Source: an uncultured bacterium
Lineage (GTDB): Bacteria > Omnitrophota > Omnitrophia > Omnitrophales > Aquincolibacteriaceae
Direction of reading: 5' to 3'
NCBI GenBank assembly: GCA_964606385.1
Contig: CAZSFZ010000001.1
Span: 136,304-200,303 of the forward strand
DNA: 64,000 nt
Translations under genes and position numbers: made by a program
Part shown: positions 1-64,000 of the stretch, piece after piece
Numbering within the stretch: the first letter of the stretch is position 1
Layout of the letters: every line of letters begins with the position of its first letter
Notes under the pieces: model-generated
Database searches by the model: none
What the model was told of the DNA's origin: nothing
The model's input: only the letters and a program-made list of their open reading frames with translations

Positions 1-457
1 TCTCGCCCGGTTTCGGGGGCACGCAGCCGCCCATATATTTCATTTTCTGCTCATGCGTTCCTTTTTCGTGGATCGGCTCGAGCGCGAGGTTATTGGCAAG
101 GCTTGCGGTCGCGGCGCCGGCGTCCACCCAGCAAAGTTCAAAAGCGATCATCGCGAGCACGAGGTTCTTCGGCCCGGAGATATAACCGCCTTCTTCCGGT
201 TCCATGAAAGCGGCCGTAATGCCGGCCTCATCAAACGCCTTAAGCATGGCCTGCTTCTCGGGCGTCCAGTCATGGGTGTGGCGCTGTTTATCGGCCACCA
301 TACGCGCGACGACGCTGCGGGCGACGGAGCGAGTAGACTGGATCACCATCTGGAGGTCATAACGATCGGTAAAGCGCCACATGATCTGGCGGACATCATC
401 CCCCGGAAGCGTGCTCATTAAAGCTCTTTTTTCTGCGTTCGCTGTGGTCATGGACAT
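1..457 (-). CDS. acyl-CoA dehydrogenase family protein, N-terminal part (gene continues beyond window start)
   Basis: The minus-strand frame is open from the ATG at 455-457 (AAAGGAA Shine-Dalgarno-like sequence just upstream) to the window edge. The translation MSMTTANAEKRALMSTLPGDDVRQIMWRFTDRYDLQMVIQSTRSVARS...LEPIHEKGTHEQKMKYMGG resembles the ACAD N-terminal domain (..PI..G..EQK.KY. pattern). It is absent from the ORF track because no stop codon falls inside the window. Confidence 0.5.
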   Translation of the reverse strand, partial: MSMTTANAEKRALMSTLPGDDVRQIMWRFTDRYDLQMVIQSTRSVARSVVARMVADKQRHTHDWTPEKQAMLKAFDEAGITAAFMEPEEGGYISGPKNLVLAMIAFELCWVDAGAATASLANNLALEPIHEKGTHEQKMKYMGGCVPPKPGE

Positions 458-574
458 TGATTCCTTTCGATTAGTTGTGTGCTATGGGATCAAAACCTAG
501 AAGAGATTATAGGACCCGTCTCTATGAACCCGAGGCGTTGTATCTTATTCAAGGAGGACTGAGGAGGCAAGGGA

Positions 575-649
575 AAAACAAGACCAAAAACCCCACCTCG
601 TAGGTGTGGTATTGAGTACCGAGAAGGCCACCACACCTACGAGGTGGGG
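575..649 (-). terminator. rho-independent terminator downstream of the giant gene
   Basis: There is a perfect 20-bp inverted repeat, ccccacctcgtaggtgtggt (591-610) and accacacctacgaggtgggg (630-649), with a 19-nt loop. On the minus-strand transcript it is followed by a U-tract (complement of aaaaacaagaccaaaaa at 575-590). It lies 12 nt after the TAA stop at 661-663. Confidence 0.75.
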
Positions 650-660
650 TGGGTATGGCG

Positions 661-3600
661 TTAGGCTTTTTCTTTGACGGTTACTTCAAAAGTAGTACCT
701 CTAACCCCGGTCAGCGCCGTCGGGGTACGGACTTCGAATCGGGAATTCCCCTTCAGGGATTCCACCTTCACGAGGATCTTTCCCATGGCAAGGTCCAACA
801 GGGTTGTTTTGGCGCCGGTCACGCTATCGGTTTCTGCCTTTTGGATACGGAAGAGGCTCCCTTCCTTGATCTCGACGCGTCCAGTCTTCCCGTCATCCAT
901 CAGGACTTCCACCGAGTTCCTGTCCGCCGTTTTCACTTCATCCCCCGGCAGAATGATCATCCCATCCGCCGCGGCTTTCCAGTCGCCGCCGTTGCTTCTC
1001 ACAAAAACATCCCTTCCGGGATTTTTTAAAGTGCCGTAACGTTCCCCGGTCTTGGTTTGATGCATGATGACCGGAGAAGCGGATTTAAGGACGCGATTCG
1101 CCGGGGCCGGTTCGACCTCGGGCTCTTCCTTCACTTTCTCCAGGATCTGGGTCAGGGCTTCTTTCATTTCAGGGGTCGCAGGTTCCTTGGGAGCTTCCTG
1201 AGGGATCGTTTCAACAACAAGATCCTTGGCCTCAGCAATCTCTTCCCGGGATTTTTGCCTCTCCTGGATATCCACTTTTTTAGGCGCCTTGATCGCTTTG
1301 CTCACGCGCTTTTTATAAAGCACCCGCATCGAATCCCCCATCCCAAGGAGCGACATCGTGTTGACGGCGTCGATCACATAAACGGCCCCCTCCAGGACCC
1401 GGACATCGGTCAGGAATTTCCGGTTGTCTTGATTCTTCATCATCACATCGATCGGAACATCCCGCCACTGGATATTCGCCGCTTCTTCCTTGGAGGGCGC
1501 CACTCCGTCATTCTCCGCCGCGGCCTCATCTTTCGCGATCGCTCCCTGCTCGCGGCTATCTTCTCCCTCTGAGGCTTGACCGGAATCGTTATCTCCCTGG
1601 CGGCCGGCCGATGAGGATGAGGAATTCGCCGTTGACGAAGAGGACGAATTCTCCTGAGACGCCGCCGATGTCCCGGTTGTGCCCGAAGAAGCCGTATTAC
1701 CCGCGGCCGGTGTTGTCGCCGGCTGGGAAGACACAGTTCCCGATGAAGGCGTAGACCCTGCCGCCGGCACCGAAGGCTGCGCGGGCGGAGTCACCGGTTG
1801 TGTCGGAGGCGTCACGGGTGTGGTCGGAGGCGTTACCGGCGGTGTCGGGGGCGTAGGCGGTGTAATGTTAATCGGAGGATTCGTTATCGCCGGAGGCTCC
1901 ACGATCACGACAGGCGGCGGTGTGATCACGGGCGGCTGCGGAGGGATCACGATCGGAGGAGGATCCACCACCGTCGGCGGAGTCACGATCACCACAGGCA
2001 CCGGGGTGATATCGGCGAGCGTTGTCGCTACCGCGTTATAAGCGTAATTATACGAATCCACTCCCGAGAGCGAGATCCCGCTGACCGTCACCGGTTTCGA
2101 TGTCCCCACAAGGCTATCAGCGTAGGTTGCCGTCGTATAGCTTGGCGCCAACACATCCCCGGTCAATCTGTTATCCGACAAGGTCGCTGCCGCGGCAGTC
2201 GTACCGTCATAGACTTTATGGATCCCGGTCGCCGTGATCGTCAGAGGACGCGCCGTGATGCTGGCCGTCGTCATCCCCTGGTCGGTGATCTGATAATTCC
2301 CCAGATCCGTACCTCCAAAAGTGTTCGTAAGCGTTACCGTCTTCCCGTTCGCCACGTTCTTATCGCTGAATACGCCGGTCGAAGACACAGTCAGCACATC
2401 CCCATCATATTTTCCGGCAAAAGCAGCTCCCGCCGTCGAGACCGTCGCAGCCGTGGTTTGATCATAAACTTTGTTCGATGCCGTGATCCCCGAGAGCGTT
2501 ACGCTCGCTTTCGTGATATCGGCTGTCGTAGTCCCCTGATCGGTAATGTTGTAATTGCCGAGATCGGCGCCGCCGAACGTGTTCACAAGCGTTATCGTCT
2601 TACCCGTCCCCACATTCTTGTCACCAAACGTTCCCGTCGAAGAAACCGTCAATACGTCGCCGGCATATTTCCCCGCAAAAGCCGCCCCAGCGGTGTTCGT
2701 TGTCGCGACGGTCGTCTGATCATAAACTTTATTCGAGGCCGTAATCCCGGAGAGCGTCACAGTCGCTTTCGTGATATCCGCGGTCGTGGTTGCCTGATCC
2801 GTGATGTTATAGTTCCCGAGGTCCGAGCCTCCAAACGTATTTACAAGGGTGACTGTCTTGCCTGCAGCGACGTTTTTATCGCTGAAGGTCCCTGTTGAGG
2901 AAACTGTCAGCACATCATTCCCATATTTGCCGGCGAAGGCAGCACCCGCCGTGGAAACCGCCGCGGCCGTTGTGGCGTCGTAGACTTTATTAAGAGCCGC
3001 GACACCGCTTAATGCGGCGGTAGCCTTTCCAATATTGACGGTATGCGTCCCGCCTTCAAGGGTATAATTGCCCGCAAGGCCGCCGTTCATGCCGTCTCCC
3101 AAAGCTAAAGTGCCGGTTGTTACAGCCTTGTGAATCCCGACATTCTTGTCATCCATCCGGCCGATACCGGTAAGCGTCAACGTTTCGGTTCCGACCAAAG
3201 CGCTCAAACTGAAAACCCCCGCCGCAACCTCCAGGGTCCCGTCATAAACGCGACTTCCCGAGAGATCCACCACGTAGGGATTGATCGTACTTGTCGTATT
3301 GTCCACGTAAGTGATCGCGTAATTGCCGCCGCCGTTCCCGTCACTCACGGTCACATCGGAAACTGTAATGGTCTTGTTCGCGTATCCGACATTCTTGTCC
3401 GTGAAAGCGAACGTCCCGCCCAAGATCGTGTCCGTATCAAAAAGCTGCCCGCTGTACACCCTCGCGGTGGTGGGTGCGGCAAGACCGCCGTCATAAGTTT
3501 TGGAGATGTTCTCGGCTGAGATCATAATGGGAGCCGCGATAATATCGACCGTATGCGTGCCGCCCGTGAGCGTATAGTTACTCGCCAAACCACCGTTCAT

Positions 3601-6600
3601 GCCATCACCAAGCGCCAAGGTCCCGAGCGTCACGGTCTTGCCATCAGCCACATGCTTGTCGGCCATCGTACCCACGCCGGTCAAGGTCAAGGTCTCGCCT
3701 CCGACGAGATTGCTCAGAGTGAAGATCTCCGCGGCAAGATTGACGGTCCCGTCATAAACACGGCTTCCCGTCAGATCGATCGCCACACCCCGCGCCTGAA
3801 TGTCCGCCGTCGTAGTGGCCTGGTCTGCGATCTGATAATTCTCGAGATCGGAACCTCCCAGAATATTGGTCAGGGTCACTATTTTTTCCGTTCCGACATT
3901 TTTATCATCAAAGACACCGGTGGAAGAAACGGTCAAAGTATCGCCGGCATATTTACCCTCGAATATGGCTCCTGCCGTGGATATCGCGGCATCCGTCGTC
4001 CCGTCATAGAACTTATCCGATGCCGTGATCCCGCTCAGGGTCACGGAAGCTTTCGTGATATCCGCAACGGTCGTTCCCTGGTCTACCACGGTATAGTTCC
4101 CGGCATCAGCCCCGCTGATCGTGTTCGCAAGCGTCACCGTCTTTCCAACACCAACATTCTTATCGCTAAAAGTACCCGCCGAAGAGACCGTCAGCTCGTC
4201 GCCAGCGTATTTTCCCGCAAAGGCCGCGCCGGACGTAGAAACCGTTGCCGCGGTCGTGGAATCATAGATCTTATTTGATGCCGTGATCCCCGAGAGAGTG
4301 ACCGTGGCCTTGGTGATGTCTGCGGTCGTGGTTTGCTGGTCGATGACCATGTAGTTATTCAGATCGGCGCCGCCCAACACGTTTGTCAGATCAACCTGCT
4401 TCGCAATTCCCGCGTTCTTATCGCTGAAAACGCCCGCCGAAGAAACCGTGAGCTCATCGCCCGCGATCAGACCGGAAAAATTTGCTCCCGCCGAGCTTAC
4501 ATTCACATCAGTTGTTGTGTCATACACCTTACTCGAAGCGGTGATCCCGCCAAGGGTCACTGCCTTCTGCGTGATATTGGCCGTTGTGGTCCCCTGGTCG
4601 GCGATGTTGTAATTGCCGAGGTCCGTACCGCCAAAGGTGTTCACAAGCGTTACGGTCTTCCCATTCGCCACGTTCTTATCACCAAAAGTTCCGGTCGAAG
4701 AGACCGTCAGCACGTCACCGGCATATTTCCCGGCAAAAGCAGCGCCAACCGTCGAAACCGTAGCGGCAGTCGTCTGATCATAAACTTTGTTCGATGCTGT
4801 GATCCCCGAGAGCGTCACGGTCGCCTTTGTAATATCGGCGGTCGTAGTCCCCTGATCGGTAATGTTGTAGTTGCCAAGGTCCGCACCGCCGAACGAGTTC
4901 GCAAGCGTGACCGTCTTTCCGGTCCCGACATTCTTATCGCTGAAGGTCCCTGTCGAGGAGACCGTGAGCACATCCCCAACGTATTTGCCCGCAAAATCAG
5001 CGCCAGCTGTCGAAACCGTCGCAGCGATCGTTTGGTCATAAACTTTATTTGATGCCGTAATCCCTGAAAGTGTAACAGTCGCTTTCGTGATATCCGCCGT
5101 TGTGGTGCCCTGGTCGGTGATGTTGTAATTGCCAAGATCCGTACCGCCGAACGTGTTCGCAAGCGTCACGGTCTTCCCATTCGCCACGTTCTTGTCACTA
5201 AACGTCCCGGTCGAGGAGACCGTCAGCACATCCCCATCATATTTCCCTGCGAATAGGGCCCCCGACGTCGAGACCGTCGCGGCAGTCGTTTGATCATAAA
5301 CCTTATTCGAGGCCGTGATCCCCGAAAGCGTCACGGCAGCCTTCGTGATATCCGCCGTCGTGGTCGTCTGGTCGATCACGGTGTAGTTTCCGAGATCCAC
5401 GCCCCCGAGAATGTTTGAAAGATTGACCGTTTTCCCGTCCCCGGCATTTTTGTCGCTGAATACACCGGTTGAAGATACCGTGAGTTCATCCCCGGAATAC
5501 AATCCGCCAAAGATCGCTCCCGTGTCATTCACCGTCGCGGCGGTTGTGGAATCATAGACCTTGTTCGAGGCGGTGATCCCACTTAACGTCGCAACAGCCT
5601 TCGTGATATTAGCCAATATGCTCCCCTGATCTGTGATCTCGTAGTTGGCAAGGTCCGCTCCGCCGAAGGTATTTGTCAAGGTGACCGTCTTGCCGTCCGC
5701 CGCATTTTTGTCGCTGAAAGCACCCGTCGATAAAACTGTCAGTTCATCTCCCGCGTACATCCCCGAGAAGACCGCGCCCGCCGTGGAAACCGTCGCGTCC
5801 GTGGTCTGGTCATAGACTTTATTCGAGGCCGTGATCCCCGAAAGCGTCACGGCAGCCTTCGTGATATCCGCCGTCGTGGTCCCTTGGTCTGTGATCGTGT
5901 AGTTGCCGAGATCAGCACCGTCAAAAGTGTTCGTAAGCGTTACGGTCTTTCCGACCGCGACATTCTTGTCGCTGAAAGTTCCGGTCGAAGAAACCGTCAG
6001 GTCATCGCCATCTACCATGCCCGTAAATACGGCCCCGGCCGTAGAAACCGTCGCGTCCGTGGTCTGGTCATAAACTTTATTGGAGGCAGTGATGCCGGAG
6101 AGAGTTACTGCCTTTGCAGTAATGTTAGCTGTCGTAGTTCCCTGATCTGTGATCGTATAGTTCGCAAGATCCGCGCCGCCTAAGGTATTTGTCAGTGTCA
6201 CAGTCTTGCCACTTGCCACATTCTTATCACTGAAAACGCCGGTGGAGCTTACCGTCAACTCATCCCCGCCGATCATCCCCGTGAATGTCGCTCCCACAGT
6301 CGAGACCGTCGCGTCGGTTGTGGCGTCATAAATCTTGTTCGAAGCGGTAATGCCACTCAATGTCACGGCTTTTGCAGTGATGTCCGCAGTCGTGGTCCCT
6401 TGGTCGGTGATTGAATAGTTTGCGAGGTCAGCTCCACCGAGCGTATTGGTCAGCGTCACTGTCTTCCCCGCTGCAACATTCTTATCACTAAAGACGCCCG
6501 TGGAGCTTACCGTCAATTCATCCCCGTCGATCATTCCTGCGAAATCGGCGCCCGTCGTGGAAACCGTCACGGCCGTGGTTTGGTCATAAACTTTATTCGA

Positions 6601-9600
6601 TGCGGTAATACCGCTTAATGTGATCGCCTTCGCTGTGATATCGGCTGTTGTAGCGTCGCTCGAAAAAGCCAGTTGATAATAACTTGCACTTGCACCTGAA
6701 AGCGAAATGCCCGTGACATTAATTGCCTTTCCGGTGCCAACGTTTTTATCCGCGAACGAAGCGGTGTAATTGATCGTATAAGCTTCATAATAACCCGTGA
6801 TATGATCATCCGTAAAAGTCGCTGTCGCAGTGGTTGTTCCGTTATAGATCTTGTTGACACCCATTGCATTGACCGTCAGCACCAGCTTCGCGTCATCCAG
6901 ATCGATCGTGAAACCCGTCCCGATCGATGTATTTGATCCCATCGTATAAAGGGTAGTCCCAGTACCCGCATTTCTGCCAAGCTGCAGGATTCCGTAAGTC
7001 TCATCGCCTGGAAGCGCTTGGTTGGCGTCAGACTGAATATTCAGCGTTCCATCCATCCAATCAGTATTAGCCGCATTTACATCTGTGCTCAAATAAGTAG
7101 CATTCGCACCTTGTAAGGTGATGACGCTTGAACCAGAAGTGAAGGCTCCGTCACTGACTTTGAATGCACCACTCACGGTCATGTCAGGAGCCTGAAATGT
7201 TCCTCCTTGCAGATCGAAATTCGCCATTGTCATGGAATCTGTCACACCCGAGAAACTTCCGGCCGTCTGCGTGTAATCCCCTGTCAAGGCGAATGTGCCA
7301 CCGGTAATAGCTCCGGAGTTGATGACCGTCCCGTTAAATGTCCCGGCTGCAATATGCAAACGATTTTCTACAGCGCCGGTAAAAGTACCCGCGGCAATGA
7401 TTCCTTTATTAATTATCGATCCTCCGACTTCGGTGTCATAATCCCAGGTCCCTCCCGTTTCGAGAGTCATGGATTGCAATCCTCCAAAATTCCCACCGTC
7501 GACAATTCCCCAATCGGTCAAATCGCCCGTAAATGTCCCGCCGAATATGGTTCCGGCATTTTCGACCACGCTATTAAAAGTTCCGTCAAACACCAATGCA
7601 GAATTCGTTACGCTTCCGTTAAAAATACCGCCGCTAAGATCGCCAGCGTCATTAGAAACCGAACTGTTGAACGTACCGCCGTAGATGGTTCCATATTCAT
7701 AATTAAAAACTGCACCATTAAATGTCCCGTCAAAAATCCAGGCTGTGGTTGAACCCACGCCGCCATTGGTTACACCACAATTAAAGGTGCCTCCTGAAAT
7801 TTCTCCAGTGAAAATATTATTAACTCCGCCTGTAAACGTACCGCCGTAAATCCCGCCCCCGGCATTAAAAGTATAATTGGTGACTGATCCGTTGAACGTT
7901 CCATCCGAAATCAAATAGTCGTTATACACGTCCCCATGAAACGTGCCGCCTGAGATCGTCCCCCAGCCATAATTATTAACGAGACCGTTGAATGTTCCGC
8001 CGGTGATCGTCCCATCACTGTAATCAGTACTATAAACACCGTTGAACGTCCCGCCGGAAACCGTGCCGAAGTTATCGACAGCGCTATTGGTGGTACCGGC
8101 ACCGGACCAAGTGCCGTTATTGATCACGGTAGAACCCGTGATCGTTCCGTCATTGGCCAAAGCCCCATTCACAGTCAGCGTGTCACCAAGTGTCAAAATA
8201 CCGCTCGAAAGAATATTGAGAGCCTGAAGCTCCACAGAAGAAGCCGTTAAAGGATCGTTAGCGCGATTAAAAACATAAACGGTTGAGTTTGAATCAGGAG
8301 CGGATCCGGTCGACCAATTCGAAGCTGTCGACCAATCCGTATCTGAATTACCGGACCAAATATAAGCCGCAGTCCCTGCCGCGGCATTCTGCCAATTTAA
8401 AGTCGGCAATGCGTCTGTGTAGGTGTCCCACACTGGAGTAAAAATATCCCAGCCAGCGTTGCCATAAATAACCGGATCCATCATTTGCGCCGTAGTAAGC
8501 CCGGTGACGCCGTCCTGGATACCGTCCGCCACGCCGAAGGCTGCGCCTGAAGTCTCTGTGTTCCAGAAGGAATTCGTGATCGTCCCGCCATAGCGTGTAC
8601 CCACAAGACCGCCTTCATAACCCGAACTGATCACCAACCCGGTCGCGTAACTGTTATTGATCTCAGCCACTCCATCATAAGCCGTCCCTAAAGTCCCGCT
8701 TAATCCTCCGACTTCATTATTGGCGCCGGTTACCGCACCCGTCGCATAACTGTCCTGGATGATACTCCGTCCGTAATAGGCTCCACTCCCGCCCTCTCCC
8801 ACAAGACCACCGACCATCCTGTTCCCGCTGACCGTAGCCGTCGAATAAGTAGCCGTCAAAGTACCGTAATTCTTTCCTATCAGACCACCCGCGGCAGACT
8901 CGCTTCCTTCGCTGCTTCCGGTCACAGTACCCGTGCTATAGGTATTAGAGACCACTGAAGACGTGTTATGTCCGGCCAAAGCGCCCACCGCGGAACTCCC
9001 GGTCACCGCCACATTCACAAGACCCAGATCTTGAATGGTGGAATTCGTGATCGCTCCAAAAAGCCCCACATAATTCTCGGCCGGACGGTTAATGGTAAGG
9101 CCTGTGATTGTTTTATTATTACCATCCAACGTTCCCGAAAAGAAATCAGTACCATAATCTTCACCTATGGGATTAAATCCCGCGCCGCCATTCCAGCCAG
9201 CAGTTCCGGAAGCGTCGATATCATTCGCAAGAGTGTAATTCGCATCAAGATCGAGGGCCATCATCTGGAGTTGGACCACATTCGTGATGACGTCTGTCCA
9301 TTCGTTCTGCAGGTGCGGAAGCCCCGCCATGGTCCAAATTCCAACCCTATCATCCTGGAAAATTCTAAAATCCCAGTTGGAAAACGTCGCCTGTTGCATC
9401 ATTTGGGCCGTGGTCTTGCCCTCTACGGCTCCTGCGCCCTCACCGGCACTGGTGGCTAGACCCGAAGTTTCCGTGTCCCAATAGTTGTTCGTTAGCGTTC
9501 CACCGCTATAGGACCCAATCAACCCTCCTACCGAACTATTCCCCGATACATTACCGGTGGAAAAAGTATTTGTCAGAGAAGAATCGCTGTTATATCCCAC

Positions 9601-12600
9601 GAGTCCGCCCACATAAGCATTACCGCTAACAGCTCCCGTCGCGTAAGAATTACCGATCGAAGACTGATAATTATCCCCCACAAGCCCCCCGGTGTTGTAG
9701 CCTGTTCCCGTCACGTTTCCTGTAGCATAGCTTAAGGTAATGCTGGAGGATCCTGCCTGTCCGACCAGACCACCCACTTGGTCGCTGCCGCTGACAGTCC
9801 CCGTGGCATAATTCAAGGAGAGGGTCGAATTGTAAGCATGCCCCACTAAACTTCCCACATTATCGGCCCCGATCACGCTGCCGCCCAATAACCCCACACG
9901 GCTAATATTCGATCCGCTTATGGCGCCAAACAACCCTACGGTATTTTCACTTCCCCGATTGATCGTCAATCCTGTGATCCCGTAGCCCGCACCGTTCAAA
10001 CTACCCGTAAAAGGATTCGTGGGAGGGTCGAACCAATTTCCTGTCGAATAACCTACCGGGTCAAAACCAAGATAGCTGGAACCATTCCAATTCCAGGTTG
10101 TCGTCGCGGAGGCGTCAATGTTGTTGGCGAGAGTGTAATTAGCATCCAGATCGAGAGCCATCATCTGGAGTTGGGCGGCATTGGTGATATTCTCGGACCA
10201 TTCCATCTGAAGATGGGGATTGCCGGCCATGATCCAGGTCCCGTTATGCCCAGCCGAAACACCATCCACATCAAAATCCCATCCTGTGAAATTCGACTGC
10301 TGCGTCATCTGCTGGATAGTCAGGCCTGTACCGTGGTTGTAAGCGCTCGTGGCCTGGCCCGTCGTTTCCACATTCCAGAAACTATTGGTGATCGTCATCT
10401 GATCAAAATCAATATACCCCACAAGGCCGCCGGCATGCGTCCCTCCCGAAACCTGACCCGTCGCATAAGAATTAATGAGTTTCCCAACGCAGGTATAACC
10501 CACGGCGCCCCCCGCCCGAGCCCAATTGTCCGAACCTGTATTCGTAACGCTCCCAGTGGCATAGGAATTTCTTATCTCCGGGAGCGGCTGCCCAACGGAT
10601 GCTCCGCTCAACGAACCGGCAATGCCACCTGTAGAACCACTCCCGGTAACATTGACAGCCGAATAAGAATTGTCAATAAAGGCAGACCCTAGCCAACCCA
10701 CAAGCCCACCCGCCACGCCGCCCGTAATGGTCCCAGTTGCATAAACATTCGTGATTGAAACTGAATCCCTCGCAGTTAGCGCAACCGATCCTCCCGTTCC
10801 TGTCACGTTTAATAGTCCAAGATTCCGCACAATAGTGCCACCACCACTAAGGACCGAAAACAACCCCTGAGTGGCCTTTAGATTACTGATTTCGTGATAG
10901 CCGCCATCTAGAACACCCGTGAATGTCCCCACCGATGAGAAACCGGCGCTTGAATTCCAATTAGATGTTTCACTAGCATCAATGTCGTTGGCAAGGGTAT
11001 AAGAAGCATCGAGATTTAGCGCCATCATTTGAAGCTGGGCGAGCGTTTTGATATCCGTGGACCATTCGATCTGAAGATGCGGCATGCCAGCCATGATCCA
11101 GTCGCCGGAACCCGCGGCAACGCCATCCACGGTAAAATCCCATCCTGAGAATGTGGCTGATTGCATCATTTCCGCCGTCGTTTTTCCAGTAACTCCGGCG
11201 GGTTCAGGATCCTGGTTCCCGACACCATCGGCCATGCCAGAGGTGGTCGTGTTCCAGAAATTGGAGGTATAGACGGGACCGTATTCATCATACCCAACGA
11301 GTCCGCCTTTGTTCGTATCCGCCGTCACGCTGCCGGTCGAATAAGCCTGGCTCAAGGAACCGCCCGCTAGAACGCCGATCAAACCGCCGACTTTATCTGT
11401 TCCTGTAACGCTCCCTATCGCGTAAACATCTGAAACATCTCCGCCATTTTGATTACCGACAAGCCCGCCTACTCGATCCGTTCCGGTGATATTTCCTGTC
11501 GCGAAGGAATTGGAGAAACCTCCCACATTGCTTCCCACAAGACCGCCCGCCATGATGCTTGATGCCGTTACATCTCCTGTCGCGTAGGAATGTGACAGCG
11601 TGCCCATGTGCCGGCCTCCGATCAAACCGCCGACGCCGATCGTTCCGGAAACATCTCCGGTAGCATAACTGGTGGTAACATCTTCCCAACTTTGACCGAT
11701 CAAGCCGCCCACAGAACCTCCGGTGCTATTCACGTTGGCATCCGAATGGGAATTCGAAAGGGTTGAATCCGCGGCGCCCGAACCAAAACGCCCGATCAAG
11801 CCGCCGACGCTCCCCGTCCCGAACACACTACCGGTTGAATACACGTTGGTAAGGACGCCGGTAAGCACTTCTCCCACCAAAGCGCCCACGTATGAAGTCC
11901 CGCTGATGTTGGCACCGGTGAGTCCCACATTTTGCAACGTCCCGCCCTGTCCTTCAAAACCTCCAGTCCCCCAAACACCAAAAAGACCCGTATAATCCCC
12001 GCGGTTCATGAAAAGCCCGTTGATCGTATGGTTATTACCCTCAAAGGATCCGGTAAAAGGATGGCTCGTGTCATAACCCACTGGGCTGAAACCCGCGCCG
12101 GCGTTCCAACCGCTTGTCCCTGAAGCGTCGATGTCGCCTGCAAGGGTGTAGGCAGCGTCCAGATCAAGGGCCATCATTTGAAGTTGAGATGCATTTGAAA
12201 TCGTTGGCGTCCATTCGTGCTGGAGATGAGGATAACCGGCCATAACCCAGGCCCCGGAACCCGCGCCCGTACCGTCTATATTGAAATCCCAACCTGTAAA
12301 AGTGGCTTGTGTCATCATTTCAGTCGTCGTTTTAGGAACACCTTTTCCTGTATCAGACTGACCGGAAGTTTCTGAATCATAGAAAGACTGTGTCAGCACA
12401 ACAGCATCTGCTACTCGACCAATCAATCCCCCCATGTTCCCGGTTCCTCCGCTGACGAGACCCTTAGAGAAGCTATGAGTGATATTAGCCGTTCCTGCTT
12501 GTTGCAACCCGACTAATCCTCCAATGTCGCTACCCCCAGTGACGCTTCCACTGGCATAGGTATTGGTCAAAGAAGCATCAAAAAGCAGCCATCCCACAAG

Positions 12601-15600
12601 GCCGCCAGCCCGCAATCCACCGCTCACATCCCCCGTTGCATAAGAATTATTAATCGATATACCCTGGTCAACAGCCACCAAACCTCCTCCAATTCTTCCG
12701 GCTGAAACATCACCCGTAGCGTAGCTGTTTTGGAGTACGGTTGTGGAATAAAGATTGCTGATGAGTCCACCGGCATCTCCATTCGAAGTCACGTTCCCAG
12801 TGGCATAAGAGTTTGTAATCGATCCGCCAGAACTTGTTCCTATAAGTCCTCCGACACTATCACCTCCAGAGACGCTAACATTGGCATAAGCACGATCCAC
12901 GAGCCCCGAGCTATTACCTACCAGAGCCCCGGTTGAAGATAAACCTCCACCTCCGGCGCTCACCATACCAGTTACACTACCGCTTGTAAGACCGACATTC
13001 CTGATCTGACCGGATGATGTCCCAAATAATCCAACATCGGTCGCTGATGGTCGATAGATATAAAGGCCCGATATTGTATGGTCGTTTCCCTCAAATGTTC
13101 CGGAGAAACCCGCTATAGGACTAAACCCTCCATAGGTGGTACCGGATACCCAGTTCCAGGTCGCGGTTCCCGAAGCGTCAATGTTGTTGGCAAGCGTGTA
13201 AGAAGCGCCAAGGTCCACGGCTATGAGCTGGAGGTCAACGGCGTTGGTGAGGGTCGTGGTGTGCTCCTGCTGAAGGCGGGGCCTGTCCGCCATGATCCAG
13301 TTCCCGATCGTGCCGTCGCCCACCACACTGAAATCCCATCCGGTAAAGGTCGCGGCCGAAGACATCTCCTGGGTGGTCTTGGGCGTTCCCTTGCCGGTGT
13401 CGCTTTTGCCGCTGGTCTGGGAATTGTAAAAAGAATTCGTGATGGTACCCCCCGTGAGACCGCCCACAAGGCCGCCGACATTCGTGTTCGTATCGTAAAC
13501 ATGTCCTGTTGAATAAGAATTCGTGATGGAACCGGCCGTATTTTCGCCCACAAGACCGCCGATATAATCCCCAGTAACGGGCCATCCCATGTCTCCCATA
13601 ACCTCCCCGGTGTTATAGGAATTCAAAATAGTCCCGGAATTACTCCCCACCAGACCACCAGTGCGGCCCTTGTTGGCATAAGCACCGTAACTGGAAGCAT
13701 TGTAGGAATTCTCTATCGCCCCTGAGTTATCACCGACCAAGCCTCCGGCTCCCACCTGACCGAGCACATTTTCTGCCCAAACCCAGCTTGAACCGGTCAT
13801 GGAGGATTTTTGAATGGTGCCTGAATTCACACCCACAAGGCCGCCCACTTTTTGGGTCCCAAGGATCTCACTATCCGCTGTCCCGGTTGCCAGCTTAACG
13901 CGGTTCATGGTTCCGCCCTCTTGAGTCCCAACGAAAGCGCCCACATTCGAACCGCCGGTCACACCCGCTGAGGAGAGCACAACATCCTGAATCGAGGCGT
14001 TATTGGTGTACCCGAAAAGGCCGACATTGTCCTCTCCGCCGCGGCTGATTTTTAAATTAGAAATAGTTTTTGAATTACCATCGAAATTCCCGGCGAATTT
14101 TGTAGTCGCATCGCCGATCGGATCAAATCCCGCCCCGGCATTCCAACCCGAGGTGCTTGTCGCGGCAATATCATTGGCCAACTCGAAGTAAGTCCCCGCC
14201 GCCAGATATCCCCCCATGGCCTGGAGGCCATAGACATCGGAGATCATGTACGGATCCCCGGAAGCGCCAGTGCCCGTAAAGCGACTCAGCTTAGCGTCGC
14301 TATTGATCCGAAAGTCCGTGATCGAGGACCAGGCGGAAGTCGCGAGAGCGGCCGTGTAGACCGGCGTCACGCTTCTCGTTCCGGCCAGGGTCAGGATTTT
14401 CACCCCGGTCACGTCTCCAATCGTAGAATCTTTGGAGGCTTTGAGCGTCAGATCGTGATTATTGCCGGCCACGGCATAATCCCCGCTCCAGAAAATTCCC
14501 CCGAGATCATTGATGCCGTCGGAATCCGCCCAAATGGTTGTATCGCCGCTCAAGCTAAAATTTCCAAGCACATTAATGTCATCCACATCTTCGTAGCTCC
14601 CGGAAATGATCGCCCCTTCTTCGATGTCCGCGGCGTGGTCAAGGTTCTCCATCACGGCACGTCCAACTTCCATCCGGCCTCCAACTTTGAATGTCGCTCC
14701 CTGTTCAGTAAGCGTTTGAGCTTTTAAAACGCCTTGCGTCTTAATGGCGCCGGCAGCGGTCAGATCCATCTCCCCGCCGGTCGCATCCATCGTTCCTTCG
14801 TTCACAATCTCGACCTTCTTGGAAGTCACTTCAATCTTGCCGTTCAGAGCCTCCAGGAGCATTTTGTTATAGGCGGCCTGCTCGGCGGTCAGTTTGATGT
14901 TGCCGCCTTGCGCCTTCATCGCGCCAAGGTTCGTGACGCGCCCCTCCTGGGAAGTGACACGGATCTCGCCTTTCGGAGCCTCGATAGCTCCCGCGTTCGT
15001 GACATCCTGACGGGCCGTGAGCGCAGCCGCTCCTTCTGTCGCGCGGATCGTGCCCTCATTCACCACTTCGCCTTCCGTCGACTCGACTTCCACTTTCCCG
15101 TGGAGAGCCTCCATCAGCATTTTGTTGTAGGCGGACTGCTTGGAGGTGAGATGAAGCACACCTTCGTCCGCTTTCATCGTCCCCTTGTTCGTGATGGCGC
15201 CTTCCGTCGAAACCACGCGAACCTCACCGCCTAAAGAGCTCATGATGGCTTCATTCACGATATCCCGTTTCGCGGTCACCTCCACCTTGCCCTTGTCCGC
15301 CATCATCGTTCCCTGATTGGTCACGTTGCCCGAGACCGACTCAACCTTGATCGAACCTTCCTGGGCTTTTATCAGAGCCTCATTCATGATGTCGTCCAGG
15401 ACACGCGCTTCGATCTTTCCCTGCTCGGCATCGATCATCCCCGTGTTCGTGAGACCTCCCTGCGCCGCCTCGATCTTGACCTCCCCGCCGCGCGCCTGCA
15501 CCAGGGCCTCGTTATAGATATCATCCAGGGACTGGAACTCGATCACACCGTTATCCGCCATGACAGCGCTGACGGCATTCCCATGCTTCTCAAGGCTGAT

Positions 15601-16452
15601 GGCTTTCTCAAAAAGCCCGTCCATGGCTTGAGCGTTCAAAATCACCTTGCCACCGTCAGCCGAGATCGTCCCCGTGTTCTTGATCTGGGATTCAAGACCC
15701 AGTTTATTGGCCGTCGCTTCATCAACCCCGATCGAAACGAGCCCGTCCCCGGAAATACCCACCGTTACCGTATTGCCCGCAGCGAGAGCGACCGTGCCCA
15801 TTGGCACTTCGATCGTCCCCTTGTTCTCAATGGCATTAGCGATGAGCGCTACCAGGTCCGCATTGTTGCCCACGATCTTGCCGTCATTGGTGAGAAAGCC
15901 GCCTCCCCCTGAAAAGGAATACTGCCGTGCGAAAAAGTCCGTCGCGCTGGTGTTAAGAGCCAGGGTGGAAGCAAGGAGTGAGGCATTGTTCAGGTTGATC
16001 ATGGCGCTTGAGCCGATATTAATCCCGGCGATATTCTGGAGGATAAAGGCAAGGTTTGAGAGGTTCATCGTGCCGAAAATGTTCGAGGCCTGGCCGCCGT
16101 TCACGAGAAGCGCCAAGCTCGCGTTCTGGCTGAGGCCTGAGATGTTATAAATATTATTCTGCGGCACGTTGAACTCGGGGACGTTCCACACGGGGTTCCC
16201 CGTGACGTTCCAGTTCGTGGTGTTCTCCTGCGTGTTGACTTCTACACTGCCGCCTTCCAGGTTGATCGTCTCGGCCATCACCGGACTCACGCACATCGAC
16301 CACGCAAACACAAAAGCTGTAAACGCCGCCGTCGCTTTCCGCCAACCCATCCGACCCCGGAGGTCGGATTGGGGCAACTCTGTGGCTAGGCCGGTGGCAC
16401 CAGATTGACTTGGCACAGCCCTGTTCTGGGTTGTATATATTTTCTTTTTCAT
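661..16452 (-). CDS. giant TpsA/filamentous-haemagglutinin-like exoprotein (about 5263 aa): TPS domain, FHA beta-helix, GLUG-motif modules, PATR-like beta-helix, about 19 MBG-like repeats, Pro-rich stalk, C-terminal FecR-like domain
   Basis: This is one uninterrupted ORF.
- Start: the preferred start is ATG 16450-16452 (MKKKIY...) rather than the ORF-track start 16494.
- N-terminus: there is an ESPR-like N-terminus followed by a hydrophobic signal segment (AAFTAFVFAWSMCVSPVMA).
- TPS domain: residues about 60-330 align to the haemagglutination-activity/TPS domain (WNVPEFNV...SLALLVNGGQASNIFGTMNLSN.AFILQN.AGINIG...LLASTLALN..DFFA versus the FhaB INWQSFNI...ALNRVTGG.PS.ILG.L.ANGQVFLVNPNGILFG...LVASTLDI).
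- Repeat families: there are many GGLVG/GGLIG GLUG motifs, a GGTFNG 10-12-aa periodic beta-helix, and KVYDQTT...TLSGITASNK 83-aa repeats.
- Pro-rich stalk: PPTVVDPPPIVIPPQPPVITPPP.
- C-terminus: the last about 100 aa (ILPGDEVKTADRNSVEVLMDDGKTGRVEIKEGSLFRIQ...SRFEVRTPTALTGVRGTTFEVTV) match the FecR-domain pattern. Confidence 0.85.
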   Translation of the reverse strand: MKKKIYTTQNRAVPSQSGATGLATELPQSDLRGRMGWRKATAAFTAFVFAWSMCVSPVMAETINLEGGSVEVNTQENTTNWNVTGNPVWNVPEFNVPQNNIYNISGLSQNASLALLVNGGQASNIFGTMNLSNLAFILQNIAGINIGSSAMINLNNASLLASTLALNTSATDFFARQYSFSGGGGFLTNDGKIVGNNADLVALIANAIENKGTIEVPMGTVALAAGNTVTVGISGDGLVSIGVDEATANKLGLESQIKNTGTISADGGKVILNAQAMDGLFEKAISLEKHGNAVSAVMADNGVIEFQSLDDIYNEALVQARGGEVKIEAAQGGLTNTGMIDAEQGKIEARVLDDIMNEALIKAQEGSIKVESVSGNVTNQGTMMADKGKVEVTAKRDIVNEAIMSSLGGEVRVVSTEGAITNKGTMKADEGVLHLTSKQSAYNKMLMEALHGKVEVESTEGEVVNEGTIRATEGAAALTARQDVTNAGAIEAPKGEIRVTSQEGRVTNLGAMKAQGGNIKLTAEQAAYNKMLLEALNGKIEVTSKKVEIVNEGTMDATGGEMDLTAAGAIKTQGVLKAQTLTEQGATFKVGGRMEVGRAVMENLDHAADIEEGAIISGSYEDVDDINVLGNFSLSGDTTIWADSDGINDLGGIFWSGDYAVAGNNHDLTLKASKDSTIGDVTGVKILTLAGTRSVTPVYTAALATSAWSSITDFRINSDAKLSRFTGTGASGDPYMISDVYGLQAMGGYLAAGTYFELANDIAATSTSGWNAGAGFDPIGDATTKFAGNFDGNSKTISNLKISRGGEDNVGLFGYTNNASIQDVVLSSAGVTGGSNVGAFVGTQEGGTMNRVKLATGTADSEILGTQKVGGLVGVNSGTIQKSSMTGSSWVWAENVLGQVGAGGLVGDNSGAIENSYNASSYGAYANKGRTGGLVGSNSGTILNSYNTGEVMGDMGWPVTGDYIGGLVGENTAGSITNSYSTGHVYDTNTNVGGLVGGLTGGTITNSFYNSQTSGKSDTGKGTPKTTQEMSSAATFTGWDFSVVGDGTIGNWIMADRPRLQQEHTTTLTNAVDLQLIAVDLGASYTLANNIDASGTATWNWVSGTTYGGFSPIAGFSGTFEGNDHTISGLYIYRPSATDVGLFGTSSGQIRNVGLTSGSVTGMVSAGGGGLSSTGALVGNSSGLVDRAYANVSVSGGDSVGGLIGTSSGGSITNSYATGNVTSNGDAGGLISNLYSTTVLQNSYATGDVSAGRIGGGLVAVDQGISINNSYATGDVSGGLRAGGLVGWLLFDASLTNTYASGSVTGGSDIGGLVGLQQAGTANITHSFSKGLVSGGTGNMGGLIGRVADAVVLTQSFYDSETSGQSDTGKGVPKTTTEMMTQATFTGWDFNIDGTGAGSGAWVMAGYPHLQHEWTPTISNASQLQMMALDLDAAYTLAGDIDASGTSGWNAGAGFSPVGYDTSHPFTGSFEGNNHTINGLFMNRGDYTGLFGVWGTGGFEGQGGTLQNVGLTGANISGTSYVGALVGEVLTGVLTNVYSTGSVFGTGSVGGLIGRFGSGAADSTLSNSHSDANVNSTGGSVGGLIGQSWEDVTTSYATGDVSGTIGVGGLIGGRHMGTLSHSYATGDVTASSIMAGGLVGSNVGGFSNSFATGNITGTDRVGGLVGNQNGGDVSDVYAIGSVTGTDKVGGLIGVLAGGSLSQAYSTGSVTADTNKGGLVGYDEYGPVYTSNFWNTTTSGMADGVGNQDPEPAGVTGKTTAEMMQSATFSGWDFTVDGVAAGSGDWIMAGMPHLQIEWSTDIKTLAQLQMMALNLDASYTLANDIDASETSNWNSSAGFSSVGTFTGVLDGGYHEISNLKATQGLFSVLSGGGTIVRNLGLLNVTGTGGSVALTARDSVSITNVYATGTITGGVAGGLVGWLGSAFIDNSYSAVNVTGSGSTGGIAGSLSGASVGQPLPEIRNSYATGSVTNTGSDNWARAGGAVGYTCVGKLINSYATGQVSGGTHAGGLVGYIDFDQMTITNSFWNVETTGQATSAYNHGTGLTIQQMTQQSNFTGWDFDVDGVSAGHNGTWIMAGNPHLQMEWSENITNAAQLQMMALDLDANYTLANNIDASATTTWNWNGSSYLGFDPVGYSTGNWFDPPTNPFTGSLNGAGYGITGLTINRGSENTVGLFGAISGSNISRVGLLGGSVIGADNVGSLVGHAYNSTLSLNYATGTVSGSDQVGGLVGQAGSSSITLSYATGNVTGTGYNTGGLVGDNYQSSIGNSYATGAVSGNAYVGGLVGYNSDSSLTNTFSTGNVSGNSSVGGLIGSYSGGTLTNNYWDTETSGLATSAGEGAGAVEGKTTAQMMQQATFSNWDFRIFQDDRVGIWTMAGLPHLQNEWTDVITNVVQLQMMALDLDANYTLANDIDASGTAGWNGGAGFNPIGEDYGTDFFSGTLDGNNKTITGLTINRPAENYVGLFGAITNSTIQDLGLVNVAVTGSSAVGALAGHNTSSVVSNTYSTGTVTGSSEGSESAAGGLIGKNYGTLTATYSTATVSGNRMVGGLVGEGGSGAYYGRSIIQDSYATGAVTGANNEVGGLSGTLGTAYDGVAEINNSYATGLVISSGYEGGLVGTRYGGTITNSFWNTETSGAAFGVADGIQDGVTGLTTAQMMDPVIYGNAGWDIFTPVWDTYTDALPTLNWQNAAAGTAAYIWSGNSDTDWSTASNWSTGSAPDSNSTVYVFNRANDPLTASSVELQALNILSSGILTLGDTLTVNGALANDGTITGSTVINNGTWSGAGTTNSAVDNFGTVSGGTFNGVYSTDYSDGTITGGTFNGLVNNYGWGTISGGTFHGDVYNDYLISDGTFNGSVTNYTFNAGGGIYGGTFTGGVNNIFTGEISGGTFNCGVTNGGVGSTTAWIFDGTFNGAVFNYEYGTIYGGTFNSSVSNDAGDLSGGIFNGSVTNSALVFDGTFNSVVENAGTIFGGTFTGDLTDWGIVDGGNFGGLQSMTLETGGTWDYDTEVGGSIINKGIIAAGTFTGAVENRLHIAAGTFNGTVINSGAITGGTFALTGDYTQTAGSFSGVTDSMTMANFDLQGGTFQAPDMTVSGAFKVSDGAFTSGSSVITLQGANATYLSTDVNAANTDWMDGTLNIQSDANQALPGDETYGILQLGRNAGTGTTLYTMGSNTSIGTGFTIDLDDAKLVLTVNAMGVNKIYNGTTTATATFTDDHITGYYEAYTINYTASFADKNVGTGKAINVTGISLSGASASYYQLAFSSDATTADITAKAITLSGITASNKVYDQTTAVTVSTTGADFAGMIDGDELTVSSTGVFSDKNVAAGKTVTLTNTLGGADLANYSITDQGTTTADITAKAVTLSGITASNKIYDATTDATVSTVGATFTGMIGGDELTVSSTGVFSDKNVASGKTVTLTNTLGGADLANYTITDQGTTTANITAKAVTLSGITASNKVYDQTTDATVSTAGAVFTGMVDGDDLTVSSTGTFSDKNVAVGKTVTLTNTFDGADLGNYTITDQGTTTADITKAAVTLSGITASNKVYDQTTDATVSTAGAVFSGMYAGDELTVLSTGAFSDKNAADGKTVTLTNTFGGADLANYEITDQGSILANITKAVATLSGITASNKVYDSTTAATVNDTGAIFGGLYSGDELTVSSTGVFSDKNAGDGKTVNLSNILGGVDLGNYTVIDQTTTTADITKAAVTLSGITASNKVYDQTTAATVSTSGALFAGKYDGDVLTVSSTGTFSDKNVANGKTVTLANTFGGTDLGNYNITDQGTTTADITKATVTLSGITASNKVYDQTIAATVSTAGADFAGKYVGDVLTVSSTGTFSDKNVGTGKTVTLANSFGGADLGNYNITDQGTTTADITKATVTLSGITASNKVYDQTTAATVSTVGAAFAGKYAGDVLTVSSTGTFGDKNVANGKTVTLVNTFGGTDLGNYNIADQGTTTANITQKAVTLGGITASSKVYDTTTDVNVSSAGANFSGLIAGDELTVSSAGVFSDKNAGIAKQVDLTNVLGGADLNNYMVIDQQTTTADITKATVTLSGITASNKIYDSTTAATVSTSGAAFAGKYAGDELTVSSAGTFSDKNVGVGKTVTLANTISGADAGNYTVVDQGTTVADITKASVTLSGITASDKFYDGTTDAAISTAGAIFEGKYAGDTLTVSSTGVFDDKNVGTEKIVTLTNILGGSDLENYQIADQATTTADIQARGVAIDLTGSRVYDGTVNLAAEIFTLSNLVGGETLTLTGVGTMADKHVADGKTVTLGTLALGDGMNGGLASNYTLTGGTHTVDIIAAPIMISAENISKTYDGGLAAPTTARVYSGQLFDTDTILGGTFAFTDKNVGYANKTITVSDVTVSDGNGGGNYAITYVDNTTSTINPYVVDLSGSRVYDGTLEVAAGVFSLSALVGTETLTLTGIGRMDDKNVGIHKAVTTGTLALGDGMNGGLAGNYTLEGGTHTVNIGKATAALSGVAALNKVYDATTAAAVSTAGAAFAGKYGNDVLTVSSTGTFSDKNVAAGKTVTLVNTFGGSDLGNYNITDQATTTADITKATVTLSGITASNKVYDQTTVATTNTAGAAFAGKYAGDVLTVSSTGTFGDKNVGTGKTITLVNTFGGADLGNYNITDQGTTTADITKASVTLSGITASNKVYDQTTAATVSTAGAAFAGKYDGDVLTVSSTGVFSDKNVANGKTVTLTNTFGGTDLGNYQITDQGMTTASITARPLTITATGIHKVYDGTTAAAATLSDNRLTGDVLAPSYTTATYADSLVGTSKPVTVSGISLSGVDSYNYAYNAVATTLADITPVPVVIVTPPTVVDPPPIVIPPQPPVITPPPVVIVEPPAITNPPINITPPTPPTPPVTPPTTPVTPPTQPVTPPAQPSVPAAGSTPSSGTVSSQPATTPAAGNTASSGTTGTSAASQENSSSSSTANSSSSSAGRQGDNDSGQASEGEDSREQGAIAKDEAAAENDGVAPSKEEAANIQWRDVPIDVMMKNQDNRKFLTDVRVLEGAVYVIDAVNTMSLLGMGDSMRVLYKKRVSKAIKAPKKVDIQERQKSREEIAEAKDLVVETIPQEAPKEPATPEMKEALTQILEKVKEEPEVEPAPANRVLKSASPVIMHQTKTGERYGTLKNPGRDVFVRSNGGDWKAAADGMIILPGDEVKTADRNSVEVLMDDGKTGRVEIKEGSLFRIQKAETDSVTGAKTTLLDLAMGKILVKVESLKGNSRFEVRTPTALTGVRGTTFEVTVKEKA
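2040..6870 (-). repeat. intragenic tandem array of about 19 units of about 249 bp (83-aa MBG-like repeats) with high nucleotide identity
   Basis: Near-identical DNA blocks recur every about 249 nt (for example ...gtcgtagtcccctgatcggtaatgttgtaattgccgagatcg...). At protein level the repeating unit is ITKA(A/T)VTLSGITASNKVYDQTT..GDxLTVSSTG.FSDKNV..GKTVTL.NT.GG.DLGNY.ITDQGTTTAD. Confidence 0.8.
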
Positions 16453-16633
16453 TTTTTTGCCTCTAATAGAAGAGTACTCTACAAAACAATACAAAACAAT
16501 AGCACCTTAATACTTTTTTATATTATTTTTCTATTTATAGCTATATATAGCGTTTTTCATAGTATTTTATAGTATGTTTAAACACAAAGATGATCATATT
16601 TTGAGCATCATAAAAAATAAGGATTTTTGACGC
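16453..16633 (-). promoter_or_regulatory. AT-rich island carrying the promoter/regulatory region of the giant gene
   Basis: This is about 180 bp of roughly 25% GC in an otherwise roughly 58% GC window, between the GH57 stop (TAG 16634-16636) and the giant-gene start. It contains a tandem 10-mer acaaaacaat x2 (16481-16500), the palindrome ctatatatag (16541-16550) and the palindrome atgatcat. No confident -35/-10 pair could be assigned. Confidence 0.5.
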
Positions 16634-19126
16634 CTAGGAGAGGATTTTTTTCAATTTCTCAGAGGAAAGATCGAGTTCGTCCATGAGCTGGTGCAGGTGA
16701 GGTTCTTGCTCCCGGATCACACTTGGGATGGCCTGCGGGCTCCCCTTCCAGGACCTAAACAGGGCAAAAAGATCGTCCTGCGCTTGCCGCCGATCCAGAA
16801 AAACTTCTATCTTTTTGGCCAGGCGGGAGATGGAAAGAAGTTTCTGAAGGATCTCCGGATCGAGCGTTGAAATGAATTCCCGAAGCCCCTTACACAGTTC
16901 CTCACTCAAATAATGCGAAATAGGCTCCTTGTGGATATGAACATCCAGCGCCTTCGCGGAGTCCATGATGCGGTAAATGGAAAGCGTCCGTTTGGCGGGG
17001 AACCCGCGCTGACCCCAATCCTTCACCGCCTCGAGCATCCGTTTGCTCAGCGTGTGTTCGGCCGCGTAGCGGAACTCGACCGGGATCGGCACGTTGATCG
17101 ACCGGTAGATCTCGTTCATGCGCAGGTTCTCTTCGTAGATATTCTCATAGAAATTACTGACCTTCGTGATCGTCTCGTGCGTCAGGATGCTGATGATCTT
17201 CGCGCGGTCCCCCAGCCGCAGGTCCTTCAGCGCGTAGTAGGTCTCGCCGAAGTGAGAGTCAATCCTCTTGGAAAGGTCCAGGATCGGAAGCTGATAAAGC
17301 GCCTCAAAAAGCTCCCTTTCCAGCTTGTCGAACTCCTCCTCCCCGCCGTAGGGCTTCACCGAGCAGCGGAAATCGTAAAATCCGATCTGGATCACCACGA
17401 AAAGAAGGTCCTGCTCCTCCAACGTGGTCTGCGAAACGACCCTTACCCGGCCGAAATTCATGGTCACCGTACCGAAGAATTCCTTGCGCTGGTGCAGGAC
17501 ATGCAGGTCAAAATTGAAGATCTTCACCAGGTCCGTCTTGGGATCCGGGGCATAAAAATTATCAAAAATGGAGCCGATCGCGTAATAACTCACCACGTGA
17601 TGGAGCGACGCGATCGCGGGCTTCACGTACTTTTCATAGACGCCCTGCCCGTCCTTCACGGATTCGATATTACTTTTGGCAAGCGCGAGATGCTCCAGAA
17701 AATCCCGTTCAAGATTCACGCCGCTCACCTCGCGTCCGAGGTGGATCGCCCGGGCCGCATACTGAAGGATCTGAACGGTCTCGAGACCCGAGATCTCGGA
17801 AAAGAACCAGCCGCAGCTCGTATACATCAGCATGAGGTGGCGCTGCATCTCAAGGAGCTTGAGGCATGTCGTGGTCTCTTCTTTCGAAAGGGGATGCAGG
17901 GTCTGCCGTTCAAAGAACCCTTTGATGACCTCCGGAGTCCGTTTCAGAACCACATGAATATAATCATCGCGCGCGGCCCAGACATCCCGAAAGTACTTGC
18001 AGCCCTCTTTTTCATAGACCTGAGACAGCTCATCCCGGAGCCAGTCGAGGGCCCAGCGAAGCGGTTTGCGCCAATGCTGGGTCCAGTTAGCCGGCCCATC
18101 CCCGCGGCAGCCGCAATGGTCTTTCCAGCGCGAGACCCCATGCGCGCAGCTCCAGGAAGTTCCCTCGTTATTCTCGCCCTCGATCAGGCGCACTTCCTGG
18201 CGCGGCGGATTCTCTTCGAGATATTCCGCGTAATTAACAAGCCGGTAGCCATGCCGCGGGATCTCCATGTAAGTCAGATACGCGAGCACCCGGTCCCCGT
18301 AGGCCTTGTGATGGCCGTAAGTTTCTCCGTCGGTGGCGATATGGATCAGCTGGGACCGTTCATGGTCCACCACTGCGCCCTTGAGCCGTTCCATGAAAAG
18401 TTTTGCGTCAAATAGCAGGTTGTCGAACCCGACCGCCTTGGAGATCGGCCCGTCATAGAAAAAGATATCGATCGAAAGCGAGGGATTGTTCTTGAGAAAA
18501 TAACGGTAAGGCTCCTTCGGATCAATGCGCCCTCCGGTCACATCCTGCCAGGCCCCGCCCTCGAGCGGCCGGACGGCCCGGGCTTGATGCGGCGAGAGAA
18601 TGATATATTTGACCCGTTCCGCGACCAGGACCTCGAGCGTTTCTTCATTACACGCGGTCTCGGGAAGCCAAACGCTTTCCGGATAACGTCCGAACCGGGA
18701 CCGGAAATCCTCGATCCCCCAGCGCACCTGCGTCTTCTTGTCCCGCAGGTTCGCGAGCGGCATGATCATATGATTGTAGACCTGCGCGATGGCGTTGCCG
18801 TGGCCGCGCCGGGCTTCGCAGCTCGCGCGATCCGCTTGAAGAAGGCTTTTGTAGGTATCGGGATGCTTGGCTTCGAGCCAGGAAAGAAGCGTGGGGCCGA
18901 AATTGAAGCTGGTGCGCTCGAAATTATTGACGATCTCGACGATCTTGCCCCTGGCGTCAAGCGCGCGGGCCCGGGAATTGGGATGATAGCACTCGTAATG
19001 GATGCGCTCGTTCCAGTCGTGGAAGGGCGCGGCGCTGTCCTGCTGTTCGATCTCCTCGATCCAGGGATTCTCGCGGGGAGGCTGGTAAAAATGCCCGTGC
19101 AAACAGATGCAAACTTCTTTAGCCAT
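16634..19126 (-). CDS. glycoside hydrolase family 57 protein (alpha-glucan processing)
   Basis: The N-terminal CICLHGHFYQPPREN motif and an about 830-aa length are typical of GH57 proteins. The preferred start is ATG 19124-19126 (MAKEV, with an AAGAGGG Shine-Dalgarno sequence 8-10 nt upstream) rather than 19156. Confidence 0.6.
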   Translation of the reverse strand: MAKEVCICLHGHFYQPPRENPWIEEIEQQDSAAPFHDWNERIHYECYHPNSRARALDARGKIVEIVNNFERTSFNFGPTLLSWLEAKHPDTYKSLLQADRASCEARRGHGNAIAQVYNHMIMPLANLRDKKTQVRWGIEDFRSRFGRYPESVWLPETACNEETLEVLVAERVKYIILSPHQARAVRPLEGGAWQDVTGGRIDPKEPYRYFLKNNPSLSIDIFFYDGPISKAVGFDNLLFDAKLFMERLKGAVVDHERSQLIHIATDGETYGHHKAYGDRVLAYLTYMEIPRHGYRLVNYAEYLEENPPRQEVRLIEGENNEGTSWSCAHGVSRWKDHCGCRGDGPANWTQHWRKPLRWALDWLRDELSQVYEKEGCKYFRDVWAARDDYIHVVLKRTPEVIKGFFERQTLHPLSKEETTTCLKLLEMQRHLMLMYTSCGWFFSEISGLETVQILQYAARAIHLGREVSGVNLERDFLEHLALAKSNIESVKDGQGVYEKYVKPAIASLHHVVSYYAIGSIFDNFYAPDPKTDLVKIFNFDLHVLHQRKEFFGTVTMNFGRVRVVSQTTLEEQDLLFVVIQIGFYDFRCSVKPYGGEEEFDKLERELFEALYQLPILDLSKRIDSHFGETYYALKDLRLGDRAKIISILTHETITKVSNFYENIYEENLRMNEIYRSINVPIPVEFRYAAEHTLSKRMLEAVKDWGQRGFPAKRTLSIYRIMDSAKALDVHIHKEPISHYLSEELCKGLREFISTLDPEILQKLLSISRLAKKIEVFLDRRQAQDDLFALFRSWKGSPQAIPSVIREQEPHLHQLMDELDLSSEKLKKILS

Positions 19127-19287
19127 AATCGGTAAACCCTCTTTTGATTCACTCAAAGAGGCAACTTTTGGGGAAAATTATAGCACGGCAGGAAACCGGG
19201 CGGGATGGTTTTTCTTTTAAAGCTCCAAAAACCAATCTCCAAATTCCAAACAAACCCGTTTGACTTTTGGATCTTCCCAGCAGAGGT

Positions 19288-19875
19288 TTATTTGAGGGGC
19301 CAGGAAGCTACGATCGCGGCGATCTCTTCGAGCATTTTCTTTCGGTCATCGTCGGTCACGGTCGTGACGGAGCCGAAATATTTATGGCCCACCATGTCCA
19401 TGCCGCAGAACTTGAAGGTCTCGTTATCGATGATCTGCTCCATACTCTTGATGCCGCCGGAAGATTCCGCGACCGCGAGGGGCGCCCCCATGGTGCTGAA
19501 CGCGTAGACTTTTTTCCCCGGCAGGAGACCGACCGGCCCGGTCGGGCCGTAATCATAGGCAAACCCTTTGCTCAACACGCGATCGATATAGCCCATCGCC
19601 ATGGAAGGCATGCGCCCCCACCACACGGGATAGATAAAAGTCATCTGATCGGCCCAGCGGATATGGTCCTGTTCGATCGCAATATCGCCCGGAACCTTCC
19701 CCGCGAGAAGCGCCTGAAAATCATCGGCCTTGAGTACCGGATCGAAACGCAGGGCGTACAGGTCCCGCAGGCGGATCTCCTGGCCTTTTTCCTTGAGAAC
19801 ACGGACTAATGTCTCTTTAATGGCGTGATTAAAGCTCGCGGGATTCGGATGGGAATAAATGATAAGGTGTTTCAT
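19288..19875 (-). CDS. flavodoxin-fold NAD(P)H dehydrogenase (quinone) family protein
   Basis: At 195 aa, with MKHLIIYSHPNPASFNHAIKE...FIYPVWWGRMPSMAMGYIDRV, it has the typical Flavodoxin_2/NQO-type signature. Confidence 0.6.
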   Translation of the reverse strand: MKHLIIYSHPNPASFNHAIKETLVRVLKEKGQEIRLRDLYALRFDPVLKADDFQALLAGKVPGDIAIEQDHIRWADQMTFIYPVWWGRMPSMAMGYIDRVLSKGFAYDYGPTGPVGLLPGKKVYAFSTMGAPLAVAESSGGIKSMEQIIDNETFKFCGMDMVGHKYFGSVTTVTDDDRKKMLEEIAAIVASWPLK

Positions 19876-19914
19876 GATTTTTTCTCTCTTTCTTAGAATT
19901 TCAGTTTTAAGATC

Positions 19915-20874
19915 TTAGAGGCGGTCGGCGTTCTTCAGGAACCAGTGGACCGTGCGGCGAAGCCCTTCCTTGAACGGAACCCCGGGCCGGTAACCCAAAA
20001 GCCGGCGCGCCTTCGTGACATCCGCGAAAGTGCGCCGGACATCGCCTTCACGTTTGGGTTTATGGACGACCTTTACCTTCTTGAGGTCCAGGATCTTCAG
20101 GATCCCGTGCAGACAATCCAGGACACTCGCTTCCGAATGTGAACCGATATTAAACGCCTCGCCCGAAACCCCGGATTTTTTCATCGCCAGAAGATTCGCG
20201 GCCACCACATCATCCACATGGACAAAATCGCGGGATTGTTTTCCGTCCCAATGAACCTCGGGAGGGGTCCCGTCCAGAACGCATCTGAGAAAGATCGGAA
20301 TCACATTCGCGTACCGGGACTTCGGGTTTTGACGAGGGCCGTAAACGTTAAAGTAACGGAGCGCGACCGTTTCGAGCCCATAAAGCTCCGAATAATTTCT
20401 GCAATAATATTCCCCCATGATCTTGGAGGCCGCGTAGGGCGATTCAGGACGAGGCAGGTCCTCTTCGCTTGAAGGGAACTTATGGGTTTCACCATAAACG
20501 GAGGAAGAGGAAGTAAAGATCAAACGCTTCACGCCGGCCTTCCGGCTGGCTTCAAGAAGCTTCAGGGTCCCGGTGACATTGACCGTATTTGTATCGAGCG
20601 GCTGGGCCACGGACTGCGGCACGGACGCGATGGCGGCCAGATGAAAAACATAGGAAACACCCCGGACCGCTTTACGGATGTCCGCGTCATTACGGATATC
20701 CCCACGAAGGAATTCGATCTTCGAACGCAGGTGCTCGAGATTCTCCCGTTTTCCGGTCGAAAGATCATCCAGGACCTTGACGCGGTGCCCTTGCGACAGG
20801 AGACCGTCGACCAGATTCGATCCGATAAAACCGGCGCCGCCGGTCACAAGACAAAGAGGGGCTTGAGGGGTCAT
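19915..20874 (-). CDS. NAD-dependent epimerase/dehydratase (UDP-sugar 4-epimerase-like)
   Basis: The VTGGAGFIGSNLV Rossmann motif, a YxxxK active site (PYAASK) and about 320 aa fit this family. The start is taken at ATG 20872-20874 (MTPQAPLCLV); the ORF-track start 20931 would overlap the upstream gene. Confidence 0.8.
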   Translation of the reverse strand: MTPQAPLCLVTGGAGFIGSNLVDGLLSQGHRVKVLDDLSTGKRENLEHLRSKIEFLRGDIRNDADIRKAVRGVSYVFHLAAIASVPQSVAQPLDTNTVNVTGTLKLLEASRKAGVKRLIFTSSSSVYGETHKFPSSEEDLPRPESPYAASKIMGEYYCRNYSELYGLETVALRYFNVYGPRQNPKSRYANVIPIFLRCVLDGTPPEVHWDGKQSRDFVHVDDVVAANLLAMKKSGVSGEAFNIGSHSEASVLDCLHGILKILDLKKVKVVHKPKREGDVRRTFADVTKARRLLGYRPGVPFKEGLRRTVHWFLKNADRL

Positions 20875-20899
20875 GGACGGAACTCTCCGGAAACGCGGA

Positions 20900-22129
20900 T
20901 CAAACTTCGACCGGTTTATTGGTGGACTCAAAAAGGCACATGCGCTGAACTTTGATCCCCTTCATCAGGACTGCGCCGCCGAAAGCGGAGGAAACCGCGC
21001 CGCCGTTCCAGATCTCGGCGGACTTTTTGTCTAGGCTTTTCTTGTAATCCAGAACCCTTTCGCTCACCTGGTTCCCCAAAGGAGAATTATCCAGGTAATC
21101 ATAGGCCCCGATCAACGCGACCTTGTCATCATTCGACAGGATCAGCCCTTCCGGAGTCAACACGAGCTTCATCCCGCGAGGGACATCGCCTACGGAATCG
21201 GCGGCGACCTGAGCTTCGTGGAGGATCTTGTCCGCCGGGATCTCCGTCACGGCCACAATGCCCGTGTCAAGAAGAACCCCGGAGCCTTCGACATTTTTGA
21301 GTTTCTCGAGATAGAACCGGAAATAAGTGATCTCGCGCGGCGTGTAATAAGGATGGTTCAGGAACTTCAACACTTTTTCCTCGGGAAATCCCAGGTCCAG
21401 AAGCGCTTTTTTGTTCAGGTTGAAAAGGTCCGCCCGGTCCTTGTCGTTCACGAGCTGGTCCGCCGCGGCGTTGACGTTGCTCACGGTCATCACAGCGGAG
21501 ACAATAAAACCCACGGGAACAAAAAAGGTCGCGACCGCCACGATCCCGCGGCCGCCCATCTGGGCCTTGGCCATCGAATCAAGCTTCGCCTGGAGCGCTT
21601 CATTACGCGTATAAACGTCCACCCCGAGCTTCTTCGCGATGTCCCGCTTCGTGGAGCTCAGGAAAGTATCCCCTTTTTCGCCTTCTTCCTTTTTCTTGAA
21701 AGCGCCGCCGATCTTGCCGCCCAATTTGCCGATCCCCTTGCCGATCCCGCTCACGGAATCCACAGGGTGCACCACCATATTCTTGAGCCCTTCTCCCGTG
21801 TCTTTGATCGAATCAACCGCGCCGTCCGCGATGCCGCTCCCCGTATCCTCTGTCGCGTTCAGCTGCGCGAGTACATCCTCCTCATGAAGGAATTTCTTGA
21901 GATTGCTCAGCCCATGGACAGTCGAACTCCCTTGGGGAGAGGTCACCTCAAACGTCAGAAATCCCGGAAACTGAGGATTCTCTTTCACGGAGACGATCTG
22001 GACATTCGGGGACTTCGAGGGATAGAAATCCTTCGGAAGCCGGAGGTCCTGCATGGTCACAGCCCCGAAAGAGAGCGTTTGGGAAGCTACAAAAAAAAGA
22101 ACTGCCAGGATACTGATCTTTTTTTTCAT
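20900..22129 (-). CDS. hypothetical secreted protein (409 aa) with signal peptide and an internal hydrophobic segment
   Basis: The N-terminus MKKKISILAVLFFVASQTLSFGA is a signal peptide. A Gly/Lys-rich region GIGKGIGKLGGKIGGAFKKKEEGEKG and the hydrophobic stretch GIVAVATFFVPVGFIVSAVMTV are present. No known family was recognised. Confidence 0.55.
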   Translation of the reverse strand: MKKKISILAVLFFVASQTLSFGAVTMQDLRLPKDFYPSKSPNVQIVSVKENPQFPGFLTFEVTSPQGSSTVHGLSNLKKFLHEEDVLAQLNATEDTGSGIADGAVDSIKDTGEGLKNMVVHPVDSVSGIGKGIGKLGGKIGGAFKKKEEGEKGDTFLSSTKRDIAKKLGVDVYTRNEALQAKLDSMAKAQMGGRGIVAVATFFVPVGFIVSAVMTVSNVNAAADQLVNDKDRADLFNLNKKALLDLGFPEEKVLKFLNHPYYTPREITYFRFYLEKLKNVEGSGVLLDTGIVAVTEIPADKILHEAQVAADSVGDVPRGMKLVLTPEGLILSNDDKVALIGAYDYLDNSPLGNQVSERVLDYKKSLDKKSAEIWNGGAVSSAFGGAVLMKGIKVQRMCLFESTNKPVEV

Positions 22130-22158
22130 GACGCTGCCTCGCTAGGGTTGATAGGGCC

Positions 22159-22545
22159 TTAGATGGTTTTTTCGGGCGTCACCGCAGGCGCCGCCGGTTC
22201 CGGTTTTTTTCCCGGCATTTTATCTTTCATCGGGCACTGCTTCCCCCACGCCGGCATCGGAACCTCGACTTCTTTCACAAGGTTCAGGTCCGCGTCGTAT
22301 TTGAGAAGCTTATTGCCGGCAAGAATGATCACGCCGCCGTCATCCGAGGCGACCATGTTTGTTTTCCCCATCTTCATGCAGTCCATCTTGCCCTTTCCCG
22401 GCATCGGAGGCATTCCCGCCGGTTTTTCCGCCGGGGCATCCATGGGCGGCATACCGAACATGTTCTCCATTTCCATATCTTCAGCAAAGGCCGCGGCCGG
22501 GATCAAAAGCGACAACACCAACAGCGCCAAAACGATCTTCTTCAT
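22159..22545 (-). CDS. small Met-rich secreted protein (128 aa), candidate periplasmic Cu(I)/Ag(I)-binding protein
   Basis: The signal peptide is MKKIVLALLVLSLLIPAAAFA. The mature part has clustered Met motifs (MEMENMFGMPPMDAPAEKPAGMPPMPGKGKMDCMKMGKTNM) plus two Cys. Confidence 0.5.
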   Translation of the reverse strand: MKKIVLALLVLSLLIPAAAFAEDMEMENMFGMPPMDAPAEKPAGMPPMPGKGKMDCMKMGKTNMVASDDGGVIILAGNKLLKYDADLNLVKEVEVPMPAWGKQCPMKDKMPGKKPEPAAPAVTPEKTI

Positions 22546-22568
22546 GGGAACCTCCTTGAGGGGTGTTT

Positions 22569-23576
22569 TTAGGCTTTGCCTGCGGAACCAAGCACCTGTT
22601 CGTTCTTGTGTTTATACATAGCCACGAGCGCGTCACGCGCGGGACCGAGATACTTGCGCGGATCGAATTCCGCGGGTTTTTCTTTAAAGGTCTTGCGGAT
22701 CGCCGCGGTCATCCAGAGACGCCCGTCCGAATCGATGTTCACCTTGCAAACGGCCGATTTCGCGGCCTTGCGGAGCTGTTCTTCGGGGATCCCGACAGAA
22801 TCCTTGAGCGCGCCGCCGTTCTCATTGATGATCTTGACCGCTTCAACGGGAACCGAGGAAGCCCCGTGGAGCACGATGGGAAATCCCGGGATCTTTTGCT
22901 CGATCTCTTCCAGGATATCAAAGCGAAGGGGCGGCGGGATCAGGATCCCGTCGGCATTGCGCGTGCACTGGGCCGGCTTGAATTTGTTCGCGCCGTGGGA
23001 GGTCCCGATGGAGATCGCAAGCGAATCCACGCTGGTCTCCTTCACGAACTTCACGACATCCTTCGGGTCCGTATAGGTCGAGTGTTCCGCGCTCACATCG
23101 TCCTCGATCCCCGCAAGCACGCCGAGCTCCCCTTCGACGGTCACATCGTTCTTGTGCGCGAACTCAACCACTTGCCGGGTCAGCTCGATATTTTTTTCAA
23201 ACGGATGGTGCGATCCGTCGATCATGACGGAAGAAAATCCCGATTCGATACAGGATTTCGCGAGTTCAAAGGTATCGCCGTGGTCCAGGTGAAGCGCCAT
23301 CGGGACCGGCTTCAGGCCTTTTTCCTTGGCATACGCCTTCATCATCTCCACCGCGCCCTGCCCCATGTACTGAAGCAGGATCTGGTTGGCGTACTTGCGC
23401 GCGCCGCTTGAGACCTGGAGGATCACCGGCGACTGCGTTTCGACGCAGGCAACGACGATCGCCTGGATCTGCTCCATGTTGTTAAAATTATAGGCCGGAA
23501 CCGCGTAACCGCCCTTGAAGGCCTTCTGGAACATTTCGCGCGTATTCACAAAACCGAGCTGCTTGTACGAGATCAT
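22569..23576 (-). CDS. fba: fructose-bisphosphate aldolase, class II
   Basis: At 335 aa, it has the VPAYNFNNMEQ, HLDHG and SIGTSHG class-II FBA motifs. Confidence 0.85.
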   Translation of the reverse strand: MISYKQLGFVNTREMFQKAFKGGYAVPAYNFNNMEQIQAIVVACVETQSPVILQVSSGARKYANQILLQYMGQGAVEMMKAYAKEKGLKPVPMALHLDHGDTFELAKSCIESGFSSVMIDGSHHPFEKNIELTRQVVEFAHKNDVTVEGELGVLAGIEDDVSAEHSTYTDPKDVVKFVKETSVDSLAISIGTSHGANKFKPAQCTRNADGILIPPPLRFDILEEIEQKIPGFPIVLHGASSVPVEAVKIINENGGALKDSVGIPEEQLRKAAKSAVCKVNIDSDGRLWMTAAIRKTFKEKPAEFDPRKYLGPARDALVAMYKHKNEQVLGSAGKA

Positions 23577-23744
23577 TTGTTTTCTCCCTTGCCCCGTTAG
23601 AGATCTGACCGACCCTATCGGAGTCTATTTTATTGTTTGTTGCGTATTATTTCTGAAATCCTTTTTCGCGATATTTAAATCTCTAACGGGGTTAATTCGG
23701 ACCTATTTCTTAGCTTCACTTCCGTTCGCTAAGGGATGTCCTCA

Positions 23745-24332
23745 TTAATAATTCTCCACCCACACTTCAAAGAACTCCTGCGGGTGATCGCAGGTCGGGC
23801 AACGTTCGGGGGCCTTGGTCGCCTCCACGATGTAACCGCAGTTCAAGCATTTCCAGTAGACCTTGCCGTCCTTGACGAAGATCTTGTGGTGCTCCACCGC
23901 GTTATAGAGCTTGCTATAGCGCTCTTCATGGCGCTTTTCGACCATCGCGACCAGTTTGAAGCTTTTCGCGACATCGTGAAAACCTTCCTTGTCCGCAACT
24001 TCCGCGAAAGCGGGATAAAGATCCGTCCATTCCTCGTGTTCTCCCATGGCCGCCGCCTTGAGGTTCTCGAGGGTCTTGCCGAGCGCCACGGGGTAGCTCG
24101 CATGGATCTCCTGGGTCATCCCCTGCATGCCGTTCTTAATGAGATGCTTGTAGAACACCTTGGCGTGTTCTTTTTCGTTTTCCGCCGTCTCGAGGAAAAT
24201 ATTGGAGATCTGACGATAACCCTCTTTAAGGGCCGCGGACGCGTAATAGGTGTAACGCATGCGTGCCTGGGATTCGCCCGCGAATGATTTCATAAGGTTT
24301 TCAGCCGTTTTGCTTCCCTTGAATACCGCCAT
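23745..24332 (-). CDS. rbr: rubrerythrin
   Basis: At 195 aa, it has ferritin-like diiron ligands (E..H motifs) and a C-terminal rubredoxin-like CxxC...CxxC (CLNCGYIVEA...CPTCDHP). Confidence 0.85.
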   Translation of the reverse strand: MAVFKGSKTAENLMKSFAGESQARMRYTYYASAALKEGYRQISNIFLETAENEKEHAKVFYKHLIKNGMQGMTQEIHASYPVALGKTLENLKAAAMGEHEEWTDLYPAFAEVADKEGFHDVAKSFKLVAMVEKRHEERYSKLYNAVEHHKIFVKDGKVYWKCLNCGYIVEATKAPERCPTCDHPQEFFEVWVENY

Positions 24333-24449
24333 AGCTTCCTCCTGGGGTTATTTAAAAAAGGAAATACCGGGGGACTTCCTTCCGAAACAGGGCGTTATTA
24401 TATCATCATGAAAAGAGGGGTAAAGGAAAAGCTGACCGGCGGAAACGCC

Positions 24450-25871
24450 TTAGCCATTCTCATAGAAAAGGGTCAGGATCTCCTTAAGGGATTTCTTGTG
24501 ACGCCGGAAAAGCTCGAGGTCTTCCTTCGTGGCCACCCAGGTCAGAGTCGTTTCCCCCTGGGATAGCTGGAACTTCAGGGATTGATAGTCCTTGAAGCTG
24601 TAACTCCGGAGCACTTCCACGAACTCGCGGGCCGTCTGCTCCCAGAAATAAAGCATATCCTCGTGGAGCCCGCGTCCGGGCGTATAGGAGGATTCTTTGG
24701 GGTTCCTTAGCGGGGCGATCGCGTTAAAAAGAAAACTTTTCTCCGGGGCGGGCTCAAAACGCACCACCAGCTTGACGCTCAGGAATGTGTTGGAGATCCG
24801 CTCATCCTCGACGGCGATCATCTGAAAGCGCCGCGTGAGCTGCTTCGCGAGAAAATCCCCCATGGTAATGTCGGGGGTTTTGAATTCCGACTCCCAGTTG
24901 GGGAGGCTTTTCATGACCATGTCCCGCGTGAACGTGAAATCGGGCGTCGCAGCCTTATCATCCAGGTAGGTCATCGGGATGATCCTGCGTATCTTCTCCG
25001 TGTCCCCCAGCGTCGAAACCTGGAACAGGTACTCCATCACCTTCGGTTCGAAGTTCATCATCTTCGGGTCCTTGGGCGCCACTTCCGCTTTGGCATAGAC
25101 CACGATATCGTTGTCCTGGATCGGAATGCTCTTTAATTCCAGGACGGTCCATTTCGCGTGACCGTAAGGCGCCACGAGCCCCCGGGCATCCGTAAAAAAG
25201 AATTCCCCCGTCCATTTCGACTGATCGGTGTTGGGAAAATAACGCTCCTGGACATCATCGACGGTCGCTTCGTTCAGGTCCTTGAAAAAATGTCTCACGG
25301 GACGGTGCCAGACCGCGGCCCGGTTCATATGAAGGTCATGAATGATACGTTTGCGGTATTCGCTCCGCGGGATGTCCCAGAACCGGACCCGCTTGAGATC
25401 GTCGATCTGCCCGACAAAGGTCAGGTCCATGCCGCTTTTTTCAATATCCGTGGCCTGGAGGTAATAAAAATCGATCTTTTTATCGGTGCTGAGCATGATC
25501 CGCGACATGGAAAAAAGGATGTCCTCGACCTTGTCGATGGCCTCCTCGGTCGGCTGGAAAAGACTTTCCATGTCCGTGACTTGGCCGCTCATGAGGGCTT
25601 CTTTGAGATCGGTCGCGAAAAGTTTATCCAGGGGAAGAAAAACGCCGAGGGTCGTCCCTTTGAATTCCACGTCGATATGTGGGATCTGGTATTCCTCGAG
25701 GGCGATCTTTTGAAGGGCTTCCTTGCAGCGGGCCTCGGGATAAGTGACCGGGCTGCAGCCTGAAAAAACCAGCGCTCCCAGAAAAAGCCATGCGAAAAAA
25801 AAGCGGGACCGTGTCTTTAAATACTTCCAAACACGATCCCGCTTTTCAGGAAAAATCGACTTCGCGTCCAA
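24450..25871 (-). CDS. hypothetical lipoprotein (473 aa), tightly coupled downstream of ftsH
   Basis: The signal peptide carries a lipobox (LVFSGCSP). Its start codon is 3 nt after the ftsH stop. No family was recognised. Confidence 0.5.
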   Translation of the reverse strand: MDAKSIFPEKRDRVWKYLKTRSRFFFAWLFLGALVFSGCSPVTYPEARCKEALQKIALEEYQIPHIDVEFKGTTLGVFLPLDKLFATDLKEALMSGQVTDMESLFQPTEEAIDKVEDILFSMSRIMLSTDKKIDFYYLQATDIEKSGMDLTFVGQIDDLKRVRFWDIPRSEYRKRIIHDLHMNRAAVWHRPVRHFFKDLNEATVDDVQERYFPNTDQSKWTGEFFFTDARGLVAPYGHAKWTVLELKSIPIQDNDIVVYAKAEVAPKDPKMMNFEPKVMEYLFQVSTLGDTEKIRRIIPMTYLDDKAATPDFTFTRDMVMKSLPNWESEFKTPDITMGDFLAKQLTRRFQMIAVEDERISNTFLSVKLVVRFEPAPEKSFLFNAIAPLRNPKESSYTPGRGLHEDMLYFWEQTAREFVEVLRSYSFKDYQSLKFQLSQGETTLTWVATKEDLELFRRHKKSLKEILTLFYENG

Positions 25872-25874
25872 AGC

Positions 25875-27536
25875 TCAGGCCTTCGGCGGCTCGATCAAAG
25901 GGGGCGTGTAGCCACTGAACCGCCGGGGGTTAGCCTTGCCAAACTCGTTAAAAATTGTTTCGATCTCGTCGTAATCCAGCTCGTTCTTCTGAAGCAGTTC
26001 ATGCGCAAAGCGTTCAAACAGGTCTTTTTCCGACCGAAGCAAATTTTCGACATCGGTCATGGCTTCCTTCAGAATCCTATCGACGTCCTGATTCAGACGC
26101 AATTTAACATCCTCCGAAAGGAGAAGCGCGTTTCCGTCCCTGTAAACCGTATAATCCCCGACCAGCCCCGACGGCCCCATGCCGATCACCCAGACCATGA
26201 AATGAGCAAGATTCATGGCTTGTTTGAAATCGGAGGTCACTCCGGTCGTCGTGGTGTTGAACTTGACCTTTTCGGCCACATACCCGGCCAGACAAATCTT
26301 GATATCGGCCAAAAGGGTTTCACGATCGCGGCCGTGCCATTCTTCAATGGACGTCGGGTGGACCACCCCCAAAGAAGATTTTCGCGGGATGATGGAAGCT
26401 TTGAACACATCGTCGCGGGGATGCAGGAGATAGGTCACCATCAAATGACCGGTCTCATGATAAGCCGTCATTTCCCTCTCGCGGGCATTCACGGTAAGTT
26501 TTTGTTTCATCCCGAGTTCGATCCTCTCGATTGCCTCAGAAAGATCCTTAAGCCCCACCACATCCTTTTTGTTGCGGGTGGCGATCAGTGCTGATTCTTT
26601 CACGATATTTTCGATATCGGCCGGCGATTTATCGACGGCTTTGCGCGCCAGACGTTTACAATCGATCGCTGCTTCGTATTTGATCTTGCTGAGATAAAAA
26701 CGGAAAAGCGACTCCCGGCCTTCAAGACTGGGTTTTTTGATGTAAACCTTGCGATCAAAACGGCCGGGGCGTAACAACGCGGGATCCAGTACGTCCTCCG
26801 AAGCGTTCGTCGCGCCGATCACAATGATATTTTCCGACCGGTCCCCCAAGCCGTCCATGGCCACCAGAAGCTGGTTTTGAGTCGTGTTCGCCTCCGCGCC
26901 GCCGAACTGGTTGAACGTCCGGCGATGCCCCATCGCATCCATCTCGTCGATAAAAACGATGCACCCGCCGAAACCGTAAGCAAGCCTTGCCGCCTTTTTA
27001 AAAAGTTGGCGTACGCGACTTGCGCCCACGCCGACAAACACCTCGTTGAATTCGCTCGCGGCCATGCTCAGGAAAGGAAGCCCTGCCTCAGTCGCGATCG
27101 CCTTGGCGAGATAGGTCTTCCCGCATCCGGGAGGACCCATCATCAGGATCCCTCGAAGGATCTTGCCGCCGATCTTTTTGAGACGCGCGTGATCCTTGAT
27201 CAGCTGAACCACTTCCCAGCATTCGTCCTTGGCCTCATCGATCCCGATCACATCAGAGAATCGGACATTGACCTGATTCGCCTTGATGTTCTTCTTTTCA
27301 AGTTTTGAGAACCCGCCGCGAAAGACCATCATGTACATGTAAACAAAGATCACCGAATTGATAATGACCATCAGGATCTGAAGCGGCAACTGGGCCAGCG
27401 TGATATTACGGTAGTAGCTTTCGAGAGAGGCCATGCCCCAGATCGAAAGCAGGACAAGAAGCAATCCCGCGAAAATGATGGCCGCCTTTACCCAATGATC
27501 CATCAGGAATAGCTTCCAGCGACGCCATTTATTCAT
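25875..27536 (-). CDS. ftsH: ATP-dependent zinc metalloprotease FtsH family
   Basis: There are two N-terminal TM segments, AAA+ Walker A (GPPGCGKT), Walker B (IVFIDEMD), SRH, and the HEXXH zinc site (HETGH). The periplasmic loop is unusually short. Confidence 0.8.
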   Translation of the reverse strand: MNKWRRWKLFLMDHWVKAAIIFAGLLLVLLSIWGMASLESYYRNITLAQLPLQILMVIINSVIFVYMYMMVFRGGFSKLEKKNIKANQVNVRFSDVIGIDEAKDECWEVVQLIKDHARLKKIGGKILRGILMMGPPGCGKTYLAKAIATEAGLPFLSMAASEFNEVFVGVGASRVRQLFKKAARLAYGFGGCIVFIDEMDAMGHRRTFNQFGGAEANTTQNQLLVAMDGLGDRSENIIVIGATNASEDVLDPALLRPGRFDRKVYIKKPSLEGRESLFRFYLSKIKYEAAIDCKRLARKAVDKSPADIENIVKESALIATRNKKDVVGLKDLSEAIERIELGMKQKLTVNAREREMTAYHETGHLMVTYLLHPRDDVFKASIIPRKSSLGVVHPTSIEEWHGRDRETLLADIKICLAGYVAEKVKFNTTTTGVTSDFKQAMNLAHFMVWVIGMGPSGLVGDYTVYRDGNALLLSEDVKLRLNQDVDRILKEAMTDVENLLRSEKDLFERFAHELLQKNELDYDEIETIFNEFGKANPRRFSGYTPPLIEPPKA

Positions 27537-27589
27537 AGAAAACCGCCTTTTCTCAGCTTAAGTTATAGGGATGACCCCCGAAAAACAGT

Positions 27590-27630
27590 GAGGATTATAC
27601 CTGTTTTAAAGCCAAAACACACTTACTAGA
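27590..27630 (-). promoter_or_regulatory. putative ftsH promoter (-10 TATAAT at 27594-27599 on minus strand)
   Basis: The revcomp reads ...aaacaggTATAATcctcac... about 58 nt upstream of the ftsH ATG. The -35 is poor (TGTGTT at 16-nt spacing). Confidence 0.3.
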
Positions 27631-27674
27631 ATTTCGACAGAAAAACCATTCCCTTGAGAGACGTCGGAGAGCGT

Positions 27675-27742
27675 GGAACGGGTAACGGGAAACGATAAAA
27701 GCCCCTTTGCGCAACGTTCTCCGTTAGCCGTTTCCCGGTTTC
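27675..27742. repeat. heptad AACGG motif locus 1: ggaacgg-gtaacgg-gaaacg (27675-27694) with inverted partner cgtttcccggtttc (27729-27742)
   Basis: Three NNAACGG heptamers occur in tandem. There is a 9-bp perfect inverted repeat cgggaaacg/cgtttcccg separated by about 34 nt. The locus lies between the ftsH promoter region and the stop of the 153-aa gene. Confidence 0.5.
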
Positions 27743-27745
27743 TAG

Positions 27746-28207
27746 CTACCACCAGTAATCGTCCGCTTTAGCGGACTCGGTCTCCCGAGCTTCCTGGAAA
27801 GCCTCAGGCTGCATCGCCTCGGAGCCTTCCCGGTCTGCTTCGCCTTGCACTCCTTCTTCTAAGGAAGTTTTCTCCAAAGACTCGGAGGCGGCAGGCGCCT
27901 CGGTGGGCTGTTCTTCCCACCATCCCGCGGTATCATCGGCGGCAGGGGTCTTCGCCGTCACAGGCTCCTGGGAACCTTTCTTCTCTTTGCTGAACGGAGG
28001 GTCAATAAAGAAACTTTCGCGGGGGTTGTTTTTGACGTGATACATCAGAGGACCTTTTTTGCCGTCTTTTTCCTCTTCTTTTTTCTGTTCGTAGAGAATG
28101 CCGTTCGTCTGCGTATCCCGGATAGGGTTCTCCGCCTTGCGGACCGTCCCGAGACTCAAACCCGCTAGAACAAGCAAAAAGATACAAAACCATGTGTTTT
28201 TGTTCAT
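27746..28207 (-). CDS. hypothetical small secreted acidic protein (153 aa)
   Basis: It has the signal peptide MNKNTWFCIFLLVLAGLSLGTV and an acidic, low-complexity C-terminal half ending DDYWW. Confidence 0.45.
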   Translation of the reverse strand: MNKNTWFCIFLLVLAGLSLGTVRKAENPIRDTQTNGILYEQKKEEEKDGKKGPLMYHVKNNPRESFFIDPPFSKEKKGSQEPVTAKTPAADDTAGWWEEQPTEAPAASESLEKTSLEEGVQGEADREGSEAMQPEAFQEARETESAKADDYWW

Positions 28208-28276
28208 AAGTAAAGGATAGCGGATAAGGGCGGAAAGTGCAAATTCGCTTCTGCGGCGGGAAACGTGAACGAATGC

Positions 28277-28303
28277 GTTAACCGTTCCCCGTTTCCCGTT
28301 CCC
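28277..28303. repeat. heptad AACGG motif locus 2 (minus-strand reading gggaacgg-gaaacgg-ggaacgg-ttaa), overlapping the last 8 codons and stop of uvrA
   Basis: The same GGAACGGGAAACG core as loci 1 and 3 is present. It encodes the UvrA C-terminal tail ..RERETGNG*. Confidence 0.5.
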
Positions 28304-31064
28304 TCATATACTGTTTCAGATGCTTCCCTGTATAGGAAGATTCACATTTCATAAGTCCTTCCACAGAGCCCTGATACACCACTTCCCCGCCTCGGTCGCC
28401 GCCCTCGGGGCCCAGATCGATCACATGGTCCGCGAGCCGGATGAGCCCGAGATGATGTTCGATCACAAGAAGCGAATGGCCCCGGTCCAGAAGTTCTTCA
28501 AAGGCACGGATCAGATGACGGGCATCGTCTTCATGAAGCCCCGTCGTGGGTTCGTCCAGGAGATAGAGCGAAGGGCCGGTGCTTCCTGCGGAAAGCTCAT
28601 AGGCGAGTTTCAGGCGCTGGGCTTCGCCCCCCGAAAGCGTCAGTGTCGGTTGCCCGAGCTTCAAGTATCCCAGGCCGATCTTTTGGAGGATCGAGAGTTT
28701 TTCGACCAGCCCCCTGCTGTGATCCAAAAACACCAGAACTTCGTCCACGGTCATGTTGAGCACATCATCGATATTCTTTCCTTCATAACGGATCTCCAGC
28801 ACCTCCGGCTTGAAACGTTTTCCGCGGCATTCTTCGCAGGGCACAAAAATATCCGCGAGAAAATGCATCTCGACCTTAACGGCACCATCCCCCTCGCAAA
28901 CGAGACAGCGTCCCTTTTCGACATTAAATGAAAAATAACCCGCGTCGAGACCTTCGCGCTTCGCTTCGGGGGTCGACGCGAAGACCTTGCGGACGTCCTC
29001 GAACGCCTTCATATAAGTCGCCGGATTGGAGCGCGGGGAGCGGCCCAGGGGCGACTGGTCGATCAGCACCATTTCCGAAAGATGCTCCAGCCCGCGGATC
29101 TTCTCCACAGTCCCCAATTCCTCCTGGGAGACCGGGCGCCCCTTGAACTTGAGGAAGTGGTTGTAAAGGATCTCATAAAGAAAAGTGCTTTTGCCGGAAC
29201 CGGAAACACCCGTCAGGACCGTGAATTTTCCGAGCGGGATCTCGACATTAATATTTTTAAGGTTATGCGCTTTTGCCCCCTGAACCTGAAGCTTGTGCTT
29301 TGCCGGGAGCGCCCTGGGAAGCTTGCGGTCGATCCCCCGCTTGCCTGAGAGATATTCCCCTGTCACGGAAGTCGGACACTTCTTAAGCTCCTCGACACTA
29401 CCTTGAAAAAGGAGTTCGCCGCCCTTGGCACCCCCCGCGGGGCCCAGGTCGATCACGCAATCCGCAGCCCCGATCATGGTCCGGTCATGCTCCACCACCA
29501 CGACCGTATTCCCGACATCGCGAAGCTTCCGCAGGAGCGCGATCAGCATCTGGTTGTCGCGTTCATGAAGTCCGATCGAGGGTTCATCCAGAACATAGAG
29601 CGTGTCCACCAGGGCCGACCCGAGAGAGCTCGCGAGGTGGATACGCTCCACCTCCCCGCCCGAAAGCGTCCGGGACATGCGGTCAAGCGTCAGGTACCCG
29701 AGCCCCACATCCTTCAGAAAACGCGCGCGGTGCAGCAGTTCGGTCTGAACGGGCTCCACCTTTTCCCGTTCTTCAGCGGTCAATTCCAGGGACTCCAGGA
29801 ATTTAAGGAACTCATCCATGCTGAGCGCCTGGACCTGGGCGATGTGCCGCCCCTGGATCAGGAAATCGAGTGCCTCGGGTTTCAGGCGCGTCACGCGGCA
29901 CGTTTCGCAAGGCGCGTAACCCCGGTAACGGTTGAGGAAGATCCTTACATGCATTTTGTAGGTTTTTTTGTTCATGTACTCGAAGAATTCGCGGACGCTC
30001 ACAAAATCATCCCCTTCGTAACCTTCGAGGATCCACTGACGGACTTGCGGCTTGAGTTTGGCCCAGGGGGTCCGGATCGGAATGCGCTTACGCCCGCAAA
30101 AATCCAGGAGCTGGCCTTGCTCCCACCGGGTACTGGCCTTGGTCCAAGGCTCAATGGCCCCGTCACGAATCGATTTGGAAGGATCGGGAACTACAAGATC
30201 CCAATCGACCGTGATCACGCGTCCGAATCCCTGACAGGCGGGGCAGGCGCCAAGAGGGCTGTTAAATGAAAAAAGGTTGGGAGAAGGTTCCGGGAACGAC
30301 CTCCCGCAGGAAGCGCATTGGGACCTCTCGGAAAATTTCAGGACCTCCTCCCCCGCCCACACACAAGCCTCCCCGCGGCCCAGGCGGAACGCCTGTTCAA
30401 AAGAATCCGTAAGCCTTTCCTTGTTCGACGTTCCGATCTTGATCCGGTCCACGCTGACCGACAGTTCTTTCCCGGCGGTTTTTCGCTTCAAGAGGGCCGC
30501 GCTGTCGACCCACGTACCGTCATAAAAAAAATCCGAAAAACCCTGACGCTCCAGTTCTTCCAGGTTTTCGCGGAGGTAGGGGGCGGTCTTTTTCCCGAGC
30601 GTGACCTGAAAAGCGATGCGCGCTTCCCTGCCGGAAAATTTTTCCATGAGATAAGCGGCGGCTTTCGAAGGATCGAACCGCGTGACAGGGGTTTTGCAGG
30701 CCGGGCATTGCAGCCGTCCCGCGCGCGCGAAAAGCACCCGCAGGTGGTCGTTGATCTCGGTCTGCGTTCCGACCGTGGAGCGGGCATTCGTAACGGTGTT
30801 CTTGGCCTGGATGGCCAGCGCGGGAGGGATCCCTGAGGCGGATTCAAGGTCGGGTTTTTCCATCCGCTCGAGGAACTGGCGGGCGTACGCGGAAACCGAT
30901 TCGATGTAACGCCGCTGGCCTTCCGCGTACAGCGTGTCAAAAGCGAGGGAGGATTTGCCGGAGCCGGAGACCCCGGTGATCACATAGAGTTTCCGGTGCG
31001 GAAGCTCGAGATCAAGATTTTTTAGATTGTGGGTTTTGACCCCACGGAGGCGGATCGCATCCAA
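28278..31064 (-). CDS. uvrA: excinuclease ABC subunit A
   Basis: At 928 aa, it has two ABC ATPase modules (GVSGSGKSSLAF; GVSGSGKSTFLYE), zinc-finger CxxC pairs and typical UvrA order. Confidence 0.9.
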   Translation of the reverse strand: MDAIRLRGVKTHNLKNLDLELPHRKLYVITGVSGSGKSSLAFDTLYAEGQRRYIESVSAYARQFLERMEKPDLESASGIPPALAIQAKNTVTNARSTVGTQTEINDHLRVLFARAGRLQCPACKTPVTRFDPSKAAAYLMEKFSGREARIAFQVTLGKKTAPYLRENLEELERQGFSDFFYDGTWVDSAALLKRKTAGKELSVSVDRIKIGTSNKERLTDSFEQAFRLGRGEACVWAGEEVLKFSERSQCASCGRSFPEPSPNLFSFNSPLGACPACQGFGRVITVDWDLVVPDPSKSIRDGAIEPWTKASTRWEQGQLLDFCGRKRIPIRTPWAKLKPQVRQWILEGYEGDDFVSVREFFEYMNKKTYKMHVRIFLNRYRGYAPCETCRVTRLKPEALDFLIQGRHIAQVQALSMDEFLKFLESLELTAEEREKVEPVQTELLHRARFLKDVGLGYLTLDRMSRTLSGGEVERIHLASSLGSALVDTLYVLDEPSIGLHERDNQMLIALLRKLRDVGNTVVVVEHDRTMIGAADCVIDLGPAGGAKGGELLFQGSVEELKKCPTSVTGEYLSGKRGIDRKLPRALPAKHKLQVQGAKAHNLKNINVEIPLGKFTVLTGVSGSGKSTFLYEILYNHFLKFKGRPVSQEELGTVEKIRGLEHLSEMVLIDQSPLGRSPRSNPATYMKAFEDVRKVFASTPEAKREGLDAGYFSFNVEKGRCLVCEGDGAVKVEMHFLADIFVPCEECRGKRFKPEVLEIRYEGKNIDDVLNMTVDEVLVFLDHSRGLVEKLSILQKIGLGYLKLGQPTLTLSGGEAQRLKLAYELSAGSTGPSLYLLDEPTTGLHEDDARHLIRAFEELLDRGHSLLVIEHHLGLIRLADHVIDLGPEGGDRGGEVVYQGSVEGLMKCESSYTGKHLKQYMRERETGNG

Positions 31065-31134
31065 GGGGGATCAGGACTTGCCCTGGCCTCGATTTTCTTT
31101 TCCTGGAAGGCTGCCAGGACCAGCCCCATGAACT

Positions 31135-31557
31135 TTAAGCATTGGATGGAGCATGGGACTTGATCTCGCGTCCCAGAGCTTCGCTCACGGCATCAAGAAG
31201 CTTCTGGCCGCCATAGACCTTTTGGCTGTCCGGATCTATGGAAACCGAGGTGGTTTCCCGGTCCACGCGTTTCACCAAAAAAGTGACCGTGCGAAGGTCT
31301 GAATCATCCAAGCGGCTGTAATTTGTATCCCGGACGGTAATAAGCCCCCGCTCCTTGTCGGTCTCTTCCAACTCCCAGGTCCCCACGGAGTCCAGCGCGT
31401 CCAGCGTCCGGAGGTAGGTGAGATCATACGGAAGTTTATAGACCAAGACCTGATCATTCGGGGGAAGGACCTCGCCGACGGTATTGCACCCGACAAGACC
31501 CAAAGATAAAATGAGAACGGAAAGGACCGCGAGCATATTTTTCATAAAAACCCCCAT
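31135..31557 (-). CDS. small lipoprotein (about 140 aa), translationally coupled to the upstream 1565-aa gene
   Basis: The signal peptide has a lipobox (LSLGLVGCN). Its ATG (31555-31557) overlaps the TAA stop of the upstream gene by 1 nt (TAATG). Confidence 0.55.
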   Translation of the reverse strand: MGVFMKNMLAVLSVLILSLGLVGCNTVGEVLPPNDQVLVYKLPYDLTYLRTLDALDSVGTWELEETDKERGLITVRDTNYSRLDDSDLRTVTFLVKRVDRETTSVSIDPDSQKVYGGQKLLDAVSEALGREIKSHAPSNA

Positions 31558-34500
31558 TAGAATTTTCCGGTCATGCGGACGAACGGGCCGTGAGTCTTGA
31601 AGCTGTTCGTATCGCGCAGGTCATCGCTGAAATCGGAGAAATTATAACCCACTCCGAGCCGCACGTATTCATAAAATTCGCGATCGATCTCGATCAGGGC
31701 CCCCTGCTTGAACGTCTCCAGCGCGTAAGACTGGAAGAGGATCCGGTATTCGAGTGCCAGGTCCCATTTGCGCGTCACATGGAAATTGATGCGGTTGGCG
31801 GTCAGGAACGTATTGACTGCCACGGTCTGCCCATCGGAGGTGAAAACCGTTGAACGTTTGAACGCCAACTTCTCGACCAGGCCAAAATAACGGTTCACGT
31901 CGTAGGCGATATCCCCGGACAGGATGTGGGCCGACTGATCGACCTGGTACCCGTTGCTGTACGTGTACTGCTGATCCGATCCGATATCCTTCAGGTAAGT
32001 GTAGCGTCCGAGGTAATTCCATTTTTCGAGCCTGAGGGGACGGTAAGCGAACCCGGTGCTCAGCTCCATGAAAGTCGCGGGATCGTTGTCTGGATCGTAT
32101 TGGCGCGTGTCGCCCCAATTAAAATAGGTAAGAAAGTTCAGGTCTTCGTTGACCTGATACTGCAAGGAGTTCCGGGTCACGAGCTGGTCCATGTTCGGCG
32201 CATCATCGTCGATCCGCACTTCCCAATAGGTCCGGGCCCTCAATTTCTTGCCGTCCGCGTAAGCCAGACTGGCACCCGCGGTGTTGAAATCGTTGGCGCG
32301 AGCGAGCGAATCCGAGGCCAGCTGATCGATCAAGCGCGTGTTTTTAGCAGCCAGATGCCGGCGTTCGTACTTGGCGCTGTAATCCCAGTGATCGCCCGCC
32401 TTCCCCTCATACCCCAGGATGTCCACATAACCATCACTCCCCTCGTAAGAGGAATATTCGCGTTCGGAGTACATGCGAGATTTCTCGGTGAGGGCGAAAG
32501 AATTCCCGATCGCCGTGGCAAGCGTCTTATCCCCGATCCCGCGGTCCACCGACCGGAGATTCGCGTAGCTTCGCGCCCCGTTCCCGTGCTGACGCTCAAA
32601 ACCAAAATAGGTCGAATCCCCCATCGGCCCCAGCATCTCTTCCAGGTACGCGAAAAGGCTGTTCGTGATCTGGTAACGCACGCCGCCGCCGAACTGATGG
32701 TCGTTCTTCCCGCCGATCGCGGTCTGGACTTTGACGTAAGGCAGAAGCCGGTCATTGATGTGATAGCCCAATTTCCCTGTCACGCCGTTATCAAAAGGAA
32801 TCTGGTTCATGAGATCGGGCAAGAGGTACGACTGGTCCTCCGGCTCGACCGTATCCATATTGCGGTTCTGATATTCGAGTTCCGCGAGGTATTGGCCGTC
32901 ATCGTAAATGATCTGGGCGGTCTGGGTGTCAAGCGTGTCATACGGCGCGTAAGTGTCCGTGACATCAAGCGGCATGAGCTGGCTCAGAACCGCGTTGTGA
33001 TCGAAACGGTACCGGATCGCGAGGCTGTCCGTGAATTTGTAGCGGGCGGCCACGCCGTATTTCTCAAGTCCCTCCTGATCGCGCATATACCCGTTCGAAA
33101 AGGCCGGATTGACGCCCTGGACATAGCCGCTTGTTTCCAGTTTCCGGACGGGCTCAGAGGAGGCCCGGATGAGATAAGCGTCTTCCTGAGGCCCCGTATG
33201 TCTTCCATGCAAGGGGCCGAGGTCCGCGTAGCTGATACCGCCGTCATAAGAGACCGAAGTCCCCATCTGCTGGTTGATCGTCCTCGCGTATTCCGCCGTG
33301 ACCTTCGTATTGCGCCCGAATTTCATCATGGCATCCACGCCGACCATGTCATAATCGCCGCCGGGACGTCTCTCCGTAACGCCGGTCGCGCCGATCCTCA
33401 GGTGGTCTCCCACCCAGGTGTAACCCCGGATCCCTTCGTTCGCGATGGAAGGATCGGAGGAGCTGGGGTCGTACTCATAATCGACGATCAGATAAACCGG
33501 ATTGCCGTCCAGGATATCGGTCGATGTCAAGGTGTCGGTCGCGGCCACCGATGAAAGGGGCCGGGAAAGAAGGATGCGTCCTTCCCCGTAATTGATCTCG
33601 TAATCGGTGCCTTCCTGCAGGTCGTAACTCGTGAGGGTCATGTTCTGGATCTTGTCGCGAATCTCCACGCGGATCTTTTCGCTACCCTCGATGATATTGC
33701 GGTTCCGCGTGTAAAAAAGCGTGCCGCCCGTCGCGTAAAGTTCGTTATGATCCGCTTGGCTCTTGGAATCCGCATAAAAAACCTTAAAGCCGCGTTTCGG
33801 ATCGCCGTACACCGTGCTCGACACCGTGTCGAAATTCACTTTCAGGCCGGAAAGAGTGCGGTTGTAGGTCGCAAGTTCGGTGTCCGTAAATTCGGTCTTG
33901 AAACTTCCCCATTGGGCATACGAGCGGTCCATCTCGACCAGGATAAAAAGTTTTTGCGTTGTTTCCGTCGCCTGATAATCGCGCGTCGAATTGTCCCCAT
34001 AGATCGGATAATAATCGTTGGGATTCAGATTGGTGAAAAGCGCCGAACGGCGGTCGGAAGAATCGTAGCGAGCCTTCACGAGGAACTTGCCCTTGAGCTT
34101 GCCTTTGAGAAAAAAAGCAAGGCGTCCGTCCTCACGGAATCCGTCGCGGTAAACTTCCGAATCCGCGGCTTCCATAGCGCCCGTCGCCTCGTTCAGGCCG
34201 AGCTGTTCCTCCCCTAAGGCCACCATAAAGAAGGTGCTGTCCTTCACCTTGACCTTCTTGGTGAAGCTGGTAGTTTCCCCTTCGGGGGTCGTCGCGGCAA
34301 TATCGATATTGTATTCCCCGGGCTCCACAAAAAACTCTTTCTGGAACATGCCGTTCTCGGCATCCACCTCCACGGGGGTTTCGTTGATCTTGATCTTGTT
34401 CTTGGGCTGGGTTTTCCCCTGAACGCGGACCACGGGCTTGGCGACAAGCGGGATGCTTTGCTTGCCGTCCTTAAAAAGATTGAAATCGCCGATCGGCGGG

Positions 34501-36254
34501 ATCTCGGGATGATAGTTGATCTTTGCTTTCGGATCCGTTTTGGTCATGACCTCGAAGAATTGAAGCGGTGTCCAGTCCTCACGGTTCTTCGGATCGCGCA
34601 CCTTGAGCTGATAAGAGTAAATGCCGGGCTTGATCAAAAGGCCGTTGTCCGTAATGCCCGACCAGGTCACTTCCGGAGGAGGCTGCCCCACACCGTAACC
34701 GGTCCAGACGGGCTGCCCCATTTCGTCCCGGACTTCCAGCGTCCATTTCTTGATGAATTTCCCGTAGTTGTTGTTGAAGGTAAAAACGGGATCTTTTTCC
34801 AAAACGCCCACCCCGAGCTTCACGAGGTTCGGGGACATGTTGACTTCCAGCGTCGGGCGGGTCACGTCCACGCCCTGTGTCACCATCACATCAAGGTCTT
34901 TCTGGAAACTCGCGGGGATCTCGGAAGGCGGCAGAAGGATCGCGAAATTCGCTTTATTCATGATGCCCGGCGTGGTCTTCACCAGATAAGCTTCTTCACT
35001 AATGAATTTCGTCCCGTCCGGCAAACTATGCCCGTCGATCTTCACCACGTGCCGGCCCGGGGACACGCCGGGGATATGATAAAGGCCGTTCTCGTCGGTC
35101 ACGATCCCTATCCCTTCTTCCGTGTAGAGACGGACCCACGGAACACCGGGCTCACCGCAGTCCTGCACCGTGTTCTGGTTAAGGTCATTAAACACCTTCC
35201 CGATGATCGTGCCCTGATCGAAGACGGGATCCCCCTGGGTCATGAATTTCAGCGTGACCTTTTCGGAAAGGTTGCTGCTCCCGACCATCTGCACCTCCAC
35301 GGAGTATTCTTTCCCGAGCGAGACACCGCTTGTTACGAGCATCACAAAACTGGTAGCGTACTGGGCGCCGGCAAGAATGGTGCCGACCGGAATGGTCACA
35401 TACCCTTCCCGGTTGTAGGTTTGTTTCCCGTCCACGTAGATCGACTTGTTGGCATAATCGAAGCCATGCGGCATCTTGACCCGGAGTTCCACGCCCGTTA
35501 GATCGATCCCGGAGGCGTTGTTGTAACGGGCGTTGATCCCCACGGCGTCTCCCGGCGCTACATTCCGCTTGGAAGCCGTGACCGTTAGCTTCGCGGGATT
35601 CACCTCCGCGTTCGCTTGGGCGAAGATCGTGGATCCGATGGCCGGACCGCCGACGGGACCCCACAAGCGGTGAAGCACAAAAGCCACACGCCCCGTGCCC
35701 TCCGGAGCGACCCCCGAAACCTGGAAGGGTTGAAATCCTCCGGCGGGCGGCGCGGAAATATCGTTCACGCAGGTCGCCGGAGTACACGGCACAGTCGGAT
35801 CCGGGATCGTTCGAATTAGAGTATCGGTTCCGTCGGGATTGACTTTTTTAAACTCGATCTTGACTTGGTGGGCTGCCTGCGTGTTGTCCACGCTCGACAG
35901 CGCCATGGCGTTAAAGGAGACGAAATCGCCGGGCTTCACATTGTTGTAGGTCTGGAAAGTGAACGCAGAGCTGTTCCCGTCAAGACGCAGGCCATACTGG
36001 CCGTTCGGCGGCGGCGCGGCAAATCCTGCCGGATAAGCGGCCGTTCCGAAAAGCGCAGTCGCGGCTCCGTTCGTGTTGTCCCAGTTACCGGCGGTGCCGT
36101 TGCCAAGCGGCTGATCAAAATTAGGATTACCGAGCACGTTCGCGAACGCGAGGGGCATGTTAAATGCCATGAGGGAGGCGAGAAAAAAAACGAGCGTGAA
36201 AAGCGCTTTGCTTTTCTTACCGCCCTGTTTTTTTGTGAAACTTCGCAAGCTCAT
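31557..36254 (-). CDS. large surface/outer-membrane protein (1565 aa) with SdrD-B-like domain and putative C-terminal beta-barrel
   Basis: The signal peptide is KALFTLVFFLASLMAFNMPLAFA. An SdrD-B/Cna-B-like segment is present (GKVFNDLNQNTVQDCGEPGVPWVRLYTEEGIGIVTDENGLYHIPGVSPGRHVV). The long C-terminal region is rich in alternating aromatic/polar residues and ends in Phe (...RMTGKF), as in OMP beta-barrels. Confidence 0.5.
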   Translation of the reverse strand: MSLRSFTKKQGGKKSKALFTLVFFLASLMAFNMPLAFANVLGNPNFDQPLGNGTAGNWDNTNGAATALFGTAAYPAGFAAPPPNGQYGLRLDGNSSAFTFQTYNNVKPGDFVSFNAMALSSVDNTQAAHQVKIEFKKVNPDGTDTLIRTIPDPTVPCTPATCVNDISAPPAGGFQPFQVSGVAPEGTGRVAFVLHRLWGPVGGPAIGSTIFAQANAEVNPAKLTVTASKRNVAPGDAVGINARYNNASGIDLTGVELRVKMPHGFDYANKSIYVDGKQTYNREGYVTIPVGTILAGAQYATSFVMLVTSGVSLGKEYSVEVQMVGSSNLSEKVTLKFMTQGDPVFDQGTIIGKVFNDLNQNTVQDCGEPGVPWVRLYTEEGIGIVTDENGLYHIPGVSPGRHVVKIDGHSLPDGTKFISEEAYLVKTTPGIMNKANFAILLPPSEIPASFQKDLDVMVTQGVDVTRPTLEVNMSPNLVKLGVGVLEKDPVFTFNNNYGKFIKKWTLEVRDEMGQPVWTGYGVGQPPPEVTWSGITDNGLLIKPGIYSYQLKVRDPKNREDWTPLQFFEVMTKTDPKAKINYHPEIPPIGDFNLFKDGKQSIPLVAKPVVRVQGKTQPKNKIKINETPVEVDAENGMFQKEFFVEPGEYNIDIAATTPEGETTSFTKKVKVKDSTFFMVALGEEQLGLNEATGAMEAADSEVYRDGFREDGRLAFFLKGKLKGKFLVKARYDSSDRRSALFTNLNPNDYYPIYGDNSTRDYQATETTQKLFILVEMDRSYAQWGSFKTEFTDTELATYNRTLSGLKVNFDTVSSTVYGDPKRGFKVFYADSKSQADHNELYATGGTLFYTRNRNIIEGSEKIRVEIRDKIQNMTLTSYDLQEGTDYEINYGEGRILLSRPLSSVAATDTLTSTDILDGNPVYLIVDYEYDPSSSDPSIANEGIRGYTWVGDHLRIGATGVTERRPGGDYDMVGVDAMMKFGRNTKVTAEYARTINQQMGTSVSYDGGISYADLGPLHGRHTGPQEDAYLIRASSEPVRKLETSGYVQGVNPAFSNGYMRDQEGLEKYGVAARYKFTDSLAIRYRFDHNAVLSQLMPLDVTDTYAPYDTLDTQTAQIIYDDGQYLAELEYQNRNMDTVEPEDQSYLLPDLMNQIPFDNGVTGKLGYHINDRLLPYVKVQTAIGGKNDHQFGGGVRYQITNSLFAYLEEMLGPMGDSTYFGFERQHGNGARSYANLRSVDRGIGDKTLATAIGNSFALTEKSRMYSEREYSSYEGSDGYVDILGYEGKAGDHWDYSAKYERRHLAAKNTRLIDQLASDSLARANDFNTAGASLAYADGKKLRARTYWEVRIDDDAPNMDQLVTRNSLQYQVNEDLNFLTYFNWGDTRQYDPDNDPATFMELSTGFAYRPLRLEKWNYLGRYTYLKDIGSDQQYTYSNGYQVDQSAHILSGDIAYDVNRYFGLVEKLAFKRSTVFTSDGQTVAVNTFLTANRINFHVTRKWDLALEYRILFQSYALETFKQGALIEIDREFYEYVRLGVGYNFSDFSDDLRDTNSFKTHGPFVRMTGKF

Positions 36255-36272
36255 AAGGTCCCTGGTCCCGGG

Positions 36273-37910
36273 TTAAAAACGGCGGCTCGAGAACTTAACG
36301 CCGAAGCGAAGGTCGTAATTAGGAATAAGCGGTACTTCCCCATCCTGCTTGACGCGCTGGGCCCCGCCGATCCCGCACCATTCGGCGAAGATCGCCGTCT
36401 TGGAAAGCCACTCGTTCTCTTTCCAACGGTAAGTCCTGAACGGCATGACCCGGAGCCCGGCGGACAAGTAGTACTGGTTCTGATACCAGAACGAATATTC
36501 CGCGTTATTCGTGTGTTCGAAACGCATGTAGGGCATGAACACCAGCTCGTCATTGATGTAATTGTGCGGGAGCGGGATCCCGGGAAGCTTGATGCCCATG
36601 GTGACCGTGGAGTTCGCGATGAACGCGTTAAAACTTTTCTCGGAGCTGAACCCGGTCTTCGAAACGAAATAGTTACCGAAATATTCGCCCCAAACGTACT
36701 GACGGATATAATCCGAGAATATTTCGGGTTTACTCTCATCAAGCGGCGGCAGTTCAGTGCCCCACTCGTAGTAACATTGGAGTCCCCAAATAAGATCGGT
36801 GTCCCTGCTGTTCGTGATGTCCTCTTTGATGTTGTACTGACCACCGTACTTGATGTAAAAGCGGTAATTGCGCATCCACTCCAGGATCGGGATCCCGCCG
36901 AACGGCTGAAAATTCAGAAGCCAGGGATTCCGGGCCAGCGGACGCCATTCCAACCCGGCGAAAAGCTGGAGGTTGTTGGTAAAGGGCGTGCCTGAGGAAT
37001 CCATGCTGATCGTGCTTTCAATGAACGGATCGATATTGTGCAAAGGAAAACGGATGCCGCTAAAGACCAAACGGTTCGTCCAGTAGCCCACCTGCGTGTC
37101 GAAATGGTTCGCGGCAAGATTGGTCATGCGCCAGCTGGTCTCGCCGAAGGACTGCCAGGTAATGGCCGTGCCGCAGGGGGTCCCCTGAAGAACGCCGTAC
37201 ATTTTTTCGCCGATCCCGAGCTGATCGGTGAATTTGAGGATCAGTTCTTCTTCTTTCTGGAACTGCGCGGGGGTTTTGACTTCGACCGGTTTTTCGACTT
37301 CGGGAATATAGATGGGCGCGGACCGCACGCTTTCCGCGAAATTACCGCCACGGGATTCCACGGCCGATTTATTCGCCGCGATCGCGGACATGGCTTCCTG
37401 GGAGGAGGCGAACGCCCGGTTCCCGACCCAGTAAAGTTCCGATGATTGGCCCGAAACGCCGGGGACCGCCAACTGACGGATCTCCACGCCTTCAAAGTTC
37501 GCTGTTTTAAGATTCTGCTTGATGTAATCGTCGATCGCCTTGACATCTTTCAGGCCGGAAAGCGCGCGGGATTTCACGGCGCCTCCCCCGAAATCCGTCA
37601 CGATGGAATATTCCGAGTTCTGATCGCGGGAATGACTTTTAAAGACCGGGAATCCGCGGACTTCGCTTATTTTGTAATCGAGCTTTTGGGAGGCAGGCGC
37701 AAAGAATTCCTCGGCGAAAAGATTGGCCGCGGGCTTGACGGCCGTTGTGATCTGAGGCGCGGACGCGATCTCGATGGCAGGCTGGGATGCAGGAACGGAA
37801 GTCCCCGGCGGAGTGATCTCAACGATCGCGGGCGTTTCTTCGGAAAACGAGTAGGGAGCAACGGACAGAAAAAGGGCAATGAAGAATATTAAAAAGTTTT
37901 TAATTCTCAT
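36273..37910 (-). CDS. outer-membrane beta-barrel protein (about 545 aa), function unknown
   Basis: The start is taken at ATG 37908-37910 (MRIKNFLIFFIALFLSVAPYSFS signal peptide). The ORF-track start 38213 overlaps dapB. A Pro/Ala-rich linker precedes an aromatic-rich C-terminal region ending ...GVKFSSRRF (terminal Phe). Confidence 0.5.
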   Translation of the reverse strand: MRIKNFLIFFIALFLSVAPYSFSEETPAIVEITPPGTSVPASQPAIEIASAPQITTAVKPAANLFAEEFFAPASQKLDYKISEVRGFPVFKSHSRDQNSEYSIVTDFGGGAVKSRALSGLKDVKAIDDYIKQNLKTANFEGVEIRQLAVPGVSGQSSELYWVGNRAFASSQEAMSAIAANKSAVESRGGNFAESVRSAPIYIPEVEKPVEVKTPAQFQKEEELILKFTDQLGIGEKMYGVLQGTPCGTAITWQSFGETSWRMTNLAANHFDTQVGYWTNRLVFSGIRFPLHNIDPFIESTISMDSSGTPFTNNLQLFAGLEWRPLARNPWLLNFQPFGGIPILEWMRNYRFYIKYGGQYNIKEDITNSRDTDLIWGLQCYYEWGTELPPLDESKPEIFSDYIRQYVWGEYFGNYFVSKTGFSSEKSFNAFIANSTVTMGIKLPGIPLPHNYINDELVFMPYMRFEHTNNAEYSFWYQNQYYLSAGLRVMPFRTYRWKENEWLSKTAIFAEWCGIGGAQRVKQDGEVPLIPNYDLRFGVKFSSRRF

Positions 37911-37968
37911 CGCCGATAAGTTTTTTCTTTTTTTGTAACGTGTTGAAAAACTTAGGGAAAGGGCCGGA

Positions 37969-38775
37969 CTAGGCGGCCATGCCGAGCACGTGCTGCATAT
38001 GATAAAGACCTTGCCTCTTTTTCGCAAGGAATTTTGCCGCCAGGAGGGCCCCTCGGGCAAAAGCCTCCCGGGAGGAAGCCTTATGGACCAATTCGACCCG
38101 TTCCCCGTCGCCAAAGAAGGATACCGTGTGGTCCCCAATGACATCGCCCCCGCGCAGGGCAAGGACCCCGATCTTGCCTTTTTCCCGGGCTCCCGTTTCT
38201 CCCTCACGGCCATAGATCACGTCCTTTTTCATATCCCGCCCGCGCGCCTTGAGCAGGATCTCAAGAAGCTTCAGGGCCGTACCGCTCGGTGCGTCCTTCT
38301 TCATCCGGTGATGGATCTCCATGATCTCCAGATCATAGTCCTCATCCAGCACCTTGCCGGCGATCTCGGCCAGCTTGAAAAGCAGGTTCACTCCCACGCT
38401 CATATTGGGAGATTGAACGATCGGGATCTTCTTGGAAGCCGCGGCGATCTGCCTGAGCATCGCCTGGGGGATCCCCGTCGTCCCGATCACATACGCTGTA
38501 TGGGTATTAACGGCAGCTTTAAGGTTTTCCGGTAGCGCGGAATAATGGCTGAAATCGATCAGGACATCCGCGTTCCTGAGCGTGGCCGTGGGGTCCTGCG
38601 TCACTTTGACCCCCATCAGGTCGCAGCCGATCATGGGCCCAAGGTCCTGCCCAAGGGCCGCGTGCCCGCGTTGCTCCAATCCCCCAGCGATCTTGAAAGC
38701 CTTGTCCTGAGCCGCGAGCCGGAGAATGATCTTCCCCATCCTCCCGGAAGCGCCTGCCATCACGAGCTTGATCAT
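37969..38775 (-). CDS. dapB: 4-hydroxy-tetrahydrodipicolinate reductase
   Basis: At 268 aa, it has the N-terminal GASGRMG NAD(P)-binding motif and typical DapB length; its stop overlaps the dapA region. Confidence 0.85.
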   Translation of the reverse strand: MIKLVMAGASGRMGKIILRLAAQDKAFKIAGGLEQRGHAALGQDLGPMIGCDLMGVKVTQDPTATLRNADVLIDFSHYSALPENLKAAVNTHTAYVIGTTGIPQAMLRQIAAASKKIPIVQSPNMSVGVNLLFKLAEIAGKVLDEDYDLEIMEIHHRMKKDAPSGTALKLLEILLKARGRDMKKDVIYGREGETGAREKGKIGVLALRGGDVIGDHTVSFFGDGERVELVHKASSREAFARGALLAAKFLAKKRQGLYHMQHVLGMAA

Positions 38776-39659
38776 TTGAGGACCCCCAGTTTTTTGAGGA
38801 CTTCCGCGAGCTTTTTCTCATTCTCCGGCCGCATTTCGCAAAGCGGCAGGCGGAGCTCCGGCTTGATCTTCCCCATCATGCCCAGCGCTGTCTTGACGGG
38901 GATCGGGTTCGTTTCGATGAAAACCGTTTTGGAGATCGGATAAAGTTTCTTATGGATCTTGCGGGCCTCTTCCATTTTTCCGTCCAGAGCGGCCTGCACC
39001 ATGGTCTTGACCAAACGAGGGGCGATATTCGCGACGACTGAGATCACGCCGCGAGCGCCGATCGCGATCAGGGGGAAATTCAGGGAATCCTCTCCCGAAA
39101 GCACCGGCATGTCGCAAAGCTGCATGATCTGGTCGGCCTGGTCCATGCTCCCGCTCGCTTCCTTGATCGCCACGATCGTGTCGATCGCGGAAAGCCTCGC
39201 CACCGTTTCCGGCGCAATGGAAACCCCCGTGCGGCCCGGCACATTGTAGAGCACCATCGGGATATCGACGCGGCTTGCGAGATATTGATAATGACGGAAC
39301 AGGCCTTCCTGTGTCGGTTTGTTGTAATAAGGCGTCACGACGAGCACGCCGTCGGCCTTGATCTTTTTGGCATGCTGGACGAGGCCGAGCGCTTCCGTCG
39401 TGTTGTTCGAACCGCAGCCGCAGATCACCGGCGCGCGGCGGTTCACGTACTCCACGACAAAGGTCATGGTGTCGCGATGTTCCTGGTGCGACATCGTGGC
39501 GGATTCGCCCGTGGTGCCGCACGGAACGATCACGTCCGTGCCTTCTTTCAGGTGAAAATCAATAAGCCCTTTGAGCGCCTTGTGATCCACCTTGCCGTCC
39601 TTAAACGGCGTGACCAGCGCGACCATGGAACCTTCAAAAACGGATTTTTTCTTTTTCAT
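38772..39659 (-). CDS. dapA: 4-hydroxy-tetrahydrodipicolinate synthase
   Basis: At 295 aa, it has the VALVTPF...VPCGTTGES motif and a 4-nt overlap with dapB. Confidence 0.85.
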   Translation of the reverse strand: MKKKKSVFEGSMVALVTPFKDGKVDHKALKGLIDFHLKEGTDVIVPCGTTGESATMSHQEHRDTMTFVVEYVNRRAPVICGCGSNNTTEALGLVQHAKKIKADGVLVVTPYYNKPTQEGLFRHYQYLASRVDIPMVLYNVPGRTGVSIAPETVARLSAIDTIVAIKEASGSMDQADQIMQLCDMPVLSGEDSLNFPLIAIGARGVISVVANIAPRLVKTMVQAALDGKMEEARKIHKKLYPISKTVFIETNPIPVKTALGMMGKIKPELRLPLCEMRPENEKKLAEVLKKLGVLK

Positions 39660-40468
39660 TGGAAATATTCCCCTTTGTAAACGAATTGGGCTTTGCCCTC
39701 CAAAAAGACTTTGGTGATCTCATCCCCCTGCTTCTGCATATCGATCCGGAGTTTCTCGCCGCTTTGGGTCAGCACGCTCACGGGAGAACCGACCAGCCCC
39801 TTAAGCACGCTTATGACGGCCGACGCGGTCGAACCCGTCCCACACGCGAGCGTCTCGTTCTCGACACCGCGCTCATACGTCCTCACGGCGATCTCTTTCT
39901 TGCCCCTGACCTCCACAAAATTCACGTTCGTTCCGAAGGGTTGGAAACGCGCGTGGTTACGGATCGCCTTTCCCATATCGAACACGGGAACTTTCCCGAG
40001 GTCTTCCGCGAAGATCACCGTGTGCGGCACGCCGGTGTCCAGGAACGCATAACGCACTTTCTGCTTGCAGGCTTCCAGTGTGTTTTCCATTTCAAAAATA
40101 CGCGGCTTCACCAGCTGCACCTTGATCTGGTCTTTTTCTCCGACCACCGCTTCGATCAGTCCGGACCCGGATTCAAAGGTCATGCGCGATGAATATTTCA
40201 AAATGTTGTAAGCATAAAGCGCGATGCAGCGGAAACCGTTCCCGCAGGCCGCGGCTTCCGAACCGTCCGAATTGATGATCCGCATCTTGAAATTCGCCGT
40301 CTTGGAATTCTCAAAAAGGAGGACCCCATCGGCCCCGGCCCCAAGATGAGGACGGCAGATCTCGCGGGTGAACGCAAGCGCGTCCTTCACGATCCCGCGG
40401 CGGTTGTCCACCACCACAAAATCATTTCCCGAAGCGACCATCTTGTAAAAAGGAATAGAGTTTTTCAT
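39656..40468 (-). CDS. dapF: diaminopimelate epimerase
   Basis: It has SGNDFVVVD and the two catalytic Cys contexts (ACGNG; ACGTGS). The start is taken at ATG 40466-40468 (MKNSIPFYKM). Confidence 0.85.
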   Translation of the reverse strand: MKNSIPFYKMVASGNDFVVVDNRRGIVKDALAFTREICRPHLGAGADGVLLFENSKTANFKMRIINSDGSEAAACGNGFRCIALYAYNILKYSSRMTFESGSGLIEAVVGEKDQIKVQLVKPRIFEMENTLEACKQKVRYAFLDTGVPHTVIFAEDLGKVPVFDMGKAIRNHARFQPFGTNVNFVEVRGKKEIAVRTYERGVENETLACGTGSTASAVISVLKGLVGSPVSVLTQSGEKLRIDMQKQGDEITKVFLEGKAQFVYKGEYFQ

Positions 40469-40517
40469 CGTCCAAACTAAGGTTAAGGACTTGATGCGAC
40501 TCAAGTTGCGAGGGGCG

Positions 40518-40546
40518 TATTGTACCAAAGAACCGCTTTCCGTGGA
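40518..40546 (-). promoter_or_regulatory. putative dapF promoter (minus strand: TTCCAC-17-TACAAT); the -35 overlaps heptad AACGG motif locus 3 (40531-40556)
   Basis: The revcomp reads cgtttcccgTTCCACggaaagcggttctttggTACAATacgcc, 43 nt upstream of the dapF ATG. The motif copy ggaacgggaaacg sits at 40543-40555. Confidence 0.4.
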
Positions 40547-40598
40547 ACGGGAAACGTCTATAGGAAAACCGCTGAAAAACGAGCCTTGTTCTCTTCAG

Positions 40599-41786
40599 CT
40601 AGACTAGAATAATACGAGCAGGCTCGAAGCCGTTGAAATTAGGCACAGCGCTCGCGCAGGAATAGGCGCCGATATTTTTGGCGTAGACCACATCGCCCGG
40701 ATAGAGTTCCGGAAGCTCTTCGTTGTTGGAAAGGATATCGAAGGAATCGCAGGTCGGGCCGGCAAGCGTGCTCTTGTACTTGGCTCCGCGCCGCAGGGTC
40801 TTGAACTCGTACTTGCAGTGGTCAAAGACCATCCCGGAAAAATCCTGATAGACCCCGTCGTTCAGGTAGTAAAAATTCTGGTTGTCGCGGAACGCCCGGC
40901 CGATCACCTGCGTCACGAGGATCCCCGAAGGCCCCGCGAAAAAACGGCCCGGTTCGGCGATGAATTCCGTCTGCTTTGAGAAAAGGGCTTTCATTTGCTT
41001 GCGGATCTCGGCCGCCATGCGCTCGAAGTTGATGCCGATCTCGTTCTCGAAGTGCTGGATCGGGAACCCGCCGCCGATATCCACGATCTTAAGCGGCATG
41101 TCGTTCTCTTTCGCTTCCCGAAAAATATTCGCGGTGAGCTCGAGCGCCTGCAGGTAATTTTCGACGTTCGTCGACTGAGACCCGACATGGAAACTCACGC
41201 CCTTGGGCACAAGCCCGAGGCTCTTCGCCTTCCGGAGAAGGTAGAAAGCCTGGTCCGGCTCCGCGCCGAATTTAAGCGAGAGCTGCACCACACTCCCCCG
41301 GTTCGCGACCTTAATGCGGACGATCACATGCGCCTTGGGGAAATTCTCGGCGATCTTGTAGAGCTCGGCTTCGTTGTCGAACGTCATCAGTTTGACGCCG
41401 CGGCGGCGCGCTGTGTTGAGATCTTCTTTAGATTTGATCGTGTTCGCGAAAATGATGCGGCCCGGGGACACACCGTGTTTCAGCACCGATTTCATCTCGG
41501 CCGCGCTTGCCACGTCAAAGCTCGCGCCGAGTTCCGCGAAGGTCTTCACGATCTTCGGGTTCGGGTTGGCCTTGATGGCGTAGTACGGTGTCACTTCCGG
41601 AAAGGCCTTCGTAAAGCGGGCGTACTGCTTTTCGAGCACGCTCTTGCGGATCAGCATAAAAGGGGTTTTATGCTTTTTGAGCATCGTGCGGATAAGGTTT
41701 TCGACCCCGGAGATCTCGGCCGGTTTCGGCGGCTTATTGATCAGGATAGGCGTATTCCCGTTCAGGGGCGGTGCCTGTTTTATCAA
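40599..41786 (-). CDS. ornithine (or lysine/ornithine) decarboxylase, PLP fold-III, eukaryotic-type ODC family
   Basis: It has YAIKANPNP (the PLP lysine), GGGFP, and the active-site Cys context GPTCDSFD. The ORF-track start is a TTG 3 nt after the hss stop. Internal ATGs at M35 or M44 are alternative starts. Confidence 0.75.
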   Translation of the reverse strand: MIKQAPPLNGNTPILINKPPKPAEISGVENLIRTMLKKHKTPFMLIRKSVLEKQYARFTKAFPEVTPYYAIKANPNPKIVKTFAELGASFDVASAAEMKSVLKHGVSPGRIIFANTIKSKEDLNTARRRGVKLMTFDNEAELYKIAENFPKAHVIVRIKVANRGSVVQLSLKFGAEPDQAFYLLRKAKSLGLVPKGVSFHVGSQSTNVENYLQALELTANIFREAKENDMPLKIVDIGGGFPIQHFENEIGINFERMAAEIRKQMKALFSKQTEFIAEPGRFFAGPSGILVTQVIGRAFRDNQNFYYLNDGVYQDFSGMVFDHCKYEFKTLRRGAKYKSTLAGPTCDSFDILSNNEELPELYPGDVVYAKNIGAYSCASAVPNFNGFEPARIILV

Positions 41787-41789
41787 CGC

Positions 41790-43298
41790 TTAGACCCTTT
41801 CGTCCACAAGGAATGATTTGAACTGCCAGAGGTCTTTTTCCCGGGGGGCCTCGGACCCGAACTTCAGATATTTTTGATTGAGGTTCTTGAGCGGCGTCCA
41901 ATCCGAGGGGATCGAGACGAGCGGGACGATATAAGGCGTCGCGAACTTCAGGATGAATTCATGATCGATGTCATCCGGAAGCAGGAACCCTTCTCGGGGG
42001 TTCTGGATCATCCAGAGCGCGGCCGCGACGACCGAGACCGCGACCTGAAGCGTGGTCGCCTGCTGATGCGGAACAAGCTTGCGCGTCGTGTGGATATCGA
42101 GAAGACTGCCGCACCACCACGACTTGAAATCGTGCCCCATAAGGAGCACGCCGAGTTCATCGCGGCCGTCAATGATATCGTCAGAAAGGATGCGCTGCTT
42201 TTCCTGCATCTTGTACTGACGCATCCGGAGCTCGTGCATGGAAAGGATCGCCGCGTCCGAAGGACAATACGCGTAATGCACCGTCGGGCGATAAACGGCT
42301 TTGCCGTTCTCCCAGACCGTCAGCCGGTCCGAAAGACTGTAAGCTTCTCCATGACGGATCACCATACCGTTGATCTCGCCGCAGGGCACCCAGGAACGGA
42401 CCCAGGTGTTCATGCCAAGGGTCCCGAGACAGATCTGATTCTTAGGACCTGTTTTGTGTTCAAAACCATCTTTCGGAAGTTTCTTTTCGTGGGTCCCCCA
42501 TCCCATTTCGGCCGGAGCCACACCTTCTTCGTAAAAGCCTTCGATCGACCAGGTGTTCACGAACTCATTTACCTGTTTCGGCTTGTCCGTGATCTGGGTG
42601 TCGCGTTCGCTGACATGAATGACCTTCGTACCGGTCACTTGCGCGAGCTTCGGGAAATTCTTCTCGACGAGGAAGCGCTTAAGGTCCTTGACGCGCGGAT
42701 CGGAAGGTTTTGTTTGGATGATCTTTTTGGCGATATCGATCAAGGCCTTCTTCGTGAAATGGGAAACCAGGCCGGGATTCGCGCCGTGGTCCACGATGGC
42801 GGTGGTGCCTTTCTTGTTGCCCCACTTGTCCGTCATGAGCTTGCGGAGCTTCATATGGCGGTGATAGAGCGTGTACTGCGTCGGATCGGTCCGCTTGTCG
42901 TCACGGTACGGGTCCCATTCCTCGACTGAAGTATTCACATAGAGGACATTGTTCGCGCGGCACCAGTCGAGGATCTCCCAGCAGTCGATATTCCAGGCAA
43001 GATCGATGATCATGTCCCCGGAACCCACGTATTTCGCGAGAAGCTTCTTGTAATTCTGTTCGGTAATCTTATCGAAGACGTAGCGGACGCCTTTTTTGAG
43101 GGCGTCTTTCACGCGGGCGCGGTTGTCCACGAAATCCATGATCGTGATGTTCTTGGCCGGCATTCCGAAGTGCCGGAGCACAAGCGGCACGGTGCACTGC
43201 GACACGCCCCCGCATCCGAGGATGAGGAGTTTGCCTCCGAATTTCACTTTGGTTTTAGGAATGCTCGCCTTGACCTTCGGGTATTTAAATCCGCTCAT
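41790..43298 (-). CDS. hss: homospermidine synthase
   Basis: The translation shows extended similarity, recalled from memory, to bacterial HSS. Matching segments are LILGCGGVSQ (NAD-binding), DTQITDKPKQVNEFVNTWSIEGF, AEMGWGTHEK, AVYRPTVHYAYCPSDAAILSMHEL, DELGVLLMGHDFKSWWCGS, LQVAVSVVAAALWMIQNP, TPYIVPLV..DWTPL and the C-terminal DLWQFKSFLVDERV. The start is taken at ATG 43296-43298, which has a GGAG Shine-Dalgarno sequence. Confidence 0.75.
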   Translation of the reverse strand: MSGFKYPKVKASIPKTKVKFGGKLLILGCGGVSQCTVPLVLRHFGMPAKNITIMDFVDNRARVKDALKKGVRYVFDKITEQNYKKLLAKYVGSGDMIIDLAWNIDCWEILDWCRANNVLYVNTSVEEWDPYRDDKRTDPTQYTLYHRHMKLRKLMTDKWGNKKGTTAIVDHGANPGLVSHFTKKALIDIAKKIIQTKPSDPRVKDLKRFLVEKNFPKLAQVTGTKVIHVSERDTQITDKPKQVNEFVNTWSIEGFYEEGVAPAEMGWGTHEKKLPKDGFEHKTGPKNQICLGTLGMNTWVRSWVPCGEINGMVIRHGEAYSLSDRLTVWENGKAVYRPTVHYAYCPSDAAILSMHELRMRQYKMQEKQRILSDDIIDGRDELGVLLMGHDFKSWWCGSLLDIHTTRKLVPHQQATTLQVAVSVVAAALWMIQNPREGFLLPDDIDHEFILKFATPYIVPLVSIPSDWTPLKNLNQKYLKFGSEAPREKDLWQFKSFLVDERV

Positions 43299-43344
43299 TT
43301 TGTTTCTTTTTCTCCGTTCTCCGGTTTTGAAGTTAGGGGCCCGA

Positions 43345-43409
43345 ATATTACAACAAAAAAGAGACACCTTCAATCAATTCGAAGGATTTCACGAAGGATC
43401 GGAAGGTGT
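43345..43409 (-). terminator. rho-independent terminator immediately after lysA
   Basis: The stem is acaccttc (43364-43371) paired with gaaggtgt (43402-43409), with an inner ccttcg/cgaagg pairing. On the minus transcript it is followed by cucuuuuuuguug. Confidence 0.6.
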
Positions 43410-43410
43410 T

Positions 43411-44685
43411 TTAAACTCGTTCGCCGCGGACGAGGTCCTGGTAGGTCTCGCGTTTACGGACCACCTTAAAAGCGGAACCTTTGACCATCACTTCGCACGC
43501 CCGGGGACGGGAATTGTAATTCGAAGCCATGGTGAATCCGTAGGCGCCGGTGGTCATAATGGCCAGATGATCGCCCGCTTTCATTTCCAGGAGCTCGCGG
43601 TTCTTCGCGAAAAAATCGCCGCTTTCACAGATCGGCCCGACGACATCGTAGACCCACGCGTGCGCGTTTTCGTTTTTCGCAACCGGCCAGATATGATGAA
43701 AGGCGTTATAGAACGCGGGACGGATGAAATCATTCATGCCCGCGTCCACGATCGCGAACTTCTTCACGTCCGTTTCCTTCACATAGATCACCTTCGTCGC
43801 GAGAATGCCGCTGTTGGCCGCGATGAAACGCCCCGGCTCGAAGATGAGCTGGAACTTCCGTTTTTTAAAAAGAGGCAGGATCTTCCGCGCGAATTCATCC
43901 GCCGTTTGGGGATTTTCATCGCTGTAAATGGCGCCGAGGCCGCCGCCCAGGTTCAAGAATTTGATCCTGATACCGTCCTGCTGGAGCTCATCGATGAATT
44001 CCAGGATCTTCCTGAAAGCTTCCACGAAGGGGTCCCCGTTCTCGATCTGGGAGCCGATATGCACATGCACGCCCGTGACCTGCGCATGGCTGAAGTTCCT
44101 CGCGCTTTTGAAGATCTCGCGCGCCTTCTCAAAATCGATGCCGAACTTGGTCTCGGCCTTGCCCGTCGTGATGTATTCGTGGGTATGCGGGTCCACATTC
44201 GGATTGATCCGGAGCGACACGTTCACTTTCTTGCGCATCTTTTTGGCAATCGCGTTGATCTGTTCGAGTTCCGGCATGGATTCCACGTTAAAAAGAAGGA
44301 TCCGGGCCTTAATCGCCGCGCGGATCTCTTCCGCCGTTTTCCCGACGCCGGCGTAAACGATCTTCTTGCCCTGGCATTTCGCTTTTTTCGCCCGGAAAAG
44401 TTCCCCGCCGGAGACAATGTCCAGCCCCGCGCCTTTTTTGACGAGCGCGCGAAGGACCGCCAGGTTCGAGTTCGCCTTCACCGAATAGCAAATGAGGGGT
44501 TTCGCCGACCGGAAGGCCTTCTGGAGCTTGGCGAGATGTTCCGTGAAGGTTTTCTGGCTGTAGATATAAGCGGGCGTACCCGTTTTTTTCAGGATCTTCG
44601 AAGCGCGGACCTTATCGCAATAAAGTTCGCCCTTCTTGTAATAGAAGTCGTGCATTTTCTCTTCGTGAAAATCGGTACGGGACAT
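43411..44685 (-). CDS. lysA: diaminopimelate decarboxylase
   Basis: It has the PLP fold-III CYSVKANSN motif, a GGG motif, the CESGD active-site context and about 420 aa. Confidence 0.85.
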   Translation of the reverse strand: MSRTDFHEEKMHDFYYKKGELYCDKVRASKILKKTGTPAYIYSQKTFTEHLAKLQKAFRSAKPLICYSVKANSNLAVLRALVKKGAGLDIVSGGELFRAKKAKCQGKKIVYAGVGKTAEEIRAAIKARILLFNVESMPELEQINAIAKKMRKKVNVSLRINPNVDPHTHEYITTGKAETKFGIDFEKAREIFKSARNFSHAQVTGVHVHIGSQIENGDPFVEAFRKILEFIDELQQDGIRIKFLNLGGGLGAIYSDENPQTADEFARKILPLFKKRKFQLIFEPGRFIAANSGILATKVIYVKETDVKKFAIVDAGMNDFIRPAFYNAFHHIWPVAKNENAHAWVYDVVGPICESGDFFAKNRELLEMKAGDHLAIMTTGAYGFTMASNYNSRPRACEVMVKGSAFKVVRKRETYQDLVRGERV

Positions 44686-44715
44686 TTCAACACCTCATTC
44701 ATTTAACGTCATTGC

Positions 44716-44800
44716 GAGAAGCCTCGAAGCGGCGACGCGGCAATCTGGTTTAAATCGAGATTGCTTCGCTATCTACGCGGCTTGCAATGGACAGGAACCA
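44716..44800 (-). promoter_or_regulatory. structured intergenic element between argH and lysA (nested inverted repeats)
   Basis: There is an inner perfect hairpin gcaatct-N11-agattgc. An outer pairing cgaagc...gcttcg and cattgcgagaagc...gcttgcaatg has bulges. Confidence 0.35.
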
Positions 44801-44820
44801 TTCGACCTAAAAAACCAGCC

Positions 44821-46197
44821 TTACAACGTTTTCTTCCATGCGGCAATCGTTTGCCTGACCTGAGCGGGATGCGTGCTTCCGATCGTTTTCTTGCCTTTGA
44901 CGGACTCTTTCGCATCAAAAAGATCGTGGATGTCCGCGCCGAACTTGGGCGAGAACTTTTGCCACTCCTTGACGGACCATTCCCGAAGCCTTCTCTCGGA
45001 TTCGATCGCCTGCCGGACGGTCTGGCCCACAAGAGCATGCGCTTCGCTGAAGGGAACTTTTTTCCTCACCAGATATTCCAGGATGTCCGTCGCGAAAAGG
45101 CTGTCGTCATCAAGCGACTTTGAAAGCGCTTTTTTATTCCAGCTCGCGGAGCCCACGGCCAGCGCCAGAAGCTCCAGCGCGATCCCCGTCTTTTTCACGG
45201 CGTCGAATACCCCGGGCTTGTCCTCCTGAAGGTCCCGGTTATAAGAAAGCGGCAGGCCTTTTTGAACGGTCAGAAGGGCCTGAAGGTGACCGAAGATCAC
45301 GCCGGCCCGGCCGCGCACGAGTTCGAACACATCCGGATTTTTCTTCTGCGGCATGAGGCTCGAGCCCGTCGCGAACGCGTCATCGAGCTCCACGTACCCG
45401 AACGCCTCGGAATTCCAGAGAATGAAATCCTCCGAAAGCCTTGAAAGGTGGGTCCACAAAATGGCAAGGGCGCTCAGGATCTCCGCGAACGATCCCCGGT
45501 CGCTCACGGCCGCCATGCTGTTTTTCGCGATCCCGGAAAAACCAAGTTCTTTCATAAGGAATTTCTGGTCCAAAGGCAGGGCGGAACCCGCGAGCGCGGC
45601 CGAACCGAGCGGCAGAATATTGATCCTTTTCATAGCATCCGCGAGACGTCCGTTGTCCTCATCCAGCATTTCAACATAGGCCAGGAGGTGATGCGCGAGA
45701 AGCACCGGCTGCGCTTTCCGCAGATGCGTCATGCCCGGGAAGATGAGGCCTTCCACTTTTTCCGCGGCGGTCACGAGCGCTTTTTGGAGTTTTTTATTCC
45801 TCAACCAGATCTCAGCGACCTTCTCCCGGAGATAGATCCGGGTCGAAGTGATCACGAGATCGTTCCGGCTCCGTCCGGTATGAAGTTTTTTCGCCACCGC
45901 GCCGGCTTTTTTCTCAAGTTCCGCCTGGATCAGCGTATGGATGTCTTCATATTGGCAGGCGTAGGCCGCAAGGTCTTTGCCCCCGAAGCTCTTTTCGATG
46001 GCGGCGAGCCCTTTCAGGATGGCTTTAGCTTCCGTTCCGGTGATGATCGCGATTTTCGCGAGCATTTTCGTCCACGCACGGTTCACGCGGAGCTCCGCGT
46101 CAAAAAGCTCCTTGTCCGTCGCGAGCGAATAGCTGAAGCATTTGAGCGCCGGATGCATTTCCTTCTTGAACCTTCCACCCCAGAGTTTTTTTGCCAT
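44821..46197 (-). CDS. argH: argininosuccinate lyase
   Basis: At 458 aa, it starts MAKKLWGGRF and carries the fumarate-lyase signature GSSLMPQKKNPD. Confidence 0.9.
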   Translation of the reverse strand: MAKKLWGGRFKKEMHPALKCFSYSLATDKELFDAELRVNRAWTKMLAKIAIITGTEAKAILKGLAAIEKSFGGKDLAAYACQYEDIHTLIQAELEKKAGAVAKKLHTGRSRNDLVITSTRIYLREKVAEIWLRNKKLQKALVTAAEKVEGLIFPGMTHLRKAQPVLLAHHLLAYVEMLDEDNGRLADAMKRINILPLGSAALAGSALPLDQKFLMKELGFSGIAKNSMAAVSDRGSFAEILSALAILWTHLSRLSEDFILWNSEAFGYVELDDAFATGSSLMPQKKNPDVFELVRGRAGVIFGHLQALLTVQKGLPLSYNRDLQEDKPGVFDAVKKTGIALELLALAVGSASWNKKALSKSLDDDSLFATDILEYLVRKKVPFSEAHALVGQTVRQAIESERRLREWSVKEWQKFSPKFGADIHDLFDAKESVKGKKTIGSTHPAQVRQTIAAWKKTL

Positions 46198-46205
46198 AAA
46201 CCACC

Positions 46206-46286
46206 TTAGCGTATAGGGTTTAGGGTATAGGGCATAGGATATAGTTTCGCTTTTCTAAACCCCATCCCCTACCCACTATCCTCTAA
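46206..46286. repeat. telomere-like palindromic intercistronic repeat element, copy A (argG stop to argH Shine-Dalgarno)
   Basis: The sequence is ttagcgtatagggtttagggtatagggcatagg...ttttctaaaccccatcccctacccactatcctctaa. It is about 85% identical to copy B at 49603-49676, has the inverted-repeat core gggtttag/ctaaaccc, and has G3/C3 tracts. Confidence 0.7.
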
Positions 46287-47467
46287 TTTTTGTACATTCC
46301 CTCGTACGGAAGTCCCCAGATCTTCATGAAACCGGCCGAGGCTTTCCGGTCGAACATGTCGCCTTTCGAGTACGTTGCTAATTTTTCTTTATAAAGAGCG
46401 TATTTTGACTCGCGTCCCACACAGATCGCATGGCCCCGGTCGAGCTTGATCCGGACTTTTCCCGTCACACGCGCCTGATTGGACGCGAAGAAAGCGTCGA
46501 GCGACCGCTTGAGCGGCGAGAACCAGAGGCCGAAATACACAAGCTCCGCATATTTTTCCGTCAGGAGCCGCTTGTAATGGAGAAATTCCCGGTCCATTAC
46601 AAAGCCTTCGAGTTCTTCGTGGGCTTTTAAAAGCACATCGGCGGCCGGCGCTTCGTAAACCTCGCGGCTTTTGATCCCCACGAGTCGGTTCTCGATCATA
46701 TCAAACCGCCCGACGCCGTACTGTCCGGCGATCATATTCAGTTTTTCGATCAGGTCCACAAGCGGCATCCGGGCCCCGTTCAATTTCACCGGCACGCCTT
46801 TTTCAAAAGTAATCTCAATATAACGCGGTTTCTTCGGGGCCTTGGCCGGAGCACAGGTCATGACATACGCGGCTTCCGGCGGCTCGACCATGGGGTCCTC
46901 CAAAATCCCAGCTTCGATCGCGATCCCCCAGATATTTTTGTCGATCGAGTAAGGACTTTTCTTGGTCACATCGATCGGGATCTCGCGCTCGAGGGCGTAC
47001 TCGATCTCTTCTTCGCGCGTCTTGAATTCCCAGTCCCGGAGCGGAGCGATGATCTTCAGTTCCGGATCAAGCGTTCTGACGCCCACCTCAAGCCGCACCT
47101 GGTCATTCCCTTTCCCCGTGCAGCCGTGCGCCACATAACCAGCGCCTTCTTTTTGCGCGACTTCTACCAAGTGTTTGGCGATCAGGGGCCGTCCAAGCGC
47201 CGTCGCGAGCGGGTACTTTCCTTCATAACGCGCGTGCGCCCAAAGCGCCGGCATGATGTAATCCTTCGCGAATTCTTCCTTGAGGTCCACGATAAAGGTC
47301 TTGATCGCGCCCGCGGCCTTGGCTCGCTTGATCAAGGGCGCTTTTTCCTTCACTTCGCCGATGAACGCCGAAAAGCAGATCACGTCCAACCCGTGGTTTT
47401 CCCCGAGCCATTTCACCGCGCAAGAGGTATCAAGCCCTCCGGAATAAGCCAATACGACTTTCTTCAT
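46283..47467 (-). CDS. argG: argininosuccinate synthase
   Basis: At 394 aa, it has the AYSGGLDTS PP-loop. Confidence 0.9.
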   Translation of the reverse strand: MKKVVLAYSGGLDTSCAVKWLGENHGLDVICFSAFIGEVKEKAPLIKRAKAAGAIKTFIVDLKEEFAKDYIMPALWAHARYEGKYPLATALGRPLIAKHLVEVAQKEGAGYVAHGCTGKGNDQVRLEVGVRTLDPELKIIAPLRDWEFKTREEEIEYALEREIPIDVTKKSPYSIDKNIWGIAIEAGILEDPMVEPPEAAYVMTCAPAKAPKKPRYIEITFEKGVPVKLNGARMPLVDLIEKLNMIAGQYGVGRFDMIENRLVGIKSREVYEAPAADVLLKAHEELEGFVMDREFLHYKRLLTEKYAELVYFGLWFSPLKRSLDAFFASNQARVTGKVRIKLDRGHAICVGRESKYALYKEKLATYSKGDMFDRKASAGFMKIWGLPYEGMYKN

Positions 47468-48399
47468 TGGATCGCTCCTTGGTTAAAAAGATAAAGCAAA
47501 ACAGCTTTTTGAATATGCAGCCGGTTCTCGGCCTCGTCGAACACGACGCAGTTCTTGCTTTCCATCACATCGTTCGTGATCTCTTCGCCCCGGTGTGCCG
47601 GCAGGCAATGCATCACAAGCGCGTCTTTCTTCGCATGCGCGAGAAGCGCCTTATTGATCTGCATGCCCTTGAAATCCTTAAGCTTTTTCTTCCGCATCGA
47701 TTCTTCGCCCATGCTGACCCACACATCCGTGTAGATCGCGTCGGCATCCTTCACGGCCTTCGCGGGATCCGAAAATCCTTCGATCACGGCGCCGGTCTTT
47801 TTGGCAATCTGTTTGGCGAGCGCCAAGAGCTTGGGCTTCGGCTGGTATTTCTTGGGCGTCGCGTACCGAATCTTCGCGCCCAATTTCGCGGCTACAAGCA
47901 TCAGCGAATGCAGGACATTATTCCCATCGCCCACGAAAGCAAGCACGGGGTCCTTCTCCGCCGGGATTTTTTCATAAAGCGTCATGTAATCGGCAAGCGC
48001 CTGGCACGGATGCTCGAGATCGCTTAAACCGTTGATCACGGGTTTCTCGAAATAGTCCTGGAATTCGGTAATGGTCCAATGCGAAAAGGTCCTCATCACG
48101 ACTCCCGAAAGATACCGCGACAGCACGCGCGCGACATCGCGCACTTCTTCCCGGACGCCGAGCTTGATGTCCTCGGGCCCGAGATAGATCACGCCGCCGC
48201 CCATCGAATAAATGCCGGCCTGAAAAGACACCCAGGTCCGCGTCGAGGGCTTCTCAAAAATGAACCCGAAGATATGGCCTTCGAGCGCGTCCCGGACTTC
48301 CTGGGGACGGGCCTTGACCTTGGCCGCGAGCTCCATGATCTTGCGGATTTCTTCGGAGCTGAGATCGTTCACTGAGATCAATGATTTGAACATGCGCAA
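47464..48399 (-). CDS. argF: ornithine carbamoyltransferase
   Basis: It has STRTR, HCLP and about 310 aa. The start may be M3 (48393). Confidence 0.85.
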   Translation of the reverse strand: MRMFKSLISVNDLSSEEIRKIMELAAKVKARPQEVRDALEGHIFGFIFEKPSTRTWVSFQAGIYSMGGGVIYLGPEDIKLGVREEVRDVARVLSRYLSGVVMRTFSHWTITEFQDYFEKPVINGLSDLEHPCQALADYMTLYEKIPAEKDPVLAFVGDGNNVLHSLMLVAAKLGAKIRYATPKKYQPKPKLLALAKQIAKKTGAVIEGFSDPAKAVKDADAIYTDVWVSMGEESMRKKKLKDFKGMQINKALLAHAKKDALVMHCLPAHRGEEITNDVMESKNCVVFDEAENRLHIQKAVLLYLFNQGAIQ

Positions 48400-49598
48400 C
48401 CTTCACTTTTCTTTGAGAGTTTCATAAAAACGTTGTCGAGGATCTTCATGCCGTGTTTGATCTCTTTGGCCGAGACCGTCATCGGCGGCATGACCCTCAG
48501 GATATCTCCTTGCGTCGCGTTGATCAGAAGCCCCTGCTCGCGGGCTTCCGTCGCGTAAGGCGCGGAAGGTTCCTTGAGCTTCAGGCCCCGCATGAGCCCT
48601 ACGCCGCGCGTGCTATCGATCACGGAATACTTGGCCTTGAGCTTCTGGAATTCCTGCTCCAGCAGCTCTCCCATCCGGACCGTATTCGTAAGAAGTTTTT
48701 CCTTTTTGATCGCCTTGAAGACCGCGAGGCTCGCCGCGCACACAAGCGGGTTCCCGCCGTAGGTCGAGCCATGCATCCCGGCCACGAGCACTTCACGCGT
48801 GATCTTCCGGCTGATCAGAAAAGCCCCGATCGGCGTTCCGCCGCCCAAGGTCTTCGCGAGCGTCATGATATCGGGTTCGATCCCGTAATGCTGGTAAGCG
48901 AACATCTTGCCCGTACGCCCCATCCCGGTTTGCACTTCATCCAGAATAAGAAGCATGTCTTTTTCGTCGCAAAGTTTCCGGAGGCCTTGCATAAATTCTT
49001 GTGTCGCCACCGAAACACCGCCCTCGCCCTGGATCGGCTCGAGCATGACCGCGATGGTCTTGTCAGTCACAAGCTTTTTAACCGAATCGAGATCGTTAAA
49101 ATCCGCGTGGAGGAATTTTTCCATGAGCGGTTGAAAACCTTCGTGGAACTTGCCCTGCCCCGTCGCGCGCATGGCGGCAAGCGTCCTGCCATGAAAGGAA
49201 TTCTTCATGGTGATGATCTCGTAACGCCCCGTGTCGCTGCCGTACTTTTTCGCGAATTTGATCGCGCCTTCGTTCGCCTCGGCGCCGCTATTGCAGAAAA
49301 AAACGCGGGACGGAAATGAGGCTTCGACAAGCGTCCGGGCAAGTTCAGCCTGCTTCACGTTCAGGAAATTATTGGCTACATGAAGGATCTTGCGCGCCTG
49401 TTCTTTGACCGCGCTCACGACCCTGGGATGACAGTGACCGATCCCCGAAACAGCCCAGCCCGGGAAAAAATCGAGGTATTCTTTGCCTTCCAGGTCCCAA
49501 ACGCGCGAGCCCTTCCCTTTCACGAGGCATACAGGCACCCGCGTGTAGGTCGGCATCACATATTGATCGTAGAGTTTTTGAACGTCGTTTGTTTTCAT
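48378..49598 (-). CDS. argD: acetylornithine aminotransferase
   Basis: It is a class-III aminotransferase with DEVQTGMGRTG and a PLP-lysine context, at 406 aa. Confidence 0.85.
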   Translation of the reverse strand: MKTNDVQKLYDQYVMPTYTRVPVCLVKGKGSRVWDLEGKEYLDFFPGWAVSGIGHCHPRVVSAVKEQARKILHVANNFLNVKQAELARTLVEASFPSRVFFCNSGAEANEGAIKFAKKYGSDTGRYEIITMKNSFHGRTLAAMRATGQGKFHEGFQPLMEKFLHADFNDLDSVKKLVTDKTIAVMLEPIQGEGGVSVATQEFMQGLRKLCDEKDMLLILDEVQTGMGRTGKMFAYQHYGIEPDIMTLAKTLGGGTPIGAFLISRKITREVLVAGMHGSTYGGNPLVCAASLAVFKAIKKEKLLTNTVRMGELLEQEFQKLKAKYSVIDSTRGVGLMRGLKLKEPSAPYATEAREQGLLINATQGDILRVMPPMTVSAKEIKHGMKILDNVFMKLSKKSEGCACSNH

Positions 49599-49602
49599 AA
49601 TT

Positions 49603-49676
49603 TTAGCGTATAGGGTTTAGGGGATAGGGTATAAAAGGCTTTTCCTAAACCCTATACCCTACCCTCTATCCCCTAA
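49603..49676. repeat. telomere-like palindromic intercistronic repeat element, copy B (argB stop to argD start)
   Basis: The sequence is ttagcgtatagggtttaggggatagggtata-aaaggctttt-cctaaaccctataccctaccctctatcccctaa. There is a 13-bp perfect stem tatagggtttagg/cctaaaccctata. The minus (mRNA-sense) strand reads GGGGATAGAGGGTAGGGTATAGGG, a canonical four-tract G-quadruplex motif. Confidence 0.7.
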
Positions 49677-50527
49677 AGTGTGATTTCCGTCCCGATCCCT
49701 TGATCGGTGAAAATTTCGAGCAAAAGAGCGTGCGTGATGCGGCCGTCGATGATGTGCGCTTTCGGGACCCCGCCCCGGAGCGCGTCAATGCAGGCTTTCA
49801 CTTTGGGGATCATGCCCCCCGAAATAATGCCCTGATCGATCAGTTTCTGTGTGTCGTCCACATGAAGCGAGGGGATCAGCGTCTCGTCATTCGTGTGGTC
49901 CCGCAGGATCCCTTTCACGTTCGTAAGTACCATGAACTTGTGCGTGTTCATCGCCGCCGCGATATTCGCCGCCGCTTCATCCGCATTCACGTTATACATC
50001 TCGCCGTCCGGCCCTTTTCCGACCGGAAAGATCACCGGAATCCGGCCGAATTCCGTCAATTCTTTAAGCGGCACCGTATTCACGGAACTGACATCCCCGA
50101 CAAACCCGATATCTCCGTTTTCGGTGTTCTTCACGACGTTCAAAATCTCCGCGCCGTAGCCCGAAAGCCCGACCGCCGAACCGCCGAGCCGTTCGATATC
50201 ATGAACGATGCTCCGGTTGAGCTCCGCCAGCGTTTCATTGACGACCTCGATCGCCGCCTTGTCCGTCACGCGGAGGCCGTTAATGAACTGGCTCTGGATG
50301 CCTTTCTTCTTCATGTTCTCGGTGATGTATTTCCCGCCGCCATGGATCAGGATCGGCCGGATCCCGACATAGCTCATGAAGACAAGGTCCTGGAGCACCA
50401 TGTCCCGCACTTCCTGATAGGTCAGCGCCGCGCCGCCGTACTTGATGAGAACTTCCTTCCCCCGGAACTTCTGGATATAGGGAAGGGCCTCGATCAGAAC
50501 GTTGGCTTTTTCGATGAGTTTCTGCAT
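49673..50527 (-). CDS. argB: acetylglutamate kinase
   Basis: At 284 aa, it has VLIKYGGAA and the amino-acid kinase fold. Confidence 0.9.
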   Translation of the reverse strand: MQKLIEKANVLIEALPYIQKFRGKEVLIKYGGAALTYQEVRDMVLQDLVFMSYVGIRPILIHGGGKYITENMKKKGIQSQFINGLRVTDKAAIEVVNETLAELNRSIVHDIERLGGSAVGLSGYGAEILNVVKNTENGDIGFVGDVSSVNTVPLKELTEFGRIPVIFPVGKGPDGEMYNVNADEAAANIAAAMNTHKFMVLTNVKGILRDHTNDETLIPSLHVDDTQKLIDQGIISGGMIPKVKACIDALRGGVPKAHIIDGRITHALLLEIFTDQGIGTEITL

Positions 50528-50530
50528 TTT

Positions 50531-51751
50531 TTAAGAGTAGGCCGCGTTGATCAGCACGTATTTCGTCGTGAGATCCGAGGTAATGAACTCCGCCCGGCCG
50601 CGTCCTTTTCCAATCGTCACATCGATCGTGTATTCTTTTTTCTGAAGGATGCGCCGCGCTTTCGGAAGGTTCAGCACCCGAAGCCGTCCCTGGCTTACGA
50701 CCTGCGCGTCCCCGAACCAGATGCTCAGATTGTTCGGATTGAAATCCACGCCGCTCGCGCCGACCGCCGCCGCGATGCGGCCCCAGTTCGGATTCGAACC
50801 CGCGAGCATGGTCTTGAAAAGCATGGAGTTCGCGATCTGCCGCGCCGCGCGTTCCGCGTCCGTAGGCTTTTTCGCTCCCGACACCCGGAGCCGGCATACA
50901 TGCGTTACGCCTTCGCCGTCCACGACCATCTCGTGGGCGATATAGCGCATGACCTCTTCCAGGGTCTCCCGGAACATCCAGTAATCCTTGCCGATCTTGT
51001 GGATCGGAGGGTTCCCCGCTTCGCCGTTCGCGAGGCAAAGCACCATATCGTTCGTGCTCATGTCGTTATCGATCGCCATCTGGTTGAACGTATCATCCGC
51101 CGCGTGGCGCACCGCCCGCCGCAGGAGCGACTTCGTGATCGCGCAATCGGTCGTGATGAAACAAAGCATGGTCGCCATATTGGGGTGCACCATTCCCGCG
51201 CCTTTCGCGCAGGCCGCGATCGTCACTTTTTTGCCGCCCAATTCGACCGACAAGGCGATCTCTTTGCTGGAAAGGTCCGTCGTCAGGATCCCTTTCGCCG
51301 CCCCGTGGCCGCCATTCTCGGAAAGCCGGTTCGCAAGCCTCGGAAGCGCCCGCTTCACGCAGGTGATCGGAAAAGGAACGCCGATGATCCCCGTTTGAGC
51401 GATCAGCACTTCTTGAGGTAACACGTCGAGATATTTCGCCGTCTCCCAGGTGATCTCGTCGACCGCTTTTTTTCCGATCGGACCGTTCAGACAGTTCGCG
51501 TTCCCGCTTGTCCCGATGATCGCGTGATGCTTCGAAGCATGAATGGCCTTCATCGAATAAAGCACCGGCCAAGCTTTTGCGCGATTGGTCGTGAACGTTC
51601 CCGCCGCGACGCACGGCGTCTTGGAATAGATCAGGGAAACGTCGTATTTCTTTTTCTTCTTTTTGATCCCCGCGTGGATGCCGCCCGCGATAAAACCCTT
51701 CGGTGTCGTGACCGAACCGTTCTTTTCTTTCTTCCAAAAAGGTTTCTTCAC
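50531..51751 (-). CDS. argJ: bifunctional glutamate N-acetyltransferase/amino-acid acetyltransferase
   Basis: It has the autoproteolytic site context PNMATMLCFITTD and about 405 aa. The start is GTG (51749-51751), with an AAGGGAGAG Shine-Dalgarno sequence 8 nt upstream. Confidence 0.85.
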   Translation of the reverse strand: MKKPFWKKEKNGSVTTPKGFIAGGIHAGIKKKKKKYDVSLIYSKTPCVAAGTFTTNRAKAWPVLYSMKAIHASKHHAIIGTSGNANCLNGPIGKKAVDEITWETAKYLDVLPQEVLIAQTGIIGVPFPITCVKRALPRLANRLSENGGHGAAKGILTTDLSSKEIALSVELGGKKVTIAACAKGAGMVHPNMATMLCFITTDCAITKSLLRRAVRHAADDTFNQMAIDNDMSTNDMVLCLANGEAGNPPIHKIGKDYWMFRETLEEVMRYIAHEMVVDGEGVTHVCRLRVSGAKKPTDAERAARQIANSMLFKTMLAGSNPNWGRIAAAVGASGVDFNPNNLSIWFGDAQVVSQGRLRVLNLPKARRILQKKEYTIDVTIGKGRGRAEFITSDLTTKYVLINAAYS

Positions 51752-51803
51752 GATACTGCTCTCCCTTTAGTTTTGTGGGTTAGCAGTATCGTACCGCTAA
51801 CCC
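51751..51803 (-). promoter_or_regulatory. argC-argJ intercistronic alternative hairpins that may occlude the argJ start
   Basis: H2 pairs cgatactgct (51751-60) with agcagtatcg (51782-91) as a perfect 10 bp stem enclosing the Shine-Dalgarno sequence, and its 3' arm includes the G of the GTG start. H1 pairs gggttagc (51777-84) with gctaaccc (51796-803) as 8 bp and overlaps H2. Confidence 0.4.
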
Positions 51804-51826
51804 GAAGGTCTTGATTTGAAGCGGTA

Positions 51827-52849
51827 TTAAAGGAGTCCCGCCTCCTCGGGGAATCCAAACCGGATGTTCATGTTTTGCACGGCCTGCCCGGCCGCTCCTT
51901 TGACAAGATTGTCGATCGCCGTGAGGATCACCACGCGTTTCGTTTCCTCCTGCACGCTCACGCCGATATCGCAAAAATTCGTGTGCTGCACGTCTTTCAG
52001 GCACGGGTACTGCCCCGCCGGCTTGACCCGCACAAAAGGCGCCTTCTGGTACGCCGTTTCGAGTGTTTCCCGGATCTTGCTTTCGGTTGCCCTGGCCGTT
52101 GTCTGGGCATAAATCGTCGCGAGAATCCCCCGATTCACCGGCAAAAGATGCGGCACGAACGTGATCTTCACGGGTTTTCCCGCCGCCAGCGAAAGCGTCT
52201 GCTCGATCTCGGGCGTATGTTGGTGTTTATTCACCTTGTAAGCATTGTAGTTCTCGTCCACTTCACAGTAATGCGTCGCGGTCACAAGTTTTTTGCCCGC
52301 GCCGCTCACCCCCGAAGCCGCGTTAATGATGATCGTGGCGGGATCGATCAGTTTTTTCTTCAGAAGCGGGATCAACGCGAGCGAAGGCCCCGTCGGATAA
52401 CATCCCGGATTCGCGATCAGGTCCGCCTTTTTGATCTTTTCCCGGTTGATCTCGCAAAGCCCGTAAACCGCTTTCGAAAGATACTGGGGCGCGACATGGT
52501 TCACGCCGTACCACTTCTCATAGATCTTCCGGTCCTTCAGGCGAAAATCCGCCGAAAGATCGATCACCACCTTGCCGGCCGCGAGGAGCTGTTCCGCCGC
52601 CGTCATGGCTTCCGTATGGGGCAGGCATAAAAAAACCACATCCGCCTTTTTTTTCACCGCGTCAAAGGAATAAGGCGTGATCTCAAGGGCAATATTCTTG
52701 GCGACCGAAGGAAGGATCTCTCGAAGGGCGATGGCTTTTTCCTGCCGGGTGGTCAAGAGAGCGACCTTGGCATGAGGATGGCCCAAGAGAAGCTTTGTCA
52801 GCTCAGCTCCGGTATATCCCGTTGCACCGAGTACCGCACAATTCAGCAT
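51827..52849 (-). CDS. argC: N-acetyl-gamma-glutamyl-phosphate reductase
   Basis: It has VLGATGYTG and the catalytic GCYPT motif. The start is taken at ATG 52847-52849 (MLNCAV), downstream of the predicted transcription start site. The ORF-track start 52927 lies inside the promoter -35. Confidence 0.85.
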   Translation of the reverse strand: MLNCAVLGATGYTGAELTKLLLGHPHAKVALLTTRQEKAIALREILPSVAKNIALEITPYSFDAVKKKADVVFLCLPHTEAMTAAEQLLAAGKVVIDLSADFRLKDRKIYEKWYGVNHVAPQYLSKAVYGLCEINREKIKKADLIANPGCYPTGPSLALIPLLKKKLIDPATIIINAASGVSGAGKKLVTATHYCEVDENYNAYKVNKHQHTPEIEQTLSLAAGKPVKITFVPHLLPVNRGILATIYAQTTARATESKIRETLETAYQKAPFVRVKPAGQYPCLKDVQHTNFCDIGVSVQEETKRVVILTAIDNLVKGAAGQAVQNMNIRFGFPEEAGLL

Positions 52850-52898
52850 GGAATGCACTTTTCTCCTTTTAGTACAATTTAAGGCTAGCGAACTGGGT

Positions 52899-52927
52899 AT
52901 TATAGAAATGGCTCTATCCTTTGTCAA
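52899..52927 (-). promoter_or_regulatory. argC operon promoter (minus strand TTGACA-17-TATAAT)
   Basis: On the plus strand, attata is at 52899-52904 and tgtcaa at 52922-52927. On the minus strand this reads TTGACAaaggatagagccatttcTATAAT. It lies about 45 nt upstream of the argC ATG, which has an AAAGGAGAAAAG Shine-Dalgarno sequence. Confidence 0.65.
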
Positions 52928-53020
52928 TTTAAGAAGTTACGCCAAATTCTCCGGCGAGATATTCCCCGCCCGAATCTTCTCTATCCCCTATGATAGAAAC
53001 CACTTACGGCTATTTCCTTA

Positions 53021-53049
53021 TTGACAGGGCCCGCAAAAACTCCTATCCT
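53021..53049 (+). promoter_or_regulatory. rnc promoter (TTGACA 53021-53026, 17-nt spacer, TATCCT 53044-53049)
   Basis: The pair has consensus spacing and lies divergent from the argC promoter, 94 bp away. The ORF-track 'start' of the extended rnc ORF is the TTG of this -35 hexamer. Confidence 0.55.
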
Positions 53050-53094
53050 TGTCCCTGATCTTTTTTTCTTAACGGGTGACAAGGATTGCCCCCA

Positions 53095-53128
53095 TTTCAA
53101 CTCCGTTGAAATTGATAAGAATTGGAAC
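53095..53128 (+). promoter_or_regulatory. conserved 5'-leader element, copy 1 (rnc leader)
   Basis: The sequence is tttcaactccgttgaaattgataagaattggaac: the palindrome TTTCAAC-N4-GTTGAAA followed by TTGATnnGAATTGG. It ends 13 nt before the rnc ATG. A second copy, about 31/35 identical, sits in the same position relative to the AsmA-like gene start (56417-56449). Confidence 0.6.
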
Positions 53129-53140
53129 TATGGTAGGTGT

Positions 53141-53899
53141 ATGCTGAAACAGAGGTCCTTCCCAGCCCTTCCCAATAAGGGAAGTTTACGTAAGATTCTC
53201 GGATTTCCCGTCAGGTCCCTTGCTCTTTATCGTGCCGCCCTGACACACCCATCCTTTCGTAATGAAAATTTCCGTCTTACCAGGGATTTGGAGGATTTTG
53301 ACCGTTTGGAGTTCCTGGGAGATTCCATCCTGAACGAGGTTATCTGCCAGAAATTATACGAGAAATTTCCCGAGGCAGACGAAGGCATGCTCTCCAAACT
53401 GCGTTCGATCCTTGTTTCGCAAAGGATCCTGAGCCGCATCGCGCAAGCCCTCAAGCTCCAGAACGCGCTCCTGATCAGCAAGAGCCTGCGGCAGAATTTC
53501 AAGGACCTCCTCAAGGCCAAACTTCTCACGGACGCCCTCGAGGCGCTTTTCGCGGCGATTTATTTCGATCGCGGCCGCGCCAAGGTCGAAGCGTTCATTT
53601 TGAAACATTTCAAAACCTATTTTGACCCGAAACTTCTTTTTCGGCTGGATCCGAATCCCAAAAGCACCCTGCAGGAAATGACCTTGAAGCAATGGCAAAA
53701 ACTTCCCGAATACACGCACGCCTTCTCCGAAAAAGGGGTCCGGACCACGGTTTCCGCGGGGGGGAAACGAAAGGCCACGGCCCTTCACAAGATCAAGAGG
53801 GAATCGGAGGTCCTGGCCGCGCGGGCCCTGATCAGGAAATTGAGAAAGGAATTCCGGAAACAAAAAATCCGCGCCCGGACGCGCGGATCAAGATCTTAA
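53141..53899 (+). CDS. rnc: ribonuclease III
   Basis: It has the RNase III signature ERLEFLGDS and a C-terminal dsRBD. The start is taken at ATG 53141. Confidence 0.85.
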   Translation: MLKQRSFPALPNKGSLRKILGFPVRSLALYRAALTHPSFRNENFRLTRDLEDFDRLEFLGDSILNEVICQKLYEKFPEADEGMLSKLRSILVSQRILSRIAQALKLQNALLISKSLRQNFKDLLKAKLLTDALEALFAAIYFDRGRAKVEAFILKHFKTYFDPKLLFRLDPNPKSTLQEMTLKQWQKLPEYTHAFSEKGVRTTVSAGGKRKATALHKIKRESEVLAARALIRKLRKEFRKQKIRARTRGSRS

Positions 53900-53911
53900 G
53901 CCCTTCGAAGA

Positions 53912-56395
53912 TCACTCGGTTACAAGTTCGTAAATAAATTCCTTCGCCTTGCCCCGGCGGATCTTATCGGTCAATTCTTCCGTCTGGATCGGCTCGGGCT
54001 TCATGTCGGGCGCCGTCAACGATCCAGAAAAAAGCATCGAGATGGGTCCCATGTGGGCCTGGGGATCTTTTTTGAAAGCGGACACCATGTCCGGTAAAAG
54101 CTTCATCGCGACATCGCTCGACAGGAACATATCCAGGCGGAAATTCGCGAGACCGTCAAATCCGAGCGTCCCTTCGCCGTCCATAACGTAATCGGCACTC
54201 TTTACCAGCAGATTGTCGGTCGTTGCTTTTCCGCCGCCGATCTTCCATTCGAAATTCATCGTATCGAATTCCCTGAAACTGGGACGGATCGCTCCGAGAT
54301 CGCTGAAGTGTTCCAGCGTGGCGATAGCGTCTTTGGGATCAAACGTCACGAACCTGCCGCTTTTAAGGGTCCATTCCCCCTGTCCTTCCAGCGATTTGCT
54401 CCAAGCCTCGGCGCCCCACCCTTTACCCGCCAACGAACCCTTGAGGTCAAGCGCACCCTCGAGGACTTTTTTGAGAACATCCTGGCGGCCCAAAAAGAGC
54501 CCGAGATCCAGCCCCTGAAGCTCGGCATCAAAGCCGTATTCGGCCTCGGGGCCGTTCAAATTAAGAGCGCCCACGAACTTGGCCTTCCCCTGATAGGCTT
54601 CAAACTGAAGGGACGCGGCATTCCAGACACCTTCCGCATACACAAGGTCCGCGGCCAGATTCTTGATGGATTGATCCTCCGGGAAAACATTCTGGATAAA
54701 TCCTTTCGCCTGATCATAGGCCGGGGTCCCGTCGCTGGTGTCCTTGCGTTTCAAAAACGCCTCGGCGGCCTTCCAGGCCTCCAGAGGCTTCATTTCGGCC
54801 GCCGAAGCCTTGATACCCACTTGCGGTTTTTCGGGAAAACCCGAGATCTTCAGATCGGCCGTCATCGGCGCGCCGCCGATCTCAAATTGCATTTGCCGGC
54901 CTTCCATCATGAGCGGGCTGTAATCGAGCGACAGCGTTACGTTCCGGAATCCGATCCCCTCGGGATTTGTGCAGGAAGCTTTTTCAAAGGAAAGATTGAA
55001 AATGTGTTCGGCCTTTTCCAGTTTACGGAGGTCCCCTTTCCAGTTCGCCATCAGTTTGGCATCACCTTCCAGCTTGTACCCCTGCAGCACGGGGATGTAC
55101 TGCTCCCATCCGGTCATGGAGAATTTGTTCGTGATCAAATTGAGCTGCCCCGCCCCGGTCTTGAGATCGAGGTCCTTAAGGTTTCCTTTCACGCTCAATT
55201 CCTTGAACTTCACGGCAAAATCACCTCCGAGCAAAGATCCGCGCTGGAGGAGAAGATCAAAATTCAGATCCAGGGGAATGTCTTTAGGTTTGGTGAAATA
55301 CTGCCCGTAGGAAAGCAGCACCTTGGCCAGATCCCAACCGAAATGAAGCGAGAGATGGTCCAGGGTCCCCTCCATGGAGAGCACCCATTTTCCGGGGCCG
55401 GAAAAACCCATTTGGAACGGCAACGCATTCTCGAGCCCCGGCCAGTACTTCAGGATATCCTCGAGCGCCATGTCGGAGCCGGCCACATGAAGACTGCCGA
55501 TCTCCCCGGTATTCAGCTTCATATTCCCGTTCATCTCGACCGCGCCGAACGGGAACTTCACAAGGACTTTGTGGACCTTCAGTTCCGCGGTATCGTTATT
55601 CCAGGCCGCTGCCGCGTTCCATTCGGCATCAAGGGACGGCGCTTCGACCCAGCCGTTCTCCTGCGGCACTTCATAGACCAGCCCCTTCCCGGACCCCGAA
55701 GCGGTCAGCTCGAGAAATGCCTCCAAAGGTTTTTTCTTGATCTCGACCAGGGTATCAATCAGGCCTTTCTTGAAAAAGAGAGCGCGTTTCGGATCCGGGA
55801 CAAGCCCCTTGGCCGCTTGATCAAGCGATAATCCTTTAAGTTCGACGACGACCGATCCGCTCGCCTTCTCCCAGTTCCATTCTTCCACGGAATCCAACAC
55901 CACGTTCCCCTTCATGACAAGGGCTTTGGGTTTCCCCGCCATATCGGTCACAAAATGGAACGGGATGGGGATCTTGGGGGTCACGGCGCCGACCTGGAGC
56001 GAAAAATTCTCGAAAACCACCGGACTCATGAAATCCAGGCCGGGGATGGAGGTTTCGGCTTTACCGTTTTGCACGTAAAAAGCTGCGGGCTCCACGCGCC
56101 CGATCAGAAGCGGCAGGATGTTGAAATCGAACTGGATCTTTTCGGCCTCCACCACCAGCGGTTGGCTGGAAAAGGTCAGCTGCGGTTTTTCAAAAACGAT
56201 CTTGGGCTGGGGAAAATAACCGACACGGACATTCTGATATTTCAGGGTGCCTTCGGTGAGCGCCTGGACCTTCTGGATCAGGAATTCATGAAGTTTGGGA
56301 GCGGGAAGGAGCCGGCGGGACTGGAACCAAAGACCGGCGACGAAAAGGATCAGGAGAAGAACGGCCGACAGCAACAACGCCTGGCTTTTTTTCAT
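53912..56395 (-). CDS. AsmA-family / DUF748-like envelope biogenesis protein (about 828 aa)
   Basis: It has a single N-terminal TM anchor (MKKSQALLLSAVLLLILFVAGLWF) and a long periplasmic beta-rich body of typical AsmA-like size. The start is taken at ATG 56393-56395. Confidence 0.45.
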   Translation of the reverse strand: MKKSQALLLSAVLLLILFVAGLWFQSRRLLPAPKLHEFLIQKVQALTEGTLKYQNVRVGYFPQPKIVFEKPQLTFSSQPLVVEAEKIQFDFNILPLLIGRVEPAAFYVQNGKAETSIPGLDFMSPVVFENFSLQVGAVTPKIPIPFHFVTDMAGKPKALVMKGNVVLDSVEEWNWEKASGSVVVELKGLSLDQAAKGLVPDPKRALFFKKGLIDTLVEIKKKPLEAFLELTASGSGKGLVYEVPQENGWVEAPSLDAEWNAAAAWNNDTAELKVHKVLVKFPFGAVEMNGNMKLNTGEIGSLHVAGSDMALEDILKYWPGLENALPFQMGFSGPGKWVLSMEGTLDHLSLHFGWDLAKVLLSYGQYFTKPKDIPLDLNFDLLLQRGSLLGGDFAVKFKELSVKGNLKDLDLKTGAGQLNLITNKFSMTGWEQYIPVLQGYKLEGDAKLMANWKGDLRKLEKAEHIFNLSFEKASCTNPEGIGFRNVTLSLDYSPLMMEGRQMQFEIGGAPMTADLKISGFPEKPQVGIKASAAEMKPLEAWKAAEAFLKRKDTSDGTPAYDQAKGFIQNVFPEDQSIKNLAADLVYAEGVWNAASLQFEAYQGKAKFVGALNLNGPEAEYGFDAELQGLDLGLFLGRQDVLKKVLEGALDLKGSLAGKGWGAEAWSKSLEGQGEWTLKSGRFVTFDPKDAIATLEHFSDLGAIRPSFREFDTMNFEWKIGGGKATTDNLLVKSADYVMDGEGTLGFDGLANFRLDMFLSSDVAMKLLPDMVSAFKKDPQAHMGPISMLFSGSLTAPDMKPEPIQTEELTDKIRRGKAKEFIYELVTE

Positions 56396-56416
56396 GGTTC
56401 CCCGTCTCTTGCTGGT

Positions 56417-56449
56417 CCCAATTCCAATCAATTTCAACAGAATTGAAAC
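56417..56449 (-). promoter_or_regulatory. conserved 5'-leader element, copy 2 (leader of the AsmA-like gene)
   Basis: The minus-strand reading is gtttcaattctgttgaaattgattggaattggg, ending 22 nt before the start codon. Confidence 0.6.
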
Positions 56450-56470
56450 TGACAGCGATGGGGACCGCGG

Positions 56471-56596
56471 TCACTGGTTCGAACTTAAAGGCACCGCACT
56501 CACCGGGCTGTAATTGTAATCGTCCAGGAATCCCTGGCAACCGGTCAGGGCAAAAACAAGCGCGAGAAAAACAAGGCCCCGAACCAAAAGCTTCAT
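56471..56596 (-). CDS. unannotated small lipoprotein ORF (41 aa), translationally coupled to rpsI (TAATG overlap)
   Basis: The translation is MKLLVRGLVFLALVFALTGCQGFLDDYNYSPVSAVPLSSNQ*. It has a positive n-region, a hydrophobic core, the lipobox L-T-G-C, and a 21-aa mature lipopeptide. Its ATG at 56594-56596 shares one nucleotide with the rpsI TAA. It falls below the ORF-track size cutoff. Confidence 0.5.
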   Translation of the reverse strand: MKLLVRGLVFLALVFALTGCQGFLDDYNYSPVSAVPLSSNQ

Positions 56597-56994
56597 TAAC
56601 GCTTCGTGAACTGGAAGCTTCTGCGAGCGCCTTTGCGACCCGGTTTCTTTCTTTCTTTTTCCCTGGGATCACGGGTCATGAAACCGCCCTTGCGCATCGT
56701 GCCGCGCATCTCGGGGTTGAGACCGACCAGCGCCCGGGCGATGCCGAGCTGGATGGCCCCGGCCTGTCCCGCCACCCCGCCGCCTTCCACGCGGGCGCGG
56801 ACACGCACTTGCCCGAGGAGGTTCGCGGATTTGAGAGGCTGTTCGACAAGCATCTGGAGATTGGCGCGTTTCAAATATTTTGCGGAGTCCTGCCCGTTCA
56901 CGGTAAAACCTTTTTGCCCCGGGAAAACCCATACGCGGGCAATGGCGGTTTTACGGCGTCCTGTGGCGTACATAAGTGTCGCGGAAGCGGTCAT
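56596..56994 (-). CDS. rpsI: 30S ribosomal protein S9
   Basis: At 132 aa, it ends in the Arg/Lys-rich tail ...RRSFQFTKR typical of S9. Confidence 0.9.
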   Translation of the reverse strand: MTASATLMYATGRRKTAIARVWVFPGQKGFTVNGQDSAKYLKRANLQMLVEQPLKSANLLGQVRVRARVEGGGVAGQAGAIQLGIARALVGLNPEMRGTMRKGGFMTRDPREKERKKPGRKGARRSFQFTKR

Positions 56995-56999
56995 ACGGA

Positions 57000-57428
57000 T
57001 TAAACCTCGATCTTGGTGGGTTTTTGCGCTTGATTCCGGTATTCGGAACCGGCGTAAACGCGGAGTCTTTTAAGCATCACATCGCCGATCCGGCTCTTCG
57101 GAAGCATGCGCTTGACGGATCGGATGATGATCTCGGTCGGCTTTTTGTCCATCAACTGTTCGTAGGTATAGGTCTTCAACCCGCCGGCGAATCCGGTATA
57201 GTGGGTGTAGACCTTGTTTTCGCTCTTTTTGCCCGTGACCATGACCTTTTTGGCATTGATCACAATGACCTGATCGCCGGTGATCTTGTCCGGTTGGAAA
57301 CAGGTCTTGCCTTTGCCGATCAGCAAAGAAGCGATCTTGGTGGACATACGCCCGAGGGTCTTCCCTTCGGCGTCGATCAGATAAGTTTTGCGCGCGATAT
57401 CTTTTTCAGTCGGAATAAAAGTCTTCAT
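57000..57428 (-). CDS. rplM: 50S ribosomal protein L13
   Basis: At 142 aa, it starts MKTFIPTEKDIARKTYLIDAEGKTLGR. Confidence 0.9.
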   Translation of the reverse strand: MKTFIPTEKDIARKTYLIDAEGKTLGRMSTKIASLLIGKGKTCFQPDKITGDQVIVINAKKVMVTGKKSENKVYTHYTGFAGGLKTYTYEQLMDKKPTEIIIRSVKRMLPKSRIGDVMLKRLRVYAGSEYRNQAQKPTKIEV

Positions 57429-57831
57429 AATCTTCTTTTCTGTTTAATTGGATCAGGATAGTCGGAAAGGCGAGAAACCTTCTTGCGACTCGAAAATACC
57501 TCGAAAAGTTCGGGGAGTATAGCAAAAACCCCCTGGGGTGTCAAACTTTTACCTTTTTTATTTACCCCGTCCCCGGTGCCCCTAGAGACAAAAAAACACC
57601 GCGAGTCAAAAACCCGCGGTGGGATTGCCGTCCCAACTTTGTATTTCTTTTCCACTAGGGTAGTTGGGACGGCCCCAATCTCCGCGATACTTCGATTGAT
57701 CGGTATTGGGACCGTCCCTTGTGAAGCACTCCCTAAAGAGAGATAACTTAAAATCTTAAAAACCGGAATCTGCCGAAACCATAACACATAGTTTCGATTT
57801 AGCAAGACTCCTTGAACCTAAATTTTAGTCC
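57429..57831 (-). promoter_or_regulatory. long (about 400 nt) structured leader/promoter region of the rplM-rpsI operon with mutually exclusive hairpins
   Basis: Hairpin a is caccgcg (57597-603) paired with cgcggtg (57615-621). Hairpin b is gccgtcccaact (57627-638) paired with agttgggacggc (57662-673), a perfect 12 bp stem. Hairpin c is gggacggccccaat (57666-679) paired with attgggaccgtccc (57705-718). Hairpins b and c share the segment 57666-57673. No coding potential is credible here (the ORF-track 126-aa ORF is rejected). Confidence 0.5.
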
Positions 57832-58584
57832 TTACGATCTATATCTAACCCTAAGCAGCGTAAGGCCTTCCGACGGAGCTGTCATGCCGGCCTGACGTCG
57901 GTCTTTGGCCTTGAGAACGGCCTTGATGCTGGCGGCAGAGCGCTTCCCCTTACCCACTTCGACAAGTGTCCCGACCATATTGCGGATCATGTGATAAAGA
58001 AAGCCGTCGGCTTCGACCCGGATGCGGATCAGGTCCCCCTCTTTTTTGATGCGGCATTGTTTGATCGTCCGGACATAAGAGATCTTTTCTTTTTTGATCG
58101 CGGAGGGCGAGGTAAAAGACCGGAAATCGTGCTTCCCGACCAAGGATTTGGCGGCCTGACGCATCCTGACCGCATCGAGACGAAAAGGCACGTGATAAGC
58201 CCGGCCGGCCGCAAGGGGCGATCGGTAAGGATGATTCCAGATCCGGTATTCATAGATCTTGGAGCGGACATGATAACGGGCGTGAAAATCGGGGCCGACC
58301 TCTTCGATCTTTTTGATGACCATGGAAGGCGGTAACAATGCGTTCAGCCCGCGCTGGATCCGACCCAAGGATTCGCGTCCTGAGGTCTTGAAATTGACGA
58401 CTTGTTCTTCCGCGTGGACCCCCGTGTCGGTACGACCGCAAGCGGCCGCGATCTTCATTTTGCGGCGGAAGAAAACCGAAAGGGCTTTTTCGAGAGCTTC
58501 CTGAATGGTGGGTTTTCCGGGTTGTTTCTGGAACCCGAAAAAGGCGGAACCGTCATATTCGAGAACGAGTTTGATGTTTCTCAT
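57832..58584 (-). CDS. truA: tRNA pseudouridine(38-40) synthase
   Basis: At 250 aa, it has the catalytic Asp context GRTDTGVHA. Confidence 0.85.
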   Translation of the reverse strand: MRNIKLVLEYDGSAFFGFQKQPGKPTIQEALEKALSVFFRRKMKIAAACGRTDTGVHAEEQVVNFKTSGRESLGRIQRGLNALLPPSMVIKKIEEVGPDFHARYHVRSKIYEYRIWNHPYRSPLAAGRAYHVPFRLDAVRMRQAAKSLVGKHDFRSFTSPSAIKKEKISYVRTIKQCRIKKEGDLIRIRVEADGFLYHMIRNMVGTLVEVGKGKRSAASIKAVLKAKDRRQAGMTAPSEGLTLLRVRYRS

Positions 58585-58607
58585 TTATTCGCTCCACGAA
58601 CCAAGGG

Positions 58608-58641
58608 CCACGGGCCACGAAAACCCTCTCGTGGCTCGTGG
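58608..58641 (-). promoter_or_regulatory. GC-rich hairpin between asd stop and truA start
   Basis: The stem is ccacgggccacga paired with tcgtggctcgtgg (one mismatch) with an 8-nt loop. No U-tract follows, so it is not a canonical intrinsic terminator. Confidence 0.35.
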
Positions 58642-58656
58642 TGCGTGGTCCGTGGC

Positions 58657-59661
58657 TCAGCTTGCGAAAGCTAGCTCCGCGATCTGGACCGCGTTCAGCG
58701 CGGCGCCCTTGCGGATCTGGTCACCGCAAACGAACATCGAAAGACCGTTCTTCACGGTCGGGTCCTGGCGCAAGCGGCCGACCAGGATATCATCCTGCCC
58801 TGTCGCTTCGAGCGGCATCGGAAAATAATTCTTCTCGCGGTCATCGATCACCTTCACGCCGGGCGCTTTGGCAAGCAGCTGACGGGCTTCCTCCGCCGAG
58901 ATCGGTCTTTCCGTTTCGATCGTGAGCGCTTCGGAATGGGCCCGGAGCACGGGGACGCGCACGCAGGTCGCGGTGATCCGGATATCGGGATCATGGAAGA
59001 TCTTCTTGGTCTCTTTCACCATCTTGGTCTCTTCTTCGTTATATCCGTCCGGCCCGATCTTGGAGTTATGGGAGAACACGTTGAACGCGATCTGGTGCGG
59101 CAGGACTTTTTTCTGAACGGGTTTTCCAGCCAGAAAATCCTGCGCCTGGATCTTGAGTTCCTCCATCGCTTTCGCCCCGGCGCCGCTCGCGGCCTGATAG
59201 GTCGCCGCGACCAAACGCTTGATCTTCACGACCTTGTGGATCGGCCAAAGCGGCACAAGAGCGATGATCGTCGAACAGTTCGGGTTTGCGATAATTCCTT
59301 TGTTCTTGGCGATATCCCCGGCATTGATCTCGGGAATGACAAGCGGGATCTCGGGATCCATCCGGAAAGCGCTCGTGTTGTCGACCATCAGAGCGCCGGA
59401 TTTCACAATGTGCGGCGCAAGCTCGCGGCTGATCGCCCCGCCCGCGCTTGAGAGCACCACATCAAGCCCTTTGAAGGAATCGGGTTTCGCTTCTTGGACT
59501 TCATAGTTTTTCGCCATGAATTCGATCTTTTTGCCGGCGGAACGTCCGGAGGCCAGAAACCTCAGCTCCTCGATCGGGAACTTGCGCTCTTTCAAGAGCT
59601 CAAGGAATTCCTGACCCACTGCGCCTGTAACCCCTAACACCGCGACCTTCAACTTCTTCAT
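58657..59661 (-). CDS. asd: aspartate-semialdehyde dehydrogenase
   Basis: It has VAVLGVTGAVGQ and the active-site Cys in ANPNCSTI, at 334 aa. Confidence 0.9.
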   Translation of the reverse strand: MKKLKVAVLGVTGAVGQEFLELLKERKFPIEELRFLASGRSAGKKIEFMAKNYEVQEAKPDSFKGLDVVLSSAGGAISRELAPHIVKSGALMVDNTSAFRMDPEIPLVIPEINAGDIAKNKGIIANPNCSTIIALVPLWPIHKVVKIKRLVAATYQAASGAGAKAMEELKIQAQDFLAGKPVQKKVLPHQIAFNVFSHNSKIGPDGYNEEETKMVKETKKIFHDPDIRITATCVRVPVLRAHSEALTIETERPISAEEARQLLAKAPGVKVIDDREKNYFPMPLEATGQDDILVGRLRQDPTVKNGLSMFVCGDQIRKGAALNAVQIAELAFAS

Positions 59662-59683
59662 AAAAATCTAAGCTCCTTTTTGA

Positions 59684-60754
59684 TTAATGGATCCGTTCGA
59701 CCACGAGGTCGCCCATTTTCGAGCAGCCCACCTTGGTCAAACCTTCCGAATAAATATCCGCCGTGCGGTAACCGTCCTGAAGTGTCTGTTCCACCGCCCG
59801 CTCGATCGTGCGCGCCGCCTGAGGCTGATTAAAACTGTACTCCAGCATCATCGCGACTGAAAGGATCGTCGCCAAAGGATTTCCCATGTCCTTGCCTGCG
59901 ATATCCGGCGCCGAACCGTGCACGGGCTCGTACATCGCCACCTTGTCGCCGACCGAAGCCGACGGCAGCATCCCGATCGAACCTGTCAGCATGGCGGATT
60001 CATCGCTTAAGATATCCCCGAAAAGATTGCTCGTCACGATCACATCGAACTGTTTGGGCTCGCGGATGAGCTGCATCGCGCAATCGTCCACATACCGGTG
60101 GTTGAGTTCCACTTCCGGATAATCCTTCGCGATTTCGATCACGACCTTGCGCCAGAGCTGGCTCACATCAAGCACATTGGCCTTGTCCACCGAAGTGACT
60201 TTCTTGCGGCGTTTGCGGGACAACTCGAACGCCATTTTAGCGATCCGCTTGATCTCGGAAGTCGTGTACGCCATGGTGTTAAAGCCCCGTTCTTCCCCAT
60301 TCGGAAGTTTTTCGATCCCGCGCGGCGTTCCGAAATAAACCCCGCTCACCAGCTCGCGGAGGATGAGAAAGTCGAGACCCTTCACGATCTCCGGTTTGAG
60401 CGGCGAACGTTGTTCCAGTTGCGGGAACATTTTTACGGGACGAAGGTTCGCATAAGCGTTCAGGCCCTTCCGAAGTCCCAATAATCCCTTTTCCGGACGC
60501 TTATCGGAAGGCAGGCTGTCCCATTTCGGCCCGCCCACGGCCCCTAAAAAAACCGCGTCGGACTTTTGGGCTTTCGCAAGCGCCTCGGGCGTCAAAGGCA
60601 CGCCGTGTTTATCGATCGACGCGCCGCCGACCAGATCCTCTTCGATTTGGAAATCCAGTTTGTAAAGCTTCGCGACCTTCTGGAGCACGCGCATGGCCTG
60701 CGCGGTCACTTCCGGGCCGATCCCGTCGCCGGGGAAAACGATGATCTTATGCAT
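59684..60754 (-). CDS. leuB: 3-isopropylmalate dehydrogenase
   Basis: At 356 aa, it has the [12 protein letters not shown]-terminus and the isocitrate/isopropylmalate dehydrogenase signature region. Confidence 0.85.
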
Positions 60755-60790
60755 AACAAATCTCTTGGGTTATGGGCGTTTGAAGGACAA

Positions 60791-62263
60791 CTAGTTCTTT
60801 TCGAGTTTGAAGGGACGCCGCTTTACGGTCTCGTAAAGTTTCTCGTATTTTTTCGCGGACGCGTTCCACGAAAAATCGCTTTCCATCGCGTTCTTCACGA
60901 GCGCTTTCCAAAGTTTCTCTTGCTTGAACGTCTTGACGGCTCGTAACAAGGCCGCGTGAAGGGCGTCGCTCGTGTACTCCTCGAACATAAAACCGTTCCC
61001 CTGCTGCGTCGCGGATTCGAAATTCTGGATGGTGTCCGCAAGACCCCCGGTCGCGCGGACGATCGGGATCGTCCCGTAGCGCAGTGCGATGATCTGGCCG
61101 AGCCCGCAGGGTTCATAATAAGAAGGGATGAGCAGCATATCGGAACCCGCGTAGATCTTCTTGGCCATCTTCGGGTCGAACAGGATGTGCACGCCGAACC
61201 ATTTTTTGTTCTTTTTCGCAAGGTCCCGGAGCACCTGGTGGTACTGGTCTTCGCCGGTCCCGAGCAACACCATCTGAACGTCCTGCTGCTGGGAAAGCTG
61301 TTCGATCACGGGGACCAGGATATCTAATCCTTTCTGGTCCACAAGACGCGCCACAAACCCCAGGAGTGGAACGTTCGGATCGACCTTGAACACGTTCTCT
61401 TTTTGAAGCGCAGCTTTATCGGCCTTTTTTCCGGAAAGGTCTTTCAGGTCATACTTGGCGTCAATGTCCGGGTCCGTCGCCGGGTCCCAATCCTTCGGGT
61501 CGATCCCGTTGATGATCCCTGTCACGCTGTCCTTGCGCGCGGCAAGCACGCCTTCCATCCCGCATCCGAATTCCTTGGTCTGGATCTCCCGACTGTAGCG
61601 TTCGCTCACGGCGGTCACCGCGTCCGCGAACACGAGCCCTCCCTTGATAAAACTGAACTTGCCGTAGAACTCCAGAAAATCGGATTTATAAAGATCCCAT
61701 CCGAAACCCGTGGCCGGAAAGGAATCCGGCGGAAAATTCCCCTGGTAGGCAAGATTATGGATCGTGAAAATGCTCCGCATCTTGCTGAAAGGCGCGCGAT
61801 TCGCTTCGGTGGTCTTGAGATAAACGGGCACAAGGCCTGTCTGCCAATCGTGGCAATGGATGATATCCGGCGCTAATTTCAACTTCTCGATCGCTTTGAG
61901 TGTCGCGCGCTGGAAATAAGTGAACCGGCGGTCGTTATCCTGGTAGTCCCCCACGAGCGTCCCGTAAAGCTCCTCGCGCATGAAATAATCGGGGTGCTCC
62001 ACAAAATACACTTTGACCCCGTTATCCATTTTTTTGGAGAAAATTCGGGTAGCCTCGAGCTGGTTCCCGACGATCAATTCAAAATAATCGATCGCGGTCT
62101 CGAGTTCCCACTGCTGGATGTCGATCGAGCGGTAACGCGGCATGAAGACCGAGACTTCATGGCCCAGGGCGCGGACCGCACTGGCGAGAGAACCGACAAC
62201 ATCCCCGAGGCCCCCTGTCTTGGCGAAGGGGGCCATTTCGGAACTGATGAACAGGATCTTCAA
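60791..62263 (-). CDS. glgA: glycogen synthase (ADP-glucose type)
   Basis: At 490 aa, it has the N-terminal KTGGLGDV motif and a GT-B fold. Confidence 0.85.
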   Translation of the reverse strand: MKILFISSEMAPFAKTGGLGDVVGSLASAVRALGHEVSVFMPRYRSIDIQQWELETAIDYFELIVGNQLEATRIFSKKMDNGVKVYFVEHPDYFMREELYGTLVGDYQDNDRRFTYFQRATLKAIEKLKLAPDIIHCHDWQTGLVPVYLKTTEANRAPFSKMRSIFTIHNLAYQGNFPPDSFPATGFGWDLYKSDFLEFYGKFSFIKGGLVFADAVTAVSERYSREIQTKEFGCGMEGVLAARKDSVTGIINGIDPKDWDPATDPDIDAKYDLKDLSGKKADKAALQKENVFKVDPNVPLLGFVARLVDQKGLDILVPVIEQLSQQQDVQMVLLGTGEDQYHQVLRDLAKKNKKWFGVHILFDPKMAKKIYAGSDMLLIPSYYEPCGLGQIIALRYGTIPIVRATGGLADTIQNFESATQQGNGFMFEEYTSDALHAALLRAVKTFKQEKLWKALVKNAMESDFSWNASAKKYEKLYETVKRRPFKLEKN

Positions 62264-62285
62264 GGGAGACTAAAAAAGCGTCGTC

Positions 62286-62600
62286 TTACTTGGCAACTTC
62301 GATAACGCAATTCCAGCTGCCGAAAGCGTTCGGAACGCATTCGACCGGTTCCTGCGCGTTCTGCCAAACCCCGTCCACGAGATAGCGATACTGATAGCGG
62401 CCGGCTTTGAGCTTGAGGGATGTTTTCCAGTTCCCGGTCGCGTCTTTTTTCATCGGATTCTTGTCCGCTTTCCAGTTATTGAAACAACCGCCGAGCTCGA
62501 CCTTTTTGGCCTGAGGGGCATAAAATTTGAAATCGACCGTTTTATCGCAGGTCTTCGCGGTGGAACAACATTTTGTCGACGCCGTTGCTACTTTTGCCAT
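62286..62600 (-). CDS. standalone CBM48/glycogen-binding-domain protein (104 aa)
   Basis: The F.F.AP.A..V.L.G.FNNW...M......G.W...L.L..G.Y.Y.Y.VDG.W pattern matches the AMPK-beta GBD / isoamylase N-terminal CBM48 fold. It lies immediately upstream of glgA. Confidence 0.55.
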   Translation of the reverse strand: MAKVATASTKCCSTAKTCDKTVDFKFYAPQAKKVELGGCFNNWKADKNPMKKDATGNWKTSLKLKAGRYQYRYLVDGVWQNAQEPVECVPNAFGSWNCVIEVAK

Positions 62601-62681
62601 GGTGGAACTCCTTCCTCGTTTAGAGTGGAAAATACGCGTAAATGGATTGCGGTAGTGGGAGTATATATCAGAAAAAACCGC

Positions 62682-62710
62682 TTGCCAAGAAACATCTCCT
62701 CACTATAATG
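62682..62710 (+). promoter_or_regulatory. rpmB promoter (TTGCCA 62682-62687, 17-nt spacer, TATAAT 62705-62710) producing a leaderless or near-leaderless mRNA
   Basis: The consensus -10 ends 8 nt before the rpmB ATG (62719). The predicted transcription start is therefore at or 1-2 nt before the start codon, and there is no Shine-Dalgarno sequence. Confidence 0.6.
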
Positions 62711-62718
62711 AGCGCCTT

Positions 62719-62982
62719 ATGAAAACGTGCGCTATCTGCAACAAGAAGCCTTTAACGGGCAATTCGATCGTCCGCCGTGGTCTCGCGAAAAAGACGGGCG
62801 GTATCGGTAAAAAGATCTCCGGCATTACGCGTCGCCGTTTCTACCCGAACCTCCAGAGGGTGAAGGTCCTCTTTCTGAATGGAACGGTCCGCCGCATTAA
62901 TGTCTGCGTGAGTTGTTTGAAGGCCGGCAAAGTAAAAAAAGCCCCTTCCCGCCGCTCTTATACCCCGGCTGCGGCCGCTTAA
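62719..62982 (+). CDS. rpmB: 50S ribosomal protein L28 (with C-terminal extension)
   Basis: C.ICNKKP.TGN....RRG...KTGG...K.SG.TRRRF.PNLQ matches the L28 family. At 87 aa it is longer than the typical 60-78. Confidence 0.8.
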   Translation: MKTCAICNKKPLTGNSIVRRGLAKKTGGIGKKISGITRRRFYPNLQRVKVLFLNGTVRRINVCVSCLKAGKVKKAPSRRSYTPAAAA

Positions 62983-64000
62983 GAGGGCTTTAAAGGCATC
63001 TCCCCGAGTTCTTTCACGGACAGGACGAGTGTCTTCATGCCGTTCCACTGCTTGGTCTTCACGGAATAAGCCGCTTTAAATCGCGCGCCGGGACCCGACG
63101 CCGCACAAAGCAGCATCTGTTTTTCGTCCAGATTGGCCTGATAATTCAAAGAGCCCTCGGCCAGCACGGCCTCGTAAGTACCCCCGTAAAGAAGACGCGG
63201 TTTGGACCTCAGCTGAAGATCGCCGCTTTGAAAGACCGGCCGGGGATTCCCGATCCCGTGAGGCTCCAGAAGCTCAAGCTCATCGATGAAACGGCCCGTC
63301 AACTCTTCCAGTTTTAACTCCATATCCACCGTCACGCGGCGCTTGAGTTCTTCCGGAGCAAGATTTTCAAAAGCGAAAGCATTGATCTTCTCGCGCAACG
63401 CGGGGATATTTTTTTCCACGACCGTGAGACCGGCCGCTTGGGCATGCCCGCCGAATTCCGCAAGGAGCGCGTCGCAAGAACGGAGCGCGTTGAAAAGATG
63501 AAAGTTTTTGATAGAGCGTCCTGAACCCCTCCCGATGCCGTTTTCCACCGAGATCACGATCGCCGGCCGTTCGAATTTTTCCACGAGGCGGGAGGCGACG
63601 ATCCCGATCACGCCCCGGTGCCAGCCCTGTCCTTCCACCACGATCACCCGTTCACGGTTAAAATTCACGGTGCGTTCGACCTTGCGTACCGCCTCCTGGG
63701 TGGTCTCCCGTTCCATTTTTTGGCGCGCCTTGTTCTCTGCATCCAGGATCTTTGCCAAACTTTGTGCTTCACGGGGTGACTCCGTGAGCAAAAGCCGGAG
63801 CGCCGTATCCGCCGAGCTCATCCGTCCGGCCGCGTTGAGCCTGGGACCGAGGATAAAACCCACATGGCCGACGTTGACCTGTGAAGCCTTCATCTTCGCG
63901 ATCTCCGCAAGCGCACGTAGTCCGGCATTTTTCCGTTCGGAAAGCATCTCGAGGCCTTTTTTTACAAGGATGCGGTTTTCTCCCGTAAGAGGCGCGATAT
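62979..64000 (-). CDS. recJ: single-stranded-DNA-specific exonuclease RecJ, C-terminal part (gene continues beyond window end)
   Basis: GFILGPRLNAAGR, the DHHA1 GGHAQAAG motif and a C-terminal OB region are present. The frame stays open upstream of the ORF-track Met to the window edge (..IAPLTGENRILVKKGLEM..). Confidence 0.8.
   Translation of the reverse strand, partial: IAPLTGENRILVKKGLEMLSERKNAGLRALAEIAKMKASQVNVGHVGFILGPRLNAAGRMSSADTALRLLLTESPREAQSLAKILDAENKARQKMERETTQEAVRKVERTVNFNRERVIVVEGQGWHRGVIGIVASRLVEKFERPAIVISVENGIGRGSGRSIKNFHLFNALRSCDALLAEFGGHAQAAGLTVVEKNIPALREKINAFAFENLAPEELKRRVTVDMELKLEELTGRFIDELELLEPHGIGNPRPVFQSGDLQLRSKPRLLYGGTYEAVLAEGSLNYQANLDEKQMLLCAASGPGARFKAAYSVKTKQWNGMKTLVLSVKELGEMPLKPS

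Follow-up and report, generated by a model that had tools for sequence, protein, structure and literature searches.

The AACGG heptads of the window, by which we mean the whole 64-kb stretch of DNA analysed here, very probably belong to a class of intergenic palindromes built from tandem heptamers that is found lineage-wide in Candidatus Omnitrophota, and of which they are local copies. The original prediction had offered a small dispersed repeat family as one reading of these heptads, and this is supported on a larger scale, the AACGG arrays being one family of a dispersed, lineage-wide heptamer-repeat class. As a tentative account, whose chances as a whole we place a little below even, we propose that the elements belong to this class and act as slippage-grown hairpins at cistron boundaries.

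The heptads were confirmed at the three loci where they had been noticed, and shuffle tests on the 64-kb window indicated that they are not due to chance. The description of three to four NNAACGG units per locus held for loci 1 and 2; locus 3 contains only two AACGG units (Table 1). Locus 1 had been described as a 9-bp inverted repeat, and it is indeed inverted, but the partner is really a four-unit inverted array, which starts 6 nt after the TAG stop codon of a gene for a 153-aa protein. The centre of this element resembles the AAAAGCTTTT centre of relatives such as L011, and its 3' arm together with the adjacent centre bases CTTTTA forms a 27-nt stretch that is identical in L011, despite the neighbouring protein being just 62% identical. 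At locus 2, the unusual end of the uvrA product (...YMRERETGNG) was seen as predicted, the 5' arm encoding the last eight codons (RERETGNG) and the TAA stop, and the uvrA stop codon lies within the loop of the hairpin (28255-28302; -26.6 kcal/mol, z = -3.0). At loci 1 and 2 every AACGG array has an inverted partner arm.

Table 1. Heptamer-repeat features and associated promoter elements in the 64-kb window.
Feature	Position	Strand	Description
Weaker member	19219..19276	-	TTTGGAN x4 array plus partial partner arm; just past the stop of a flavodoxin-like gene
Locus 1, 3' arm in sense	27675..27695	+	GGAACGG GTAACGG GAAACGA; sense TCGTTTCC CGTTACC CGTTCC
Locus 1, centre/loop	27696..27713		sense TTGCGCAAAGGGGCTTTTAT
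Locus 1, 5' arm in sense	27714..27739	-	four heptads AAACCGG GAAACGG CTAACGG AGAACGT
Promoter of the 153-aa gene	28214..28242	-	-35 TTGCAC, spacer 17 nt, -10 TATCCT; directly downstream of the locus 2 hairpin
Locus 2, 3' arm	28251..28265	-	sense CGTTCACGTTTCCCG; pairs with the locus 2 5' arm
Locus 2, 5' arm	28275..28303	-	four heptads GGAACGG GAAACGG GGAACGG TTAACGC
dapF extended -10	40519..40527	-	TGGTACAAT; within the GGTTCTTTG(A/G)TACAAT block
Locus 3	40544..40556	+	GGAACGGGAAACG; two heptads, sense CGTTTCC CGTTCC, covering the dapF -35 region
TAGGG-family palindrome	46206..46286	-	arms of about 5 units; takes up the argG-argH spacer, overlapping the stop codon of argG
TAGGG-family palindrome	49602..49677	-	fills the argB-argD spacer; centre AAAAGCCTTTT
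CCACG-family palindrome	58594..58655	-	between asd and truA; truA Shine-Dalgarno GGAG in the last unit

With up to one mismatch allowed, AACGGNNAACGG gave 19 matches in the window, against 7.7 ± 2.9 after shuffling, and none of 100 shuffles reached 19; the 13-mer with up to two mismatches gave 11 matches against 4.4, a number reached by one of 100 shuffles. Chains of at least three AACGG units formed only three arrays in the 64 kb, all of them at loci 1 and 2. The GGAACGGGAAACG sequence of locus 3 is an exact 13-mer in common with 28290-28302 on the minus strand, and repeated exact 13-mers are unremarkable in 64 kb (we estimate that about 60 such pairs are expected), so that the significance of locus 3 comes from its conservation in relatives and not from this match.

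The window contains three further clear members with other cores, two inside the arg operon and one between asd and truA. The two TAGGG copies of the arg operon are, by inspection, about 85% identical over about 75 nt and end in 20 identical nucleotides, and the asd-truA spacer (58585-58656) is predicted to fold at -41.8 kcal/mol. Period-7 arrays were reported by Tandem Repeats Finder at 28282, 46207, 49604, and 58601/58628. Altogether the window holds six to seven sites, and in relatives the density was about 0.05-0.16 arrays per kb.

Orthologous loci were gathered by searching a genome collection with the neighbouring protein, since the raw motif, with 14-15 specified bases, would be expected to give some 1,000-4,000 chance matches in 596 Gb. 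All 23 genome matches obtained in this way belonged to Omnitrophota. Period 7 stood out in each set of sequences. A scan for three-unit cores in the window found 10 regions with this period and 0-2 with periods 5, 8, 10, 11, and 13; 365 kb of relatives contained 58 period-7 arrays versus 0-4 for other non-3n periods, and 305 kb of close lysA loci contained 25 versus 2-4 for other periods. The excess was smaller in 502 kb of distant loci (29 arrays versus 3-17). The elements share one design, namely two inverted arrays of three to five heptamers each, in which each unit has about five conserved and two variable bases. Thirty-nine such palindromic elements were collected from 747 kb of related contigs, with a median length of 68 nt, a median array of 3.6 units and a mean minimum free energy of about -31 kcal/mol; a strong inverted partner was found for 39-41 of 70 period-7 clusters. 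Pairing between arms reached 90% at core phases and 64% at variable phases, about 17% of arm positions being non-pairing. The centre is often AAAAGCTTTT-like, A/T-rich and itself palindromic, with loops that are often 3-7 nt long, and the motif AA+GC.?TT+ occurred in the centre of 11 of the 39 elements versus 1.6% of background windows. The purine-rich arm came first in 34 palindromes and second in two. AACG-type heptads, whose AACGG unit by rotation is GGG(A/G)AAC, make up the most frequent family, with 36 arrays out of about 98, and at least 8-10 unrelated cores, TAGGG, CCACG, AGAC, GTACGG, GGATGAC, and ATAGC among them, are built into the same architecture.

What these elements have in common is their location just past a stop codon and not a relation to a promoter. 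They start at a median of 4 nt past the upstream stop, with a median gap of 37 nt to the next start, and 31 of 36 are closer to the stop than to the next start. Gaps between co-directional genes contained 27 of 32 arrays, and 63 of 98 in a later count. Most arrays that seemed to be coding lie about 40 nt past a stop, inside over-extended ORF calls. Copies also occur within operons (arg, asd-truA, and rubrerythrin-fba). Polarity with respect to replication cannot be separated from polarity with respect to transcription in this set, since nearly all genes of a given locus are co-directional and gaps on the opposite strand are too few. Proximity to the stop also fits neutral insertions that are tolerated there, since what remains of the spacer is taken up by the promoter and the ribosome-binding site.

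Of about 24 species, at least 18 have a heptad palindrome at the 3' end of uvrA, with at least eight different cores; what is retained here is the structure and not the sequence. Ten species have a heptad palindrome in the slot that follows the 153-aa gene, L004, L006, L019, and L020 have nothing there, and in L007, L016, and L014 the same position carries a canonical terminator with a GC stem and a T-tract, L014 alone having both. The slot between rubrerythrin and fba contains a palindrome with an AGAC core in about 10 species and nothing in L006, L019, and L023. In the locus 1 orthologues of L010 and L013 the 3' arm is truncated and the 5' array is retained. Contigs L001-L003, which are the exact-match metagenome contigs of the 153-aa protein, and pairs of near-duplicate contigs were considered as a source of unit-number polymorphism, but being 100% identical they were uninformative in this respect; the arrays did assemble reproducibly in them.

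These patterns bear on the reading that the elements are neutral or selfish by-products, that is, heptamer microsatellites that arise from biased polymerase slippage, become palindromic through fold-back copying, lack any role of their own and are tolerated only in the few functionless bases after stops. Unit numbers and cores do turn over among relatives, the same slots are empty in many species, and pairing shows none of the G:U asymmetry discussed below. Heptanucleotides have moreover been reported to be the most abundant class of long SSRs in many bacteria, and have been ascribed to polymerase slippage; and Rehm et al. identified no regulatory role for the repeats of Xanthomonas (PMC4692102). 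A palindrome kept at the uvrA 3' end in so many species in spite of core changes is hard to reconcile with such an origin, as are the retention of one AGAC core at one site in about 10 species and the identity of the 27-nt stretch of locus 1 in L011. Nor would neutral decay be expected to yield units of five conserved and two variable bases or an excess of 34 to 2 with the purine arm first. We regard this reading as rather unlikely, though deserving of serious consideration.

Locus 3 is the one member of the three loci that looks promoter-linked, and its geometry relative to the dapF promoter is as had been claimed. The GGTTCTTTG(A/G)TACAAT block is near-invariant across 10 related sequences, and a sense array CGTTTCC CGTTCCC CGTTTCC of one to three units, adjoining invariant GGTTCTTTGATACAAT, is kept in about nine relatives, where it is single-armed. 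In L039, no complementary purine-rich AACGG partner arm accompanies the dapF array, the sole upstream hairpin being an unrelated GC hairpin. A consensus terminator and promoter scan of locus 3 returned nothing beyond a weak 5-bp stem plus TTCTTTGG. The other two loci also lie upstream of conserved promoters, at about -95 to -115 (locus 1) and about -50 (locus 2) relative to the -10 of the next promoter; downstream of locus 2 this is the promoter of the 153-aa gene, whose TTGCAN...TATCCT block is conserved in relatives and whose mRNA is probably leaderless, since only 6 nt separate the -10 from the ATG. The position of the array with respect to the promoter is constant at locus 3 across about nine relatives and is not constant at loci 1 and 2.

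The original prediction had taken the overlap with the -35 region as consistent with an operator, and the heptads could accordingly be operator arrays bound by a sequence-specific DNA-binding regulator. The conserved extended -10 promoter that adjoins the one-armed array of dapF fits this idea, as does the fact that no other family is as frequent as the AACG-type heptads. The heptameric direct repeats used by SARPs have a spacing of 11 nt. Both these and the TTTTGAT repeats to which ToxR/ToxT bind at ctxAB resemble locus 3 in being direct heptads located at or over the -35, with a copy number that varies between strains, so that there is precedent for heptad repeats as activator sites (bioRxiv 10.1101/2021.05.14.444153; PMC5930380). 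In contrast with those arrays, loci 1 and 2 are not positioned as promoter elements, and no candidate for a cognate regulator was found among the window proteins in a Pfam survey. The distance to the promoter is wholly different among the three loci, and even at dapF the number of units ranges from one to three. The flanking genes (uvrA, and those for the secreted protein, an FtsH-like protease and dapF) have no common theme. At least 8-10 other cores have the same architecture and placement, and other cores stand in place of AACGG at the orthologous uvrA site. A common operator of one regulator is not supported, given the many cores, the differing promoter distances and the core swaps, and we consider operator arrays improbable.

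In a further reading, the heptamer palindromes would be functional cistron-boundary elements read by a dedicated machinery working in a 7-nt register. Such a reader would have one module per unit, each contacting five bases and skipping two, with paralogous readers for AACGG, TACGG, GACGG, TAGGG, and so on. Were this true, one and the same system would include the long-unexplained heptamer repeats found in Xanthomonas, cyanobacteria and Beggiatoaceae, and the one-armed AACGG array at dapF would represent recruitment of the reader for transcriptional control. We hold this to be a long shot.

According to the account that we favour, replication slippage of 7-nt units would create the arrays and alter their length, as is suggested by the variation from one to three units at the dapF array between close relatives, and copying by fold-back of the quasi-palindrome would keep the two arms alike. 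On transcription the element would then form the 3' end of the upstream cistron's RNA, where it would fold into a hairpin, long and imperfect, of about -30 kcal/mol that marks the cistron boundary. At the boundaries of transcription units, such as loci 1 and 2, each of which precedes a conserved promoter, the hairpin may serve as a partial terminator lacking a U-tract or as a protector of the 3' end; within operons (arg, asd-truA, and rubrerythrin-fba) it may be a REP-like stabiliser or a processing site that uncouples the expression of neighbouring cistrons. Locus 3 would be a one-armed remnant or derivative that is now part of the dapF promoter region. For the boundary function at the RNA level taken separately, our confidence is slightly lower than for the account as a whole, and we put it forward as a possibility.

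Several results bear on that RNA-level function. A terminator scan detected no intrinsic terminator at either locus 1 or locus 2, and the hairpins are not followed by a T/U-tract (over the 12 nt beyond the 3' arm, the fraction of T was 0.235); canonical terminators do occur in the Omnitrophota lineage. A search against Rfam produced no match at the gathering threshold in the 64 kb, and in 27500-28400 only a chance match to a snoRNA (E = 0.86). With symmetric scoring, G:U pairs showed no excess over A:C pairs on the sense strand (83 versus 78), a result that gives no support to selection for pairing at the RNA level; the G:U excesses that had first appeared (83 versus 53, and 110 versus 50) were artefacts of a scoring that rewards G:T on the scanned strand. 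A weak energy bias was found: of 38 untied comparisons, made on sites that are non-independent, 27 had the sense strand as the more stable one (p = 0.018). The purine-rich 5' sense arm (34 versus 2) was discarded as a sign of transcription polarity; it is a property of the class, since such a palindrome reads alike on both strands. Covariation at the AGAC site, with 2 of 18 pairs compensatory, was uninformative, since the cores hardly vary.

The palindromic centre and the loops of 3-7 nt point to an origin at the DNA level. The elements could be structures acting as DNA, either cruciforms or sites for gyrase or nucleoid proteins like E. coli BIME/REP, with effects on supercoiling or replication and not on RNA. 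The whole element, including its A/T-rich AAAAGCTTTT centre, is palindromic, pairing is equally good on both strands, and three units make 21 bp, or two helical turns of B-DNA; for REPs, a role in supercoiling has been discussed (PMC3733652). Against this, the non-pairing positions of the arms, about 17%, disfavour cruciform extrusion, and the strong polarity towards the upstream stop codon is more simply explained by transcription or translation. We find a purely DNA-structural role hard to credit.

Spread by transposition was also weighed, the elements being in that case REP- or MITE-like and mobilised by a RAYT-type transposase recognising the hairpins. The same few families turn up at non-orthologous sites and in different species, and the likeness of the two TAGGG copies of the window could be understood in this way. 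Locus 1 looks like an insertion of about 70 nt when compared with L004, and contigs L051 and L052, which are 99% identical, begin to diverge exactly at the edge of an array. However, no transposase or Y1_Tnp gene was found among the window proteins, and inspection revealed neither a target-site duplication nor a GTAG/CGTC tag. Concerted evolution in place would explain at least equally well why some cores (AACGG, TACGG, GACGG, TAAGG, and TAGGG) are a single base apart. Mobility of this kind seems very unlikely to us.

Among known repeats, the closest relatives of the Omnitrophota elements are the G-rich repeats GGGAATC of Xanthomonas and GGGGA(C/T)T of Nostoc PCC 7120 (PMC4692102), which are likewise tandem 7-nt units, part conserved and part variable, located mostly between co-directional genes and near the 5' ORF, with frequent convergent inverted arrays, and variable in length and sequence between close relatives. 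In Xanthomonas, the repeats mostly have four units, form 70-75 inverted convergent pairs per genome, are 89-93% intergenic and mostly transcribed, and have a mean distance of 28 nt to the 5' neighbouring ORF and of 160 nt to the next ORF (Rehm et al., 2015; PMC4692102). The Omnitrophota unit GGG(A/G)AAC is one or two bases away from GGGAATC. The Omnitrophota elements differ in belonging to another phylum and in having at least 8-10 core families, most of which are not G-rich (AGAC, CAACG, CCACG, ATAGC, and TCAAAG); unlike the Xanthomonas repeats, they directly adjoin the stop codon (at a median of 4 nt) or overlap it, and the A/T-rich palindromic centre and the rule of the purine arm first are Omnitrophota features unreported for Xanthomonas. 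A G-quadruplex, the potential for which is specific to the subclass of Rehm et al. and needs at least four G3 tracts, was rejected, the AACGG arrays of the window having three at most (by inspection, locus 2 has three tracts of three or more G, and loci 1 and 3 one each), and it cannot be the unifying property since most core families are not G-rich.

STRRs (short tandemly repeated repetitive sequences) have for the most part been described as tandem direct repeats that serve in fingerprinting, and a regular palindromic, stop-adjacent arrangement is not known to be part of their definition. The STRR heptanucleotides of heterocystous cyanobacteria (Calothrix PCC 7601), which also count among the closest known relatives, and the long SSRs of Mrazek et al. 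(2007) resemble the present class in comprising several heptamer families in intergenic tandem arrays within one lineage, in the excess of heptamers over other unit lengths, and in slippage being proposed as their origin. The TAACTGA repeats of marine Beggiatoaceae are intergenic arrays of two to six heptamers, lineage-restricted and patchy across phyla, for which a post-transcriptional role has been proposed (MacGregor, 2015; PMC4679880); they have a single core, are nearly always direct (a single case is inverted) and are located immediately before start codons, whereas those of Omnitrophota are inverted pairs downstream of stops. REP/BIME elements (PMC3733652) are also short, dispersed, imperfect palindromes in 3' or intercistronic positions between co-directional genes, and are proposed to function in mRNA stabilisation, termination or supercoiling; they have GTAG/CGTC tags, a link to RAYT and no tandem heptamers, and neither the tags (by inspection) nor a RAYT (among the window proteins) was found here.

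For the AACGG heptads themselves, the outcome is mostly deflationary, as they reveal no new operator system. Unexplained heptamer repeats in intergenic DNA have been known from several bacterial phyla since 1990. The existence of many unrelated cores in one architecture disfavours core-specific explanations such as a G-quadruplex or a single regulator, and suggests that the properties that matter are the hairpin and the 7-nt register. Since the elements extend ORFs, as at the end of uvrA, fill the spacers of operons and interrupt assemblies, they should be recognised by those annotating Omnitrophota MAGs. With a stop-adjacent palindrome, the purine arm first and an A/T-rich centre maintained across cores, the Omnitrophota lineage offers a natural comparison for the heptamer repeats of other phyla.

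Arrays of NNAACGG heptads were present at all three sites of the original prediction, and every gene around them lies in the minus orientation. Two of the predicted architectures had to be amended: locus 3 consists of two units and not of three to four, and the inverted partner at locus 1 is a full four-unit array, not merely a 9-bp repeat. A partner arm at locus 2 had been missed. Across the 64 kb, chains of at least three units were limited to three arrays, all at loci 1 and 2. The motif was indeed commoner than chance in the 64-kb window: AACGGNNAACGG gave 19 matches with at most one mismatch versus 7.7 ± 2.9 in shuffled sequence (0 of 100 shuffles reached 19), and the locus 3 13-mer gave 11 with at most two mismatches versus 4.4. 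Read on the sense strand, locus 1 begins 6 nt past the stop codon that ends the 153-aa gene. Locus 2 (RNA fold -26.6 kcal/mol, z = -3.0) overlaps the stop codon of uvrA, and locus 3 is situated downstream of the lysA stop and upstream of the dapF start. The uvrA reading frame enters locus 2 and ends ...YMRERETGNG*, the unusual tail that had been described.

Coordinates of heptad arrays, genes and other features of the window
Feature	Position	Strand	Remarks
Intrinsic terminator	~585-653	-	~25-bp stem, then TTTTT; directly 3' of giant ORF
Giant ORF	661-16494	-	5,277 aa; at least 19 YDG domains in C-terminal 2,779 residues
Repeats in giant ORF	4004-6093		258-bp unit, ~8 tandem copies, 70% matches
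AT-rich intergenic stretch	16495-16633		upstream of giant ORF
TTTGGAN array	19219-19276		weaker
Rubrerythrin-fba spacer	23577-23744	-
FtsH-like protease	25875-27536	-
Conserved non-coding blocks	27537-27640	-	upstream of FtsH-like gene
Locus 1 array	27675-27695	+	GGAACGG GTAACGG GAAACGA
Locus 1 inverted array	27714-27739	-	AAACCGG GAAACGG CTAACGG AGAACGT
153-aa secreted protein	27746-28207	-	function unknown; to 28242 with promoter
Locus 2 partner arm	28251-28265	-	pairs with locus 2 array
Locus 2 array	28275-28303	-	GGAACGG GAAACGG GGAACGG TTAACGC
uvrA	28278-31064	-
Amino-acid biosynthesis cluster	38772-51751	-	argJ-argB-argD-argF-argG-argH; dapF-dapA-dapB; two Orn/DAP decarboxylase paralogues; saccharopine-dehydrogenase-like gene
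dapF, longest ORF	39656-40528	-	presumed start ATG at 40468
dapA		-	after dapF in lysA-dapF-dapA group
Locus 3 exact 13-mer	40544-40556		GGAACGGGAAACG
lysA	40599-41786	-	Orn/DAP decarboxylase paralogue taken as lysA
TAGGGTA array	46207-46244		Tandem Repeats Finder
TAGGGTA array	49604-49633		Tandem Repeats Finder; inverted partner 49644-49677
RNase III-like protein gene	53021-53899	+	only clear plus-strand gene in 64 kb
CCACGGG/CTCGTGG array	58601-58658		Tandem Repeats Finder

Tandem Repeats Finder reported further period-7 arrays in the window, built of other units. The TAGGG and CCACG elements recovered are palindromes of four to five heptads per arm that fill the spacers between the co-directional genes argG/argH, argB/argD and asd/truA; genes for amino-acid biosynthesis form a tight cluster in a single orientation. 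A scan for triplets of 5-nt cores set at a constant period, in which multiples of 3 carry coding background, detected 10 regions for period 7 versus 0-2 for periods 5, 8, 10, 11 and 13. The feature is real and non-random, and the suggestion of a small dispersed repeat family was borne out, the AACGG arrays being one family in a larger heptad class. In the very AT-rich stretch upstream of the giant ORF, tandem repeats of 10-13 bp (TACAAAACAA, CTATTTATAG and others) overlap one another; the stretch does not resemble the heptad elements and may serve as a promoter or otherwise in regulation. The textbook terminator beyond this ORF shows that canonical terminators coexist with heptad palindromes in the source genome.

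Orthologous loci were collected via the 153-aa protein, whose homologues carry the name Candidatus Omnitrophota (23 of 23 genome matches were Omnitrophota MAGs), and via LysA. Period-7 arrays numbered 58 in 365 kb of Omnitrophota loci (other non-3n periods, 0-4), 25 in 305 kb of close LysA loci (2-4) and 29 in 502 kb of distant ones (3-17), and the excess is therefore lineage-specific. Using gene positions from simple gene calling, 39 palindromic elements were found in 747 kb. They sit beside the stop codon, starting at a median of 4 nt past it (several overlap it) and ending at a median of 37 nt ahead of the next start; the stop was the nearer in 31 of 36 elements. Their hairpin potential is strong (mean ~-31 kcal/mol, median length 68 nt), and no T-tract was found at them. 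Unit number varies, with a median of 3.6 per array; ~5 positions per unit are conserved and ~2 variable, and pairing between arms reached 90% at core and 64% at variable positions. A AAAAGCTTTT-like centre occurred in 11 of 39 elements versus 1.6% of intergenic windows. The purine-rich arm came first in 34 of 36 elements, which holds on both strands, as expected for a palindrome. The families turn up repeatedly in different species and at different sites; heptads of the AACG type made up the largest (~36 of 98 arrays), followed by GTACGG/GTAAGG, AGAC, TAGGG and CCACG, and single-base differences separate several cores (AACGG, TACGG, GACGG, TAAGG, TAGGG). The rubrerythrin-fba spacer of the window lacks the AGAC palindrome of ~10 relatives and has instead a 15-bp long-range inverted repeat, CCCCGTTAGAGATTT...AGATCTCTAACGGGG, flanking an A-rich stretch. 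In one relative, a run of N (L011:~9809-9818; scaffold gap or masking) lies inside this AGAC array, and heptad repeats may interfere with assembly.

At given sites the element type persists while its sequence turns over. A heptad palindrome sits at the uvrA 3' end in at least 18 of ~24 species, with at least eight different cores, among them GGATGGC in the 81% identical relative L004, and CAACG, GTAAGG, CCACG, TCAAAG, ATAGC and GGGACT elsewhere. The conserved promoter of the 153-aa gene always lies downstream of this palindrome (TTGCAN, 17 nt, TATCCT, ~6 nt to ATG). In the window it reads TTGCAC, 17 nt, TATCCT, and its end 6 nt ahead of the ATG suggests a leaderless mRNA; the encoded secreted family, restricted to Omnitrophota, has an invariant WW at the C terminus and matches no Pfam family. 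The slot of locus 1 holds an AACGG palindrome in the window and in L010, L011 (27 nt identical), L013, L014 and L026, a CCACG palindrome in L018, L021 and L022, a CAGAGAA palindrome in L027, and a canonical GC-stem and T-tract terminator in L007, L016 and L014; it is empty in L004, L006, L019 and L020. Upstream of the FtsH-like gene, conserved non-coding blocks (TCTCAAGRGAATG, GTCGAAAYTCTA, AAAACRGGTATAAT) in many species are probably a regulated promoter independent of the heptads.

We propose that the element would be transcribed with the upstream gene and act as a boundary hairpin, and that its arms would be generated and resized when 7-nt units slip and are copied by fold-back. Where a transcription unit ends, as at loci 1 and 2, the hairpin could be a partial or U-less terminator or a 3'-end protector; inside the arg, asd-truA and rubrerythrin-fba operons it could stabilise the transcript in the manner of a REP or mark a processing site. 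The best single argument for this reading is that heptad palindromes and canonical terminators share the locus 1 slot. Against this stand the missing U-tract after the elements, the absence of a G:U excess under symmetric scoring, a weak sense-strand stability bias, the truncated 3' arm of some locus 1 orthologues, and L014, which carries both element kinds after the 153-aa gene. The palindromic centre also suggests a DNA-level origin, and a neutral by-product is a serious rival to the boundary hairpin. The RNase III-like gene is relevant solely because its product could have long hairpins between cistrons as candidate substrates.

The predicted operator did not hold as a new regulatory system, since the AACGG heptads are one family of a multi-core class; only at locus 3 is an operator specific for AACGG plausible. 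There, close relatives carry one to three sense-strand units (CGTTTCC CGTTCCC CGTTTCC) that directly abut an extended -10 promoter, GGTTCTTTGATACAAT, which hardly varies. Locus 3 is therefore a conserved array with a single arm close to a promoter; in the window its third unit is rearranged. Upstream of it, relatives have a second palindrome after the stop codon, whose family varies, or, in L039, an unrelated GC hairpin. Two contigs 99% identical (L051:11514, L052:5962) split exactly at the 5' edge of this array, L052 continuing into a different gene (MDTNRDQLKAKLLERF...), which may mark the breakpoint of an insertion or rearrangement.

In many bacteria, no long SSRs are more abundant than heptanucleotides, according to papers citing Mrazek (2007), and three families are reported from Calothrix. 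Beggiatoaceae carry TAACTGA repeats upstream of start codons (PMC4679880). The closest match was to the repeats of Xanthomonas (GGGAATC) and Nostoc (GGGGAYT), mostly of four units, with 70-75 convergent inverted pairs, 89-93% intergenic, at a mean distance of 28 nt to the ORF on the 5' side versus 160 nt to the next, and of unresolved function (PMC4692102); rotated, the AACGG unit reads GGG(A/G)AAC. The elements matched no Rfam family; REP identity was rejected (tag absent, no RAYT found among the window proteins) and canonical terminators were ruled out. No paper on such repeats in Omnitrophota was found in our literature search. The heptads belong to the intergenic heptamer repeats, a class that is known but still lacks an explanation; the phylum is new for it, and the cores here are many. 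For this class, a comparison across so many cores speaks against explanations by G-quadruplexes or by a single regulator, and it makes the hairpin and 7-nt register testable.

Follow-up and report, generated by a model that had tools for sequence, protein, structure and literature searches.

A conserved Omnitrophota gene trio encoding a predicted giant outer-membrane barrel from a family with fused and split forms

Introduction

Described outer-membrane barrel systems differ in barrel size and in the accessory parts that accompany the barrel. The C-terminal beta domain of classical autotransporters (Pfam Autotransporter, PF03797) has 12 strands and comes with an alpha-helical linker, and TonB-dependent receptors are built on barrels of 22 strands. 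In LptDE, a lipoprotein plugs the barrel lumen. To our knowledge, type Vd secretion (PlpD) is the sole described case of a chain that comes from outside, passes the lumen, forms a periplasmic domain, and ends in the barrel. The locus described here comes from Omnitrophota, a phylum without cultured members whose cells are ultra-small and may be predatory. SprA of the type IX secretion system, with 36 strands, has been called the largest known barrel (bioRxiv 10.64898/2026.03.07.710327).

Gene structure and synteny

The window, the whole 64,000-nucleotide stretch of Candidatus Omnitrophota DNA under analysis, contains three co-oriented minus-strand genes between dapB and uvrA, here called geneA, geneB, and geneC:

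36273..37910, minus strand: geneA, 545 aa from the ATG at 37910, with a terminal Phe
31557..36254, minus strand: geneB, 1565 aa, with a terminal Phe
31135..31557, minus strand: geneC, an ORF of 140 aa whose start is probably the ATG at 31545 (136 aa)

An earlier note on this DNA, made from the sequence alone, had called these three ORFs, an 18-bp gap between geneA and geneB, and a terminal Phe on both large proteins, all of which are present. An alternative geneA ORF of 646 aa would run into dapB, and the start at 37910 is therefore the sensible one. The TAATG overlap described at the geneB–geneC junction exists as letters; however, geneC homologs start at the second Met (MKN...) and GGGGG-N5 stands just before the ATG at 31545, making that downstream position the more likely translation start (136 aa). 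As judged from these sequence features, geneB and geneC are more likely set apart by a few bases than overlapping. Full-length orthologs are numerous (~110 for geneB, ~170 for geneA, and 150 for geneC), which indicates that these are real genes and not chance ORFs.

The gene neighborhood, which the note had proposed to check, is conserved. The order dapA-dapB-geneA-geneB-geneC-uvrA-ftsH is kept in ~20 species-level Omnitrophota loci at 33–89% protein identity, the most distant of them at 33%–39%, and the trio is complete in every Omnitrophota orthologous locus examined. Homologs of geneA (~170) and geneC (150) were found in Omnitrophota only and carry no Pfam domain; by sequence, the two are putative partner genes specific to this phylum.

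Predicted structure of the encoded proteins

Predicted domains of the two large proteins are as follows:

37311..37733, minus strand: geneA N-terminal alpha/beta domain, residues ~60–200, from AlphaFold2 secondary structure
36276..37163, minus strand: geneA 12-strand beta-barrel, residues 250–545, from AlphaFold2 and Foldseek
35610..36137, minus strand: geneB N-terminal domain, residues 40–215, beta-rich and the most variable part of geneB
35250..35597, minus strand: geneB DUF11-like domain, residues ~220–335, variable
34935..35222, minus strand: geneB SdrD_B/CarboxypepD_reg-like Ig domain, residues ~345–440, the most conserved domain
34245..34907, minus strand: two geneB Ig-like domains, FlgD_ig-like (~450–565) and Glucodextran_B-like (~590–670)
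31560..34241, minus strand: geneB C-terminal barrel module, residues ~672–1565, with the C-terminal signal ...FVRMTGKF
33510..33722, minus strand: small beta domain inserted in the barrel, residues ~845–915

The AlphaFold2 model of geneA (pLDDT 77.8) comprises a signal peptide (~1–23), a disordered linker (19–59), the alpha/beta domain, helices (214–238), and the C-terminal 12-strand barrel. Foldseek matches in the PDB were exclusively 12–16-strand outer-membrane barrels; TamA and BamA were matched through the barrel alone, with low TM. The N-terminal domain had no Pfam or PDB match. A POTRA domain, which the note had suggested looking for in this protein, was not found: no POTRA HMM matched, and the observed order of four strands, a helix, four strands, and helices differs from the POTRA order of a strand, two helices, and two strands. 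In geneC, a signal peptide and the lipobox LVGC (...SLGLVGC, then NTV), conforming to the bacterial lipoprotein pattern [LVI][ASTVI][GAS]C, precede an alpha/beta domain of ~110 aa. The lipobox Cys is invariant in 20 homologs, and the geneC ortholog of one related locus (L001) shares 36% identity.

The geneB product begins with a signal peptide, followed by a variable N-terminal beta domain (residues 40–215) for which no family match was found. DUF11 scored 18.7–20.5 bits in the next domain, under the Pfam cut-off of 24.6, and the region aligns with the DUF11 region of relatives. The SdrD_B model (PF17210; cut-off 29.7) scored a marginal 27.2 bits on the whole protein and 30.9 bits, above the cut-off, on the N-terminal part alone; the domain is precomputed as present in nearly all geneB orthologs, and the geneB family profile matches Staphylococcus aureus SdrD in the PDB (E = 1e−7). 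The Ig-like pair was recognized through weak Pfam matches, a PDB match to FlgD, and alignment to relatives.

No Pfam, NCBIfam, or PDB sequence model covers geneB residues 672–1565. AlphaFold2 predicts for this region an almost all-beta, outer-membrane-type sheet of ~40 strands, with ~8 before and 34 after the inserted domain (pTM 0.75), and the DSSP string gives ~42; barrel closure and the exact strand count are what we infer from the model. An amphipathicity test gave the barrel partial support, flagging no more than 15 of ~50 strands as clearly lipid-facing. Fold searches with the C-terminal model returned outer-membrane barrels only, the longest alignments being to SlpA (30 strands, 392 residues), MtrB, FimD/PapC, LptD, and SprA; the likeness to the solved structures of SlpA, ushers, LptD, and SprA is generic only. 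The inserted domain forms short strands at local positions 187–237 with high pLDDT, and its motif (ATGGSLYYL...EGSEK...DYEIDY..GRI.L.RPL) is strongly conserved in the family consensus; it is possibly a plug of the barrel. AlphaFold2 and the fold searches support the large C-terminal barrel for which the note had proposed a strand count by structure prediction, and its description of the trio as two outer-membrane-type proteins and a lipoprotein agrees with the predicted folds and the lipobox.

Within Omnitrophota, the two N-terminal domains of geneB evolve fastest, and SdrD_B changes least. Over 95 orthologs, identity to the query averages 36% for the N-terminal domain, 42% for DUF11, 79% for SdrD_B, 75% for the inserted domain, and 59%–70% for the barrel, a gradient of the kind to be expected of an exposed head on a constrained anchor.

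Fused and split relatives beyond Omnitrophota

Querying with the barrel module (phmmer) identified 2,758 cluster representatives at E ≤ 1e−3, including 950 at E ≤ 1e−30. Hosts range from 900 to 7,600 aa (the longest 7,612 aa), with the module at the C-terminus or no more than ~220 residues away from it. Beyond Omnitrophota, the groups that carry them include Planctomycetota, Acidobacteriota, Nitrospirota, Nitrospinota, Myxococcales, Bdellovibrionales, and Alpha-, Beta-, Gamma-, and Epsilonproteobacteria. BLASTP alignments of geneB with relatives P0111 and P0113 show 26%–29% identity over >1000 residues (E = 7e−106 and 9e−94), and geneB shares the end-to-end similarity over the ~900-aa module, up to the terminal aromatic residue, that defines the family. 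Of 59 related loci, 53 have SdrD_B right before the barrel, within one fused protein in 26 and in the adjacent gene in 27, usually with DUF11 ahead of it; in geneB, likewise, a DUF11-like domain and then SdrD_B come immediately before the Ig-Ig-barrel part. These comparisons assign geneB, in its fused form, to a widespread family without a matching Pfam or NCBIfam model.

In the split loci, the barrel gene directly follows a gene for a giant Sec-exported DUF11/SdrD_B repeat protein, and the Ig-like pair forms the N-terminus of the separate barrel protein. One such pair lies on plasmid accessoryA of Sinorhizobium meliloti T073 (CDO28_RS34120 and RS34125; RefSeq), where a signal peptide is present on the barrel protein itself, and for the cargo an in-frame stretch resembling one lies shortly before the annotated start. 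Another, on Sulfitobacter guttiformis pSG53 (HS954_RS00115 and RS00110), has a signal peptide at both N-termini. The cargoes of split systems are built of DUF7507/DUF11/Big_9/Cadherin-type repeats of the sort usually seen in the stalks of surface adhesins. This fused and split pattern favors an anchoring or export role for the barrel, which seems to keep Ig-repeat proteins attached to the cell envelope.

Many relatives carry an OmpA domain (PF00691) between SdrD_B and the barrel, just N-terminal of the latter (P0111, P0112, P0113, P0115, and the upstream ORF of L078); HMM scans of geneA, geneB, and geneC did not recover this peptidoglycan-binding domain. Its position beside the barrel in relatives suggests a probable periplasmic location for at least the barrel-adjacent part. 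This counts against display, as the periplasm would then hold that part and, by default, the whole chain preceding it.

Comparison with described systems

The closest parallel is type V secretion (Va, Vb, and Vd PlpD), in which a Sec-exported N-terminal cargo is likewise combined with a C-terminal outer-membrane barrel, with both fused and split homologs; as in type Vd, a periplasmic domain (OmpA in geneB relatives) can stand between cargo and barrel. However, the geneB barrel has ~40 strands over ~900 aa as compared with 12 or 16, and no Autotransporter, ShlB/Omp85, or POTRA HMM matched. Cargoes of the geneB family are Ig-like DUF11/SdrD_B/DUF7507 repeats rather than a beta-helix, the barrel follows two additional Ig domains, and in Omnitrophota two accessory genes are added. 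A classical autotransporter (T5aSS) was rejected as an identity for geneB, with no PF03797 match at E ≤ 1 and no linker helix in the model. So was a TonB-dependent receptor: neither Plug (PF07715) nor TonB_dep_Rec (PF00593) matched geneB or the RefSeq relatives annotated as “TonB-dependent receptor.” An Omp85/TpsB identity, which pairs POTRA with a 16-strand barrel, was also set aside, as geneA and geneB have no POTRA or ShlB/Omp85 match at E ≤ 1 (PF01103/PF03865, PF07244/PF08479).

Other large barrels offer partial likenesses. Chaperone-usher proteins (FimD/PapC) differ in having 24 strands; geneB has no Usher HMM match, and no chaperone or pilin genes lie nearby. LptD-LptE resembles the trio in its very large barrel, N-terminal periplasmic beta domain, and small lipoprotein partner, geneC being tightly coupled to geneB; the HMMs for LptD (PF04453), OstA_N, and LptE (PF04390) gave no match. 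SprA, with PorV and Plug, provides a giant single-chain barrel, a small partner barrel, and a plug protein, but is unrelated to geneB in sequence (Foldseek TM ~0.18); no T9SS genes or CTD signals were found, and the geneB barrel is C-terminal to its own cargo. SlpA of Deinococcus, the best fold match of the geneB barrel by aligned length, and OmpM of Negativicutes are core envelope proteins with an N-terminal periplasmic wall-binding part and a large C-terminal barrel. Unlike these, geneB has no SLH domain or coiled coil, SlpA forms trimers of 30-strand barrels, and the OmpA domain is found only in geneB relatives, not in the geneB of the window. The combination of SdrD_B with a giant barrel, which the earlier note could not place in a described family, is neither TonB-dependent, autotransporter, nor Omp85/TpsB, and its barrel has no Pfam, NCBIfam, or PDB sequence match.

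Proposed function and alternatives

We tentatively favor the explanation that the trio is a vertically inherited envelope operon in which a giant barrel anchors or exports an N-terminal head, with geneA and geneC as accessories. The geneB product would be exported by Sec, after which its C-terminal module would insert in the outer membrane as a very wide barrel. This Ig-Ig-barrel module (~900 aa, ~40 strands) would work with a Sec-exported protein ending in DUF11-SdrD_B; SdrD_B would form the junction and the inserted domain the plug, both at or in the barrel. The fast-evolving geneB head (residues 40–335) would be held at the cell surface, probably after passage through the barrel, a location that we infer by assuming, by analogy with type Vd, the chain path from the outside through the lumen and periplasmic domain to the barrel. 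The logic would be that of autotransporters in the fused form and of two-partner systems in the split form, with an unrelated barrel ~3x larger. The geneA protein, with its presumed periplasmic alpha/beta domain, and geneC would act as Omnitrophota-specific accessory subunits that most likely assemble, plug, or brace the giant barrel, and may replace the peptidoglycan-binding domain of OmpA type found at this position in many relatives. The surface-display or secretion module envisaged in the earlier note finds independent support in the 53 loci where the barrel is fused or adjacent to a DUF11/SdrD_B protein and in the fast evolution of the N-terminal domains beside a conserved SdrD_B, though surface display in the Gram-positive style is conjectural because the OmpA domain of relatives makes the barrel-adjacent part probably periplasmic.

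The head in the window is only ~300 aa long, has no recognizable adhesive or enzymatic domain, and occupies a housekeeping genomic position, such that a structural role fits as well as display. The barrel could accordingly be a scaffold or wall tether, with five beta-sandwich domains hanging into the periplasm and nothing displayed or exported, that braces the outer membrane by linking it with the wall or with the geneA and geneC proteins, as do the SLH domains of SlpA/OmpM and the C-terminal domain of OmpA. The OmpA domain directly N-terminal of the module in relatives, the default periplasmic location of whatever precedes a C-terminal barrel, the conserved core-genome place of the single-copy trio between dapB and uvrA, which suggests a housekeeping envelope role, and the best match to a tether-porin all point this way; CarboxypepD_reg/SdrD_B-like N-terminal domains of SusC/Oar-type transporters are, furthermore, periplasmic. 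However, no peptidoglycan-binding domain was detected in Omnitrophota geneB, the N-terminal extensions of relatives run to thousands of residues of adhesin-type repeats that are hard to fit in a periplasm, and an end that binds the wall would not usually be the fastest-evolving part, as the two most N-terminal domains are. On balance, we regard such a scaffold as rather unlikely, if still a serious contender.

A plugged general translocon for other cargo, whether very long Omnitrophota surface proteins, lipids, or polymers, appears improbable. Here geneC would be a lumen plug or assembly lipoprotein (compare LptE-LptD and Plug-SprA) and geneA a small partner barrel (compare PorV-SprA); LptD and SprA are among the fold matches. 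The lumen of a ~40-strand barrel could admit folded domains and would need a plug. A 5277-aa repeat protein is encoded in the window as well, and according to a preprint very long proteins are common in the Omnitrophota phylum. That this same 5277-aa ORF is a TpsA exported by geneA or geneB as a TpsB-type transporter, a partnership raised in the earlier note, is highly improbable and fails on several counts. The two are linked solely by a shared window and strand, 15–20 kb apart; geneA lacks POTRA and has 12 strands, not 16; the ORF contains GLUG, Peptidase_M26_N, and 19 YDG domains, whereas scans of the first 500 and the first 2000 residues gave no TPS (Haemagg_act) domain; and the synteny of the trio with dapB and uvrA is independent of it.

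Beyond the anchoring or export role favored for this operon, the ~900-aa module might represent a previously undescribed giant-barrel counterpart of type V secretion for export or anchoring, both fused and split, across many diderm phyla. In that wider proposal, which we hold to be doubtful though worth stating, the single-chain barrel of ~40–42 strands would exceed SprA, and the Omnitrophota version would have turned into a machine of the core genome, served by two accessory proteins of its own.

Should the favored model be right, thousands of large proteins annotated as “DUF11 domain-containing,” as “OmpA family,” or, wrongly, as “TonB-dependent receptor” would share one unrecognized mode of keeping Ig-repeat proteins at the outer membrane or exporting them there, in Planctomycetota, Acidobacteriota, Nitrospirota, Proteobacteria (including Sinorhizobium and Sulfitobacter plasmids), and Omnitrophota. 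Its size would surpass that of every barrel solved to date, raising questions for BAM-dependent assembly of the barrel, and the trio would be a conserved Omnitrophota envelope operon that may encode a major surface component. The split, two-gene version is carried by cultured relatives.

Gene structure and conservation of the trio

The three minus-strand open reading frames (ORFs) claimed by the earlier note are present as described, and are here termed geneA, geneB, and geneC:

36273..37910, minus strand, geneA, 545 aa, ATG at 37910
31557..36254, minus strand, geneB, 1565 aa
31135..31557, minus strand, geneC, 140 aa as an ORF

The start of geneA is placed at 37910 because an alternative ORF of 646 aa would enter dapB, whose stop lies at 37969. 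The 18-bp gap between geneA and geneB was borne out, as were the terminal Phe residues of the two large proteins (both of which carry signal peptides) and the lipoprotein character of GeneC, which has an LVGC lipobox with an invariant Cys. A TAATG overlap of geneB with geneC does exist in the sequence; however, 19 geneC homologs start at the second Met (MKN...), and GGGGG plus 5 nt precedes the ATG at 31545, such that geneC more probably begins there and encodes 136 aa. A scan detected no terminator-like sites between the genes of the trio, which is weak evidence that they are probably co-transcribed; a promoter scan returned a single weak promoter-like site 5′ of geneA, inside the 3′ end of dapB.

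The flanking genes have housekeeping functions, with arginine and lysine biosynthesis genes, dapF, dapA, and dapB upstream and uvrA and ftsH downstream. Conservation of this neighborhood, which the earlier note had left to be checked, extends to approximately 20 species-level loci that share the order dapA-dapB-geneA-geneB-geneC-uvrA-ftsH, with trio proteins down to 33–39% identity. The conserved order indicates vertical inheritance: the trio belongs to the syntenic portion of the Omnitrophota genome rather than to an accessory island. Searches recovered approximately 110 full-length geneB orthologs (37–100% identity), approximately 170 geneA homologs, and 150 geneC homologs, none of which bears a functional name. 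All named homologs of geneB and geneC derive from Candidatus Omnitrophica/Omnitrophota MAGs, as do those of geneA except for two records labeled "Verrucomicrobiae bacterium" and "bacterium."

In one MAG (JBAZJC010000035.1; locus L008), geneC is undetectable while geneA and geneB are intact, and uvrA starts approximately 50 bp past the barrel gene (L008 8718–8767); this MAG may have lost the lipoprotein, or its assembly may be at fault. Many geneC homologs carry the JGI/IMG label "MFS superfamily sulfate permease-like transporter," which is probably an annotation artefact, since the proteins are 130-aa lipoproteins without a transmembrane transporter domain.

Domain architecture of GeneB and GeneA

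GeneB comprises the following regions (amino acid residues; the gene is on the minus strand):

1–39, signal peptide (..AFA|N)
40–215, beta domain without family assignment
~220–335, DUF11-like domain, under threshold
345–440, SdrD_B domain
~450–565 and 590–670, two Ig-like domains with weak FlgD_ig and Glucodextran_B matches
672–1565, predicted barrel module without a family model

Against a cut-off of 29.7 bits, the SdrD_B domain scored 27.2 bits in a scan of full-length GeneB and 30.9 bits in one of the N-terminal part alone; a PDB profile search with the geneB family profile matched Staphylococcus aureus SdrD at 1e-7. PDB sequence and profile searches with GeneB returned matches only to SdrD and FlgD Ig domains, and searches of PDB, Pfam, and NCBIfam with GeneC returned nothing. 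Scans of all three proteins, their sub-regions, and their relatives against Pfam and NCBIfam left the barrel, GeneA, and GeneC without a model; matches to the barrel were weak and limited to DUF2490 and OMP_b-brl. An amphipathicity count, a method that is only partly informative here, scored 15 predicted strands as clearly lipid-facing.

Pfam, NCBIfam, and PDB sequence and profile searches likewise returned no match for GeneA. An AlphaFold2 model built with 33 homologs (pLDDT 77.8, pTM 0.53) predicts a signal peptide, a disordered segment (19–59), an alpha/beta domain (~60–200), two helices, and 12 long strands (250–542). Foldseek comparison with the PDB matched this model only to generic outer-membrane barrels of 12–16 strands, including the BrkA, Hbp, and EspP beta domains, Tsx, FapF, and porins, every one with a TM score below 0.4.

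Distribution of the barrel module

A phmmer search with GeneB residues 660–1565 against 1.84 billion representatives identified 2,758 proteins at E ≤ 1e-3, 950 of them at E ≤ 1e-30. The module lies at the C-terminus of its host proteins (900 to 7,612 aa) or within approximately 220 residues of it. A scan of GTDB species genomes found at least 576 relatives. Among the matches listed, those beyond Omnitrophota include Planctomycetota (Brocadiia, Scalindua), Acidobacteriota, Nitrospirota, Nitrospinota, Myxococcales, Bdellovibrionales, and Epsilonproteobacteria, together with many Alpha-, Beta-, and Gammaproteobacteria, for example Lysobacter enzymogenes, Stenotrophomonas, Halopseudomonas pelagia, and Methylobacillus. 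No family member tested showed a Pfam or NCBIfam match to the module, which by these searches is a large family lacking a model in either database.

Barrel genes also occur on PLSDB replicons of Sinorhizobium meliloti, Sulfitobacter, Ralstonia, Vibrio campbellii, and others, under inconsistent annotations ("hypothetical protein," "OmpA family protein," "outer membrane protein transport protein," "TonB-dependent receptor"). Neither a Plug nor a TonB_dep_Rec domain is detectable in the PLSDB barrel proteins bearing such names; the RefSeq labels "TonB-dependent receptor" and "outer membrane protein transport protein" are probably misannotations.

In a subfamily containing an OmpA domain, genes for a FecR-domain/Glucodextran_B protein and a HAMP histidine kinase are conserved 3′ of the barrel gene (L003 13916–17056; also L031, L032, L033, L034, L043, L053, and L056). 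The hosts are Deltaproteobacteria, Nitrospirota, Acidobacteriota, and Ca. Tenderia, and at L003 two GGDEF response regulators also follow the cassette. This arrangement suggests that, in this subfamily, the barrel is connected with trans-envelope signaling.

Fused and split forms

Of 59 non-orthologous loci, 53 encode an SdrD_B domain upstream of the barrel, usually with DUF11 ahead of it; SdrD_B and barrel are 25–950 aa apart (with a single outlier at ~1,570 aa). The domain is in the same reading frame as the barrel in 26 of these loci (fused) and in a separate upstream gene in 27 (split). In S. meliloti T073, a 3362-aa "DUF11 domain-containing protein" overlaps by 4 bp a 1261-aa "hypothetical protein" (RefSeq CDO28_RS34120 and RS34125, accessoryA); in Sulfitobacter guttiformis pSG53, a 6195-aa DUF11 protein (HS954_RS00115) is followed by a 1148-aa "TonB-dependent receptor" (HS954_RS00110; L088 8791–12237). 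Lysobacter enzymogenes and Stenotrophomonas sp. LGBM10 are further cultured hosts of the split form. Both Sulfitobacter proteins begin with a Sec-type signal peptide. The S. meliloti barrel protein also has a signal peptide, and its upstream partner has a signal-peptide-like stretch in frame just 5′ of the annotated start. The upstream partners, or cargo proteins, are built of DUF7507, DUF11, Big_9, Cadherin_5, or He_PIG repeats, with DUF11-SdrD_B and a short OmpA-like tail at the C-terminal end. The split barrel proteins open with two Ig domains, the counterparts of GeneB 450–670. This pattern of fusion and fission shows, at the level of gene architecture, that the barrel functions together with an SdrD_B-ending protein; GeneB is a fused form with a short head.

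In an uncultured bacterium (SRP077602_co2_311), two family members (L024 and L028) lack the two Ig domains and have SdrD_B only approximately 25 residues ahead of the barrel; SdrD_B plus barrel is therefore the minimal architecture. In Halopseudomonas pelagia, paired ORFs (L078 26–4942 and 4942–8649; L082 27–4991 and 4996–8661) include an upstream member whose terminal OmpA domain, immediately ahead of the ORF boundary, aligns no further than profile position 67 of 98. An OmpA-like domain may be truncated or degraded by the split, or the split may be a frameshift in some assemblies.

Topology

In many relatives an OmpA peptidoglycan-binding domain is found between SdrD_B and the Ig-Ig-barrel region (P0111 residues 736–831; also P0112, P0113, P0115, and L078), which places the barrel-adjacent part in the periplasm. 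However, relatives also have N-terminal extensions of thousands of residues with repeats typical of surface adhesin stalks, and across 95 Omnitrophota orthologs GeneB evolves fastest in its N-domain and DUF11 (36% and 42% mean identity); both observations pull against a wholly periplasmic placement. The most constrained parts are SdrD_B (79%), a domain inserted in the barrel at residues 845–915 (75%), and the first barrel strands (70%).

We infer a topology that accommodates both sets of observations: an exposed, variable head would connect, at the barrel or by way of it, with a conserved junction formed by SdrD_B and the inserted domain, with a periplasmic segment ahead of the first barrel strand. 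Such a segment is comparable to the POTRA domain between passenger and barrel in type Vd proteins. A tether lying wholly in the periplasm is a serious rival to this topology.

No homologs of geneA or geneC occur beside non-orthologous family members, including the Omnitrophota paralogs at L029, L035, and L075; this marks both as additions specific to the lineage. Roles in plugging, assembling, or bracing the giant barrel are possible for GeneA and GeneC, as for LptE with LptD and for Plug and PorV with SprA, and the two may also substitute for the missing OmpA domain.

Comparison with known systems

In its fused and split cargo–barrel pairs, the system most resembles type V secretion or anchoring. 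As the earlier note held, it is not an autotransporter, TpsB, or TonB-dependent protein, lacking the defining features of types Va and Vb and of TonB-dependent receptors; it also lacks all those of type Vd, ushers, LptD, and SprA. We classify it with outer-membrane barrel-mediated anchoring or export, and consider it rather unlikely that it represents a separate class of secretion or anchoring, previously undescribed and with a barrel of record size. Open-access papers and bioRxiv preprints on the Omnitrophota envelope, giant barrels, and DUF11/SdrD/OmpA yielded no description of the family or the trio, though one may exist elsewhere.

The proposal of a new surface-display or secretion module thus stands in part, as a fused/split barrel–cargo family without a model; its suggested partnership with an "orphan TpsA" does not. 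GeneA has 12 predicted strands, with no POTRA domain by HMM or secondary-structure order, and the supposed TpsA has no TPS/Haemagg_act domain within its first 500 or 2000 residues:

661..16494, minus strand, 5277-aa ORF with a GLUG motif, a Peptidase_M26_N-like region, and 19 YDG domains

The TpsA label on this ORF looks wrong from its domain content. The TpsA/TpsB link was rejected, and trio synteny in other genomes is unrelated to the 5277-aa ORF.

Other genes in the window

53912..56437, minus strand, 841-aa protein with an AsmA-family region
24450..25871, minus strand, 473-aa ORF without a Pfam match
20900..22129, minus strand, 409-aa ORF without a Pfam match

The AsmA-family protein is a candidate for a role in lipid transport to, or assembly of, the outer membrane. 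In the related locus L001, a 476-aa gene without a Pfam match, similar in size to the 473-aa ORF, occupies the corresponding ftsH-adjacent position.

Follow-up and report, generated by a model that had tools for sequence, protein, structure and literature searches.

Within the 64-kb stretch of DNA that we analysed (the window), a homospermidine synthase gene (hss) and an ornithine decarboxylase-like gene (odc) lie between lysA and dapF, in a minus-strand array that reads argCJBDFGH, lysA, hss, odc, dapF, dapA, dapB (Table 1). Open reading frames and profile matches confirm the order of the six genes from lysA to dapB, all on the minus strand, that the original prediction had proposed, and they carry the array further upstream than was stated there, to argC-argJ-argB-argD-argF-argG-argH, an order that is also seen in relatives; ArgJ and ArgD supply ornithine, the presumed substrate of the decarboxylase. 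DapF, DapA and DapB each exceed their equivalog cutoff, the DapF N-terminus (MKNSIPFYKM) is kept among relatives, and the lysA ATG is preceded by a Shine-Dalgarno-like GAGGTG. The spacers measure 112 nt between lysA and hss, 3 nt between hss and odc, and 130 nt between odc and dapF. Long ORFs (273-536 aa) antisense to hss, lysA and odc had no match in a Pfam scan, and Rfam at its gathering threshold returned no riboswitch or other RNA family in the entire 64-kb window; thus, no lysine riboswitch was found within the spacers.

Table 1. Genes and candidate regulatory sites of the arg-lysA-hss-odc-dapFAB array (window positions)
Feature	Position	Strand	Description	Basis
argC-argJ-argB-argD-argF-argG-argH	44821..52927	-	arginine pathway	Pfam/NCBIfam: ArgJ, Semialdhyde_dh; argH TIGR00838, 514 bits
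lysA	43411..44685	-	diaminopimelate decarboxylase	TIGR01048, 525 bits (cutoff 298)
Terminator-like hairpin	43354..43409	-	ACACCUUC...GAAGGUGU, then a CUCUUUUUUG run; starts 2 nt past the lysA stop	sequence, fold, inner-stem scan match
Promoter-like site (hss)	43345..43373	-	TTGAAG, 17 nt, (TG)TAATAT; ~47 nt upstream of hss ATG	
hss	41790..43298	-	NAD-dependent bacterial-type homospermidine synthase, 502 aa	PDB phmmer, catalytic residues, Pfam
hss-odc junction	41787..41801	-	SD-like GAAAGGG within hss 3' end, TAA stop, 3-nt spacer, odc TTG	
odc	40599..41786	-	PLP-dependent alanine-racemase-fold ornithine (or lysine/ornithine) decarboxylase, 395 aa	Pfam, PDB, motifs
Extended -10 promoter-like motif (dapF)	40519..40527	-	TGGTACAAT; 51 nt upstream of dapF ATG	
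dapF, dapA, dapB	37969..40468	-	dapF 39656-40468 (ATG start), dapA 38772-39659, dapB 37969-38775	TIGR00652, TIGR00674, TIGR00036

The hss product contains the Pfam domains Sacchrp_dh_NADP and Sacchrp_dh_C, with an NAD-binding match to PF03435 at 2.2e-25. We place its start at the ATG at 43298 rather than at 43301, which corrects the previously given length of 503 aa to 502 aa; the nearest homologs are likewise 502 aa long. A phmmer search of the PDB supports the earlier assignment of this protein to the homospermidine synthases (HSS) and not to the carboxynorspermidine dehydrogenases (CANSDH) or saccharopine dehydrogenases: the Legionella, Blastochloris and Pseudomonas enzymes were matched at E 1e-93 to 1e-102, with residues 18-499 scoring 315-346 bits against 2PH5, 4PLP and 6Y87, the next chain was a saccharopine dehydrogenase at 15.6 bits (E 0.04), and no CASDH chain was among the matches at E<=10. 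Identity to BvHSS is 40%, and the eight BvHSS residues with a proposed role in catalysis and in binding the substrate (Krossa et al. 2016), N162, E210, W229, E237, H296, E298, Y323 and D361, are all identical in the 502-aa protein, as N174, E231, W250, E258, H316, E318, Y342 and D380. These features suggest an NAD-dependent enzyme that would make sym-homospermidine from two putrescines. The protein is homologous over its full length to the bacterial HSS of Blastochloris viridis, Legionella pneumophila and Pseudomonas aeruginosa (4PLP, 2PH5 and 6Y87) and shares both Pfam domains with them, but it is ~25 aa longer, and several residues of the tunnel entry and the 'track-and-trace' loop differ from BvHSS (entry-tunnel changes V93W, D94N, V115S, Y123R, S236E, Q240A, T295R and N297G). 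It belongs to a clade of ~72-90% identity that spans Omnitrophota, Margulisiibacteriota, Saganbacteria and Dependentiae and has no member among the solved HSS structures or the HSS of the literature cited here.

The odc product combines Orn_Arg_deC_N with Orn_DAP_Arg_deC and scores under the LysA cutoff. Its top PDB matches (E 1e-64 to 1e-76) are the lysine/ornithine decarboxylases (L/ODCs) 5gjm and 2plj, the chlorovirus arginine decarboxylase (cvADC) and human ODC. The PLP lysine and the Gly-rich phosphate loop are present, as are the active-site Cys-Asp and the FDH Asp, in the motifs YAIKAN (K72), DIGGGFP (236), AEPGRFF (277), FDHCKY (D322) and GPTCD (C346-D347), together with GAY and FNGF; the Asp of FDH occupies the ODC D332 position. 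The residue at that position reportedly plays a role in substrate specificity. TIGR01047 (nspC) gave no match to this protein at E<=1e-3, whereas it does match LysA. An ODC-type enzyme of the alanine-racemase (AR) fold, rather than a carboxynorspermidine decarboxylase (CANSDC), had been anticipated, and the domains, the PDB matches, the FDHCKY Asp and the lack of an nspC match all agree with it. The protein is best described as an AR-fold ODC or L/ODC with a putative preference for L-ornithine. Plasmid-borne ODC homologs reach at most 37% identity to it and are uninformative.

The two genes form a recurrent pair. As had been noted before, the odc TTG (41786-41784) lies 3 nt past the hss stop (TAA, 41792-41790); in relatives the homologous position, 6 nt past the stop, is occupied by an ATG, and the odc N-terminus is conserved (LNGNTP, for instance, is shared with locus L003). 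This position of the start makes the proposed tight hss-odc coupling plausible. An adjacent and co-directional odc follows hss at more than 40 of the 86 HSS loci, in at least seven phylum-level groups (Omnitrophota, Margulisiibacteriota, Nitrospinota, Verrucomicrobiota/Opitutae, Elusimicrobia, Gemmatimonas and Methylacidiphilum). That hss adjoins an AR-fold ODC gene in diverse bacteria is already published, and the Brucella abortus ODC acts on ornithine only (Li et al. 2026 JBC, PMC13625781); the Brucella abortus ODC/HSS pathway has the same pairing with a human-type AR-fold ODC and the same logic of putrescine from ornithine followed by HSS. What sets the Omnitrophota pair apart from those published hss and odc clusters is that it was inserted into an arg-lys-dap array, with lysA on one side and dapF on the other, and that its promoter-like sites are lineage-specific.

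The comparison of related loci indicates how the pair came to lie there. Among 61 informative DapF loci, lysA abuts dapF in 46, with a gap of 2-165 nt, and odc lies upstream of dapF in seven, all of them among the closer relatives; the closest relatives have hss-odc-dapFAB without lysA upstream, and lysA is missing upstream at loci L001, L002 and L007. Since lysA abuts dapF in so many related loci, hss-odc was inserted into an arg-lysA-dapFAB array that is ancestral, and is not an original member of the lysine/DAP genes. Homologous genes annotated as HSS occur in phages, and delivery by a phage was considered and rejected, the proteins of Ralstonia phage phiRSL1 and Achromobacter phage Motura being merely 41% and 31% identical.

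Candidate promoters flank the coding sequences of the inserted pair. The motif before hss has a single match in the 64-kb window, both strands included, and all Omnitrophota relatives whose HSS is at least 80% identical carry it in the same position, as do L014 and L015, although the sequence flanking it is not alignable. Before dapF, TGNTA[CG]AAT likewise occurs only once on both strands of the window, and TGnTAnAAT is found upstream of dapF at 12 of 12 insert-bearing loci (11 of 11 relatives) versus 1 of 45 loci in which lysA abuts dapF. A generic promoter/terminator scan gave counts that were not above those of shuffled sequence and flagged neither the hss nor the dapF site (they score 8 of 12 or have no -35 element); the case for these promoter-like sites therefore rests on their conservation, from which promoter activity at both may be inferred. 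The hairpin 3' of lysA has an energy no better than that of shuffled sequence (z -0.95), and its function as a terminator is tentative; on the 3' side of odc no convincing terminator was seen. With a lysA hairpin no more stable than shuffled sequence and no convincing odc terminator, read-through from lysA and into dapF is possible. The RNA folds of both spacers were not more stable than their shuffles, and we therefore claim no regulatory RNA.

Our data favour, with a probability of roughly 0.8, a model whereby a self-promoted two-gene homospermidine module was inserted into the arg-lysA-dapFAB array and dapFAB has a promoter of its own. In this model, an argFGH-lysA-dapFAB array is ancestral, and the module entered it at the lysA-dapF junction within a single Omnitrophota lineage; a sigma-70-like promoter of its own would drive hss and odc, which would be read as one unit, with the odc TTG behind the SD-like GAAAGGG; and dapFAB in the insert-bearing lineage would be served by the extended -10 promoter. 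The ODC is predicted to decarboxylate L-ornithine, the product of the enzymes encoded by the adjacent argCJBD genes, to putrescine, and the NAD-dependent HSS would join two putrescines into sym-homospermidine with release of ammonia. Whereas the gene order, the enzyme families with their catalytic residues, the recurrence of hss-odc, the insertion and the conservation of the promoter-like motifs are established here, the substrates, the products, the activity of promoters and terminator, and the translational coupling are what these results lead us to infer.

The original prediction saw the pair as embedded in a DAP/lysine operon, with polyamine synthesis co-regulated with that of lysine and peptidoglycan precursors. 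The physical part of this claim holds, as the pair does lie inside the lysA/dap array, and lysA-hss-odc-dapFAB might be one operon under shared control, given that all genes are co-directional, that the spacers are as short as 112, 3 and 130 nt, and that, with no strong terminator after odc, hss-odc transcripts may enter dapFAB. We regard such a single operon as unlikely, however, and co-regulation as not supported: a terminator-like hairpin with its T-run follows lysA, conserved promoter-like sites precede both hss and dapF, the nearest relatives do not keep lysA linked to the pair, and the pair was inserted into what had been a tight lysA-dapF junction. The further claim of the original prediction, that sym-homospermidine is the major polyamine, goes beyond what 64 kb of sequence can support.

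A further question is which substrate the decarboxylase uses. If it were mainly or equally a lysine decarboxylase, the neighbourhood of lysA would be functional, with the product of LysA converted to cadaverine, and the cell would make cadaverine as well as mixed triamines, N-(4-aminobutyl)cadaverine being one example. Its best-scoring solved relatives (E 1e-72 to 1e-76) are indeed the bifunctional L/ODCs of Selenomonas ruminantium (5GJM) and Vibrio vulnificus (2PLJ), which have the same fold and catalytic motifs but no linkage to hss, and lysA is directly upstream of the pair; in addition, BvHSS accepts longer diamines at low rates (PMC4725965). We nevertheless consider this improbable. In many phyla, hss is followed by an odc of this subfamily without lysA nearby; in Opitutae the gene is found near argF/argG, and in the closest relatives there is no lysA upstream. 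HSS requires putrescine, for which no other source was seen. Residues 66-68 of the odc product are VTP, as in eukaryotic ODC, whereas the Selenomonas ruminantium LDC has AGV there, although the Vibrio vulnificus L/ODC also carries VT; these positions reportedly matter for specificity. An extension of the same idea, which we hold to be quite improbable, is that the position of the insert was selected and that a dual L/ODC is fed by ornithine (argCJBD) and lysine (lysA), so that HSS would turn putrescine and cadaverine into homospermidine and aminobutylcadaverine. In Selenomonas, cadaverine is linked to peptidoglycan; if the dual L/ODC were real, its products might similarly serve the cell envelope, and polyamine supply in Omnitrophota would be tied to the genes for DAP and peptidoglycan precursors.

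It is very improbable that the decarboxylase has been neofunctionalised, like its counterpart in Rhodophila globiformis, to decarboxylate arginine, with putrescine formed through agmatine and an agmatinase encoded elsewhere. Among the AR-fold ODC homologs linked to hss, some do act strictly as ADCs (Li et al. 2026, PMC13625781), and the chlorovirus ADC ranks fourth among the PDB matches. The odc(ADC)-speB-hss clusters of Rhodophila globiformis and Magnetospirillum gryphiswaldense likewise combine HSS with an ODC-fold decarboxylase. However, in the published cases speB adjoins the decarboxylase gene, whereas the Pfam scan of window ORFs turned up no gene for agmatinase (speB), AIH, SpeE or SpeD, and no speB lies within 10 kb of the pair at four related loci (L001-L004). 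The chlorovirus ADC has Glu at the ODC Asp332 position, Asp stands there in the odc product and in every hss-linked homolog (FDHC[KH]Y), and the genes adjacent to the pair make ornithine. Finally, a CANSDH/CANSDC pair making spermidine or norspermidine, a pathway in which the same saccharopine-dehydrogenase domains and decarboxylase fold occur, is refuted by sequence, as HSS chains alone were matched in the PDB below E 0.04, the HSS catalytic residues are kept, and TIGR01047 matches LysA but not the odc product.

The annotation that emerges, a two-gene homospermidine module, is correct but ordinary: Li et al. 2026 (PMC13625781) have described the hss-odc module itself, and its genomic context is the new part. 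It assigns a function with confidence to two genes whose public records often say no more than "saccharopine dehydrogenase domain protein" or "type III PLP-dependent enzyme", and it predicts that the insert-bearing Omnitrophota lineage would be able to convert ornithine to homospermidine. For other Omnitrophota, the reported route is one to spermidine, by way of a SpeD-SpeDC fusion and SpeE (PMC10407285). The present understanding of polyamine biosynthesis is not challenged. The one mildly instructive point is evolutionary: the locus shows cleanly how, in nature, a biosynthetic module was placed in an operon junction that had been tight, and how promoter-like sites appeared on either side of the insert.

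The hss and odc genes lie within an array of arginine, lysine and diaminopimelate genes, in a part of the window where the minus strand carries all real genes. The order lysA-hss-odc-dapF-dapA-dapB is as the original prediction stated, and the odc TTG (41786-41784) indeed begins 3 nt past the hss TAA (41792-41790); of that description only the length of the hss product needed correction, from 503 to 502 aa, counted from the ATG at 43298. Long antisense ORFs over these genes gave no Pfam match, and Rfam returned nothing anywhere in the 64-kb window. By its closest homologs the window belongs to Candidatus Omnitrophota. The asd gene (aspartate-semialdehyde dehydrogenase, the step feeding DapA) is located apart from the array at 58657-59661 (-), beside leuB and glgA. 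Downstream of dapB, an ORF listed at 646 aa (36273-38213, -) overlaps dapB, has no Pfam match and includes an internal start of signal-peptide-like character; in relatives the called counterparts measure 521-568 aa. The 1565-aa protein after it has a faint SdrD_B match only, and both (within 31557-38213, -) keep their positions in relatives. A single 5277-aa ORF at 661-16494 (-) resembles a giant adhesin-like protein of the cell surface; it contains GLUG motifs, an M26 peptidase N-terminal region and 19 YDG domains.

Genes of the array, in window positions
Gene	Position	Strand	Remark
argC	51827-52927	-	arg-lys-dap array
argJ	50531-51751	-	arg-lys-dap array
argB	49673-50527	-	arg-lys-dap array
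argD	48378-49598	-	arg-lys-dap array
argF	47464-48399	-	arg-lys-dap array
argG	46283-47467	-	arg-lys-dap array
argH	44821-46197	-	above curated NCBIfam equivalog cutoff
lysA	43411-44685	-	above curated NCBIfam equivalog cutoff
hss	41790-43298	-	saccharopine-dehydrogenase-fold protein
odc	40599-41786	-	Orn/DAP/Arg-decarboxylase-fold protein
dapF	39656-40468	-	above curated NCBIfam equivalog cutoff
dapA	38772-39659	-	above curated NCBIfam equivalog cutoff
dapB	37969-38775	-	above curated NCBIfam equivalog cutoff

Judged from its sequence, the hss product is a homospermidine synthase (HSS), and it did not cluster with carboxynorspermidine dehydrogenase or saccharopine dehydrogenase. Among PDB chains searched with phmmer, the significant matches were bacterial HSS only, over residues 18-499 (Legionella 2PH5, E 2e-102; Blastochloris viridis 4PLP, E 6e-96; Pseudomonas aeruginosa 6Y87, E 6e-93); when matches up to E 10 were admitted, a saccharopine dehydrogenase came next (15.6 bits, E 0.04), and no carboxyspermidine dehydrogenase was among the matches. 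Substrate binding and catalysis in the B. viridis enzyme (BvHSS) involve Asn162, Glu210, Trp229, Glu237, His296, Glu298, Tyr323 and Asp361 (Krossa et al. 2016, PMC4725965), and all eight are identical in the window HSS (N174, E231, W250, E258, H316, E318, Y342 and D380; HMMER alignment, numbered from the true Met), at an overall identity of 40%. Substitutions relative to BvHSS are found at the tunnel entrance (V93W, D94N, V115S, Y123R, S236E, Q240A, T295R and N297G), and the Legionella HSS likewise departs from BvHSS at some of these positions.

The odc product is predicted to be an ODC-type decarboxylase. Its best solved relative is the lysine/ornithine decarboxylase of Selenomonas ruminantium (1e-75), followed by that of Vibrio vulnificus (2e-72), chlorovirus arginine decarboxylase (ADC; 2e-67) and human ODC (2e-64), the DAP decarboxylases in PDB reaching only about 1e-36; it also scores under the cutoff of the LysA model. 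The alternative of a carboxynorspermidine decarboxylase fails, as the nspC model gave no match to this protein, whereas LysA does match it. On the enzymes and the pathway the original prediction was right; neither of the groupings that it had named as counting against it was found. The protein has the PLP-lysine motif YAIKAN together with GGGFP, EPGR, GPTCD, GAY and FNGF. Its specificity helix aligns as FDHCKY with FEK of the chlorovirus ADC; we take the Asp of FDHCKY to be ODC Asp332, with Glu at that position in the viral enzyme. FDHC[KH]Y is kept in all hss-linked decarboxylases extracted, from Omnitrophota, Margulisiibacteriota, Nitrospinota, Opitutae, Elusimicrobia, Gemmatimonas and Methylacidiphilum. 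The sequence is equally compatible with a dual Lys/Orn enzyme; we take ornithine as the probable main substrate because HSS needs putrescine, because the adjoining arg genes make ornithine, and because neither agmatinase nor agmatine iminohydrolase turned up among those ORFs of the window that were searched with Pfam, or within 10 kb in close relatives. In 40599-49598 the array encodes three enzymes that depend on PLP, namely ArgD, LysA and ODC. A passage of Li et al. 2023, relaying another report, describes PLP biosynthesis as missing or incomplete across Omnitrophota, and the PLP enzymes of the array therefore imply reliance on imported vitamin B6.

The hss-odc pair is a known module, here as an uncharacterised member in a new genomic setting. 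An ODC gene of the alanine-racemase fold adjoins hss in diverse bacteria, the Brucella abortus enzyme acts on ornithine only, and an ODC homolog has turned into an ADC in clusters including speB (Li et al. 2026, PMC13625781). The arrangement in which odc directly follows hss, in the same orientation, was common in at least seven phylum-level groups among 86 HSS loci taken from assemblies and species-representative genomes. In Opitutae/Verrucomicrobiota, argF and argG lie 2-6 kb downstream of the pair (loci L044, L047, L054, L062, L077, L082, L084 and L085), which links it independently to ornithine metabolism. Some Omnitrophota and Elusimicrobia loci (L019-L021, L023 and L069) have, close to hss-odc and usually on the opposite strand, a second hss paralog that is divergent, with 51-53% identity to the query. 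Candidate division TM6/Dependentiae GW2011_GWF2_28_16 (L005/L006) has an HSS 80% identical to that of the window, with neither an odc neighbour nor the promoter motif conserved in Omnitrophota, which suggests that hss alone moved recently between these phyla.

Metagenome contigs were searched with an alignment of DapF, and the gene upstream of dapF was classified at the 61 loci with enough upstream sequence. In 46 of them lysA directly abuts dapF at a gap of 2-165 nt, for the most part 11-40 nt, and argF-argG-argH usually come before lysA; odc lies upstream of dapF in seven, all from closer relatives (DapF identity 59% or more); and five have none of these genes upstream. This distribution makes argFGH-lysA-dapFAB the ancestral order and hss-odc an insertion at the lysA/dapF junction. 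The junction holds other material in the remaining 3/61, including one with leuC-leuD (L103, leuD and leuC at 4771-6824 on the opposite strand), and so accepted other cargo too. Nor has hss-odc stayed linked to lysA throughout: at the three closest loci (87-90% HSS identity), the genes upstream of hss-odc-dapFAB are unrelated ones (restriction-modification, Fic, toxin-antitoxin), and no hss-odc was found within 4 kb upstream of one dapF locus at 82% identity.

Both spacers around the pair contain promoter-like sites. A hairpin begins 2 nt past the lysA stop and is followed by a CUCUUUUUUG run; overlapping its 3' side, upstream of hss, is TTGAAG, 17 nt, (TG)TAATAT, a pattern matched nowhere else on either strand of the 64 kb. 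In every Omnitrophota relative whose HSS is at least 80% identical, and in L014 and L015, this motif is equally far from hss; the rest of the spacer is unalignable, and the upstream gene is lysA or another. The motif was absent in the other phyla. Upstream of dapF, TGGTACAAT at 40527-40519 (-) is a textbook extended -10, unique in the window, and in the 200 nt before dapF 11/11 insert-bearing relatives have TGnTAnAAT, versus 1/45 loci with lysA abutting dapF. A generic promoter/terminator scan missed both sites, and hairpin energies in both spacers are unremarkable. From the promoter-like sites and the hairpin, three transcription units are likely, namely arg...lysA, hss-odc and dapFAB. Transcripts may read through from one unit into the next, as no strong terminator was found after odc. 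Within the pair, relatives have an ATG 6 nt past the hss stop, where the window has TTG, and the encoded N-terminus is conserved, making the TTG start and close hss-odc coupling credible. In the nearest relative (HSS 90% identical), a palindromic element of about 75 nt opens a 160-nt hss-odc gap, and inverted MITE-like copies flank odc (L001/L002, 11567-11641 and 13004-13069); the element was not found in the window.

The proposal of homospermidine as the major polyamine goes beyond the evidence; 64 kb leaves room for other polyamine routes, and other Omnitrophota make spermidine via a SpeD-SpeDC fusion and SpeE (PMC10407285). Co-regulation with the lysine genes in one operon likewise reaches too far: the data point to hss-odc as an inserted, self-promoted module. 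The module is of low specialist interest here, and its insertion with new promoters is neat as an evolutionary observation, though a minor one.
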